Source of the DNA: Balanoglossus misakiensis
Taxonomy: Eukaryota; Animalia; Hemichordata
Direction: 5' to 3'
Assembly: GCA_040954595.2 (NCBI GenBank)
Contig: CM082581.2
Coordinates: 248,001 to 312,000, forward strand
Length of the DNA stretch: 64,000 nucleotides
Position numbers and translations under genes: made by a program. The notes beneath the pieces were generated by a model that had not been told where the DNA came from, searched no databases, and saw only the letters and a list, made by a program, of their open reading frames with translations. Below, piece by piece: positions 1 to 64,000 of the stretch. The stretch's first letter is position 1. Each line of letters opens with the position of its first letter.

Positions 1-516
1 AAGTCCTTTTGATTGATTGATTGATTGATGAACAGTTTACCACCTTAGCTAAACACACAAACAGATCACCGATAGGTCCGAATAGCGCGTGTATGAGGGC
101 TTGGCTAACTTGTGACCTCAGTAACGATCATGTGAAAATGTCCATTTTGTTTGGTCGGGCATTGATTCTTGTCGGCAAAAACTGCCATAGGAAATTATAA
201 ACTTAAGTCAAATTGCTGAAACAATAAATAATAGTCCATGTGTCTTGATACTTCAGATCATGCATCGGTTCGACTCTGTCTGTAGTCGGCTACCCAAATT
301 TATTGGGAAGTTCGGCCTTTTACACATTAATACGTGTGGTTTTCGATCGTATCCTACCGGTCTTATTGGTTGACATTAATTTGGCAGTGTGCTATAAGCA
401 TATTACATCCTACATCAAACCAAAATAAAGCTTGTGATACTTTGACCATCAGTTTTTGTTTACTTTTAGTCGCTAGTGAAATTCAAGCTCAGTAATAACT
501 TTACAACTAACTTATT

Positions 517-660
517 AGGGGCCCAAGCCCCTATGGGCGGGGCCCCTATTGGTATAACTGGCGTTTTTAGGGACCCAAGCCCCTATGGGCGGGGCCGCTA
601 TTGTTATTACTTGGGTTTTTAGGGGCCCAAGCCCCTATGGGCGGGGCCCCTATTGGTATT
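517..660 (+). repeat. Three tandem ~52-bp units, each containing a GC-rich hairpin (probable reiterated terminus of a non-autonomous element)
   Basis: AGGGGCCCAAGCCCCTATGGGCGGGGCCCCTATTG occurs three times with few substitutions. Confidence 0.7.
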
Positions 661-1067
661 GCTGGCATTTATCTTCTTCTTGGGCACTTTCATCGGCCAC
701 TAGGATCTTGAAAACGGCTTAACCTACAATTCTCAAATTTGGCACAATGATGCAGGCCAATGAGATCTGGTGCAGTACGTTCGTGAATGTTAAATTAGTC
801 ACGTGACCTGATGACCATATAAGGGCAAAATTTTCAAATTGCTCTCATTTGCATAAAATATCACGAATCACAATTATTTTAAGATGCTTTGTGAACCATA
901 TTGCCATGGTCCTACATGCCAAATTTCATGGTCCTAGGGTATGCCAATTTTGAGAAGAAGATTTTTGATCATTATATTTCATATTTTTTCATTGACCATG
1001 GGGGGTCTGGACCAAGGCATAGGCTTTACTATACCTGCATAGTAAAGCTATGACAACATCGTATTTA

Positions 1068-1700
1068 AATAATAACACATGTTAGCGAGGGCAATATCAT
1101 GATCTTTGGCCTGCACGAGGGATGGTGATCTCTGACCATAATAATATTGATGATGCCCGAGCCACAGGAAAGGGCATCAACAGTATTATGGTCAGAGATC
1201 ACCAGGGTTAGGGTTATGTGTTATTAATTTTATTATACCGAACATTTGACCATACACAGCATAGAGGGTTGCGTCCATTTCGTACGATGCAGGTTGCAGT
1301 GAACTAAAATATCTCGCTGTACAGTGTACCTACTTCGAATTCAGATAAACCGCGATGTTGGTTGCGGCTTTGGTGTATTTGCTGTCCATTTGCGGTAAAA
1401 TATCGTCCAGTTAAACAGGTGTTAATCCTGTGTGTCGCTTTGAAGCCATATATGCGGGAGTTGACTGATCGTGAAGGAAGCCATTGAACGACAGTTTGTT
1501 ATGCGCAGAAAAGATGCGCAGAACCTAAAACCTGTTCTCAGCCGGCAATATACTCTCAGCGCACGCGTATCTCCGGCCCGTAGCCCCTACCTACGGGCCA
1601 TAGACTCTGTCAACCATGCAATATCACGTTTTTTTCTATGTCACGTGGTACGGTTTCAGCCAATCAAGACTACAGAATACAGAGTGAGGTGTAATAATCA
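1068..1700. mobile_element. Non-autonomous interspersed repeat with long internal hairpin; homologous copy at ~33888-34548
   Basis: Shared blocks such as GATGGTG.TCTCTGACCA and GCGGGAGTTGACTGATCGTGAAGGAAGCCATTGAAC; both copies end GAGGTGTAATAA. Confidence 0.65.
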
Positions 1701-4089
1701 AGTATTAAGGACCCAATGAACAAACCTTAAACTTGGCACAGTGGATGGGGCAATGAGTGGACATGTACCTAACCTGTGAATGTATAATTAGTCACGTGAC
1801 ATGATGACAATATAAGGGCAAAATTTACAAATAAACTATGACAACACCATATTCAAGCATGAAGGACTCAATGTACAAATTTTAACCATGGCACAGTGGA
1901 CGGGGCCAATGAGGAGACACATGCCTAATCCGTGAATATATAATTTGTCACGTGACATGATGACCATATAAGGGCCAAATTTACAAAAAGGCTATGACAA
2001 CATCGTATTCAAGCATGAAGGACTCAATGTAGCAATCTCAAACTTGGCACTGTGGATGAGGCCGTGTGGATGTGACCCCAACAATTAATAGTTAATTAGT
2101 CATGTGATCTAGCCATATGGCCTATACCTGTACAGTGAAGCTATCACATCTATTATGGCATTCTGGTCTATATTATAAAGGTCCTGGACAGCCAGTGTTC
2201 ACTGCAGCTTGCCAGCGATCACCATCAGTCCCTGTTCACTCCTTAAATGGAGACGTACTGCGCATGCTCAGAAATAAATTTGCATATCCCGCAAAGTTTG
2301 CAAGTGAGTATCATTCGCTGATTTGTTTACACGTAGACTTCGGTGATTTTCGACCCTATGGAGCGGCAACTTCGGAAAATTTCGAAGTGTGACGTTACCA
2401 GCACATTCCAGAAGACAGCATGGCATCGTCTGTACAAGTTGAGTGAAATACTTAGAAAGATATCGCCACATACAGTGACCGATCTGCCTGGGCTGCGTTC
2501 ATGTTTTTCTCTTGAAATCATGGACAGTGTTATACACCTCTGTATCAATGCTGTTTTAGTGACTTTTTCACACCCGTTCTTTTTGTTTTGAGTGAATAGG
2601 ATACTCAACTAACTACTGCTGGACAATGGGTGTGAGTTTCATGGCTCTCACATGATGGGGTAATTTGGGGTAACATTTTGAAAATACCATGTCATTTTCA
2701 GAATGCGGTTACCGTGTATGTACATGTGAACAGTAATACATGTACATGTGTAGGTCGGAAATTTAGATCGGGTATACATGTCTGCAGCATCTAACACTCA
2801 AACTGCAATATTGTCAAACATGTGTATTGTACACGATATACTACATGTAGTAATTCTATTAGATTTAGTCTGCATTGGTCAATATAATATACGGAAACTA
2901 AATATGTCGATCGGATTTGATCTTTCACAGGTCCAGCTGTGGTTGCGCAGAACACGTCTCCATTTATGGAGTGAACAGGGACTGCTGTATGCATGTGCAC
3001 ATCTGATTCACGAGGTTACACGTACTGCGGTTGCGCAGAACACGTCTCCATTTATGGAGTGAACAGGGACTGACCAAGGGGCCGAAATGAGAAGCCAAAT
3101 TTCGGGTGACCCCTTGACCTTTGACCCACCTTGAAAAACACATATCTACTTCTACGCTAACTAATACACCTAGGGAGCTGATTTTTGGTGGACAGGTACA
3201 ACTATTGGACCAAATCATTTCGCCGCAATGTCATGGACCTCGGTGACCGTTGAACTATATATAACATAAATGCTCATAAGTACGTAACTATTAGACCGAC
3301 AGACTTCATATTTGGTGGGATGAAGCATACACATGTACTTGTTACCCCTTGACCTTTGACCTAATTAATTATGTGCATACCTAATTCTAGGCTTACTAAT
3401 AGGCTAGAGGTTTTGTTTCGGTTGGACATGGACAAGTGTGGGGTCCAATTTTTCCATAAAATTTTGGGTGACCTCAGGTGATCTACTTTCTCATATCTCG
3501 GCATCCAGAGCAGGTACAGCCTTAGCATTTCGAGGGATGGGACTAAAATGAAAAGCCGAATTTTGAGGTCACCTGTACAACTGCTTAACTCATTAATTAT
3601 GTGTATACCTAATTCCAGGCGAACCAATAGGGCTGAAGGTTTGGTTTCTGATGGACCTGGACCAGTATGGGGTCAAAAATTTTGCCCAAATTTCGGGTGA
3701 CCTCAGATGACCATTTTGGCTTGCAGCTATATTTTAACCCTAATGCTACTAGGTGTCATACCTGTTTAGAGTGTCAAGTCCCTTAAAATATGTGTTTGCC
3801 ATTTTATCTTCCTAAACGTATTTTGACTGTCTTACCATGGCTCTCATATACACACTTGGCAGTCTAAGCCCCCTTAAATGTACTAAATCGTACTGGTTTG
3901 CCTGGTTTGGTTTGAGGGTCTAGTATAGGCCCTACTGCGTAACACGCCCTTGGCAGCCTAACAGGCCTGGGAGCCAGGATTCTAGGCACCCTGGATATCA
4001 AACTGACTTGGCAGCGTTATAGGGTTAAAACTATGTATAATCACATACTAGATGTTTGAAAAATGGCAATGTCTTCTCTAAAGGTTATC

Positions 4090-5100
4090 CATCCAAAGGG
4101 ATCTGACAAGGGTGTCCCCTTCATTTTTTGTTTGTCATAGAAATTTTCGCGACTATTATATTAGATTTAGGGTTGACTATCTGATCTAGACAAACTAGCA
4201 GCGTGGGCCAACAAATGGAAAATGTATTTTCATCCACACAAATGCTCTGTTCTGTCAGTAACAAGGAAACGTTCAATGATAATTATCCAGTACAGTTTAA
4301 ACGGGAAGATAATCAAACACAGCTCATCCGAAAAGTATCTAGGGTGCACACTGACAGCTGATCTTGATTGGCACCAACATATTACTTTAATATGCAACAA
4401 AGCAAACAAAACACTTGGTTTCCTCCGTAGAAATCTCAACATAGGATCAACATCGGTGAAAGAGAAGGCATACACAACACTTGTAAGACCACTAGTTGAA
4501 TACGCCTCCACTGTTTGGGACCCATATGAACAGACCGACATAGCTTTGTTAGAAAAACACAAAGACGCGCTGCACACTACGTGACTGGCAGATTTCGAAA
4601 TCGCTCTAGTGTTGACAACATGATAAATACCTTACATTGGACATCATTAGAACAACGTAGAAAAGAAGCCAGACTATCGATGCCATATAAAATTTCAACA
4701 GGAACTGTTGCTATGAACAATCTTCAGCATCTCCAACCCCTGCTAAGACTCACTAGACACATGCATATAGTAAAAGTTATAAAATTCCCAAATTCAAAAC
4801 AGACTACAGAAAATATTCCTTCTTTCCAAGAACAATCAAAGACTGGAATAGTATACCACCAGACATCATATCTGCAGGGTCACACGAATCCTTCAAATCT
4901 TCTTTGGCACTATACTTCACCAAACCAGAAAACTGACATTTTTGATGTCCTGTACTAGGGTGCACTCACTGGCAAAGCCTTCAATATGTTGAAGTTGGCC
5001 AGTAAGGTAGATAGATAGATAGACTAAAAGATAAATGGTGTCTACGATTCCAAACACATAAAAATTACACCAGTTGTGGATGACACAACATTATTTTATT
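4090..5100 (+). mobile_element. Degraded L1/Tx1-like reverse transcriptase relic, interrupted by a younger LINE
   Basis: (R)QGCP-like motif near 4100 and KITPVVDDTTLF (YADD-like) near 5060-5095 flank the insertion. Confidence 0.45.
4178..5023 (+). mobile_element. 5'-truncated CR1/L2-type LINE (RT C-terminal region) with (TAGA)n tail
   Basis: WANKWKMYFHPHKC...YLGCTLTADLDW...KANKTLGFLRRNL...YTTLVRPLVEYASTVWDPY; frameshifted; ends in gtagatagatagatagac. Confidence 0.85.
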
Positions 5101-6571
5101 TGATGAGAGTAGTGTTCATCATGCCATTAATATTGTCAAAAAATGTGTTAGTTTTAGAAACCCAACTAAATACACGAAAAGTTGGACTTTAGATTGGTTA
5201 ACTGAAAATCAGGCTGATTGCAATTTTTCGGAATTAAGTGGCCCGATGCTCCCAACAAGTCACTTGGAATGTACTTTCATTCTAATAATTTATTAGCATG
5301 GAGTAATCTTATTTTTTACCATAAGGGTGGAACCATGATTCATTCTCAAGAGGGGTCTGGTACCAATACTCATAATGGTCTTCGATACCGGCAGGCATGT
5401 ATAGCCTATGGCTACGCCCAGCATGAGGTGGTGATTCATACTGTTGGTTGTATGGACTAGCTGGGTTCGGTGTGGGCCTCATTGAATATGGGGGTGCAGG
5501 TGGCGTAAAATATCTGGTAAACCCTTCCAGTTCATATTGATGGAACGTCCCTGCAAACTCTCCAGGATAATGGTTCTGATCGCATCCCCTCTGTACTGCA
5601 CGTGGCAAAAGTGTCGAAATTGTCCCTATCCCATGCCTCCCCATAACTGAAAACATCCTGTCCCCAAGGCCCTCCTTCACCCAGACTTGGATCATACCTT
5701 GATCGGAAAGTGAGTCTGGGCATGGGTTCAAGGGCATCATTTTCCCAACACCAATAAGAAAGTGTGGGTTGAATCCCCTCCTTCCCACGAATGCTATGTG
5801 ATCTGTTGTTGTCATATTCGCCTGCCCTAGGACAAGGAGGGCAACTTCTTTTGGCATTTACCCCCATGGCTCCTATTGTTACTACTCATAAAACTGTCTG
5901 ATGAATAGTCAGTACGGGGGAATTTTCCGTTTTTGTGTCATACACAACTTTTTTATGAAACTCTGGTGTCAACCTAAGGTGGGGCATGTCCCGGGGGCAC
6001 ATCTTTCAACATGCTAGGTGTAACCTTACCAAATTTGTTTCTAAGGGCTACCTTTTCCCTTACCCCTGGTTAGTTCTCAGGGTCCTAGTGTCACATGTAT
6101 TGATATACACTTTGTGATTGGAGGTCATCCTGATCGAATCGAAGGTGGCTCGCCAATCAACTCAAGAATTAAAGGGACAAAGTCTCTCTCTCGCTGCCAT
6201 TTTCCCATTAATTATGTTTGTTATCACATGAACTGGCCCGTATAGCCACGTGTGTGACATAGAACATGGGATTTAATGCTTACTTACTTCCAGTATTGCT
6301 ATTTTCATGTATACACAAAAAATCAAATGGCTCCATCAATAGAAATTATATTCCGTGGTCAGATAAAATCATATGGTCACCATGTTTAATTTCATTGAAT
6401 GGCTCAGCTCATAGAACAGCCTCATAATTCATAAACTAGAACAGCGACACAAATTTTCAAGCAGATCTTGATTACACTTGTAGAGAAAAACAAAAAATCT
6501 ACATATTGAAAGAAATGGTGATACTTTGAACTGTATAAATTATTAACCCAAGACAATAAATCAAAACTTAC

Positions 6572-6694
6572 TTTGTTCACAAAGGTCACCAGTGTAAGAA
6601 TTCTGACAGAAACATGTGTACAGTTCACATGATCCAGATGTCATCTGGCAGAAACCACTGTTCAAGCACGGATTGGGATCGCATTGGTTGATTC
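6572..6694 (-). CDS. EGF-like domain exon (phase 1-1) of an EGF-repeat gene or pseudogene
   Basis: ccag|GA...A|gtaagt; translates INQCDPNPCLNSGFCQMTSGSCELYTCFCQNSYTGDLCEQ. Confidence 0.8.
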
Positions 6695-6896
6695 CTGGTT
6701 TTCAATACACAAGAAAGTTGGGACGATGAGCAATGGGGCAGAGACTGATCATCAAAAATTTGGGACAGGGAATTCCAACAAATGAGATCATTAAGTCATA
6801 TATGCAAAGCAAATCAGAAAAGAGAATCAGAAGATTTTCTCTGAAGGACACCTTGCAAATTCATGATTGGAAAGACACTGCAGTCACATGTATATT

Positions 6897-7930
6897 GTAA
6901 TGTCCAAACACTAGTGAGCATCTATACTTTATACATTCTGTAAAATGACGTTATGCAACATTCGGGTCATTATGAATAAAGTGCATGAACGAGGCTAGGC
7001 ACTCTCACTCTTACATGCCGGACTTGGTGTCTCGTGTTGTCATTATTGCCCACCCACGATTCTATATTTGGCGACGAGGACGGAGAACATGGAGAATCAG
7101 CTAGCCGTCAATGCCGAGTTTTCCTGTTCATTCAGACCCGACAACCACCAGTACGAGATGGAAAAAGTACATGGCTAGAGTAGAAAACGCATTTGTCGCA
7201 TTCAACATTACAGATGACAAGCGACAACGTGCACTGCTATTGCACTGGGCAGGTGAGGAAGTTTCCGACATCTTTGATACTCTACCAGATACAGGAACGA
7301 GCTGTGAAACAGCCAAATTAAAGCTTACGTCGTACTTCTCACCCAAACAGAACATTGAATACGAACGATTCATCTTCAGAGACACCATACAAAACAACGG
7401 CGAATCGATCGATGCCTATCACACTTGTTTGCAACGCCTAGCAGAAACATATGTGATCAAGAGGTCAAATCACAAATCATACGAGGATTCACATAAGCCC
7501 GTCTCAGACGTCGTGCTCTTCGGGAGGAGACGACACTAGAGAATCTACTGAGTACAGCCCGTTCGTTTGAGGTATCAGAGGTTCAGGCTAGTGGGATTGA
7601 GGAGAAAACCCAAAATAATGGTGCAGATACGGCATCTGTGAATGCGGTCAGAAAACAGCGCCATCAACGCCCGAAACAAAATAAACAAAAGAGAGCTCAT
7701 CAGCAGCCAGCGAAAGGACCATCCACTTGTTATTATTGTGGTGGCACCTATCCACATGACTCAGTATGTCCAGCTAAAGGCAAGTCATGCAGGAAGTGTG
7801 GCAAACCTAACCATTTTTCCAAATGCTGCCGATCAAGAGGCAAGGCAAATAGGGTAGACAAGGATGAAACTGTCAAAGCTGTGCATAAAGTGGAAGACAG
7901 CTCGAGAGATGAATACTGCTTCACTGTCAT
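6897..7930 (+). mobile_element. Truncated Ty3/Gypsy (Mag-like) LTR retrotransposon: putative 5' LTR, PBS and frameshifted gag
   Basis: AATAAA in the putative LTR; PBS TGGCGACGAGGA at ~7069; gag RWKKY...RQRALLLHWAGEEVSDIFDTL; tandem knuckles CYYCGGTYPHDSVC and CRKCGKPNHFSKCC; breaks off at the protease start. Confidence 0.85.
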
Positions 7931-8799
7931 TGTCACAGTCGCACAGAGCTCACACAAGAGGAAATTACACTTTCTGTTGAATTCACTGCATCCTGCTAAC
8001 TTTAAGTCATATATCCACTGAAACATTAAGTTATCGAATTTTCCATCGCAGTATTCTGTTTTATATACATGTATAGCAGTCCCACACATATTGATTAATT
8101 TGACAAAAGAAACTGACTTACAATTTTCACAGCACTCCCCAGTATAGCATCCTTGGCAGGTGCACGTCAATGCCACACACAAGGTTAGGGTTGGCAAGTG
8201 TCGCCATTTTGACATGGGTTGTTAGCACTGATCAATTCCTACGCATGACAGAAAAATGAAGAATTAGGCTATGGGCCAGACCTGCCTATCGTTTCAAAAT
8301 GCACTCTGTATATTAGGGTCTATTTCTTTTACATAAAAAGCAAGTCTTCTTGCATTAATATGATAAAAGAGAAAAAACTTCAACTTAAATATTGCGTCCT
8401 CAGAGGTAATATCGAGCCCTAAAAATCAGGTATGCTTATGCGGTTAAAGGTCGCGCAGTTCTCCTTATAACAAGCGATCTGATTGGTGGTTACGTGACTG
8501 GACCAATCACAGAATGCGTTATGTCACTCAGCAGTTACACACACAGGGCAAACTATCAGGCAGCTACATGTATACTATTATACATGTTACAGAAGATTAA
8601 ACAGAATTTTTGATAAGGAAAGTTTGAGCAGACTAGTCCATTCAATGTAAAAATAGCGTCAAGGTCACTGTGGTCCCATTTGAGGATTATGCGGAAACAG
8701 TGACACACCATAATAAAAATTACAGGTGACATTGCAAGTAGATATGATCTTACGATATAGAAATATGGAATGTAAAAAAATTAAGATATGGTAAAGTAG

Positions 8800-9736
8800 G
8801 CCAAAATGACAGCGCCCTCTATTGGCCAGAAACAGACATTCACACTTTCCCCCCATTAATGGCACTTTTTGGTCATTTGTAACACTCAGAAACAGGAATG
8901 TGGGTTGTAAAACATGCTTGCTACCATACATTCATGTGTATATTATCCTAATCCTGATATACATGTATCAGATCAATCTTGATTACATCTTCCTTCACAG
9001 TAACAATGTCCACTGCTGTCAGACTAGACCTAAAGCACCTACAGAAACATGTGCATGACTTTTGGCCACTGATTTCCTGAGGTTGACTCTTTTCTTGGGC
9101 TTGACTAAGAGTTGTCCAACTTGATTTCCACTGGGATTCTGTTGGTTTGATATAGCTTTGCTAAGTTTCTCACAGCACGTGTTCTTTAGGAGCTGCCTGT
9201 ATTCTCGAGAACCCTTGAATTTCTGGAGAAGAGGTGTTGTATTACCCCTTTGCATGACTTTGTGTATTGAACTGGTTGTTATTTCGAAGAACAAATCGTT
9301 CAATTAGTAACATACAATATTGATCTGATGCATGTACATCAGGATTAGGATAATATTCAAAGGGATGTATGGCAGCAAGCATGTTTTACAACCCACATTC
9401 CTGTCTCTGAGTGTTAAACTTGCCCAAAAAGTGTCATTAATGGGGGGAAAAGTGTAAATGTCAGTTTCTAGCCACTAGAGGGCGCTGTCTTTTGGGATCC
9501 ATATTGGAAAATGTCCGCCATGGGTCAATGAATAATTGTACCAAATTTCATGCTTTTAACCCAAAGTGCACAATTTTTAAGTATGAATGTCTGTTTCTGG
9601 CCACTAGAGGGCGCTGTCATTTTGGATCCATATCAGAAAATGGCCGCCATGGGTCAATGCATAAGTGTACCAAGTTTTATGCTTTTAACCCAAAGTGCAC
9701 AATTATGCCAAAATGTGGGGTTAAGCTCCTGCACTA
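8800..9736. mobile_element. Partial copy of the non-autonomous TAGTG-terminal (Academ-like) element
   Basis: Near-identical to 57530-59236 without the inserted MITE; ends CTCCTGCACTA. Confidence 0.7.
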
Positions 9737-10236
9737 TATTACATATATTGTTCCCCATTAGGTACTCTGTTTACTGTTGACAGTTTATCGTTCAATGGTG
9801 CATTCTGATAATTTATTATTTAATGCTCTACATAAAAAAATTAATGTTCTTGAAACCAAAACCACATAATTATACAGCATAACTCTCACCTTTCCAAAAG
9901 CTCCCACATAATCATTGTATTTCTGGCTGCCAACATTAAATTATGATGATTTCAAGGGAAAATTATCAGCTACCATATTGTTCAGACAACCTCTGAAATA
10001 TATTTTTTTTTTGTGAATAGAATTTTATTAAAGGTCCCAATGATACATGTATATATATACAAATACCAAATGGTACCTGTAAAAATGTGATCATATTTTA
10101 TCCATTTATCCTCTAAATTCACGGCCTTGTATTTCACTAAACTAGATATGGATTTCAATAACATGTTATGATGTACTAAGTCAAGAATCCTAAGAAATGA
10201 CAATACTTTTTAACTGAAATGACTCTATATCCTTAA

Positions 10237-11018
10237 GATGGGGCACCCATATCATTTTACCCATTGCTATCGGTCGCTTTGGGACATTACACCCAGATTT
10301 GGACCAGTCTAAGAAGGGGCTGGTACCTAGTTGAAAATCTGCACAATTGTGAGCGCGTGCCCCCTGAAGCCATTCATATGAAAATTAGCTAACTCAAATT
10401 TCAAAATCCTACCACTTTTCAGTCTGTGACGTCAAAAACGAAATTGATTACATATTTGTTAGGTGCTCGAACCAGAGAAGACCGTGAAGGAATTTGTTTT
10501 CGAATATGGTTGTTGTATCTGTGGATTTCAGCATACATATACCACCCCTGAACAAGTCACCGATTTTGGGTGTTTTTGGACGCACTCTTCCATCGGTATC
10601 GCTCTTAGTGCGTTGATAACCGCTAAATCGATCCTTCACGCTATGCGGAAGTGTGTTCTCTGTGAACAGGTGAAATCGGACTAGCGTACGTGGCCTGTAC
10701 AAAATGTCTTAGGGATTTTTTTTTACGATACTAAATCCAGTGTACAAAATCAGTGGAATTTTAGTGTTTGATCCAGTTACTGTGGTTACAGGATACTCAC
10801 GCTGGCGCTGACCATTGCTTTGCCGTACTAGCATGGTGGCCTATGGCCGGTTGGTAGCTCTCGTATCCATACTTGGATACAGGGTGTGCACACAATCGTA
10901 CATATTTTAACTACAGTAACAAGCCCCTTGTTGGACGTTCATAGTGGTTTTGTTCAAAAGCGAGTCAACTCTCCTGTAAAGGCCCACAGCAATGGCCAAA
11001 AGATAAGGGTGCCTCATC
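10237..11018. mobile_element. ~780-bp MITE, TTAA TSD, GATGGG...CATC termini (Kolobok-like), diverged copy
   Basis: ttaa|GATGGGGCACCC...GGGTGCCTCATC|ttaa; homologous to 12089-12884 and 62234-63028. Confidence 0.8.
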
Positions 11019-11237
11019 TTAACACCTGAAATATGTACTCACTGTAGCTGTGCAAGTTCTGGCTGTGGTAACCTTGCAAAGAAGTAAAGAATATCCAAGA
11101 CACGGCTTTTGAATGCCAGTGATGTGGCAGCATTTGACAGCTCAGCCAGGTACATTTCAAAAACTGGTTTGAAAGCCACATGTTTGGGATCCGAAGACAA
11201 CTGAGAACAAAGAATAGAAGAACACTTGTTGCATTAA

Positions 11238-11650
11238 GGATGTACGTTCAGTAAAATGGAAAGTATTATCATTTTTTTAATTGTGGATTTTTGGATTCTC
11301 CTTTGTATGTATAATGAAAATCCGTAATAAAATATAGGGGTAACCGCGCTTGTTTTTGAAATAAAGAGCCATGAATTTAGTCGATAATAGAAGAAAACTG
11401 CTGACTCAGCATTTTTCACCAATGGTTTGTCTATGGGCAAAATTTTTGACGCAATTTATCTAAAAATAGAGCGCGGTGACCCCTATATTTTATTTGACCA
11501 ATGAATTTATATTTGCTGGACTGAGCTATGTGAAAATTTCGTGAAAATGACAATAGTAGAAGTTTGTTTTCTAGCAATTTTCAATGTAATCCTATGCGAA
11601 AAAGACCGGGCGCGCACTGTTTCCGGTTTATGTTCTGCGCGTACATCCTG
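11238..11650. mobile_element. MITE with GGATGTACG...CGTACATCC termini
   Basis: Short terminal inverted repeat following TTAA. Confidence 0.55.
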
Positions 11651-11741
11651 AAAAATATCAATCAAAATTAAAGGTGTTGTGTCACAAAAATGATTCTTTT
11701 TACTTTAATTCAAAGAAGTATAAGGTAAAAACTCCTTTTAT

Positions 11742-12084
11742 AGGGACAAAGTCTCTCTCTTGCTGCCCTTTTTTCATTAATTATGATTGATACAAGACAC
11801 CGTTTATGTTATTCTACATGTGGATATATAGTGAATCACGTTTGACCACACACAACTTCCATCCCTTTTGAAGGCACGATAGGGAAACGCTCTCCAAAAT
11901 GAATAATCAGTGTTCACCATTTTTTCATTCGGGTGAGATTTTACTCTCATATCCTACAAACAGGATGGAAGTTCTGTGTGGTTGAACGCTGATTCACTAT
12001 ATCTAAATGTACAATAACATAAACGGTGTCTTGTATCAAACATAATTAATGGAAAAGGGGCAGCGAGAGAGAGACTTTGTCCCT
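11742..12084. mobile_element. Palindromic MITE (AGGGACAAAGTCTCTCTC termini); copies at ~39452-39790 and a fragment at ~6173
   Basis: Long inverted repeats covering almost the whole element; followed by TTAA. Confidence 0.8.
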
Positions 12085-12088
12085 TTAA

Positions 12089-12884
12089 GATGGGTCCCCC
12101 GGATCTTTTTGCCCGTTGCTATGGGCCTTTGTAGGACATTACACCCCGATTTGGACTAAGCCGTTTTCAGAGTCTAACAAGGGGCTGGTAACTAGTTGAA
12201 AATCTGCACGATTGTGAGCGCGCGCCCCCTGACGCCATTGATATGCAAATTAGCTAGGTCAAATTTCAAAAAGCCTAAGGCTTTTTATTCCGTGACCTCA
12301 AAAACGAACTTGATACGTATTCATTAGTTGCTTGAACCAGGGAAGATCGTGACGGATTTTGCTTTCAAATATTATCGTTGTATCCTACGATTTCAGCATA
12401 CCCGTACCACACCTGAAAAAGTCATCGATTTTGGGTGTTTTTGGACGCACTCTTCCACCGGTATCGCTTCTTAGCACGACGAAAACCGAAAAAACGATCC
12501 GTCACACTGTGCGGAAGTGCGTTCTCAACAAGCAGGTCAAATTTGGCTAGCCTACGTCGCCTGTGAAAAAAGCCTTAGGGATTTTCGTGAACGGTACAAA
12601 ATCTCTGTGTACAAAACATTGGATTTTTAGCGTTCGATCCAGTTACTGTGGTTACAGGACGCGCACGCTATCGCTGACCGCTGCTTTGCCGTATTAGCGT
12701 GGCGGCCTATGTCCGGGCGGTAGCTGCCGTAACCATACTCAGACAGGGGGTGTGCACACAATCATGTGTATTTTTAACTAGTTACAAGCCCCTTGTCGGA
12801 CGTTCATAACGGTTGCGATCAAAATTGAGTGTAGTGTCCTATAAAGGCCTATAGCAACGGGCAAAAAGATCAGGGGGACCCATT
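12089..12884. mobile_element. ~795-bp MITE, TTAA TSD (Kolobok-like)
   Basis: ttaa|GATGGGTCCCC...GGGGACCCATT|ttaa; close match to 62234-63028. Confidence 0.85.
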
Positions 12885-13227
12885 TTAAGTGGTTGGAAAG
12901 GCTATTTTTGAAGCAAATTCTCTCAATGTTTGTGAATTTATTTTCACAAGTTAGAATAAAGATAATGACTTGAAATTTGCAGCAAGTTTTTGTTAACAAA
13001 CTAAAAAGTGAGGGAAAAATATGACTAAAAATACCTGCTAAAATTATGAAATTTGATAGGCCTAAATATAAATATTCATAATTTTACAAAACATTGATTG
13101 AATCTTGACATGTTTTCACAAATTATTGAATAATTTGTATTCATTTTAATATTAAGCAACCCCTCAAGCAATGTACGGGACATTTTCAGCATAAACTTAT
13201 TTTTTTTAAGTTATCAGTCAGGAAAAT

Positions 13228-14250
13228 ATAGCGTCAGGGACACTGTGGTCCCATTTGAGGACATAGCACATAGCAACATAGCAATAATCATATCTGCTCT
13301 GGATGCCAAGATATGGAAAAGTAGGTCAAAGGTCACCTGAGGTCATGCAAAATTAGGGCAAGAAATTTTGACCCTATACTTCCACAAAAACCAAACCTAT
13401 AGCCCTATTGGTTAGCCTGTAATTAGGTATGCACATAATTAAATGAGATATGCAGGTGTCACAGGTGACCCATATTTTGGCTTTTCAATTTTAGTCCCAA
13501 CCCTCCAAACGCCAAGTCTGTACCTGCTCTGGATGCCGAGATATAGGAAAGTAGGTCAAAGGTCACCTGAGGTCACCCAAAATTTGGGCAAGAAATTTTG
13601 ACCCTATACTGGTCCATGTCCCACAAGAACGAAACCTCTAGCCCTATTAGTTAGCCCGGAATTAGGTATGCACATAATTAATGTGTTAAGCAGGTGTTAC
13701 AGGTGAGCCCAAAAATTTGCCTTTTATTTTGGCCCAATTGTGCTCACTGACCAATAGACAGTCACTGTACAGGACTATTGCACAGACCAGAATTCCACAA
13801 TAAGGTGTGGACATAGCTTAACCATAGAGGTATAAGTAAAGGTATAAATTTAATAAAAAATTCATAAAAAATAAAACATCCATGATATCAATTTAACACT
13901 TACAGGTCGGTGTGAGGTTGACAAAAGGTACATACATACAATTTTCAAAGGAAACTGACCAGTAATTGTTGACTTACAGAGTTTTGATCAATTTCACATT
14001 TTACAAGCTAATTTGCATATTTTTGGGCCTGGCAACTTCGTTTGGACAAACTCCCATCTACAGCCCAGCCTGCACCTACACACCAAATATTGACGTGATA
14101 CGCGCAGCGGTTTTCAAGTTTTTGATGTGGACGGACATACAGACATACATCCATACATCCATACATACATCCATCCATCCACACATACATACAGACGCAA
14201 CCCATCCCATAAGGTCCCATGGTATATAGGCCTATACCCATGGGACCTAA
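13228..14250 (+). mobile_element. Helentron/DINE-like non-autonomous element with (CATA)n tract and 3' stem-loop
   Basis: 5' GCGTCA.GGACACTGTGGTCCCATTTGAGG; 3' CCCATAAGGTCCCATGG...CCATGGGACCT hairpin followed by an A-run; family members at 34603-35248, 42560-43160 and 49186. Confidence 0.55.
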
Positions 14251-16511
14251 AAACAGTTTTTGTTGATATTTTGTATACAACTTGAACGTGCTGCAAAAAC
14301 ACACCGGGAAAATTTATGCAAAAACTGCTCCGTTAAATTGTTCTTTTGGATGTTCCGAGCCTTTCCTGAAAGTTTCATGATAAAAAAATTATCTGGCATA
14401 CCAATTCAATCACAAATAAAAACCATAACATTATGGCGAAGGGCAGAAAAGTAGCGAAATACGCAAAGTTTAGCGACAGTTCACGGCGAAGGATCGCATT
14501 TATCTGGGTCAAACTCCTTTCCGCTGGCCTTTGGGGTTCCCAAGAAGCGTAAAAATGTCCATAATTTGGCAGCCTTTAATGTACAAGCAAGGCTATCTAT
14601 CGCTGAATATTGCAAGAATCAGTGTTTGCAAGTTACATTTAAATGCCCTTGGCTAGGGGAACCCGTCCTTGTGCGCATGCGTAGCGTCTTGTATAGCAAC
14701 AAGTCGCTGTGGGAGTCCTACATCGCTGGTTGAGTATATGCGTTTGCCTGTTCCGTGAGCGTGACACGATTGGGGAAAAATTGATGCGAAAGCTTCAATT
14801 TTTAAGTCCGAAAGTGGACTTACAGCAAAACGTGTCAAACGTACAAGCAGCCAGGGCCAAGAGAGACTACTAGTCCGAGCAGGACAGGGGAAGAATCTGA
14901 ACATGGACCGGTCGAACACGGCAGTCAATCATACGCACGTAACGCAGTCAACCATTGCCAATCAAGAGTCGAGCTCACTCCGTTGGCGTAAAAAGATGTT
15001 CTATCGAGTGGCAGTGGAGAATTTACAGATTTTTCAAACAACCTCAATTATATGCCGTCGATAATAAGACTCCCTAGCTTCCTTGTCAGGTGTATGAAAT
15101 TAGCTATCATAAAACCAGCCATATCTTGTTACACGTTTATTGCCCAGAATTTTTCAATGTTTTAATTTTTCTCAAATACATTTTTAGATATAAATTCAGT
15201 GGTTTTAAATGAAATTTTAACTGACACCCTAGCATTTCCAACCACCTTAATTGGGTGTTTACTTTTTGAAACATTACAAATAAAAGTGTGCACAATGAGT
15301 TGTCCGGAGACATAATTCAAAATTCATAGACCGATAACTTCACTCGGTAATACCACAGGATCTGCAATATATTTACATTTCTCCAGCTAGCGAGAGAGGC
15401 AGTTTATTTACCATTAGGAAATGTAAATTGTATGTGAAGCATACGGTTACAGGTGACACACTCATTTAATCGGCCTCCATGCAAAGTGTACAAAACTGAT
15501 ACAAATACAAGCAAAACAGCTTGATGATTCTAAAGAATAGGGAAAAGATTTTATTGTAGAAAAAATGTGTGAAATGTGGCAGCTCAGGGGGCTTTCATGG
15601 TGTGCCATACAGGCTTAATTTAGATTCAAATGACCAACCTTGGAATCAATCTGCAAGAGTTTCTTCAGCAAAATGATAACAGAACTTCTCTGGTCAGGAG
15701 TAGCACCATCACTCCACCAGGACTTCAATAAATTCCAGTTAGATAATATGGCTGCGTGTACTGTCATGCCTTGACTGAAATAATTATTGAAGAACATCCA
15801 CAAAAAACTAATATGATGTAAACACCTTCTGATCTATTTTGGAAAATTCTGATTTTGACCTTTTTTGATATTTACATAAAAAATATCTTAATTAGACTGA
15901 TATTGAACAGTATAGGGCATAATTTTGGCATACAAAATTTTATTTTTAAGTCTTTCATTCTGTTATGCTTAAATATTCTGCACAATTCTGCAATTTGCTA
16001 ATCATTGCATAAAACATACTTTTCATATCCATTGCATTTAAAATGTAATTCAAAGGATTCGGCTTGAGTCAATGAATGCATTTCAAATTTCGAATGACCA
16101 AATATGTCATCTAGTTAGACAACTAGTAAATGCATCATTTCTTCAAGTAAATTAAGAAGTAAAATAATTCTATCATAGTAGAACACAAAAATGATGACAC
16201 AAAAACAAAGCTTTCTGCTTTTAAGTTTTTATTCATAAATTAATGAATGAAATAAATTCTTTTTACAGCAAGAAATTAAAAAAGAGATATTTTACAAAAA
16301 AAGTTGAAGATAACCTATGATTTTTCACAGGCACTGTGATTTGCTGGATATTGTACATCATGTATTCATAAATCTTAAATGTTTAAAACTGACTTATCAA
16401 ATTAATATCTTTTGAGTGTGAGAATGTTATGCTTTGCCCTTGTTAGTAAACCTTAATCTAACCTTCGTAATTCCCACAGAAGAAAACAACAACAAAAAAC
16501 CATAAATGTCC

Positions 16512-17546
16512 ACCAGCGCTTAGAGATGGTGCACAATGGAAGGCCATCTCAACACCCCATCCCTGGTTTATAAACAAGACACCCAAACTGTTTCTAAAGA
16601 CGGTGCACAATGGAACACCCTGTCATACAGGTATACAGTTTTCCTGTAGTAACAAACACATTTCAACCAGCGCTTAGAGATGGTGCACAATGGAAGGCCA
16701 TCTCAACACCCCATCCCTGGTTTATAAACAAGACACCCAAACTGTTTCTAAAGACGGTGCACAATGGAACACCCTGTCATACAGGTATACAGTTTTCCTG
16801 TAGTAACAAACACATTTCAACCAGCGCTTAGAGATGGTGCACAATGGAAGGCCATCTCAACACCCCATCCCTGGTTTATAAACAAGACACCCAAACTGTT
16901 TCTAAAGACGGTGCACAATGGAACACCCTGTCATACAGGTATACAGTTTTCCTGTAGTAACAAACACATTTCAACCAGCGCTTAGAGATGGTGCACAATG
17001 GAAGGCCATCTCAACACCCCATCCCTGGTTTATAAACAAGACACCCAAACTGTTTCTAAAGACGGTGCACAATGGAACACCCTGTCATACAGGTATACAG
17101 TTTTCCTGTAGTAACAAACACATTTCAACCAGCGCTTAGAGATGGTGCACAATGGAAGGCCATCTCAACACCCCATCCCTGGTTTATAAACAAGACACCC
17201 AAACTGTTTCTAAAGACGGTGCACAATGGAACACCCTGTCATACAGGTATACAGTTTTCCTGTAGTAACAAACACATTTCAACCAGCGCTTAGAGATGGT
17301 GCACAATGGAAGGCCATCTCAACACCCCATCCCTGGTTTATAAACAAGACACCCAAACTGTTTCTAAAGACGGTGCACAATGGAACACCCTGTCATACAG
17401 GTATACAGTTTTCCTGTAGTAACAAACACATTTCAACCAGCGCTTAGAGATGGTGCACAATGGAAGGCCATCTCAACACCCCATCCCTGGTTTATAAACA
17501 AGACACCCAAACTGTTTCTAAAGACAGTGCACAATGGAACACTCTG
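16512..17546 (+). repeat. Subterminal tandem array: 154-bp unit x ~6.7, each a dimer of 74- and 80-bp subunits
   Basis: Identical units; AGA(T/C)GGTGCACAATGGAA occurs twice per unit. Confidence 0.95.
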
Positions 17547-17876
17547 ACAACTGTGATCAAAGGGTTAACACCTTGCTCCAGGAAGTTCCATTGTTACATC
17601 TCTAAACAAAAGAATGGTCAATCACACACAATAAAAGTCTTTGTCTTTGCTTCTGACAAACGTGTTCTACTGTCTATGCTACTGAGAACAATTTTGAATG
17701 GAGAGATAGTCAATTCATTTAACCATAGAATACATAGCTCAACTTTATGCATATCCTACATGGTAGATCCAAGGTATGAATAGTAGTAATTCATGAAAAT
17801 CAGATTTTTTGATTTGTGTGGGTTTGCAAAAAGAAAAAGTGTAGTGGTAGGTTCTGTGCCTGGATACTGGTAGCCC

Positions 17877-20800
17877 CTAAGTTTCCTCATGTAAACTTAC
17901 AGTTCGGTATTTTATCTTCAACTCTTCTACTGTGACTTTCTTCAACATATTTCTCATTGTGAGAGCAAAGTCCCAAAGAAGAGCAGCTTCTTTGGGCTGC
18001 CAGTCCTCCCAAGGGGTTTTCTTTCTTCCTATTTTCTGATATGATGGCTGCCATGCACTGTTCCATCTCCCTTGATACCAATGTAGTTTAAATTCATCCT
18101 GGTTAACTTCAACAACTTTGCCAATTTGTGGGATCTCTTCATATTCAGGACAGAAGACTGCCACCATGACACCAGGCAGCAGAGTTTTGTAGTCATCCAT
18201 TTGCTGGACTGCCCTGGCTCTCTTCCCCTGTTTTCCTATCACAATCTTGAGAGAAAGACACATTGTAAACAATTTTGGCAAGACTGACATGACTTGAAAA
18301 AGCAATATGAAAATGCAGCTTTGCTGAATCTGTTGCCTCAAAACACTGACAATTTCCAGCATTATTTTGTTAAGTTGCAATACCATTGCTAGCATGGCAA
18401 TCAGCTTGCATTGTTCATTTTTAACATTTATATAATCAATACCAAATCATCAGCATTGTTTTATTTTAAACGAATCCTTGGCTACTATGCAATGAATACT
18501 GAGCAATCAAGTCAATATTTCACAACTGTATATTTAAAAATTGGCATTAGAAAATATCTGATAACCAGCTCGCAATATCCATTAAGTGAATATGACATAC
18601 CGGTGGACATGACGCAGTTATTTTTTCTTCAATTTGCATAATATTTGTAGGTGCCTCTGCTTCCTCAATAATTGGTGGTGTCATTGCCTCGGTCAGTCTC
18701 AGGAGTGGCCAACTTTCATGTCTGGCTGGAACCTTAAAAATAACAATACAACAATAGTGTCATTGTTTGACTTAAAGGGAAAACACTTCCAAAGCTTCTG
18801 ACTGCACAAATCACAAGTGAGTGATGGTTAATTGTAAATTGAAAATATTATTATGAATTGACAGATGTGGTCATGCACAGACACACATGTACATGTATAC
18901 ATTTCACATAAGAAAACAGTACATGTATTACAGATTGCAAATATCCTGCCAAAAAAAACACAGTATAACAGAACGCAGAAAATATGCTTACACATCTTGT
19001 CACTTACTTGCTCATATTGCTCTATTCCTCTGAAGAATGTTTTCCAATATTCTTTCGCACTGTCTGGCAAACGGCTTCCATATCCGTCTGGTAAGTCTTT
19101 GATCAGCTTGTTTACATCAATTTTCTCAAGACAGGGTTCAACAAAGTCTGGTATGTCATTTACATCAGGGATACTCTATAAGAAACATAACATATTGTAG
19201 ATCAGTGTGCAAATTATGATTGTAAAACTCTGTGATCACTCGTGAGAGTGTTTACCTGCATCAAAATTTATGATCAAATTCAGTGTTTCTGGTGTCGAAG
19301 TGGGCCTGTTTCTTAGTATAATGTATGTAATGCATGTACATTTTATGTTCAACATGTACATGCCAAACCAGGCCTGCACAAACGTGGCGGTGGAAAACCT
19401 CGGTTTGGGGGATTATACCTGAAGTGTGAACGTCTTGGTCAACACACTGGACACGAAATTGTATAGAATGATGTTGGTTGTTTATTGGAGGGCAAATATC
19501 AGCCACAAGGTGTCATTGTTATGTTAATCACTGTCTAGCAACAGAGTTACTGGAGAGGGTTTTCCTCATGTATGCATTCCTATATAGTTTTATAGATGCA
19601 CTTTAATTTGAAAGACCTCGCATGGCTTACGAAATAAAATATTTCATTTATACACAGGTTGTGGTATAATACTCACCGTGAGACATGTCAGACCATAAGA
19701 TTCTTCATCACCCTCTTTATATTCTGGTAACCAAGGATCAGAGGACCACATCTTGTAGTGCATACGCACCTTCCCCTCAAACTTTCTAAAGCGAAAACAG
19801 TGGGGCACAGAGTGTCCACTGAATGTGCTCTCCATGTGTGGTTCAAGCCATTCCTTAATGTTGTATAAAAACTTTATTTCTTGTGTATGGATAGTTGGGG
19901 TGTAACTGTGATGAATTACATTCTGCAAATCTGTGAATTGGACAAAAGTAAACAATGTGTTTGATTAATTTGCCATGAATGTTAGAAAGAGTATTTAAAA
20001 TAAACATAAAATTTTGGAGTTTTTTAATATGTGCATGTTTAACAAACCATGAATATAAAGTTATGGGTGACATAATAACAGAATTATTGTAATTCACAAT
20101 GTCATTCTCAGGGAGAATGTAGACAATGACATGAGAACAGTTGGTATGTCTAGGCTTTGGGTGAAAGGACATATTTCTTGACCAAACCTACTGATAACAG
20201 ATGCAGTAAGATACGAGATGTCTCTTCAGCTAATATAACTGGAGTGCAGCTGCTAGAAACAAAGATTATTCACAAAAATGAACAAGTCATAAAAATTCAC
20301 AGTATTGTCCAGAAAATTAGCTTATTCATTGTATGCATACCTGAAATTGTATAAGCGTTGGTAGTATAGAGAGCTGTCGAAACTCGGCTGAACATTTGAT
20401 CTATGTCCTGAGAAAATAAACAAAGAAAGTATTTTAAGTACTATCTGAGTAATATTCTATACAACGTTCTCAGCCTGCAAGTGTTTTGCAATCTTTATGA
20501 AATCTAATTGACAGGTAATTTTTAATGAGACTGTTTTGTGTTAAGTATGCCATTTTGTCTCCTTCATGTGACTCATAAGTGTTGGCCAAAATTAACAATA
20601 CTCTTGCTCCACTTTGCAAATTAATGATATGTTCTCGGCAAGGAAGTGTAATTGCAGACAACTGATAACTTATAACACATGCAATATTTCGTTAAGACCT
20701 TGCTGTAAAAGAGGTGTGAGGTTTAGACTATCAGATACATGATGGCAATTACTGGTGCTAGGTCATTTGTGGGATATTCACAAGATAAATGTTGCATATT

Positions 20801-23800
20801 AGGACATTACATACCTCATGGGTGTGTCCCACTGGCAGGAAGTGAAACAGGACCTACATAACAAATAAAAAGATACCGTATTACTTCCAAAACATGAAAT
20901 GATGAAAGTGTCATGCAGACATATTTCCTAACATAATGACCAAAACATAAATTTGTTGATTAGTGTTCTCCACTTTGAATGACATTGTAAGCTTCTAGTC
21001 AACTCTTGAAGTAATATCTGAGTATAATGATGTTAGCATTTTGATATAAAAAGAAAATATACCTCCTCAAATATGTTGTATTCAACAAGCACACTCGCTA
21101 ATGACAACAGAAAGCGGTTTTTATTCTCCCGATAACAGTTGTCAAATTGAGTATGCAAGTTCCGGCCAAGTCTATCAACATTTTCTTCTAGTGTCCACAG
21201 CAAGTTGTTCATAGTAAGATTACTATCATGAGGAAACTGGTTCATATCCAGACGCACATAGGGAATTTTTCCTTCAGCAACGTTGGTGTGGAATATATCT
21301 CCTAGGGGGTGAAAAAAATAACGGAGTCATTAAATTTGTCCAACATGCATTCTGAGGACACGTGGGCAAGTACATGTCCTCCCTCTAAAATTTAGTTGGT
21401 TCTATGGTAAACCCTTGGAGCTTTTGCACAGAAATACACAGCATTTGTTGCTACAAGAATCATTTAATTTATTTTCAAACCATAACTGCAAGTGGACAAT
21501 CATTCTACCGTAATTACATATCACCCCATTCATGTCATGTATACAGTGTATATTTCTGCATATACGTTAAGATCTACAACTAGTATTACACAATAGTAAA
21601 CTAGTACCTGTCGCATGCATGGGTACTCGAAGAAGGTGTTCAGTATTTTTATCATCTTTCACTAGTCTTGGCACGTTGGTTTTCTTCTGATCCATTGCAT
21701 CTTGTATGATACAGGTCAGTTCACGTGGCTCTCTCACAGCCTTTTCCCGTGCTGTGTGATAAAACATTCTCTCTGTGCTGAAACCACAAAAAATGAGAAT
21801 TTCCACAATAAATGTTTAGTGAAAAATGGAGAGTTGATTGCCTTCATGTAAACACATGTGCATGCATAGTTGTCAATTATCATATGAACTGATAAGATAA
21901 CTAAAAAAAAAGAGGATTAGCAACTTGAAAGATTGTCACTGGTTTGTTGTTACCCAAGTTTATGAATAGAAACTCCGGTATCAGGTGACAACAAGTTAAT
22001 GGGGCCAACCTGTCATGGAAGCCTTCCCTCACTCACTGAGTGTGTGAAATGACACGCTTCAAAATGTTACACAGAATGGTGATATACATTTCCATGTTGA
22101 GTTAATCCATTAAAAAAGTATTAGATTATTGTGAGTTTGTCCAAGTGTATTTATCTCAATGCAATTTTAATTCTTACAATGCAACAAAAACATCAAAGTC
22201 ACTATATTTGAGGCCACCTGTTCATCTATTTGGAAGACTTCCTGTTACCCACTGAATGTATGAAAATGACTAGCCTACATCCATGAGATTACAAAGGAGG
22301 ATGGTATACATTTCCATTTAAATCCATTTCTTTTTTTTTCTGGTAAAAAATCTATCAAATCACATTCATTGTTGAAAAGAAATTACTGTAAAGGCCACCA
22401 AATAAGAAGTAAAGGGGATTTTTTTTTTCAGTTTTTAATGACAATGGCCTTGTAACGAATGGTCAATAGCGATGTACACGTATGTCCTGACCAGACATGG
22501 AAATGTGTAATCTTGGCAATGGATGACAGGAATAATTTCAAATACATTGTACACCACATACATGTATATACTCACCGTATTATGTCTTCATGTTGCTCTT
22601 TTGTTCGCCGTATTGCCCTTCTCTCTGAGTCTGATCGTGCTTTTTCCAAGGCCTCTCGAATTTGAACACAGTCGCCACATTCACTGAATTCAGATCGCTG
22701 TTAATGAAACAAAGCATAAGAAATGTTTGGTGAGATATTGGTTAGAGGAGGTGTTACTAAGGAGACTTGTCATTGAAGAGATCGAATTAAACACCCAACC
22801 TGGCATCCGTGAAATGCAATCATTATGATGCAATGCATGTATACACAAGTCAGAGTAGGCCTGTAATTTCTCACAATTTCGATATTATTATAAGATACCA
22901 GACGTTATGAACATTCATTTGAAGGAGAATGTCAGTACCACATTTTTCCAGTTCAAATCATTTTGGAAGCCATATGGCAGTCTTCAGTAGGAACAGCCAC
23001 AGAACAAAACATAATATTAATAGGCCACAAGGTGTGTGTAGTATAAAAATACTGCTGGTGTTCTATTATCATGACAGTGTTTTGTACATCTTGACAGTGT
23101 TTTGTACATCTTGGTAAATAAGGGAAAAATGTAGAGATATATGCATAACTATAAGTATAAGCACACAATCCCATTAGTCATAATTACCTGTTCTATTACG
23201 AATTCTGGCAGGAATTTCAACCAAATGGACCTGAAGTAGGAGTAGCTTATTACATCTTCAGCACTGTTACGTTCTAGAAGTTCCCGCTCCATTCTGGCAT
23301 ATAGCATGGTGTAATTGTAGAAGACTGGCAACAGCACTTTATGTCTGTGAGGCATAAAGTCACCAATTCGTTCAAAGCGAAATCGCATCCATCCCAGAGC
23401 CCTTGCTGTTTTGTCTAATTGCCACCGTCTACCTTTGTTTTTGTGAAGAATTACTCTCTTGTTATTTTGAAAAGCATGCTTGCATTCATTGTATCTTTTA
23501 AGAGATACATTATGTACCAAGCACCATGCTCTTTGGCATACACGTTTGCCATTTATGACTAACATTGTCACTACAACTGCTTTGGTCTTGACATATTTTG
23601 TGTAGGAGTGCTGTCTTATTTGGTTCAGAATGTACTGTTTTTGTTCACTTTCACTGCTCAGTTCCTTGAAGGCACTCTCATTCTGTATTATGTCAAGAGG
23701 ACTTAAATGCTGTAAACATTTTTCCTCACAACAAGTTTGGAAAAGAATGTTTCTAGGATCCTGCAACGGCATAGAAATTCTTCTCCTTTTGAGTGGTGTT

Positions 23801-23934
23801 GAAGCCTTTGGTGTTGAGCAAACCAATTCAGCCACTTCAAAGTCCCCATCTACTAGAGTGGTATTTGATAGGTCTCCATACTCTTCTCCAGAGTCCGTGT
23901 ACTCCCCATCTATTAACGTAGAATCAAGTGAACC
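17877..23934 (-). CDS. Spliced Sola-like (DUF7869-type) DDE transposase, about 770 aa or more. Exons: 23188-23934, 22576-22697, 21608-21777, 21063-21301, 20815-20853, 20341-20407, 19677-19930, 19008-19175, 18601-18732, 17877-18245; possible first exon 24518-24572
   Basis: All junctions are GT-AG and phase-compatible. Motifs: CCEEKCL, INGKRVCQRAW, FSECGDC, IIQDAMDQKK, FPHDSN, QFDNCYRENKN, FLPVGHTHE/DIDQMFSRVS, PHCFRF. No internal stops found. 5' end uncertain. Confidence 0.88.
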
Positions 23935-24572
23935 TACAAGAATAATGGGTGAAATTGAAATGTTTGCATACAAGGGCATGACTTCTGAATAAAAAAAAAA
24001 CACTGACCATTATGCATGTGACGTTTGGTAACATATGAGTGCGTCCGCAAGTACCATTAATTTGACGTGTTTTCCAGAAGCGCTTAAAATGTTGTTTTAT
24101 TTTTTTCCTCGAAAAATACGGCAAACGATCTTACCTACTGGTATTGTAAGATCTGCAAAGTTTCAGAGATTTACCGACAATGCAACTGGCATGTGAAATG
24201 GCCAGTCTTCTGCCGGTGAAGGTGACAATTGTGATGGTCGTTTTTTGTTCGGTCGAGTTAAACTAATCTCTACATGAAACTAAACATGACAATTTGAAGA
24301 CATTTCTATGATTTTTATTCTTATATTGTCACGACTAGATCGGTTTAAAATGCATGTTTTTTCATGTGCACTGACATTGTGTCACCTTCAACGGCCGAAC
24401 ATTGAAAAGGGATAACATGCACACGTACGGAAGCTGGTGACGTATGGAAGCTAGGTCGGTGACAGTTGTCTGTACCATAATATTATTATGCTCAATGAAA
24501 ACTGTTTGAAAACTTACCATTTTCCGATACGTCAAAAGTTGATAGGTAATCAGTTCGAGTTACGTTAGCCAT

Positions 24573-25109
24573 ATGAAAGCCGTGCCAATAGGATCGCTCT
24601 TCGAACAAACGAACTGCTCCACAAGTACGAAAGTTTACTACCAATCTCTGAACATATATGACCTCGAGCAGGCTAGTGTGTGTCATGTGACTTTGGCCAG
24701 GTCACTGCGCCGACGCCGCGCATACAGCTGGTTCATCACAGAATCACAGTTTTACAACGCAGGAGTCAAGATCAGTTTTTTATTCGCCGCGCTGTTTGCA
24801 CATTTCAACAAAATGACGTCTTTAGCACACCTTGGACTTAGCGTGGGTGATATGACGGACACGCTTTACAGCTTGTTTGTTTCCTGTTTCAATAAACAGC
24901 TGGTTATGAGTAAAGCGCGAGATGATCGGACAAGCCATTATCAAATATGGCTTCTCGACGTTTCACACCTATACTTGCAGCAGGAGTACAACTTCCGCTA
25001 CTGGGACTTGCATTGTTTACAGTTTGCTTAAAAGCAGAAAGCATCCTTGGCTTTCTCCAGAAGCAACTGCAACTCACCCTGAGTAAGTTAGCACACGAAC
25101 AACGACAGC
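24573..25109. promoter_or_regulatory. Putative bidirectional promoter between the transposase and cargo gene
   Basis: ~540-bp relatively CpG-rich gap between two head-to-head candidate ATGs (24572 minus, 25110 plus); inferred from position only. Confidence 0.4.
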
Positions 25110-28100
25110 ATGACCGGCAAAAGAAATTGGTGGTTTGTGCGGGAGAAAAAAGTAGAAGGCCACGCTGGACCCGATGACGCTGTGTACATGTACGTGACTC
25201 AACCATCCGTGAACGGTCCAAACAAACACCGGGGCACCCGTCTTCGAAAACACGGTAAAAAGTCTGGATCTCAGCTGAGTGACATCGACTGTTGTCCAGT
25301 GAAGAAAGTTGCAGTTGCCACCGTAATGGACGAAAACAAAAAACCAGGCATTAAGGTAAATTGTAGTACTGCTTGTTAGTGGGTTCGTAGTGGGGATGGG
25401 AGGGGGGGGGGGGTGCACCCGTAAGTAGACTCAAAAGAAACATTGTTTGGCATGAGCATAGTTAAAAACTGCACAAGGGTGTACGTACGTGAAGAAGTCA
25501 ACTTCGGGTCATATTTAGTTATGATTTTGCCAGCACGCATTCAAATCAGACAATAAACTCCCACAACCTAGCTCCGCTTGGCAGGGCTGTGTGTTGTTCC
25601 TGCCACGCAGAGCAACCCACAACCCAGTGTAAATTGACTGGCGTTTGCAATATTTATTCAATTTATTACGTGTGCTTCCAAACTGAATAAGACCACGATC
25701 GACCATAGCTGCCAGGCCATTTCCGCTGTTCTAACGGCTTGCATATGAAGGTGGTATTCATCTTCATATTTGAATTTCATTAGTCACAAATGAGTGTTTT
25801 GGTGTTTAATGATTTACAATTATAGTTTTATTCTTTATTTTAGGTGATTTTCTATGGGAAAGACCGCCCGATTATTTTTTTCAAGCCCCAGTTTGAGTGG
25901 AACAGGAACGAATTCTGCCAACAGTTTGCAGAAATGGAGACAGTGGATTTTGTTGATAAATTCAACAAAATCATCAACTGTGAATCCACTGGCGATAGGT
26001 GTACTCAGTCAAATGATGACAGTTTCTCATCTGAAGATTCTGTGTCTCTCTCATCAAGTCCTGCTCCACTCTCATCTCAGTCGGTGACATCAGACGATTT
26101 GGATGTTGCCGATGTAAGGTAAACTACAGCAAAGTTTTTTTTATTAGCTTCCTAATGCTACCACTCAATGTATTATGGGTATAGTTTTTACTAAAGCGTA
26201 GAGTGCTAACGTGTTTTTTTTTCAGATTCCCCCACTACAGTAATTAATATTTACTAACATTTTGTTGGTGTTTCAGTGATACCCCCAAGTCACGCAAACA
26301 AAAAAGAAGAAGAAATATTGACTCTCTTGACGTTCCCAATCTAGTAAAACATCGTAAGAAGGAAACCACACCGGATCCTATGAAATCGGAAATATCAGCC
26401 TGCAAAATAGGTAAAAGCTTACAGTCAAAACATCTAAAACGGTTTGCAGGGTTACCATGCATTTGTGTTTGTTCAGAGATGGAAATGTACACCACTTTGT
26501 TAATTTACAATAAATTCCCTTTGCTGTTCAGCGTTAGGTGATGCTTATTACATGCAAAAGTTATAATTTTCCAAATATTCAGTGATGTATTCTACTGTCT
26601 TTTAGCCTGTTATTTTATAATGATGTATAATGATTTCATGTCAAAAGAATGTAGAGAATTACACATGCATGAACATACACTATGTATGTTCTTGTATGTA
26701 TGCATGTATGTGTGTGCGGGTGTGGGCTTATTCCAATATGTTTCATCATCATCTAGCTGTATCCAAGTCCCTTATTGTGGTCACTGAAACCTCCTTACAT
26801 GAATTCTCTCGATTTGTGAAATATCAGATTGGTTAAAGGATACTGAAACATATTTTAGCATGACTTAACATAAACCTTAAACTCTTATTTTCCCCCATTA
26901 GGATTACACAAGTTACATATCAGTAACCTGGAAGTCGGCACAAACAGAGAGCTCGACGATGAATTTGTGGAGTTCTTGGTAAAGAAAATGGAGGACTTTA
27001 CTGATGAAAGTTATCAGCCATATTGTGTTGTAATAAAGAATGTGACCAAGGATGAGTTTAAACCAGAAAATGTAAGTTTTTCCAGTTTAAATCATGTATT
27101 TTCATCTATTTTTACACACATTGATCGATCTTTGTTCAGTGAAACTTGATACCATTATAACATATGCAGTTTATAGTCAATATTTCTTCTACTTCAAGAA
27201 GATGGGGGCACATTGATTTTGTTTTTATTCAAGCCATATACTGTAGTAGAATATGGGTTTGCTTGTAATACAGGGGATGAATACATGTCTATGATAAACC
27301 ATTTCTCAAGTTGCTGTAGACTTAAGTAAACCATAATCCAATATTTTGGTATTTATTCATCATTATGGTTGAAATTTTTATTTTTATCTGTAAGGTTAAT
27401 GGTTACAAATACAGAATTATTGGTGGCCAACACAACTTCAAGGCTGCCTGCATCATGGCTGAACAAGATCCAGACAACAACCTGTTCAAGTCAAGATTAT
27501 GCACAGTTTATGCAGGACTTACAGTGCAGCAGGAGCTCTTTCTTATGAAGCAACACAACGATGTCGCTGGATACATCCACAAATTTACGTTGAAGGATAA
27601 GGTAAGTTTTCCAGTGTTCAAATGTGATCAGCTAACTGTTGTTTTATTTTTTTTTAACTTGTTGTTGGTTCAAGTGTCAAGATAAGATTGTTACACATTA
27701 TTTCTTAATTTGTGTCAGACTTTTTTATCACTGTTTTTGAGTGTTGCCTGCTCAAACTTAAGTTTTGTATGAGAATAATCTAAATTGTATTATTAATATG
27801 CATGTTATTTACATTCATACATACATACAGTATTGTAAATTTACCGCTGACTAGTGGAAATGCAATTCTAAATATTAAAAAGCATGACTCCTTTTATTTG
27901 TTTCAAACAAATTCATGTCTTCTTAACTTTCACAGGTCAAAATAGCCCGCCTAAGACGAAGTGTAGAGGAGAACAGAGCTGAATGGATAAATGGGTGTCG
28001 AGAGATGTTGCAGGAGGTAAATAGTTTTTCTTGAAACTTTTTTGCAGTATTTTGTGCACCACCCACTAAAAAGAAATGATTTCAGTGGTTTCACAGAGAA

Positions 28101-31100
28101 ATAACATGGTGTACGGTGCAATGAGCCTGTTTAAAGCGGTATTGTGGCTACATACATATTTAAACTTGGTTACATCTGTTGTTCCCATGGTGAGGTTGAC
28201 AATCAGGCAGTTCATATCACCAGCAGGGCTCTATAACTTTTTAATTTTCAGAAGTTATAAGCCGAAAACACCTAACCAGTTTGGTCAGCATAACCGTGAC
28301 TATATTTTGAATAGATTCTAGTGTATTTACCTGGTTTTAGCTGAATAGACAACTTTCATTCAATTTAATGTACATGTATATCAAAAATTCAGTGACTGGA
28401 GTTTTTGACTCTAAAATGCCAAGTTAGCTATCAAACATGCTGCAAAGCAATGTCAGTTTAACCATCAATGAGCAAACTGCTCAATCCCAGAGATTGCAAC
28501 AATAGCCAGCATTTTAAGTCAGAGGTCACATGCAGCTGAATCAGAAAACGCACACAATTTAGCCAATAAATTGTCAGTTGAGGTTACTTTCTGTTTAGTG
28601 CTGCAATAGTTCAAACTTTACTTTTATAACCTTTGAAATGTAATTCAGTGAACAGGTGACAGATCATTGCTTTGTGATATTTAATTAAGCTATTATTTTC
28701 TTTTCAATTTCCAGAACCGTAATGATAACAACACCGTGTGCATCTTGGCGGAGTTGCCAGAAGACGTGTATCAATTATTCAGAGATGTTGTGCAACTGCA
28801 TGAAGAAGGACGACTGAAGAATCAACGTCTTTCAAAGAAAGAAAGGATGCACAAACCAGATATCAAGGCATATGTGTTTCGAGACCTTGCTTATCTGAAT
28901 AGAGCTACAATCAAGATTCAACTGGAACACTTGCTGAACAATGTAATGACTTTATCAGAGTTCATGACTGAGAACACTTTTCTCAGAAGTCTGGCGACTG
29001 TGCAGAGACATTTTATGGCCCAATTAGGACTAAAATCGTGGGACGAAGTTGAAAAGATGTATCCTTACCATGCAACAAGGGAACACCTCAAAAGATATGT
29101 CGACCTGAAGTTCAAGCATGGAACCCCAGAAGTAATGGTTCAGGCATGCCATGCTCTCAAAGACAAAGGACAAGAAAGACCAGTAGATGACGGCCATGCA
29201 CCAGTACAAGAGAGTTTCATTGGCCTGCATTGTACGAAAAGCCATGCTGTGCTGTTGGCGCCAAAGGAGGTTAGCATGTCAGAAATCAGGAGAGTAACAG
29301 CAGATTTCTCAGGTGCTGCACTGTGTGTATTGAACATGCCAGAAGTAAGTAGTTGTTTATTATCAGTGGCAGAAAATGTAAGTTTAAGTATTATGTGTGG
29401 GAATATAGGTAGGAATACACAGTAAATTACCTACAGTATATGCATTTCCATTGTCCACCATTGTCCACACAATTTGTGCAAGTTTCTTTTTCCCTCCATA
29501 AAGTTACTACATGTAGTTAAATATCTTGTAGATTTTTGTCGACCAGGCTTGTTGTTCTGAGTAATTACCTAGCGATAAGTTGTGTTATATCTATTTTAAT
29601 TGTTTGTGTTAAAATTGATTTGAGACTCATTTGTGAAAGCAGTTGCCTGAGCAATGTCAAGTTTACTAAAAAATAAGCATGCAGCCAATGGAATAAACTT
29701 CACATAGAAATTTCCCTTGATGTATCTGTGGTTAGAATAAAATCTGACCAGAAGTGATGACATCATGGCATAGTTTAAAAAAATGTTACTCAATATGTTC
29801 TGATGCCATGTGACCTTGTGTATCTTGCAACCATGAAAAATTGTATATTATTTACAAAAAAGAATATAGTACCCCCATGTGCATATTAATTTATATATTT
29901 TTTATTTGTTCTTATTCCAGGCATGGAGTAATGACGACTTGACGGAATTTGCGGTGGCATTACGGTCAATGAATCTGGATAGTGGCGTGCCATATTATAC
30001 ACTGGTGGTGCCAACACCTATGTCGAAGATGAGTGAGATACAGCGAGTTTTAAGAAAAACTGAAATGTTTACTAGAGTGGAAGATGTTTACTACTTCGTA
30101 GAAAATACAAAGTCAGGTGAGTGTGTCTCAATTACAGACCAAATCTGAGAAGTTTGAGCTTGCTTTGTTAATTCTGAGGTCTAAATATTGAGGGTTGTCC
30201 CTGTTGCAGCATATGTCTCTAAAAAGGTCATATGTTGAATATGTCATGCATATTGATTTAAATACACAGAACAAAATACCTTTTTCTACATTAGCCATTT
30301 GATTTATAATGAGAACAGAATTGTAGTGCACTATAACTGATTGTAACTCCTGACTTCACATATAGTTTTAGAATATCCGTATAAAATAATTTTATATTTT
30401 TGTTACGTTTATCTAGTGATCATGATTCATTCTTATTTCTGTGCATACTAAGTAATTTCGTGTAAATTTTCCTTGTGAAAGGAAAGAATACATTCTGGAA
30501 GAGTGTTCATGGCGTGGTGGTGGCATTCTGGTCTTCAACTGATCAAGTAACTGACGGCCAGGTCAATTTCAACGGGGAACCACATCATAACCTGCTCAAT
30601 GTCTGCATGGATAAGCTGCTGACAGATGAAAATGGGATAACCATCGATGAAAATCAAAGGCCCATAGAGTTGATAGAAAGATTCATCAAGTTGTTTACCA
30701 GAGCTGGAGATTGGGTCATCGAAGTAGCAAGCAGTACAGGCATGTATAAACATCCATTTAGCTATTACATTTACTGGCTTAGCTGTTAATTGTATCTCTG
30801 TTGTTATCTGGTCTTGTTAGCTCACATATACACCCTATCATACCTATATTGCAATAGGCGCTTATCTAGCAAATGTGTGTCAACATAAAACAATTGAACA
30901 TTTATCTTGATATTTGGTGTTCATATTGATGATATCAAAAGTAGCACTTTATTTTCTGTTTACCAAAATATACTAAGTACAGTCGAGGTTTTATATTCTC
31001 AATTCTTCCAAAGATGTTAAAAATACCGACTGATTAAATTTTCAGGTTCTTCACTGGTTGCGTGCCTACGTCATGGAAGGCCTTGCCTGATGTTTGAAGA

Positions 31101-31209
31101 AGATAAGAACAAATTTGATGCCATTTTGAAACGCGCTACGGTCGAAGAAAGCAAAATGGCAGTTGGCAGCCTTGAAGGTTTGATTGATGAAAGTGAGGAA
31201 GAATCTTAA
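25110..31209 (+). CDS. Spliced ~786-aa protein: ParB/sulfiredoxin-like domain plus C-terminal beta-class N4C/N6A DNA methyltransferase-like fold. Exons: 25110-25355, 25844-26118, 26277-26410, 26902-27071, 27395-27601, 27936-28016, 28715-29344, 29921-30116, 30482-30739, 31046-31209
   Basis: Phase-compatible splice sites (one GC donor); AATAAA near 31250. ParB-like: LHISNLEVGTNRELDDEFVEFLVKKM...YQPYCVV...YRIIGGQHNFKAA. MTase-like: ENQRPIELIERFIKLFTRAGDWVIEVASSTGSSLVACLRHGRPCLMFEEDKNKFDAILKR, matching the QKP..L.ERLI...T..GD.VLDPF.GSGTT..AA...GR...G.E.D consensus. Start codon uncertain. Confidence 0.8.
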
Positions 31210-31499
31210 TTTATTGTATATATTTAACTAGAAATTTTGTTTGTTTTGAAATAAAAAGTTAAGCCAATACCATGATTGTTTTTGAGCCGTTACTTTAAAA
31301 CAACTTTTGTTTTACAAACAACAAACCTCACAGGTGATTGCACTTTACAGTAACAATACAGTTTATGTGAAAAAAAACATAGGAAGACGAGTAACCACAA
31401 ATTAATATTTTGGCTGACAAAATTAATATTTCCAGTAAGCAAGATTTCCCCTAGCCTAGTCCTAGCCGTATTTTGTCCGCTTTGGACTAGGCCTTGACT

Positions 31500-31952
31500 A
31501 GATTTCCCTAAGTTGGAGACGGTTCACAATAGAACACCGTCTCCCCACCTCCTCAGCTTTCCCTGTACCAAAGCAAGATTTCCCCAAGTTGGAGATGGTT
31601 CACAATAGAACACCGTCTCCCCACCTCCTCAGCTTTCCCTGTACCAAAGCAAGATTTCCCCAAGTTGGAGACGGTTCACAATAGAACACCGTCTCCCCAC
31701 CTCCTCAGCTTTCCCTGTACCAAAGCAAGATTTCCCCAAGTTGGAGATGGTTCACAATAGAACACCGTCTCCCCACCTCCTCAGCTTTCCCTGTACCAAA
31801 GCAAGATTTCCCCAAGTTGGAGATGGTTCACAATAGAACACCGTCTCCCCACCTCCTTAGCTTTCCCTGTACCAAAGCAAGATTTCCCGAAGTTGGAGAT
31901 GGTTCACAATAGAATACCGTCTCCCCACCTCCTCAGCTTTCCCTGTACCAAA
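31500..31952 (+). repeat. Subterminal tandem array: 76-bp unit x 6 with hairpin
   Basis: GCAAGATTTCCCCAAGTTGGAGA(C/T)GGTTCACAATAGAACACCGTCTCCCCACCTCCTCAGCTTTCCCTGTACCAAA. Confidence 0.95.
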
Positions 31953-33887
31953 ACTATGCCATCATTCTTTCAATAAGACTTCATGGCGAGCATTTTCAGG
32001 TTTTGATTTTTTAAAAATGGCATTTTGAAATAAGATTGAAATATTTCATTTTTTTACTTGAAAAATATTATCATTTTTTAACCATTCAGTTCAGTATTGC
32101 CATTTATCATTTTGGTTACATGAAATATTTCAGTTTAATGGAGAGTATGCATAAGTGTAATATTTTACAGTAAAATTACTTGATTTTATCAAAATCTGAA
32201 TTTTCCAAAATAGATAAGAAGGTGTTCTGTAGTAGGGTTTGATGACAAGTAGTGTACACAATGGAATTCTGTTTTCCAGTTGCAATTTTTTAGTATTTGA
32301 AATTATGGGTGTGAAGTTTGTTTAATCATGAAATCAGTTTATAACACACCTCATCCACAGTCAGTGTTCTCATTCATTAATCAATAGTCAAGTAGTACGC
32401 GTTCTTTTTGTGCTGATCCATATAAAATGATGTCATCAGCCATCAGTTGTTGGAACTGTTGCACGCCGGGCATCAGTTCCAAAAAATGATGCCTGCTCAC
32501 ATCAAAAACAACATGTTGGGCATGTGCGATATGGAAAGCAAACAAAGATGTCATCTGCGGCCGAAGGAAAGGATAGTTGAGAAATTTCACCATACAATTT
32601 TTGTATCGTGAGTTCTTATGCGTAGCTGCGAATGAGATGTGTTACAAAACACATATTGACTGGCTTTTCAGGCATCAGCATACGTCTTTCACCCCTCGGG
32701 ACTGTGAGTCACCCCCAAAACAGACTGTTTCCCGAGGGCGAAGGTCAAGTGAAACAGTCTGTTTTGGGGATGACTCGCACTCCCTTGGGTTACAGATGTA
32801 TGCTGATGCCCTTATAGCCAGTCAACATGTGTATAATGTGCAGTCATGTAGGGTGCATCAATTTCACACTGATACATACAAAAGAGGACTTACCAGTCAA
32901 AAGTTACATTGTCAGGCAACAGTTCCGAAAACTGTTAAACTGTTGCCTGGCTAGGTTGGAAAGCACCATCTAGACATGCACACTCCAGAAAACTACAAGT
33001 GCAATTTTATCTTTGCCTGAGACCAACTTGATGGCAGTGGAGAAATGTCCTGATTTTATGCTACTGTTGGATGAGGTCTGTTATAAAACACATATGGACT
33101 GGCCGTATTCACGTACCATTAAGAGCATAATTATGTTTGTAGGGACTGCGAGTCACCCAAAAACAGTCTGTTTTGGGGCGATTTATTTTGGGGTGACTCA
33201 CAGATCCGAGGGGACACAATTTTAGTGGCAATTGATTCTGAGAAGCTTACTTTTTCCTAAGGTCTCTATTGTTGGTGATGTGATCCAGCAATCCATTCAG
33301 TATGGTACTAATAACAGTGGAGTTTGACACTGCCTCCTTCATCAGTGTCTGTGTGACTTCCTGTGCATGCAATGCAAGCTGGGTATTGATGGGTATTTTG
33401 AACTGACTGTAGAAGGCTATCCCATATATCCTGTGTAGACCTCTGCAGCACTTGATTTGACAGCCGTCTTGTTCAAAAGCCCTCTTAGAAGCTCTTTTGA
33501 CTGTGGAGAACAGTTGAAATCAAACTCTTTTGAACTGTACATGTATTACATCTTGTTCACAAGACTGAAAAACGGCCAGAAAGTGAAACACAAAGCTAGA
33601 AATATCATGTATAAACTCATTGGTTTGGTGTGCTTTGGTGTGCTTTTGTGTGGTGCAGTGTGCCCTTAACAAACACAATTTTTAAAAGCTTTGAGTCAAT
33701 TTAAGGATATCTAAAAATTTCTCTGAGGCAGCCCTATACATTTGAATGTGGTGTTGATAATTTTCTTGAGTGAACATTGAGCTTGTTGAGTCAGTAGCGT
33801 GACAAATGGGCTAGAGGGCACACTGCTGTGATATGCCATGGTGCGGAGACACTAGGGTAGGGAACAACATTAACAATAACAGACATA

Positions 33888-34548
33888 AATAATAAAACAT
33901 GATAGAGAGAGCAATATCACGATTTGAAGCCTGCATGAGGGATGGTGCTCTCTGACCACAATATTGATGATGCCCGAGCCGCAGGCGAGCCGCAGGCGAG
34001 GGTATCATCAATATTGTGGTTAGAGAGCACCAGCCCGAGGGCAGGATTCAAATCGTGATGTTGCCCAAGCATCATGTGCTATTAATTTTATTACGCCGAA
34101 CATTTGAACATATATACACTACAGCATAGAAGAACGTAGACTCGCGTCCATATGTCGTACGTTGCTGAGAATGTAAAATGTCTCGATCTCCCAAGAACTA
34201 TACCTACTTCGAACTCAGACAATTTTGAGGATACTGCGCTGTTGGTTGCGATTTTGGTGTATTTACTGTCTGTTTGCATAAAATATCGTCCATTTGAACA
34301 GGTATTAAGCTTATGTGTCGCTTTGAAGCCATAGATGCGGGAGTTGACTGATCGTGAAGGAAGCCATTGAACAACAGTTAGTACGCGCAGAAGTCGCACG
34401 CAGAACACCAAAACAACTCAGCGGCCAATATCAGCGCACGCGACAGGGCTTTATCAACTCTAGCCATGTTATATCACTTTTTTTTCTATATCACGTGAGC
34501 GCATCTCAGCCAATCATGAATACGGTATAATACATGAGGTGTAATAAT
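33888..34548. mobile_element. Non-autonomous hairpin-containing repeat, homologous to 1068-1700
   Basis: Direct sequence similarity between the two copies. Confidence 0.65.
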
Positions 34549-34602
34549 GAATATTATAACAACATGACAAAGTTCAATTAATCAATCAATCAATCAATCA
34601 AA

Positions 34603-35248
34603 AATCGTGTCAAGGACACAATGGTCCCATTGAGGAATTGCACAAGAAAAAGTGTACACCGGAGTACACGTTTTCACATATACAGACTGACAGACACACA
34701 CACACACATAGTGACAGATCAATGGGCAAGCACTGACTGACCCATAAGCTGCCAATGGCATTTGTACTGTACATACACTAAATAGAACAGCTGGTCTCTT
34801 TAAAACTTTAAAGCCAGTTATGTAATCATTCAAGAATTTGCTGTGTATATAAACAACTCAATAAAGTAAATACACACCACTTCGTAAAGCAATCTGACCA
34901 GTAGTTCTTGAGTTACTGAGTTTTGACCAAATTCACAGTTTCCCAGCTAATTTGCATATTTTTGGCAATGACAACTTCATTTGAACGAACTCCCATCTAC
35001 AGCCCAGCCTGCATCTGCAAACAAAATATCAAGGTGATACACGCAGAGGTTTTTTAAGTTTTTGATGTGGACGGACATACAGACATACACACATACACAC
35101 ATACATACTTACATACATACATACATACATACTGTTACATACATACATACATACATACATGCATGCATACATACATACATACATACATACATACATACAG
35201 ACGCAACCTATCCCATAAGGTCCCATGGTACATACCAATGGGACCTAA
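34603..35248 (+). mobile_element. Helentron/DINE-like non-autonomous element with long (CATA)n microsatellite
   Basis: 5' GTCAAGGACACAATGGTCCCATTGAGG; 3' GGTCCCATGGTACATACCAATGGGACC stem-loop; aligns to 42560-43160. Confidence 0.6.
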
Positions 35249-35394
35249 TCAAAAACATTTATATGGCGGTAATATCCCGATGTACTGTTCAGTGGCGGCC
35301 AATGGTTGTTCACACACTGTAGGCTATTTCAAACAAATATGTCTTCAGTTTTATCTAATAAGACTCAAGATTGGGTGTTAGTCAAATCTCATTA

Positions 35395-35555
35395 AGCTGT
35401 CAGTTCCATAGCTTTGCAGTAGCATAAGAAAATGCACGTCCACAATTGACTTGCTTGTACTGTGTTGTTGTCAGAAGGTTCTTTTCCTGAGACCTTAAGT
35501 TGCGAGAAGGGGTATATTGATTAACCATGTTAGAAATGTACTCCAGGGTAAGGCA
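35395..35555 (-). mobile_element. CR1/L2 LINE 3' fragment
   Basis: YISNMVNQYTPSRNLRSQEKNLL...RAFSYATAKLWN. Confidence 0.65.
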
Positions 35556-36872
35556 ATGAGTTTCTTTACTTCTGAATATCATTACCTGATTAGCCTGTAG
35601 GAAAGTCAGCCCTAGGAGTCTGGTAGCCAGTTCATGTGGGGTTGGTGAAAGATGGGCAGCGATAAGTGAGTTGCCTGTCTTTGTAGCAATGCTCTCAAAC
35701 ACAGCAGTCAACAACTTGTAGGACAGTTTATCACCAGTGATACCTCCCTGCAGTGTGAATAAAAATATTGCCATTTACTTTGTAATATATCCAAAATCAG
35801 AAAAGGGCATACTGGTAAATGTTATCTGCATTATTATGAAGGCGTTTTTACATTCCTGGATCACATAAGCTTGTATTGTAAAGGCTAAAGCTCCGTATGT
35901 ATTGTAACTTTCCCGGTTGCTGTGTTACAAGAGTTTATTTTCCTCAGGAAGCTTGTTGAAAAAAAGGTGTGTTTGATTCGTGTCTGATATTGAAGTTGTC
36001 CCCTTTTCATGTTCATGATTCCACAAACAGAACCAAATCAAATCCATCAGAAATAACATTATCCAGCCTGTGGAAATATCTAAGTAAAAGGCTAGAGATT
36101 ATCACTTGTTCTGCATATGACAGAAAATAAATACTGCTAAATACTGGCACAAGTTTGCAGTCCATAAACCCCGGTGCAGGGTATAAAAAGCCCCCCCCAA
36201 ATCAGTGGCGAATCTTAATGCCGTTTGACTGACAACAGACAATACCAACGATCTCGGCTCTATGAAAATTGGCCCAAACAGGTCCAAGCATACAGAATTA
36301 CACCACACAACGACAGTAGTTGGCTTTATAAACACACACAACATAAAGTTATCGACGAAAAAGTAAACGAGCTTTGGAAACAACGATGATTTTGGGAGAA
36401 ATCTGGTTTCAGTGCTTTTCAGAACAATGGATCGCGTCCCTGGGAAACAATGGCCACGCAATTCAAACAGCTGTCAATCGCATGGAGTTGTAAAGTGTTC
36501 AATTATTTTCAATGTACATGAGATCAATTACACAGTTGTTATGCACGATGACCACTCCCAAATAAACAACTATACAAACACACGTTAATCCGAATCCCCG
36601 GCCTTTTACGCACCGGGGTTTAAGAACTCCCTCATCTTTGGCTTATTCAGTAACTGACCTTTTGTTGCAACGCTGGAAGCAAGTTTGCCTTGTGAAGCTG
36701 TTCATATTCTGATACCATGTGAATCAGTTTGATAATGTTAACACCCTTCTCACTGCCTTTCAGTAAAGATGGTGTAATCAGGAGAATATCATCATGTCTG
36801 TAATAGATAATGATAAGACACTGTCATTTTGGTGGTCTATTTTGCTCAGAGATTATGAGGATCTAATGACAG

Positions 36873-36873
36873 A

Positions 36874-36915
<42 letters not shown>
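36873..36915 (+). repeat. (GAT)n microsatellite
   Basis: Directly visible. Confidence 0.95.
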
Positions 36916-37193
36916 AACAGAGAGACTTAATTCCATTTCATTAGCACTCTGAGTCACTGAATGATTATGAATCCTTACCCTTTCTGGCCAAGCATCTTCT
37001 GGATTCATTTTTTCAAATCCATCACAACACTCTTAGGTGCTTTCTGTGCAAGCAGTCCCAGTAATTGTCAAGTCTGCTCCCAATGATAAAATAACAATTA
37101 TAAATATTATATCATGCTACAATCTGCCAGTCTGAATGGATGAGAGCTCAACCAAATAATGCTTAGCACTTCCAAACCCGGCCCTTTAACTAG

Positions 37194-37372
37194 TAGTGCA
37201 GGAGCTTAACCCCACATTTTGGCATAATTGTGCACTTTGGGTTAAAAGCATAAAACTTGGTACACTTATGCATTGACCCATGGCGGCCATTTTCTGATAT
37301 GGATCCAAAATGACAGCCAAGTTTCATGCTTTTAACCCAAAGTGCACGATTTTTTTGTTAACTGCCCCACTA
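37194..37372. mobile_element. Minimal deletion derivative of the TAGTG-terminal (Academ-like) element, TAG TSD
   Basis: tag|TAGTGCAGGAGC...CTGCCCCACTA|tag; same ends as 57300-59236. Confidence 0.8.
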
Positions 37373-38868
37373 TAGCATGCTAAAGAGGAAATTCATGCCA
37401 TTCTCATTATGTATCATTTCTTTGCAAAAAAAATTCTTCCACAAAGGCACCTGACAAATGGGACCGCATAATATTGATCTCTTCATTTTGGCACAACATA
37501 GTTCCAAATTTCATCCTAACAAGTTTTATTTGACAATCAAAATTAGCTGATGTATGTATGTGATAAACATATCTTTCTCGTCATTAGTCCTCACTCGTGT
37601 ACCTGTGTTACAGACTATTGATTCCCCTTATAGCTGCAATCCCCCCATAAGGGAATCACTCATCCACAACACAGACACACTTGTTTAAAATATGGGGAAA
37701 ACCGTTATAAATTCTTATAATAATACTTACCCTGGCAGGCAAGTTATTGATGACTTCAACATCACCCATGTCAAAACCAAGAGATGTGGGGTCTAAAACA
37801 GAAGCTGGTGATGCATTCGTACAAATGGGTGCTCCACAAGCTGCTTGGGATGGACTGCTAAAGCAAAACATCAAATCCGTAATCAAAAAATTGGTGTCAT
37901 TCATTACACTATTAACACTGTATAGAGGCTTAATGAGGCCACAGGAATATATATTTTTTATTTCATGAATTTTTTATTACAGGCATGAAATAAAAAAATT
38001 ACTCCTGTGGCCTCATTAAGCCTCTGTAACACTGCATGGTTAAAATAGTAATTTGTGTGTATTTTGTACTTACAATCACCGCATTTGAATGAATCAATGG
38101 GACACTTAGAAGAAAACAAAAATAATTATCATTCATTGTCTTACTTCAAACTGAATGTGATAATGTCATCATATAAATGTCTTTATCATACATGCAACGC
38201 CTGTATTTGGCACTTTCTATTGTTCTCGCCCCGAAGATATTTTACAGTACTACACTGAGTGCAATATATCTTCACTCCGTGTCTCGAACTATTTTTGAGA
38301 ACGCGCGGCGCGACAGTTCGCTGCGCGTGCGAGCGACGTATGGGGCATAGGACACTAGAGGAGAGGGGTGTTGTAAAATTCGGTTATTAGAAGCTGTAAT
38401 AATGTTTTCAAAGCTGGCAGTTTTGCCATGTTGAACGTATCATTTTTACTTCTTTGAAATTCTCAATGCAAAATAATTGTTAACATGATATTTTGAAAGA
38501 GAACGTAGACAATTTTATTTAGAATGCGGATGTGCCCATCGTAATGAAAGCTGCCAACCCCCTTAAAATGATACTACGGCCCACACGTCATACGTCACAA
38601 CATGGCTACTGCCGTGATCCCAGGGCGCCCGTTCAAATTTGAAATCGTTTTTCTCGGCGCATTTTCGCAAATTGTACTGTTTTATAGGTAGGCATGTATG
38701 ATAAAGGGGTTATTACACGAATTTTGGCTGATAACGCGACGCATTTCTCATGATGTCCGTATTTTGACTTGTTGCTTAGCAACTCGTCCAAAAACGGACA
38801 TCACTCGAATACGACGCGTTATCGACCAAAATTCGTGTAATAACCCCTAAATATGGACTGCAAACGTA

Positions 38869-39059
38869 TACTGTAAAACAGGTTATTTTCATGAAAGAGG
38901 CAACTGTTATGCGAGAATTAATTTTCACTTTCCATATTTTCATTTATTGCATCGTTATCTGTCAAAAACATTTTTTGCGACTTTTTATTTTCACTATTTT
39001 TTGGCTCTCGTGTATCTCGCGAAAATTTATTGCTCGCGAAAATAAACTGTTTTACAGTA
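38869..39059. mobile_element. Small TA-flanked MITE (CTGTAAAAC termini)
   Basis: taCTGTAAAACAGGTTATTTTC...GAAAATAAACTGTTTTACAGta. Confidence 0.75.
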
Positions 39060-40922
39060 CCTTTAGACATCAATAACCAAATGAATATATTCACTCTTAA
39101 CCCTTTCACCCCCTAATCCCTCTAAAGAGGTCCAATTTCACCATAGAAACAATTGTGGTAACCGGGTTAGAGCAGCTTTTAAAGGGCATGTCATACTTGT
39201 CTTTGAACTTCAAGTAACTACGTAAATGCATATTGAACCAGTAAATTATATTTGAAGAATTTGCAGAGGCAAGGAAAATTATCACAAAGTGGATGAAGTG
39301 AGATATAACAGGTGAATGGCTGGTCTGACTGGACAGTTCTAATCAACAACACTTTTTACAAGTACTGTTTAACCCTTTCAAAGCCATGGTTCAGTCCAAA
39401 CGCATTGTTTCCTATGGAATGTACGACCTCTAAAGAGAGAACTTGGGTGAAATGGGACAAAGTCTCTCTCTTGCTGCCTTTTCCATAAATAATGTTTGAT
39501 ACAAGACACTGTTTATGTTATTCTACATGTGGATATATAGTGAATCAACGTTCAACCACACACAACTTCCATCCCACTTGCAGACACTAGAGTGAAAAAG
39601 TCACCAAATTGAATAATTGGTGTTTACCGTTTATTCATTTTGGCGAGATTTTTACTCTCATATGCTTCAAATGGGATGGAAGGTGTGTGTGGTCGAACGT
39701 TGATTCACTATATATCCACATGACATAAACGGTGTCTAGTATCAAACATAGTTAATGGATAAAAGGCAGCGAGAGAGAGACTTTGTTCCTCTGAAGTATA
39801 CCTTAAATCACTACTCATAATCAATATTGTTTTATGTAATTTTTTGTTGGATCAACCTCACCCTTCTTATATCACATAAACAGAAATAAAATTTATAACA
39901 TGTCCCTTGTATAACAAAAATAGCATAAATGACACTGTGCTCACATTTTGAGGCGAAAAACTGCATCCTTCATCCTTACCTTTCCCAATTCATTGGAGTG
40001 GAGAGCCAGCAAGACAGTCAGGAAATCAGTCAATCGAACAATGATAGTACATTCGCTCTTGTTGTAACTTTCCATCTCTCTTGGAGTAAACACCAGTCCT
40101 TGCACAGTTGTGTCAAAACACTTGGCTGCACCATAGATATCTTCTAACGCAAGCTTTGTCAGAAAGAACTCCAGCGATTTAAACAGACTGCTGGTTTTTT
40201 GCACTTTGCCTGTGTGCAAAGATAGAATAAATTCAAATAATGACACACTAGTTGTCAGAAAAAATTCAATTCAAGCTCAAGCAAATTCTTTGGCTTAGGA
40301 TAGGTCAATTTGTCTGTTAAATATTAGGCCAAAGTAAATTCTTTGTGTTACATCCACACAAATATAAGTTTTCAAATGTTTTCAAGTAAAACACATGCAG
40401 AGTTTTCTTGGGAAATTTTTCTTATGGACAATATTGAATCACAAAATTAAGTCATGACTCTGTGCAGTCATAAGACAGCCACTGAACCAAATCACTACAG
40501 GGACATTCATATAGCATGACAAAATGAAGGAAAAATTGTTTTGTACTAGATTTTTGTTGTGTACTGTTTTATAACCGTTTAGCCACCTAGCTAACAGAAT
40601 ACTCAGTGGGTGCAAAATAAAGAATTTACTTTAATATTTTGGCCTTATGTCTATTCTGCAAATACAAGCACAGTGTTTTATTTGGGTAATACACAGTGCT
40701 TTAGAAGACCCAACCTACCGGTAATAGGTTAGCCATTTATGCACCTGTATTACACCTGTTCAAAGAGTAAATTGATTGATGAGGAACGAACTAATCAAAG
40801 ACAACCTTATGAGATTGCTTGTGTTTCAAATGAGCAATACTACATGCTGTTTTACATTAGGTAGTGTTGCTGTAAAAAATAAAACTCCACAAACAAACTT
40901 CATTTTTTATTTGTTGTGTTGA

Positions 40923-42140
40923 TTATCACATGAACTGGCCTGTATAGCCACCAGTGTGACGAAGAACAGGTCGAACAAAAAATCCGAATTTTCCCCTGTT
41001 CTACGTCATCAACCGGAACTATTTTCACTGATTCGCCCGTCGCTATAACTTCCTTGTAAAACGGAATAACAAGTGCATAAACCCGTAGTTGTGCACGATT
41101 GAAATAAAAATGACGGTTCCATGACGGTTGCGAAAGAATATTGCTTGGTAAAAGCAATACGAGAAAGGTAGAATTTGAAAAGTCAACGCTACGATCGTGA
41201 ATGTGTGCTTGCAGCTAGCCAGCCTGGTCGATCCCAAGCGAGCCAGCACACTTGATTTTAGGCTTACGGAAGTTACGAGAATGATTTCGAGCCACCTGAA
41301 CGGGACGACTAACACTCTGTATTCTGTCCACCGGTCAACGAAATGTATAGGACGTGGAAAAACGTCGCAGTTCATTTGTTTGAGAATCGAAAACATTTGT
41401 GTGGGGTTCGAGGATGAGATTCTGTACGAGGGTTGTAGTTTCTGCGGAAACACAACAGCGCTGACTAGCCAGGCCGACGCAAACACAACCTTGAACATCG
41501 TTCCTGCACTAATATTTTTAATATCCTGTCACAATAACGGTTTTAGGATATATGGCAATGGAACTGTAATATTTTTTCATAAAGTTTTACATGAAGCGCG
41601 TCATTTTTTCTGTCAAACTGTGACTTGCAGCATAACTTTGCGGGCGAACTCGACGCGATGACTTGTGTTGACATGTACACAGCGCGAGACGATGATTGAC
41701 AGGCAGAATGTATCAAAATTCTGGCCCATGTGACTGACTCCGCGAATCTGATTGGTAGACAAGACACAAAAGTGTATAAACTTGAAAGTCGATTTCACTT
41801 TATGAATGAAAGGGATTCCATTATTAGCATATCTCGTGGGGGGCACAGATCGTTGCGCAGGGAAAAGAACGTAATCCCGCTAAATAAACTGCAAGGCCGC
41901 TCGAATATTTTAGCAAGATATTGGAATATTTTTATCCTACCTCTTCTAACGAAAATAAGAAGACTGTTCATGTGATAAATATATAATCCCATGACATTTT
42001 TCTTTGTTTAACGTCATCGTATACTCGTGGTTTTCGCGGAGTCGTACAACTTCTGGCCTATGGCACGAAGTTGCACGGCTCCGCAAAAACCACTCGTATA
42101 CGATGACGTCAAACAAAGAAAAATATCATGGGATTATGTA
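40923..42140. mobile_element. 1.2-kb non-autonomous element with asymmetric inverted repeat and terminal ~150-bp hairpin; an interrupted copy lies at 56823-59997
   Basis: TTATCACATGAAC...GTTCATGTGATAA followed by the TATAATCCCATGA...TCATGGGATTAT foldback. Confidence 0.75.
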
Positions 42141-42374
42141 TAAGAACAATTGACCGATGTATGTGAAGATTGACTGGTACCCTGCCTCAGTGACAAACAT
42201 CAAAGAGGCAGGTAAGCACAAACTGCCGTATTTAGAATTGTGGAATCTCATTGGCTAATAAACAAACTTTCTATTACTTCCAGGCTAGAGTCAATCTGTC
42301 ACGTTTCTTGGCAATCATTTTTACCCTTCCTTAATAATCATATTTTAAAAATCGCGACAAGAATGCCCCACGTA

Positions 42375-42450
42375 CTGTTGAGATCAAATTGACATATTTC
42401 TTCACTCAGACTGCTATCTGCTAAATACTGTGAGGACATGTAACGCACAC
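42375..42450 (-). pseudogene. PRKDC: Displaced PRKDC exon fragment from a more C-terminal region
   Basis: tttgcag|GTGTG...; (G)VRYMSSQYLADSSLSEEICQFDLN resembles DNA-PKcs [23 protein letters not shown]. Confidence 0.8.
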
Positions 42451-42559
42451 CTGCAAAGTACATCACCATCAATATCATTGAGAATTGGTTAAGTTTTAAC
42501 CCTTCCCCCCCTTCGGAATGGTCCCCTCTATAGAGGTCCAACTTTACCATCGAAAAAAA

Positions 42560-43160
42560 TCGCATCAAGGACACGGCGGTCCCATTGAGTGATTACAAAG
42601 AAAAAGTCTACACCGGAGTACAGGGCCATATACAGACACACACACACACACATAGCGAGAGATCAATGGGCAAACACTGACTGACCCATAAGCTGCCATG
42701 GCATATGTACTACACATACACTAAATAGAACAGCTGGCCTCTTTAAAACTTAGCCAGTCATGTAATCATTCAGAAATTTGCCGTGTTCATATGAATCACA
42801 GGAGGGGAGTTCCTGCCTAATTAAACCAACTCAATAAAGTAAATACACACCACTTTGCAAAGCAATCTGACCAGTACTTCTTGAGTTACTGAGTTTTGCC
42901 CAAATTCACATTTTTCCAGCTAATTTGCATATTTTTGGCAATGACAACTTCATTTGAACAAACTCCCATCTAGAGCCCAGCCTGCATCAGCACACCAAAT
43001 ATCAAGGTGATACACGCAGCGGTTTACAAGTTTTTGATGTGGACATACAGACATCCATCCATCCATCTATCCATCCATCCATCCATACATACATACACAC
43101 ATACATACAAACGCATCCGATCCCATAAGGTCCCATGGTACATACCAATGGGACCCAAAA
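42560..43160 (+). mobile_element. Helentron/DINE-like non-autonomous element
   Basis: Same termini and internal sequence as 34603-35248. Confidence 0.6.
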
Positions 43161-44777
43161 AACCAACAGTTTATGATGGAAGTGAAGCTAAAATTAATGC
43201 AACTACTGACACAAATGTACGTAAGTTTTACAACAGACATGCGCATTAGACCATTTCCAGAGTGTCAAAAAACTAACACATTACAAAATGGTGGATGGCC
43301 TGTATCTGTGTCTGTCTTCGTGAGGTGTCTTGCTTAGTCACGTGAGACGCAGTGTTCAGCGAATATGTGAAGACAAAAATTTCAGACCCAACCTGAAAAC
43401 AAGTCTGCTGGTCCTAGTAACTTCTCACCAAACACCTAGGTGTAACAATCCAGTGCAGCTAACAGCCAGTCATACCAGTTCATTGCCACTTTGACAGAAA
43501 ATGTCTCTGCCATGCTCTCCATAGTTGGGTGTTTAGAAATCCCAGTCCTGTGTCCAGCCTTTCCACCTCCAGATTCAAATCTGTCAACAATGAACAGTAA
43601 ACAGGACTGAGTAATCACAATTGGTGATGGACTGGATTTCAGCAGAAATGAAAAAAAATGTTCTGAAAGATCAAACAAAGAAATGTGTAAACAGTCAAAC
43701 ATTGTCATCTGTGTCAATCTACTTACAGGTAACATGACTACAGGAGCTTCAGCCAAGCCAAGCTTTTCACTTGGGAGATTATTGAAATCAATTTAAAACT
43801 CAGTAACTCCAACTTCGGGTTATTTTCTCAATACTTTTGTTTTGGTGGTCACCTTTCATTGAACAATGAGTGGGCAAGTGCTCGCTCACTTCTTCAGTGA
43901 ATTTCACTGTTTGTTTATCTTATCATAAAAACTTGGGCACCACAGTCCTTTGGAAAAAAATATTCATGTGTGGTGATTTAAATCAATGATGCAAGAAGCA
44001 GAATTAATCACAGGATTAATGGCTTTTGATTGAAAAATACTAAATGCTTAATATGCCATATGCCGCACACAGAGTGATCACATTAGTCAATTGGACCTCT
44101 GTTCCAAAGGACTAAAATGATTGCAACGTTTTAATATTATATTTATTTTACAAAAACTTGCATCTGAGCTTTACTTTAAAATACTTCCATTTACTAGTAG
44201 TACAAGTACACATCAGTTAACATTGACAGCTAGGCGTGATGTCATAGATGTAGGACTTCAAAATTGACATTCTATACAGTGGGGGCGCTCTATCATAGTA
44301 GGTTTTAATGAACATGTGTATTTAATTTCGTGAATCAGATATATCGATGAAAACTGCGTATTTTCACATACGCTTATAGTTAAGGCATTTGCTGTATCTA
44401 GTCACATTACAGTAATACACCAGACATGTTCTTTTACTCAACTCAATGTATGTAAGTTCAATTTCTGACACACTCAGATTACCCAAGTCCATGTGACCAA
44501 CTCTATTGCAAGTATACAGACTTGAACTCCAGAAAACTAGTCACCTACAATACTTGAACTGGAGCCACATCCAAAACTTGACTTTGAGATCTTTTATCAA
44601 ATAAGTTTTCCTTTTAGAATTAGAATTCCCATGCAATTTTTGTGACAGAAGAAATAAAGATATTCCCAGAAAAAAAAAACAGTTTTCTCTTTAAAGATCC
44701 AACCTTACTATAGAAAACAAACGGGTTTAGACTGAACCATGGTGGTGATAGGGTTAAGCCAGAGCATGTATCAAAAT

Positions 44778-44945
44778 ACAGTAAAACCTGTCTCAACCGA
44801 ACCCTGTTGGGAAACCTGTCTATTCCAAAGACATTGTTCAAACCCTTTGACATGGAACCACATGTTGAAAGAACCTCTTTAAATTGGACACCTGCAATCT
44901 GAACAATTTCTTCAGTCCCTTTGGTGTTAGACGGGTTTGACTGTA
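44778..44945. mobile_element. Tigger/pogo-like MITE (CAGT...ACTG, TA TSD); a related element lies at ~45400-45586
   Basis: taCAGTAAAACCTGTCT...AGACGGGTTTGACTGta. Confidence 0.65.
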
Positions 44946-45726
44946 CTTGAAAGTGCAATTGAACAAAAATGCTAAAACTATAATTGCAGACAGTCAGTAT
45001 ATTTAGGCTGGGCATTATCTACATAGTTCCCAGAGTCAATAATGTCACAGTATTCCATTTCTCTATGTACTAAATTGTCATAAAACATTGCTATGCAGTC
45101 ATATTACCCTTCCAAGACGCGAACACGAGGCCAGTCGGTTACAGAGTAAAAACTTGAGAGTCTTGTGTATCAACACTATAGTTGGGACTTATGTTCGACA
45201 GCCACATTTTATTGTAAGGTCAGTTTTACACGCAACTTGTATCATGTATAAAACAAACTAGATGAGCTCGAGCAGTACTCTACTGACCGCCTTTTTCACA
45301 TTGTCTGCATTGAGATGACACTTAATTTTGGAAGGCTGCCCTCTTTATGAAAAATGTCATGATTGTGTTACACGTAAAACAGACAGAAATCAACACAACA
45401 GCTGTCAAACCTGCTCATTATGGCTAGTGAAGGGACTTTTCTAAACTGGCCTTTATAGATAGGTGGCCATTATACCTTGTAGAAAAGTCAATTAATGTAG
45501 TTGTAAATTGCACAGGGACTAGAATAAAGTGGCCACTATATAGAGGTGGCTGCCTAATGGAGGTGGCCACTAACAGGTTTGACTGTATGTTGATCTGTGT
45601 CATGAATAGCAGACATTTACCAATGACTGATTGTACAATATATGATTTCAGTGTCACATATACATGTATAAGACACTAAGTACAAACCCATACATCTTAC
45701 TTTCTCTCCAAATTGTAGATACTCAC

Positions 45727-45838
45727 AAACGCATGTATGTTGAATCCTGGTCTGCAACCACACTCTGGTAACTGGTTGGTGTGTTGCAACCTACTTGTTG
45801 GCATGGTGACAAACCAGCTTGATCGCACTCATTGTCAT
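45727..45838 (-). pseudogene. Frameshifted cbEGF exon
   Basis: DDNECDQAGLSPCQQVGCNTPTSYQ, then after 2 extra bases CGCRPGFNIHAF. Confidence 0.75.
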
Positions 45839-45956
45839 CTGCGGGGAAAACACAAATATCATAAAATGTGTTAGAATGAATACATGTGAATTACAGTTTT
45901 CTTTGAGTACACATTTGAAAATATACAACAAGAGAGCAAAATTGTGTGAAACTTAA

Positions 45957-46565
45957 AGGGGAAATCCGTTGTAGCTGATTTCTACATAATTTGGTAGCTT
46001 TGATGTCACTCTTTCAGAAAAAAACATATTCGCCATGTATAGGTCACGCGATTTTTTACAAAATCTAGGGAAAGTTGGCAGAATTTCCAATATGGCGTTT
46101 ACTGTAATTTGAATCATGGGAAAAAAAGCGCCAGGACCAACTTCCGCCCACCATGGTGTGGGTGATACCATTCTCCGATAGGTGTCACTGGGCGACAGAC
46201 TAGGCGTATTTTCATAGCTATTGTTTGTTCTTTGCATCAGTTGATAAACAATCATCAGCAAAGTCGAAAATTTGTCATCTATTGACAGTTTTCATGAGCT
46301 ATAACCCATCGAAAATATGCAAATACGCTTAGCTTGTGACGCAGTGACACCAATCGGAAAATGGTATCACCCACACTAAGGTGGGCGGAAGTTGGTCCTG
46401 GCGCTTTTTTTCCCATGATTCAAATTACAGTAAACGCCATATTGGAACTTTCTCTAGATTTTGTAAAAAATCGCGCGACCTATACATGGCGAATATGTTT
46501 TTTTCTGAAAGAGTGACATCAAAGCTACCAAATTATGTAGAAATCAGCTACGACGGATTTCCCCT
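45957..46565. mobile_element. Foldback MITE with long TIRs, TTAA TSD, AGGGG termini (Kolobok-like)
   Basis: ttaa|AGGGGAAATCCGT...ACGGATTTCCCCT|ttaa; mirror-image ORFs on both strands. Confidence 0.85.
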
Positions 46566-48241
46566 TTAATAAATATCATCTGGCATATAACTTGGTCATT
46601 ACATATGTTTATCTGTACCAGTACTGTATACTGATAAACAAACAATGTAGTAACCACATTAAATTTAACAAGGTAGTGTTTAAAAGCCAAAAATATCATG
46701 CACGAGACAACAAACTCGTTTTTTTTGGCTCCGAAGTGTAAACAAGGGAGTCTGTCAAGTTGGGTATGAGCTACTACCGTCTGTCAAACTACTTCCGTCC
46801 GTCAAGAATTCATACCATTTTCTAGCTTTATGTTTTTGGCGGTGGTGTGTAGCTTTGAGGTGTTGCGGAAGAATTGGAACAGGGACAGAAATCGGAACGG
46901 ATTAGCCAGCAGTGTTTTTGCTACCCGCGAGAAAAAAATTTGGCGAGACAATTTTCATACAAATTAGTCAAACTTGCGAAGCACTGCTATCTAACATCGT
47001 CGTTTGTTTTGACATGATCAACTTGCCATGATCAGTGCACTACAATGCGTGAAAGTGGACCGCTGTTCTGTTCATTGATCATCACCCCCTTGTATCATGA
47101 ACATTGTAAGGCAATCCATTGAATTCAGCTCTTTCAGCTAGTGGCCGCACTCGCTTGATTTCCTGTGTGTGTCTCTGGGGACACAAATAATGCATATGCG
47201 TCTTTTTCTAATTTGCATATTTTGAATGGGTTAGGTGTGCCCTGACTTGAATGCATCAAGCGTACAGGTTGTTATGGAAGTTTCTTTTTAGAACCACTAG
47301 TGTTAGTCTGTGGGCCCAACCATCAAAAAAAGGTTCTAGAAATGTTATTATGTTGTATAGGAGTTTTGTTCTACATGAAATTAGCTTGAAATGACGGGTG
47401 GGAAACTATTGATGTGAAATCAGGTCACTTCTAGCGAAAATGATGGACCAGAGAGCAATGACTATTTTAATTTATTTCATATACTATGTTCACAACTGCT
47501 ATGCACCCATAAACTGGGGAAACTAAATGATTGAACTTTCTGTTTGAACAATTCATGTATTTTTTTTGCTACCACCTACACTACTATAGTCAGCACATGA
47601 AAGTATATACTTGAATATGGAGAAATTTTATCAAAACACTTCAGCTGATCTTGAATGCTGTCTGATATTTTTTTTTCCAAATGTATTTCTTTCACTTTTA
47701 GACTAGTACTTCTAAGCACTGTTTTTTTTCAAAACACATTTCTCATAGCTCGCACTGGTGCAATTTGATACGACATACACAATGAATTCCATCAGTATAA
47801 CATAATATACAGAATCTGAGAGGGAAATGACAATATATTTGTGTGAGGCCATTTGTGAGTGCAGGCCATTTTTAAGACTTAATTTAAAACAGTTATTAGA
47901 GCCCAGGACAAGTGGTTTTTCCCCCTGTCAAGCACCTACCTTATCAGGCTGCATTTAATATTACATGAGCAAATCAGTTCAGCATTTCACTGTGGTGTTT
48001 GCACTGTTCTCCAAACATTCTGCTCGTCATCCACTACACACTGAGAGAGCACCAAGTGTCCTTGACGCTATATTTTTAATTTCTAACTATGGAAAGTGCC
48101 TGATAACTTTAAATTATTTTCTTTTTTAACATGGTGACTGGCTGTAATCTCTGCAACTTACAACTTCTGTAAGCACCCTTTTGTGGCAGGAAATGCAAAG
48201 CCATTGTTAGCCTATACCCTCCCCACTCAAAAAAAACTTAC

Positions 48242-48361
48242 CTAAACAATTGACATGATCCGCACTCAGAGAAAAACCATCATCACCACAACTACAGCTG
48301 AATCCACCCTCTGCATTGTGACAACCTCCAGCACAAACAGAATCTGAACACTCATTCACAT
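48242..48361 (-). CDS. Calcium-binding EGF exon (phase 1-1), intact
   Basis: DVNECSDSVCAGGCHNAEGGFSCSCGDDGFSLSADHVNCL with canonical splice sites. Confidence 0.85.
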
Positions 48362-50059
48362 CTGAAAATAGAAAACAAAAACATCCATTGTAATTATTCA
48401 AGTCAATACCTATCCTCCCTTCCTTTGAAATTTTCTTAAATTGAACAAATTCACATGGCTTTGAAATTAAGTATTAACAGTGATATTTCTAATATTTCTA
48501 ACAGGCCTGACTTTTCTAAACTTTCAGTTTCTTTGTGGATTTGTAGAAATGATGTACAAACTGAGCTGTCAGGTCATAACTGTTTGTGCTTTGGCATGAA
48601 CACATATCCCAGAATGCCCTACAGGGTTGGCAAAGAAATTGATAAACTCTTCACCTAAAATTTCAAACTCGTAGATCTTAATTATATAGATTCTCACACT
48701 CCTGGCATGCTGAGAGTGTGGGATCAGAGTGTAAGAACAAATCAATCCCACACACTCACTGAATCGAAAGCTGTATATGACGCGAGCGCTGATTGGATGA
48801 CAAAGCGATTTTTAATAACGTGCGCTAAATGTTATCCAATGACAGGATAAAGAAACTACAACATGCCAGATGACAACTCAAGAGTCATTTATTCAATGTT
48901 TTAAGACGAATTTGGCTAATTTGTGCCCGTGTGAGAAATATAATCTCATACACAAAGGACCTAGGATCATATTTCCCACACTTGTCAGGGATATTTTGTC
49001 CCACATTCGCCTGCGGCTCGTGTGGGACAGAAAATCCCCAACTCATGTCAGAATTATGACAACTAGTCCTTGGGAGTGTGAGATTCTATTAATCTCACAA
49101 CCTTAGGACCTTGGATAAGATTTCTCAGATGAGTTGGTGATATTTTTGCTTGTGTTAGTCAACATATACCTGATAAGTGTAAAAAATTGCGTCAAGGACA
49201 CAGTGGTCCCATTCAGTCTACACGGAGTACATATACACAGTCAGATCGCACGGTGCTCATTTGCATATGAAAGTTCATCAAGCGAGCGACCGTTAACTTT
49301 CAAACAGACTGCAATAGACCAATTTTCAATGTGATTTTCAACTTGATTTTTATGCTCTGTTGTGCAATAAAATACCATGTTAGCTGGATAAATTACGAAA
49401 GTGATTCCCATTTTTCACTGCAGACGTAAATTTTATGAAAATCTGTCGGTAATAGTAGAAGTTTTTAACGTGTTTTCAGTGGTATGTTGGTGACCCCGAA
49501 AGAGACATCCATAAACGTGTCAAAAAGCATTTGAAAACGACCTCGGAAGTTAACCAAACTTTCCTGACAGAGAGGTCTAATATCGGTCCCGACATCCATG
49601 AAAAGAAATTAATTCGAAATGCTTGTGTAACAGTCTGCTTAAAAATAATCGATGTCGTTCAACGATATGACCCGGAAGTATACGTTGACCTCTCCGGCTC
49701 CATGTTAGCCTTGTAAATACAGAAGTGTTGCGTTGATCGTGAAACGATACGTTTACCGTGGGGAAAACAGCTTTTGAAAGGCAATTCTTAAGTAAAACAG
49801 TTACTGGATAATGTATAACACCCTAAGGTAACGTATTAGCCAAGTTTTAACTTAATTACTAGCCTGATTTCAATACAACATCGATCTATCGCCTACAAAT
49901 GTAGGTCCCATATGGACAGAATGCCAGGTTTACCATACATGACTACGTACGTGTGAGGAGCTCAGCTGGTGTATTTTTTTTCTCTGTATCGTGGCCTGGG
50001 ATATTAGTAGACATTTCGAGAATGCAAAATGCCAACTGTAACTTCAAAACCATTTCCCT

Positions 50060-50990
50060 TTATTCGCTGATGATATATGCAATAAATATTTGTGTCTGAA
50101 GGCAAGCAATTTCTGTTGTCATCATTGCATTGGGCTGAACAGGACAGAGTTTGAGCTGATCAGCTGACTCCAAGTTTCGATTTGGAACATACAATTTGAT
50201 CATATCAGACAGATATGATGGTCCAAGTCTATGAATGAATTCAAAAATAAGAAATAAAATCTTGAAAACAATACGATCAGACACAGGTAACCAATGCAAC
50301 TGAAATTGCATTGATGTAAAAGGTGATTTTGGAACTAGCAGCAATATTTTGAACTTGAATACGGCTGATCTAGTACTTAGGGAGCCCAAATAAAAGTGAA
50401 TTACATGAATCTATTCGAAATGCAACAAAAGAAGGAACTTTATTGCTCTGTGGCGGCTTGAGATAAATATTTACAGACAAGTGCAATATGCTGCAAATGA
50501 AAAGCGACTGAATGGCAGATCTGTGCAATCATTGTCAGACAATGAACAGGTTTCAGAGCATCACATGCATTTCTGTAATCCCTCTGGCAGATAGATTACC
50601 CGAAGTAGCAGAAAAAATAACAAATTCAGTCTTATCGTTATTTCAACACAAGATATTTTCAGACATTCAGTACCGACATCGGAAATACAATGTTCTAGAT
50701 TTGAAAGCATTCTGGGAGCATTCTTCTTGGTAAAAGACAATGAAGAGCCATCTGCATAAAAGCTATGTACAGGCATCCATGACTAGAAACTAATTCACCT
50801 AATGGAGAAGTGTACATATTAAAAAGTATAGGACAAAGAACTGATCCCTGTGTTACCCCAGTGTCAAGCGGATAAAATGGTGATTGTTTGGAACACGGTT
50901 ACAGTAACCATGTCTGAAATTAACACATACACACAGGGTGCGATTGGAAAGGTATGACTGAAACCACAATAGGGCTGCAACCCACAAAAG
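50060..50990 (-). mobile_element. Degraded CR1/L2 LINE RT fragments inside the Academ element
   Basis: LLWFQSYLSNR, QGSVL.PILF, HSFYADG, LHWLPVSDRIVFKILFL...GPSYLSD. Confidence 0.75.
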
Positions 50991-53900
50991 ACCAATCAAT
51001 TTCATTGATGATTCATTAAATGTCATCACAGTCACCATCATTGGAATCACAATCACCATTCTTTGAATTATCAGTTTGTTTTTCTTCCGTCCAGTTATAT
51101 TCATCAGTCAGTTCGTCAAAGTCAGAATCAGTCTCGTAAATATTTCCCTCTTCTTCTCTTAAAATGTCAAATTCATGTGACTCCTCCTGTAAAATTGCAT
51201 CAATGCTATTTTCCATATTATGATGTTCAGTATCAGTGATTGGTGATGGTGATTCTAATAGTGGTGACTTATCTGTATATTTTGGGCATACCCCATACTT
51301 TTTCGATGTGGTACAGAATCCAGGGTTCCCATTATGTGGATTACTGGAGTCATTGCCTTGACACGCAGGGCCACAACCATTGTGGGTCTTATAACATTTA
51401 CAACAACTGCTATTACAAGTTGGCATCTTTTTGCAGCCACACCCTTTTGTTAGCAACTCCAAATTATTTTTCACTTTTTCTAAATTGGCATCACTGTCCC
51501 AAATAATATCAAGTTCGCCGTTGCTTAGTCTGTATCCATAATTATTGAATAAGGGAAACGTAACATGGCACTGATCGGCCTGGGACCATTACTGAGAGAC
51601 CCAGCATGATCTTTTCCAGTGCAGTTGTAGGGCTTCAAAGGAAGGGATACATTCTTCCTCATACTGGATACGTGGCCAAATTGTTTCTCGTATATATGTA
51701 AGCCATTTGATGTGGTTATCTGTAAGACTGTTAGTGACACTGGCTACTTGTCGATAAAGTTCAAAAAGATGAGATGCATCAAATGCTTGGAAATGTTTCT
51801 TAACATAAACACTACCTTTTAAACGTATGAAAGCGAAAATTCCATTCCCTACACTGTCTACTGTTGTGTCTATCAGTGTTCCAGGTATAAGGGTGCCACT
51901 AGTTATAAACTCAGGGTATTGAAAAAATGTCTTGTAGAAAGATATCTTTCCGATGCCTGCAAAGTATAGTCACAACCTGTGCATATGAACACTGTTTGAA
52001 ATATTTTGCCTACATATTGGAGGGGAATATGTTGCAAATAAGGGTCTTAATTTAAATCTGATTTGAATTGATTCATGTCTAAATAAGTGAGATTGGATAA
52101 ATCATTATCCAGTTGTACAAATATCTCCTTTTGAACATGTTGATATAGTACTGGGAGGAGAACATGATAAGTATCGGTATCAGGGGGGTAAATAACACCT
52201 TTCTTGTAAGAGGACTGAACTGCATGAAGGATGCATCTACTGTCAGCTTCTTCATGACAACTTTTGGCTTCCCACTCAGACACAATTCCATTACTACCGA
52301 CGAAAAGACTCTTGTCCCTATTTTCCCCATCAAAGCCACCTGCTGTAATGAGGACATGATCACCTTGCAGAGCCGGTACAATTATTTTTAAAGATGTGGC
52401 TGACAAGAAGTTCACTAGTTTTCTCTTGTTTGGCCTACAATTAATGTATGTTTTGAGCTAATATTATTGATTTCCTATTTTTTATGCATTTGTTTGTATT
52501 TTTCCATGTTATTGGTAAAAAGTCTTCATTTCTGAAAGTGATGGGCTTACTTCTTTTAAATTTAGTATGAAGCTTCGCAATTGTTGTCTGAGTAACCATA
52601 GTTTTGTTCAAATTGTTGTAAAATTTGCATATTTATAATTTTGAGCAATATTTGGCATTTTTGGTCAATTTTTTTTTTCTGTAAAACCGTATGCCGGATT
52701 ACTTTGCAATTTGGTAGGCATGTTCGTAGGTGTAACCCAAATAATATGTTGTAAAAAATGTGATATTTTCATAAATGTGTTATCGGGGAAACTTTTGCAA
52801 TTTTTGTAAAAAATTGTTTTCCTGAAACTGCTTGTCATATTGCATTGAACTTTGGCAGCATGTTCCTTGTAGTGGTTGAAGTAAGGTATTGTACAATTTT
52901 GTGTTTTTGCCACTTTTGAACAAATATTTTGTTGTGAAACTGCTTGTTGATTGCTTTGAAATTTGTTTTTTCTCTGATTGCTTTGAAATTTAGGATATAA
53001 TTTCATAACACATACATGTATATGTGCAACTTTTATTCAATTCTGATATCAGAAATATTCAATATTTAGCGAGTTTTTTCTCCTAAACCAATTGTCCAGT
53101 TGTTTTGAAAGTTACTGTTTACAAGGAGTTGTTACCCCCAACTTAGACATGTTTACATAACTTCAATAAGCCAGCTGTTAGAGAGACCATGGGCTATTAA
53201 ATTGTTTATTACTAGTGGCAGGTCAGTGTGTGTGTCTGTCTGTCTGTCTGTTTCTGAGCTGACTGAAAGAAGTTGCTTCTCATATGTGTTTGCACAGGCA
53301 ATTTTTGGTCAATTTTTTTTCTAGCACTACTTGTAAGACTGTCATGACACATGACAATTTATTGGGCATGTTCCTTGTTAATTTTTTTTACATTCCATAT
53401 TTCTATATCGTAAGATCATATCTGCTTGCAATGTCACCTGTAATTTTTATTCTGGTGTGTCACTGTTTCCGCATAATCCTCAAATGGGACCACAGTGTCC
53501 TTGACGCTATTCTTTGCTGTGTCATCTGAAAATATATTAGTTAGCTCCCTGGCGGTATTAAGTGGTGAAAATACATCAGCACCTTCAAGACAATTGATAT
53601 ACAACCTGCAGTTTGACTCATGTATTTTATGTACACTAACTGAATTATGGGTTTCATTTTAGAAAGAAAATAACTGATCTTTTAGATTCTTGGCAGCCAT
53701 AGCTTTATAGGGTAAATAAATTGCTATTCTCTCCATTAACCCACCTGTAGAAGTATGCAATGCAGCTTTAACATCTTTATTGACGCACATTTCATGGGCT
53801 TCATCTAGTGCTACATTAACCCAAGTTGAGCCTGACAAATTGCAAACAAAACCACCTGCTTTGAAATGTCACAACAGAGAGTTTGGCATCTTCAGAAGGT

Positions 53901-56900
53901 CAGCAAGGTGTCTGGGAATTAACCTCAAGTACAGGGATCGGTCATATGCATGGAACAGTTGGTTCATTTTTTTCAAAGCCGATATTCGAAGGTTCCAATT
54001 TCCTGACCTTATTGCAATGTACAAAGACATGTATGCAAACAAATCTTCCTCTATAAATCTAACCCAAAATTTGAAAGTTTTGTCTGTATTTGCCCTTCTG
54101 CACAGTACGTGAAATATCCCATAATTCATTCTGATTTGTACAATCAGAGATTACTCAGTCAAACCAGGCAAAGTTCACATGTGTAGAGAGAATTGTAGAC
54201 CACTAATAGAAATTTTGAGATCTTACTTTTAAGGTGAATCTTATTGTCAATTACCATTTCAAATGATTTAGAAAATTATGTATTATTGAGAGAGAAGATA
54301 CGAATTTTATAAAATAATCAAGCAATTGCATAGTCAGCCATACCAAAAAGTTTGGAGTAAAACAGGGACACTTGAAACACCTGTTTAATCAAACAAAACG
54401 ATATTGATATTTTCTTTTGACAGAACAATGGAAATTTACATGTTAACTTTCAACAGAGACTGGCCACCTCAGTCAATCATTGCTTGTTTCCTCATTGCTT
54501 GTTTCCTCCAAAGTGTGGCATTTGCAGTACATGAATACTTTGATTCTTAATGCTTTTAAATTTTGATTTTGGAATTTCACTCTAATTCCTCAACGTACTT
54601 TTCCTAGATAAACATAAATAGATTAATATGTACTTCATATCATTGTTAGTGTCTAAAACAGAAAAAGTTATTAAATGGGCAACCTTCGATGATACAAATC
54701 ATGGAGAATTGTGGGTAAAATATCGTACTGTGTTCTGTCACAAAAAATCTGAAATTCCTCTTGCAAGCGAGTAAGTTGAGCCTTAAGGTCACCATTAATT
54801 TTGTCAATATGATCAGCTTTATCTTCAGTACATTCCAAAGATTTTGTGACAGCTTCTAGTAATTATTTTTGGACTGTTTCTGTATTTAAGTGCTGGGTAT
54901 TATGGGTTTCACCCCTCTTATTCAAAAAGGAATTGACAACACATCTAAACATACTTTCCCAAATTTGTGTTAGGAAGCGATGAGTTAGCTTGAAATTTGT
55001 ACACTGTACTAGGGTTTTCAAAGTTCCCCCTTTATGATTGAACCCTGCCAGATGTTTTAGGCCAGCATCCCAGAATATTTTCATGATGACTGGTTGGTAA
55101 TTTTTTAGAGTGTGCCAGTCTCTGATAAAAGGCTGCAACCAGTCTAAATTTGCACCATACATGTCTTTTAACTTTATCAGGTGATGGAAAGTTTTCCCAT
55201 CACCAACCACAACCAGGTATTTTATTCTTACACCAACTCTGAATGTAACATATACAGCTTATTGATAATGTTATGGACAGTTTCAATGGTGTCTGCGTGT
55301 TCACTTGCTATGCCCAAATAAATGACATTTGAGCATTCACTGTCATTACTGTTAGCATTTGTTGCTAATGTTGATTTAAAATCCCCAAAAAACTGTTTCT
55401 ATATCAGCTCTGTGCATTGCATTTTTCTGTAGAGCAAAAATGAATTGTCAGAAAACAGTTCTGACCAAGCAATGGCTTCTTCTTGTTTAATGTCAAAATC
55501 TGACAGCGAAATTGATGACCGTGGTTGATGTTGTCTCAGTAGAGGTGGTTTAAATACTACATCATCATGAACAGTATCATTGGATTTTTTTCTCCGTAAT
55601 TGTACGGGCTTTTGCAATCAAACCTGTACCAGTATTTTTTTAGATAGATCTGTCAACCATGATTTTAGTATTATTTCCACAAATTGCCAAAAATTTCATT
55701 CATTTCAGAGTCTACTATATTTTGTGAACAAAAGCCACTGTTTAATTCCTGCCACCGTTCAAATGAATTCTGTGCATTTTCACTCACCAGACTATCTTTA
55801 CTTTTAATTAACTGCCTGTTAAGAAGCAAATCATAATGGCCTGGTTGACCTGGCCTGTCTGGTGTGTACAAGAGACAGACAGGCTCAGTCTTGGAGAACA
55901 CATCACCATCACCTCTTGCAAATATATCATTCTGCTTGGTGTATATATGTAATGGACATTTTGCAACATACACTACAGATAACATTTCTGGCATACCAGC
56001 ATATTAATCTGCCTTTTCCATACATTGTGTCCTGTGCAAAATGTCCATATAACGAGTGCCGTCTAACAGGACATCAAGTTGTGCATCATCCAATTATTCA
56101 ATGTATATATGATTGGCACGCATTATGTCTACTGTATCTGCTCTTAACTTGTCTGCGAATATTTTCTCTCGGTCAGCTAAAATTGGGTCAGAAGGGAGTC
56201 CACTAGGTAGATGATCGCAATTTTGCAATGCAATATCATTTCTCACAGAGATGCTCCTGAAAAAGCACCTTCCATCACCATATATGTTGATTAGCTTAAA
56301 ATCTTTGACAGTTGAATGTTTGTCATGACTGCCAAAAACAATATCATCAACACTGTTCAAAATTGACTGTGGTTTTGGTTGGACCATTTGATAAGAGGTA
56401 CCGTGGAAACCTCTGTCCTTTGGATCAGCTCTAGCAGCTGCATATTTAGCTGATTTATCAATATTGTCAATGGAAGTTATACAAAATGCATTATTTGCAA
56501 TATTTTCCTCTGTGAAATCAGCTGATGTTCTTTTGTTGATAACTCCCAACATGTATCTATGCAATGTATCTCCAGAACAAATAATACCAAATCAATTTAG
56601 AATTTTCACTAGAGTAGATGACCTACTATAACCTTCAACAATATCAGCCAGATAAGTATGCAATGGGTAAGTACAATGATCAGAACAAGTGAACAATAGC
56701 ATACACACAAAACAAACGTGCTCTACTCTCCATAGAGTGCTGGTCATAAAATCCATAGTAGTGTTTATTCCATTCAAAGTTGGGGCTTTTTAATTTACTG
56801 CATTCACTGTTGTTCAACGTTTTATCACATGAACTGGCCCGTATAGCCGCTTGTGTGACGTAGAACAGGTCGAATAAAAAATCCGAATTTACTCCTGTTC

Positions 56901-57299
56901 TACGTCATCAACCGGAACTATTTACACTGATTCGCCCGTCGCTGTAACTTTCTTGTGAAACGGAATAAACAAGTGGATGAACCCGTAGTTGTACATAAGT
57001 CATATAAAACTGACGGTTCCATGACGGTTCCGTAAGAATATCGCTGGGTAAAATCAATACGAGAAAGGTAGAATTTGAAACGTCAACGCTACGATCATGA
57101 ATGTGTGCTTGCAGCTAGCGGGCCTGGTCCCGAGCGAGCCAGCACATTGTCTTGATTTTAGGCTTACGGAAGTTACGAGAATGGTTTTGTTCCAGCTGAG
57201 CGGGATGACTAACACTCTGTATTCTGTCCACTGGTCAACGATAAGTATAAGACGTGGAAAAAACATCGCAATTCATTTGTTTGAGAATCGAAAACATTT

Positions 57300-59236
57300 T
57301 AGTGGGGCAGTAAACAAAAAAATCGTGCACTTTGGGTTAAAAGCATGAAACTTGGTACACTTATGCATTGACCCATGGCGGCCATTTTCTGATATGGATC
57401 CAAAGTGACAGCGCCCTCTAGTGGCCAGAAACAGACATTCATACTTAAAAACCGTGCACTTCAGGTTAAAAGCCTGAAACTTGGTACACTTATGCATTGA
57501 CCCATGGCGGCCATTTTCTGATATGGATCCAAAATGACAGCGCCCTCTTGTGGCCAGAAACTGACATTCACACTTTCCCCCCATTAATGGCACTTTTTGG
57601 TCATTTGTAACACTCTGAAACAGGAATGTGGGTTGTAAAACATGCTTGCTACCATACATTCATGTGTATATTATCCTAATCCTGATATGCATGTATCAGA
57701 TCAATCTTGATTACCGTTAAAGTCATATTTGTAAACGCAGGTTTTTTAACAAAGTTGCAATATTTCGACTGCTACAATGATCCTGAAATCAGGGTGCGTC
57801 TAATAATATGGAAGTATGCCAAGTTTCAAAACAAACTTTTTCTGTTCTCAGGAGAAGACATCGCCAAAAATCAGGTCATAAAGAAAGTACTTCCCAGTAT
57901 GCAATCATACATTTCTACTCCTGCTGCATGACTTGTGTTCTTTGCTCAAAAGTCTGAAGCCTATTCCTCATACAGTTCAAAAATCGTTTTATTCATACAA
58001 AGTTTGAGTTTTTGATATTTTCAAGTGTCATGTCTTGTCCATATATTCACCCCATAATGTAATCTGAGACTTAGCTTCTACTTCCACATAAACAATGTTG
58101 CAAATTACGTTACATGCCCATTGATGAAATCAGACACACTGTCTGGGTCAACACCATCTGGGTCAACTACGTCTGAAGCCATGTGTCAATGGGTGACAAG
58201 GCATCACATGTCAAAGTGACAGTCATTGAAAACTTCAACCAATCAGAGTAAATGATTTTAGAGGATAATTAATGAGAGGTCAACTACATGTCAAAGTGTA
58301 TTCATATGTTAATTTCATGCATGTGTCATGACGTTGGTTGACCAGCTGAGCAATTATAGGCAACTGAGACAATGGAAAAGACGTAGACCCAGCAATTATG
58401 GGCAGTTGAAACAATGGCAAAGAAAATCACCGTTAGTCAGTCTTCCACATTGAATGAAAGGGGGCGTGTCCTCCACCATGTTGAAAGCAGGGTGCGTCTA
58501 ATAATATGTACTTTTCCGTTTTTCCAAATCTTTGAATTTGTGACATTGCAACCAGCTCAGAAAAGGGGTGCGTCTATAATTACGACTGCGTCTACAAATA
58601 TGACTTTAACGGTACATCTTCCTTCACAGTAACAATGACCACTGCTGTCAGACTAGACCTAAAGCACCTACAGAATCATGTCCATGACTTTTGGCCACTG
58701 ATTTCCTGAGGTTGACTCTTTTCTTGGGCTTGACTAAGAGTTGTCCAACTTGATTTCCACTGGGATTCTGTTGGTTTGATATAGCTTTGCTAGGTTTCTC
58801 ACAGCACATGTTCTTTAGATGCTGCCTGTATTCTCGAGAACCCTTGACTTTCTGGAGAAGAGGTGTTGTATTACCCCTTTGCATGACTTTGTGTATTGAA
58901 CTGGTTGTTATTTCGAAGAACAAATCGTTCAATTAGTAACATACAAGATTGATCTGATGCATGTACATCAGGATTAGGATAATATTAAAAGGAATGTATG
59001 GGAGCAAGCATGTTTTACAACCCACATTCCTGTCTCTGAGTGTTAAACTTGCCCAAAAAGAGTCATTAATGGGGGGAAAAGTGTAAATGTCAGTTTCTAG
59101 CCACTAGAGGGCGCTGTCTTGTGGGATCCATATTGGAAAATGTCCGCCATGGGTCAATGAATAATTGTACTAAATTTCATGATTTTAACCCAAAGTGCAC
59201 AATTATGCCAAAATGTGGGGTTTAGCTCCTGCACTA
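57300..59236. mobile_element. Non-autonomous TAGTG-terminal (Academ-like) element, TTT TSD
   Basis: ttt|TAGTGGGGCAG...CTCCTGCACTA|ttt; the empty site is visible at ~41396. Confidence 0.8.
57714..58612. mobile_element. TA-flanked Tc1/mariner-superfamily-like non-autonomous element (CCGT termini)
   Basis: ta|CCGTTAAAGTCATATTTGTA...TACAAATATGACTTTAACGG|ta; empty site GATCAATCTTGATTACATCTTCC at ~8971-8993. Confidence 0.8.
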
Positions 59237-61786
59237 TTTGTCTCGGGTCCAAGGCTGAGATTCTGTGCGACGGTTGTATTTCCGCGGAAGCACAACTGCG
59301 CTGACTAGCCAGGCAGACGCAAACGCAACCTTGAACCTTGAACATCGTTCCAGGACTAATATTTTTAATATCCTGTCACAATAACGGTTTTAGGATATAT
59401 GGCAATGGAACTGTGTTTATTTTTTCATAAATTTTACAGTGAAGTGCGTCATTTTTTCTGTCAAACTGCGACTTGCAGCATAACTTTGCAGGCAACTCGA
59501 CGCGATTAATTGCTAGGATGTTGTGTTGACATGTACACAGCGCGAGACAATGATTGACAGGCAGAATGTATCAAAATTCTGGCCCATGTGACTGACTCCG
59601 CGAATCTGATTGGTAGACAAGACGCAAAAGTGTAAAAACTTAAAAGTCGATTTCACTTTATGAATGAAAGTGATTCCATAATTAGCATATCTCGTTGGGG
59701 CCACAGATCGTTGCGCAGGGGAAAGAACGTAATCCCGCTAAATAAACTACAAGGCCGCTCGAATATTTTAGCAGGATATTGGAATATTGTATCCTACCTC
59801 TTCTAACGAAAAATAAGAAGACTGTTCATGTGATAAATATATAATCCCATGATATTTTTCTTTATTTAACGTCATCGTATACTCGTGGTTTTCGCGGAGT
59901 CTAGCAACTTCTTGCCTACGGCTCGAAGTTGCACGGCTCTGCGAAAACACTCGTATACGATGACGTCAAACAAAGAAAAATATCATGGGATTATATATAA
60001 AAATAGTATTCCATAACACAGGGTCAATCTCACTGACAATATATTCAACATCAAGTGTACTCAGATCAACAGTGTTTGTTTTGCAGTAATTACTGAATTT
60101 TTAAGATTGCTGATAAATGCTGACATTTAATTTCACAGCCACCAAATCAAGCATTTTGAAAAAGTCAACGTCAACTTTACTCAAGTCTCATACTTGCTGT
60201 TCAAGCCTCTCTATCTGTTGTATGCACAACATACTGGGGATGTTCGACAAGTGCATTTTGGAGGGCAATAGTGAGATCTGAACCCGTTCGGTACAAAAAG
60301 GTGGAGAACTTTCTACTCACTTTTGATACAACAGAAAGGTGAATTGGATTATACACACATAGAAATTCCCGAATAAGCCAGCTATTAGGTTTTCTGTGGA
60401 ATTCCACTGGTTGTACCTTGACCTTGGGTCGCAAAGTCTGATATTCATCGTCTAAACAATCATTGAAATATTGCCTGACGTCAAACAATAGAATGGCGTG
60501 TTTTCTGAGGAGCACTTCTCCTAAAAAGACAACAGTTTTCCAGCATGCAAAATTCACCAAGTCGGTGTCACAGCTGCAGCCTTTTTGTAGCATTGTGACA
60601 TATTTTTTAATTTCTTCAGCAAGTGCTATATCACTCGACATAATTAGGCCTTGTTGAATACTACACGTTGCTTTTTCCGCTAAAGCAACAAATGTTTATA
60701 ACATTTCAAACAAATCAGGCTGTCTTGAGTAAGGGCAAATGGTGTGTTAGTTTGTTGGTGAAATGTTTGCACCATATCAAAATCAGGGATTTTAAACAAA
60801 TTGTTTGCCCGTGATAAGCACGAAGTACACAAAGGATGGCTTTTTCTCACAGCAAGGATGTAGTGATGTTGACACAGTGGAAATGATGAAAATCCTTTAA
60901 AACCTGAGTTGTCTATACTCAATTTTGTACACAGTCCTCCTCACCTGAAATCAGCTCTATAATGTCGCGTAAAAAAATGGCCTATTTCGCGACCCTTCAG
61001 TGGGGCCCACGGTAACGGCTACATGGTATGAAGTACTTTCCCTCATTACCATATGTTAATGAGTACCATGCGATCTGACTGTACAGACACACATACACAA
61101 CGAGAGATTAACAGGCAAACACTGGCTGACCCATAAGCTGCCAATGGCATGTGTACTGTACACACAGCAAATGGTCTCTTTAACAGATAGCCAGTAATGA
61201 AAACATGCAGTTACCAATCACTGTTATTATTGACAAATTGCATCCAAGTCCAGACCCAGGCTTGAATACAATTTTTAAACAATAACAACATTGCTTACCC
61301 TGCTTCACCGAGCTGAACAAGAAATGATGGTTGATAACCAGCATAATACTGAATAAAAATTCAAAAGTTACAGATATAGGACCTTTCGTTGCCCATATAT
61401 TATATTACCATGATCTGTGCGTTGCATTTTAATTGGTCAAGATGAACGACATCACTGACCACAAATACCCAGTAATGGTTTGTTTACATGCCCGTAAATC
61501 TGAATAGTAATATTAGCAAATAGTTCAGTGAACACAACATTTTGCATAACACAAGTTCCGGGGCCCCTAGTCTTGTGTGTGGGACATTTTCATAAATATT
61601 GATGGTTTTCTTGAGATTGTTGGTAATGAAATGGAAATAAATGTAGGGCTCGGGCTCTAGGAAAGCCAAATTTCATGGGCTCAGAAGCCTTGCCCATGAA
61701 TTTTGGGCTTTCCCCTCGCCCTTGCCCAAAAACAAACGTTAATGGTCAGGGCGTTGTGCATTATTTCTATATTGTGTTGATCTTAC

Positions 61787-61903
61787 CTGTACACTCTCCA
61801 TTGACCAATCAATATTCCACAGCACAAGTGCAATAAAAAGAGCCTGCTGTATTCACACACTGGCCTCCACAAAGATCTGCTCTCTCCATATATTCATTGA
61901 CAT
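61787..61903 (-). pseudogene. cbEGF exon with an in-frame stop and a lost cysteine
   Basis: DVNEYMERADLCGGQCVNTAGSFYCTCAVEY*LVNGECT. Confidence 0.8.
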
Positions 61904-62233
61904 CTGAAATCAAAGATAGTTATTATTAATAAATTTATTATTATTTATTTCCTAACAAATGTAATACACATCCATCTCAGTGCATTTTCTACAGAAAATA
62001 ATAAAATTAGAAAACAAGTGAAAGCTTAAAGGATAAAAATTACACTTAAAAACCCCAAACAAACAGAAACAGTTCTGAAAGACAATCCCTATAAACCAAA
62101 AAAGCAATGGAATGAAATAGTGCTGAATAAAAGGACGAGTCTTAAAAACCCCTTTGAAAACTGTCAATAGATCCAGCATTGTGGATAGAAGGTGCACAAA
62201 CACTGAATCCTCTTTAGCCATATGCCTTGTTAA

Positions 62234-63028
62234 GATGGGTCCCCCGTATCTTTTTGCCCGTTGCTATGGGCCTATATAGGACATTACACCCCGATTTGGA
62301 CTAAGCCGTTTTCAGAGTCTAACAAGGGGCTGGCAACAAGTTGAAAATCTGCACGATTGTGAGCGCGCGCCCCCTGACGCCATTGATATGCAATTTAGCT
62401 AGGTCAAATTTCAAAAAGCCTAAGGCTTTTTATTCCGTGACCTAAAAAACGAACTTGATACGTATTCATTAGTTGCTCGAACCAGGGAAGATCGTGACGG
62501 ATTTTGTTTTCGAATATTATCGTTGTATCCTACGATTTCAGCATACCCGTACCACACCTGAAAAAGTCATCGATTTTGGGTGTTTTTGGACGCACTATTC
62601 CACCGGTATCGCTTCTTAGCACGACGAAAACTGAAAAAACGATCTGTCACACTGTGCGGAAGTACGTTCTCAACAAGCAGGTCAAATTCGGCTGGCCTAC
62701 GTCGCCTGTGAAAAAAGGCTTAGGGATTTTTGTGAACGGTGCAAAATCTCTGTGTACAAAACATTGGATTTTTAGCGTTCGATCCAGTTACTGTGGTTAC
62801 GGGACGCGCACGCTATCGCTGACCGCTGCTTTGCCGTATTAGCGTGGCGGCCTATGGCCGGGCGGTAGCTGCCGTAACCATACTCGGACAGAGTGTGTGC
62901 ACACTATCGTGCGTATTTTTAACTAGTTACAAGCCCCTTGTCGGACGTTTATAACGGTTTCGATCAAAATTGAGTGTAATGTCCTGTAAAGGCCCATAGC
63001 AACGGGCAAAAAGATAAGGGGTCCCATC
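62234..63028. mobile_element. ~795-bp MITE, TTAA TSD (Kolobok-like)
   Basis: ttaa|GATGGGTCCCC...GGGGTCCCATC|ttaa. Confidence 0.85.
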
Positions 63029-63644
63029 TTAAGTTTTGAAATGATCATTCACGGTGATGAGTTATCAAGAATATACCCGTTAAAAAGTACTGTACCCTCA
63101 GAGAAGCATTTTGTAATGTCTTTAAAATTTGATGAAAACTATATGAATTTTCTAAGTGTATATTTATTCTTTGCAGAGGTAATTTACTTAGCTATAGGTT
63201 GATAATTTATGTTAATTTCAATGAATTATGCAAATAAGTAGTGAAAATACTTGTACATGAATATATCAGACAGTCTTATAGTGTCGTGTGAGGTTGATGA
63301 CACATATTCTTAACCACATATTTCTTGATCAATTAATTGTGTTTACACCAAAGTCCTCAATATCCTTGGCAATCTCTTCCTAGGAATTGTAACACTCTCT
63401 CCAAAATCCCCTGAAACTTGTGTACCCTGTCAGCAAAACTTTGTCTGATTTTTAAAATACAGATTACTTTTTCACCCTTGCAAACACATTTTCAAAGATA
63501 AGTTTTCACATTTGTTAATTTGTTTATATTATGCATAATTATAATTGGAAAAATTCTAAGATACAATTTCAACAAACATGTGTTCAGTACGAGTGTGCGG
63601 TTGATTTCAAATTTTAAAATGTGTGCAATGGATAGACAGGATGT

Positions 63645-63841
63645 GTGTTTAGCTGATTGTAACCATAGCAATATGCAATCCCCAAAAACAGTGTAGCCAC
63701 AGAAGAGACCAATGTTTAGCTGATTGTAACCATAGCAATATACAATCCCCAAACAATGTAGCCACAGAAGAGACCAATGTTTAGCTGATTGTAACCATAG
63801 CAATATACAATCCCCAAATAATGTAGCCACAGAAGAGACCA
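63645..63841 (+). repeat. ~62-bp minisatellite x 3
   Basis: TGTTTAGCTGATTGTAACCATAGCAATAT.CAATCCCC...GTAGCCACAGAAGAGACCAA repeated. Confidence 0.9.
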
Positions 63842-63859
63842 AAATCCACAGTTACATAC

Positions 63860-63982
63860 CGTCACATGCATGGCCATCTTCCAGCAGATAGAATCCTGGT
63901 CTGCAAGCGCAGAGATAACTACCATGGGTATTCTGACAACAGTGTTGACATGCATTTCCACCACTGTGACATTCATTCATAT
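63860..63982 (-). CDS. Calcium-binding EGF exon (phase 1-1), intact
   Basis: DMNECHSGGNACQHCCQNTHGSYLCACRPGFYLLEDGHACD. Confidence 0.85.
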
Positions 63983-64000
63983 CTGGAAGGTAAGAAGAAA

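Follow-up and report, generated by a model that had tools for sequence, protein, structure and literature searches.

The window analysed here, a 64,000-nucleotide stretch of the genome of the hemichordate Balanoglossus misakiensis, contains at 15821..32227 a 16.4-kb two-gene DNA transposon with terminal inverted repeats (TIRs). The left 38-bp repeat (15821..15858, + strand) is identical at 36 of 38 positions to the right arm (32189-32226, - strand), and the right end (32189..32227) carries one additional unpaired C at 32227, which makes the element ends asymmetric by one base. Matches to the 38-bp repeat are found at these two sites only within the window, with 0 expected by chance. Both ends are flanked by a TGTA target-site duplication (15817..15820 and 32228..32231), recognized in the sequence and from an empty site: in contigs of the runs X1 and X2, position 15816 is directly followed by 32228; 16,411 bases are left out, and the joint is ambiguous over 4 bases. 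Runs X1, X2 and X3 represent one sample, and the window itself may derive from X1. Inverted repeats, target duplication and empty site, as expected for a cut-and-paste TIR element, are all present, which bears out the repeats and duplication described in a first-pass annotation of this DNA. Contig depth, a weak measure, is 483 across the flank 15423-15820, where no difference to the window is seen, 423 at the empty joint and 54-77 inside the element; high depth at the flank and empty joint against low depth in the element fits a family of several nearly identical repeats of which one is occupied by the element. The insertion is likely to be recent. A 4-bp duplication is consistent with putative membership of the Sola superfamily, although the lone site, TGTA (n = 1), departs from the AWWT preference of animal-type Sola1 elements (PMC3845634). 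No Rfam match was obtained for positions 15000-33000 of the window.

Gene content and subterminal arrays

Two multi-exon genes lie head-to-head inside the TIRs and both splice without stops, as the first-pass annotation had proposed. The transposase-like gene (17877..23979, - strand) comprises 10 exons (23979/23933-23188, 22697-22576, 21777-21608, 21301-21063, 20853-20815, 20407-20341, 19930-19677, 19175-19008, 18732-18601 and 18245-17877) separated by nine GT-AG introns, and is open from an ATG at 23979, yielding 783 aa. Its start is uncertain, with alternative donors and acceptors near the 5' end, and a candidate first exon further upstream was ruled out because it contains stops. Pfam DUF7869 is strongly matched by the window's own exons (E 9e-21 and 5e-13), and the product is likely to be a cut-and-paste transposase, in which acidic residues near 331, 415 and 454-457 presumably form the candidate triad, a placement we consider plausible. 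For the transposase, neither NCBIfam nor any other named Atlas entry gave a match, no relatives of a transposase exon were detected among viral contigs, and DUF7869 is not mentioned in the literature searched. Two hits in prokaryote genomes (L009 and L010) were discarded as short chance matches within unrelated open reading frames.

The second gene, hereafter the cargo gene (25110..31209, + strand), encodes 786 aa in 10 exons (25110-25355, 25844-26118, 26277-26410, 26902-27071, 27395-27601, 27936-28016, 28715-29344, 29921-30116, 30482-30739 and 31046-31209) with no internal stop, its introns being of the GT-AG type in eight cases and GC-AG in one. This GC-AG intron 9 (30740..31045, + strand) is removed exactly, over 306 nt, in one X3 contig, which begins at 30485 (its first 11 letters not seen), as expected if the second acceptor at 30487 is used; joining through 30487 shifts the frame and introduces a stop ahead of motif I. 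X3 covers neither the transposase nor most cargo exons and is uninformative on expression. Cargo residues 3-760 align to full-length hemichordate proteins (P0134, E 1e-107; P0001, E 4e-98; P0141, E 4e-96), and the start region matches P0006. Comparison with a diverged second copy gave 11 synonymous and 11 non-synonymous differences (ratio 0.27-0.40), these being the 22 listed out of 28 on the second-copy contig, and P would become 0.02-0.15 were the six unlisted differences all non-synonymous. Judging from these counts, the cargo protein seems to be still under constraint. The two gene starts are separated by a CpG-rich stretch (24000..25109), with CpG observed/expected of 1.06-1.25 in 200-bp windows over 24000-24999, compared with 0.14-0.26 in the neighboring exon and 0.56 over the window as a whole, and this stretch is likely to constitute a two-way promoter common to both genes.

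A subterminal array is located near each end of the element. The left array (16512..17546, + strand) is made of 6.7 units of 154 bp with two copies per unit of a 17-bp motif, 14 in total, and the right array (31500..31952, + strand) of 6.0 units of 76 bp with one copy per unit, placed within an imperfect palindrome. The 20 copies of this shared motif, against 0.25 expected, are all on the + strand. A hairpin is predicted in the right array (z -3.77, 0 of 200 shuffles); for the left-array motifs, folding does not exceed that of shuffled sequences (z -1.2 and -0.5), and the hairpin is thus not a general property of the 17-bp motif. Arrays at element ends are also typical of transposase-binding sites. 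Neither array was recorded in the first-pass annotation.

Domains of the cargo protein

Three domains were delimited on the + strand: a ParB/sulfiredoxin-fold domain in exons 4-5 (26902..27601), whose box II reads GGQHN and is devoid of the GxxR arginine, a central all-helical domain (28715..29200; pLDDT 91.5) with no clear structural match, and a beta-class amino-methyltransferase fold (29200..31209) with NMPE as motif IV and EVASSTG in the motif I region. The fold was modelled on the homologue P0141, 28% identical, and not on the window's own protein. In Foldseek searches, this model retrieved CcrM (E 3.5e-10), as well as M1.HpyAVI, N4CMT and M.PvuII, and the ParB of M. xanthus (E 2.3e-6), and its best match in a viral library was a phage ParB-type protein (E 2.8e-11, 625 columns). 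The permuted order, with motif IV ahead of motif I, and the Rossmann fold are present in the P0141 model and its alignment to the window protein; ParB boxes I-III likewise rest on the homologue's fold, with R, GGxH and HN as invariant columns. Atlas leads agree with both assignments and the motifs originally quoted for them are present. The ParB-like domain and the amino-methyltransferase C-terminus first proposed from the letters of the sequence are recovered as predicted folds of the homologue, with phage ParB-methyltransferase fusions as the nearest structural matches. At the profile level DUF7869 is strong, and on the window's cargo exons N6_N4_Mtase (E 0.045) and DUF6551 (E 3.7e-5) are weak and both below the curated cut-off, the homologue P0004 passing N6_N4_Mtase at E 8e-9. 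For the central helical domain, Foldseek gave no hit at E 0.001 and the best VIA Z score, 5.4, was within background; the exon 7 model revealed neither a helix-turn-helix nor any other known DNA-binding domain. A PDB sequence search with exon 9 returned chance hits only.

Erosion of the catalytic motifs

The earlier statement that the genes carry no disabling mutations holds for the reading frames, which are open, but not for the catalytic motifs. NMPE in the window departs from the catalytic consensus (D/N/S)PP(Y/F/W) of motif IV, and of 145 aligned rows 69 reach this motif and 55 have position 4 occupied, in no case by an aromatic residue. Phage methylases show D(P/L)PY in five of five cases, all of them stand-alone enzymes, and possess a loop after motif IV that is five residues longer than in the cargo family. 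According to the available parts of two reports on the bdelloid enzyme N4CMT, a model places the motif IV tyrosine in a stack with the target base (PMC10406627) and an SPPY-to-APPA double change abolishes activity (PMC8885841). Furthermore, the SAM pocket of the window copy is not intact: it lacks the aspartate of motif X, the histidine preceding QKP and the initial glycine of motif I, and in motifs I and II the acidic residues are retained. The pocket is likewise further decayed in P0139 and P0137. Judged by these residues, the cargo has probably lost methyl transfer. A role in marking the element through methylation is, in the form proposed, not supported, because the motif IV aromatic is absent family-wide and the SAM pocket is further eroded in this copy.

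Nevertheless, motif I is intact in P0004, P0135 and P0141, and motif IV has D, S or N at position 1 in 52 of 69 relatives and the proline in 38 of 69, a conservation across many relatives that fits retained SAM binding. The same features would be expected if the cargo were a working methyltransferase whose unconventional active site consists of D/N-x-P and a conserved tryptophan after it, and which marks element DNA or another substrate in order to license or protect it. This alternative, which we regard as unlikely, is also favored by the complete beta-class fold in the P0141 model, by the conservation of motif II alongside motif I in many relatives, by nine rows with DPP- or similar, having proline at position 2, by the Pfam score of homologues such as P0004, and by the methyltransferase activity proposed for an Ectocarpus protein in the portion available of PMC12477816. 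Against it stand the 0 of 55 aromatic residues, the decay of the pocket in the window copy, P0139 and P0137, and the fact that the conserved tryptophan aligns with the post-loop tryptophan of the phage enzymes and not with the motif tyrosine. The ParB part is similarly altered: the GxxR arginine, whose substitution by alanine abolished NTP binding (PMC12704722), is missing in 21 of the 24 proteins showing box II, the window's included, and is kept in Actinia (two isoforms), Clastostelium and the metagenome locus L003.

Relatives and comparable systems

An exhaustive protein search retrieved 132 relatives of the cargo, from hemichordates, echinoderms, cnidarians and one amoebozoan; word-indexed protein searches with exons 7 and 5 returned nothing, and no relatives were found in viral contigs or prokaryote genomes. 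Given this wide host range, an acquisition from phage or bacteria, if there was one, probably took place long ago. In a quick tree built without prokaryotic rows, on which no claim of transfer is based, the window protein groups with Ptychodera P0134 and P0139 (SH-aLRT 97). Many database copies are fragments, yet near-identical homologues are dispersed in Ptychodera, where a 90% cluster of eight members occupies records of six different lengths and further clusters have three members on records of three lengths and two on two; the homologues are accordingly multi-copy, and not the single-copy host genes that would have spoken against a mobile system. ParB and methylases go unmentioned in the main text of the hemichordate genome paper.

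The closest counterpart by description is Sola1-1_Ec32 of the brown alga Ectocarpus, for which the accessible text of PMC12477816 describes a TIR element with a ParB-like and N4C/N6A methyltransferase accessory gene; the design was hence already reported, contrary to the first-pass annotation, and our literature search found no report of a transposase and ParB-methylase element in animals. As far as that text goes, both are giant TIR elements (21.5 kb in the alga) with 4-bp duplications, biased there to end in A, which TGTA fits (n = 1), with termini beginning AAC, and with transposase and ParB-methyltransferase gene on opposite strands inside the TIRs. They differ in TIR length (38 bp here, 282 bp there), cargo size (786 versus 1104 aa) and host, here an animal; the catalytic motifs of the present element are, in addition, eroded. 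The accessory genes PAG2 and PAG3 of red-algal Plavaka elements, which form another superfamily, also encode ParB-like and N6_N4_Mtase domains, and in what could be consulted of that preprint (bioRxiv 10.1101/2025.02.11.637652) tandem arrays of inverted repeats adjoin the ParB-like gene; there, however, the two domains belong to different genes, ParB being joined to a 2OG oxygenase and the methylase having SET as its fusion partner. Phage ParB_N + N6_N4_Mtase fusions of ParB-terminase loci, as presented in the available part of PMC4738411, share domain order and folds with the cargo, but it is distinguished from them by introns, by one more domain at the N-terminus and by a long insert of helices; a sequence alignment is possible solely for the SAM-binding end, 10-13% of the query. 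Finally, the bdelloid N4CMT (Foldseek E 7.6e-8) shares the beta-class amino-methyltransferase fold, an animal host and a link to transposon control, but in the excerpts at hand (PMC8885841, PMC10406627) it is described as a catalytically active silencing enzyme of the host that has SPPY and a chromodomain, whereas the cargo is carried by the element itself, has ParB as its fusion partner and shows no aromatic residue in motif IV.

Discussion

We hypothesize, with a probability of roughly 55%, that this transposon combines its transposase with a non-catalytic accessory protein of ParB and methylase fold that binds the end arrays and helps or shields the element. Both genes would be transcribed from the common CpG-rich promoter, the transposase would cut at the inverted repeats, and the cargo may coat the end arrays in a parS-like manner, the coated arrays then either helping to unite the distant ends or shielding the element from host silencing, with the methylase fold acting as a scaffold or dimer surface. 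That a single full copy of the element is evident in this genome counts against this explanation, as do the possible frame-shifting acceptor at 30487, the motif residues kept by many relatives and the general occurrence of end arrays as transposase-binding sites.

Alternatively, the arrays might be binding repeats for the transposase of the usual kind. The cargo would then be a passenger with a different function, such as that of a chromatin or anti-silencing factor at other sites, and would be maintained by its linkage and by modest selection. The central part of the cargo, in which no DNA-binding domain was identified, the erosion of both motif IV and GxxR and the many fragmentary database copies are in agreement with such a role; nevertheless, we find it improbable, since the array motifs point the same way on the left and on the right, whereas the ends themselves are inverted, and since, in the sources as available to us, red-algal ParB-like accessory genes also lie next to arrays and the two-gene layout recurs in a brown alga. 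A further possibility, that the element captured a host gene on a single occasion and that this gene otherwise has nothing to do with transposons, is very improbable. In its favor, the metagenome loci L001-L003 gave no transposase match, being at 2.0-2.4 kb too short for linkage; the dispersed near-identical homologues of Ptychodera (eight on six record lengths) and the Ectocarpus precedent, as far as described, argue against it.

With this element, a transposon design described so far from algae is extended to animals. A broader and more doubtful proposal is that giant animal transposons of this kind are widespread and still mobile, a phage-derived ParB-methylase loading as a dedicated second protein onto the parS-like end arrays of its element, that a bacterial centromere-type module would in this way have become a device for transposition or anti-silencing, and that some lineages still write 4mC or 6mA through an unorthodox site. 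The present copy, intact and apparently young, with both genes, a likely promoter and candidate arrays, makes the published idea of self-binding and self-modification directly testable. Genes of N6_N4_Mtase fold are commoner in invertebrates than the bdelloid case suggested, and many of them may be pseudo-enzymes that give rise to neither 4mC nor 6mA.

Results and discussion

The 16.4-kb transposon (15821-32227) is real, intact and well bounded. Its terminal inverted repeats (TIRs), at 15821-15858 and 32189-32226, stand in inverted orientation, are identical at 36 of 38 positions and find no further match anywhere in the window, a eukaryotic, repeat-rich sequence with a GC content of about 38%. 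TGTA is found on either flank, 32227 being a single unpaired base, and contigs of two sequencing runs (X1 and X2) join 15816 to 32228 as an empty site, in accordance with the first-pass annotation, which had described an element enclosed by TIRs and a TGTA duplication. The flank is itself repeated, and contig depth in X1 (483 in the flank, 423 at the empty joint and 54-77 in the element), a weak measure from runs of one sample, is what a single occupied site among several near-identical repeats would give, and therefore points to a recent insertion.

The plus-strand cargo gene (25110-31209) comprises 10 exons encoding a stop-free protein of 786 residues, of which residues 3-760 align with named Ptychodera and Saccoglossus proteins, so that the model is supported independently of splicing choices. 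The minus-strand gene (17877-23979) is likewise open over 10 exons, its start uncertain, and the head-to-head arrangement of multi-exon genes proposed earlier holds. A 365-nt contig from a third run, X3, joins exons 9 and 10 without a mismatch and with the 306-nt GC-AG intron 9 precisely removed, which suggests RNA, the library type being DNA by guess only. Its alignment begins at 30485, a start that would fit use of a second acceptor at 30487; this join shifts the frame and reaches a stop 83 residues past the start of exon 8. Like exon 7 of the cargo, which ends at 29344, many unnamed exon-sized relatives stop right after methyltransferase motif IV, which suggests that an old intron position is shared. 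The N-terminal 110 residues (25110-25970) form a domain that is conserved among hemichordate relatives and in Actinia; it contains beta strands in the homologue model described below, and no family was found for it.

An exhaustive search with exon 7 returned 132 cargo relatives at E ≤0.001, the closest being hemichordate proteins, on which the assignment of the element to an animal is based. Those named belong to Ptychodera, Saccoglossus, Holothuria, Apostichopus, Actinia, Exaiptasia and the amoebozoan Clastostelium, as drawn from 30 looked-up clusters of relatives or their kin, 14 of them without a name. The Ptychodera copies are dispersed and near-identical (one cluster holds 8 members, found on records of 6 distinct lengths), as would be expected for mobile genes; in Ptychodera the homologues are thus not single-copy host genes, which the first-pass annotation had named as part of a refuting outcome, and a host gene captured only once is a very improbable origin for the cargo. 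In X1 and X2, a diverged partial second copy (29008-30465; about 730 bases compared, with 28 differences and 21 gap letters), with a strand-switching joint at 29959/30465, is probably a rearranged fragment. On a metagenome contig (L002, 1652-1988), a cargo relative carries its ParB box II segment at least three times in tandem.

A fold model was built on the Saccoglossus homologue P0141, 28% identical to the cargo (mean pLDDT 80.5). Among solved structures, it is most similar to beta-class amino-methyltransferases, namely CcrM (E 3.5e-10), followed by M1.HpyAVI, M.BceJIV, M.RsrI, N4CMT and M.PvuII, with ParB of M. xanthus ranked lower (E 2.3e-6); in the viral model set, the top match was a phage ParB-type protein, aligned over 625 columns. 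Both folds that had been read from motifs, ParB and amino-methyltransferase, were recovered in the predicted structure of this homologue. Leads from an Atlas feature comparison included phage ParB_N plus N6_N4_Mtase clusters (0.84-0.86, below the tool's bar), the best being two unnamed, mostly Streptophyta, eukaryotic clusters for P0141 residues 170-750 (0.92 and 0.88), hinting at possible plant relatives. The central helical domain of exon 7, modelled from the window's own sequence, folds confidently and has no clear match in the structure searches.

In order to assess the catalytic state, five phage methylases were aligned with the family. All five carry D(P/L)PY; the cargo family shows D/N-x-P-K/E/Q, then a tryptophan beyond a loop five residues shorter, and none of 55 rows has an aromatic residue at position 4 of motif IV (145 aligned, 69 reaching the motif, 14 of these gapped there), in an automatic alignment where some fragment rows are possibly misplaced. 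In the model of N4CMT, the motif IV tyrosine is stacked against the target base (PMC10406627), and N4CMT loses its activity when Ser and Tyr are replaced (PMC8885841). Also absent from the window's copy are the aspartate of motif X, the histidine preceding QKP and the first of the motif I glycines. The box II (GxxR) arginine, needed for NTP binding according to PMC12704722, is missing in 21 of the 24 proteins showing the box. Between the cargo and its second copy, the listed sites comprise 11 synonymous and 11 non-synonymous differences (ratio 0.27-0.40, P 0.003-0.03; P 0.02-0.15 if six unlisted differences are set as non-synonymous). From the losses in motif IV, the SAM pocket and box II, taken with this ratio, the protein looks constrained yet not catalytic. 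As counter-evidence, several relatives retain motif I and pass Pfam, in keeping with a methylase that is still active through an atypical site, an alternative that we find doubtful beside these losses.

The first-pass annotation did not include the subterminal arrays, a 154-bp unit repeated 6.7 times on the left and a 76-bp unit repeated 6.0 times on the right. These otherwise dissimilar arrays have in common a 17-bp motif with 20 exact copies, all on the plus strand, where chance would give 0.25; the count reflects tandem copying because the pattern was derived from the arrays, its presence in both being the informative part. One extra hit, with two mismatches, lies in an intron. In the right array, the motif sits within an imperfect palindrome. 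Another short repeat is indicated directly ahead of this array, where depth is high (31440-31500) and numerous contigs end loosely at 31484. In red-algal transposons, inverted-repeat arrays adjoin a ParB-like gene (bioRxiv 10.1101/2025.02.11.637652). Our leading hypothesis, with a probability of roughly 0.55, is that the cargo serves as an accessory factor without catalytic activity, which would bind the end arrays and, once bound, may help to pair the ends of this long element or shield it from silencing. The arrays could instead be bound by the transposase with the cargo a passenger, which seems unlikely.

The minus-strand gene has GT-AG introns; read from an ATG at 23979, its frame stays open and encodes 783 residues, and two of its exons match DUF7869 in Pfam. 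It is a candidate DDE transposase by its place in the element and by a motif spacing that we take to be DDE-like. A CpG-rich kilobase separates the starts of the two genes. One intron of the transposase-like gene contains a short high-copy repeat (19383-19570; bin depth 720-1680), where contigs skip 138 bases, probably a small nested insertion. The last exon (17880-18245) has a weak Cul7 domain match (E 0.034) and perhaps encodes a small beta-barrel reader domain.

In its layout, the element resembles Sola1-1_Ec32 of Ectocarpus, and would work likewise; that element spans 21.5 kb, encodes a protein with ParB and N4C/N6A methylase domains opposite the transposase, and has AAC termini and a 4-bp target duplication whose last base tends to be A (PMC12477816). 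The accessible part of PMC4738411 presents eukaryotic methylases that stem from phage ParB-terminase loci and names no Sola element. The target rule for animal Sola1 elements is given as AWWT in PMC3845634; the target site in the window departs from it, and the element was therefore not filed as Sola. No animal ParB-methylase transposon was found in the literature search, Repbase being outside its scope, and the element is probably a new, probably animal and probably disarmed variant of the recently described algal design.

Elsewhere in the window, broken open reading frames of another element lie on the minus strand at 51000-60700, one with a weak match to DUF6589 (E 7.6e-6, under the cut-off). 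Further remnants at 4177-4958 and 7105-8021, whose sole Pfam match is PNMA (E 0.006), resemble the end of a LINE-type protein and a gag-like zinc-knuckle protein.
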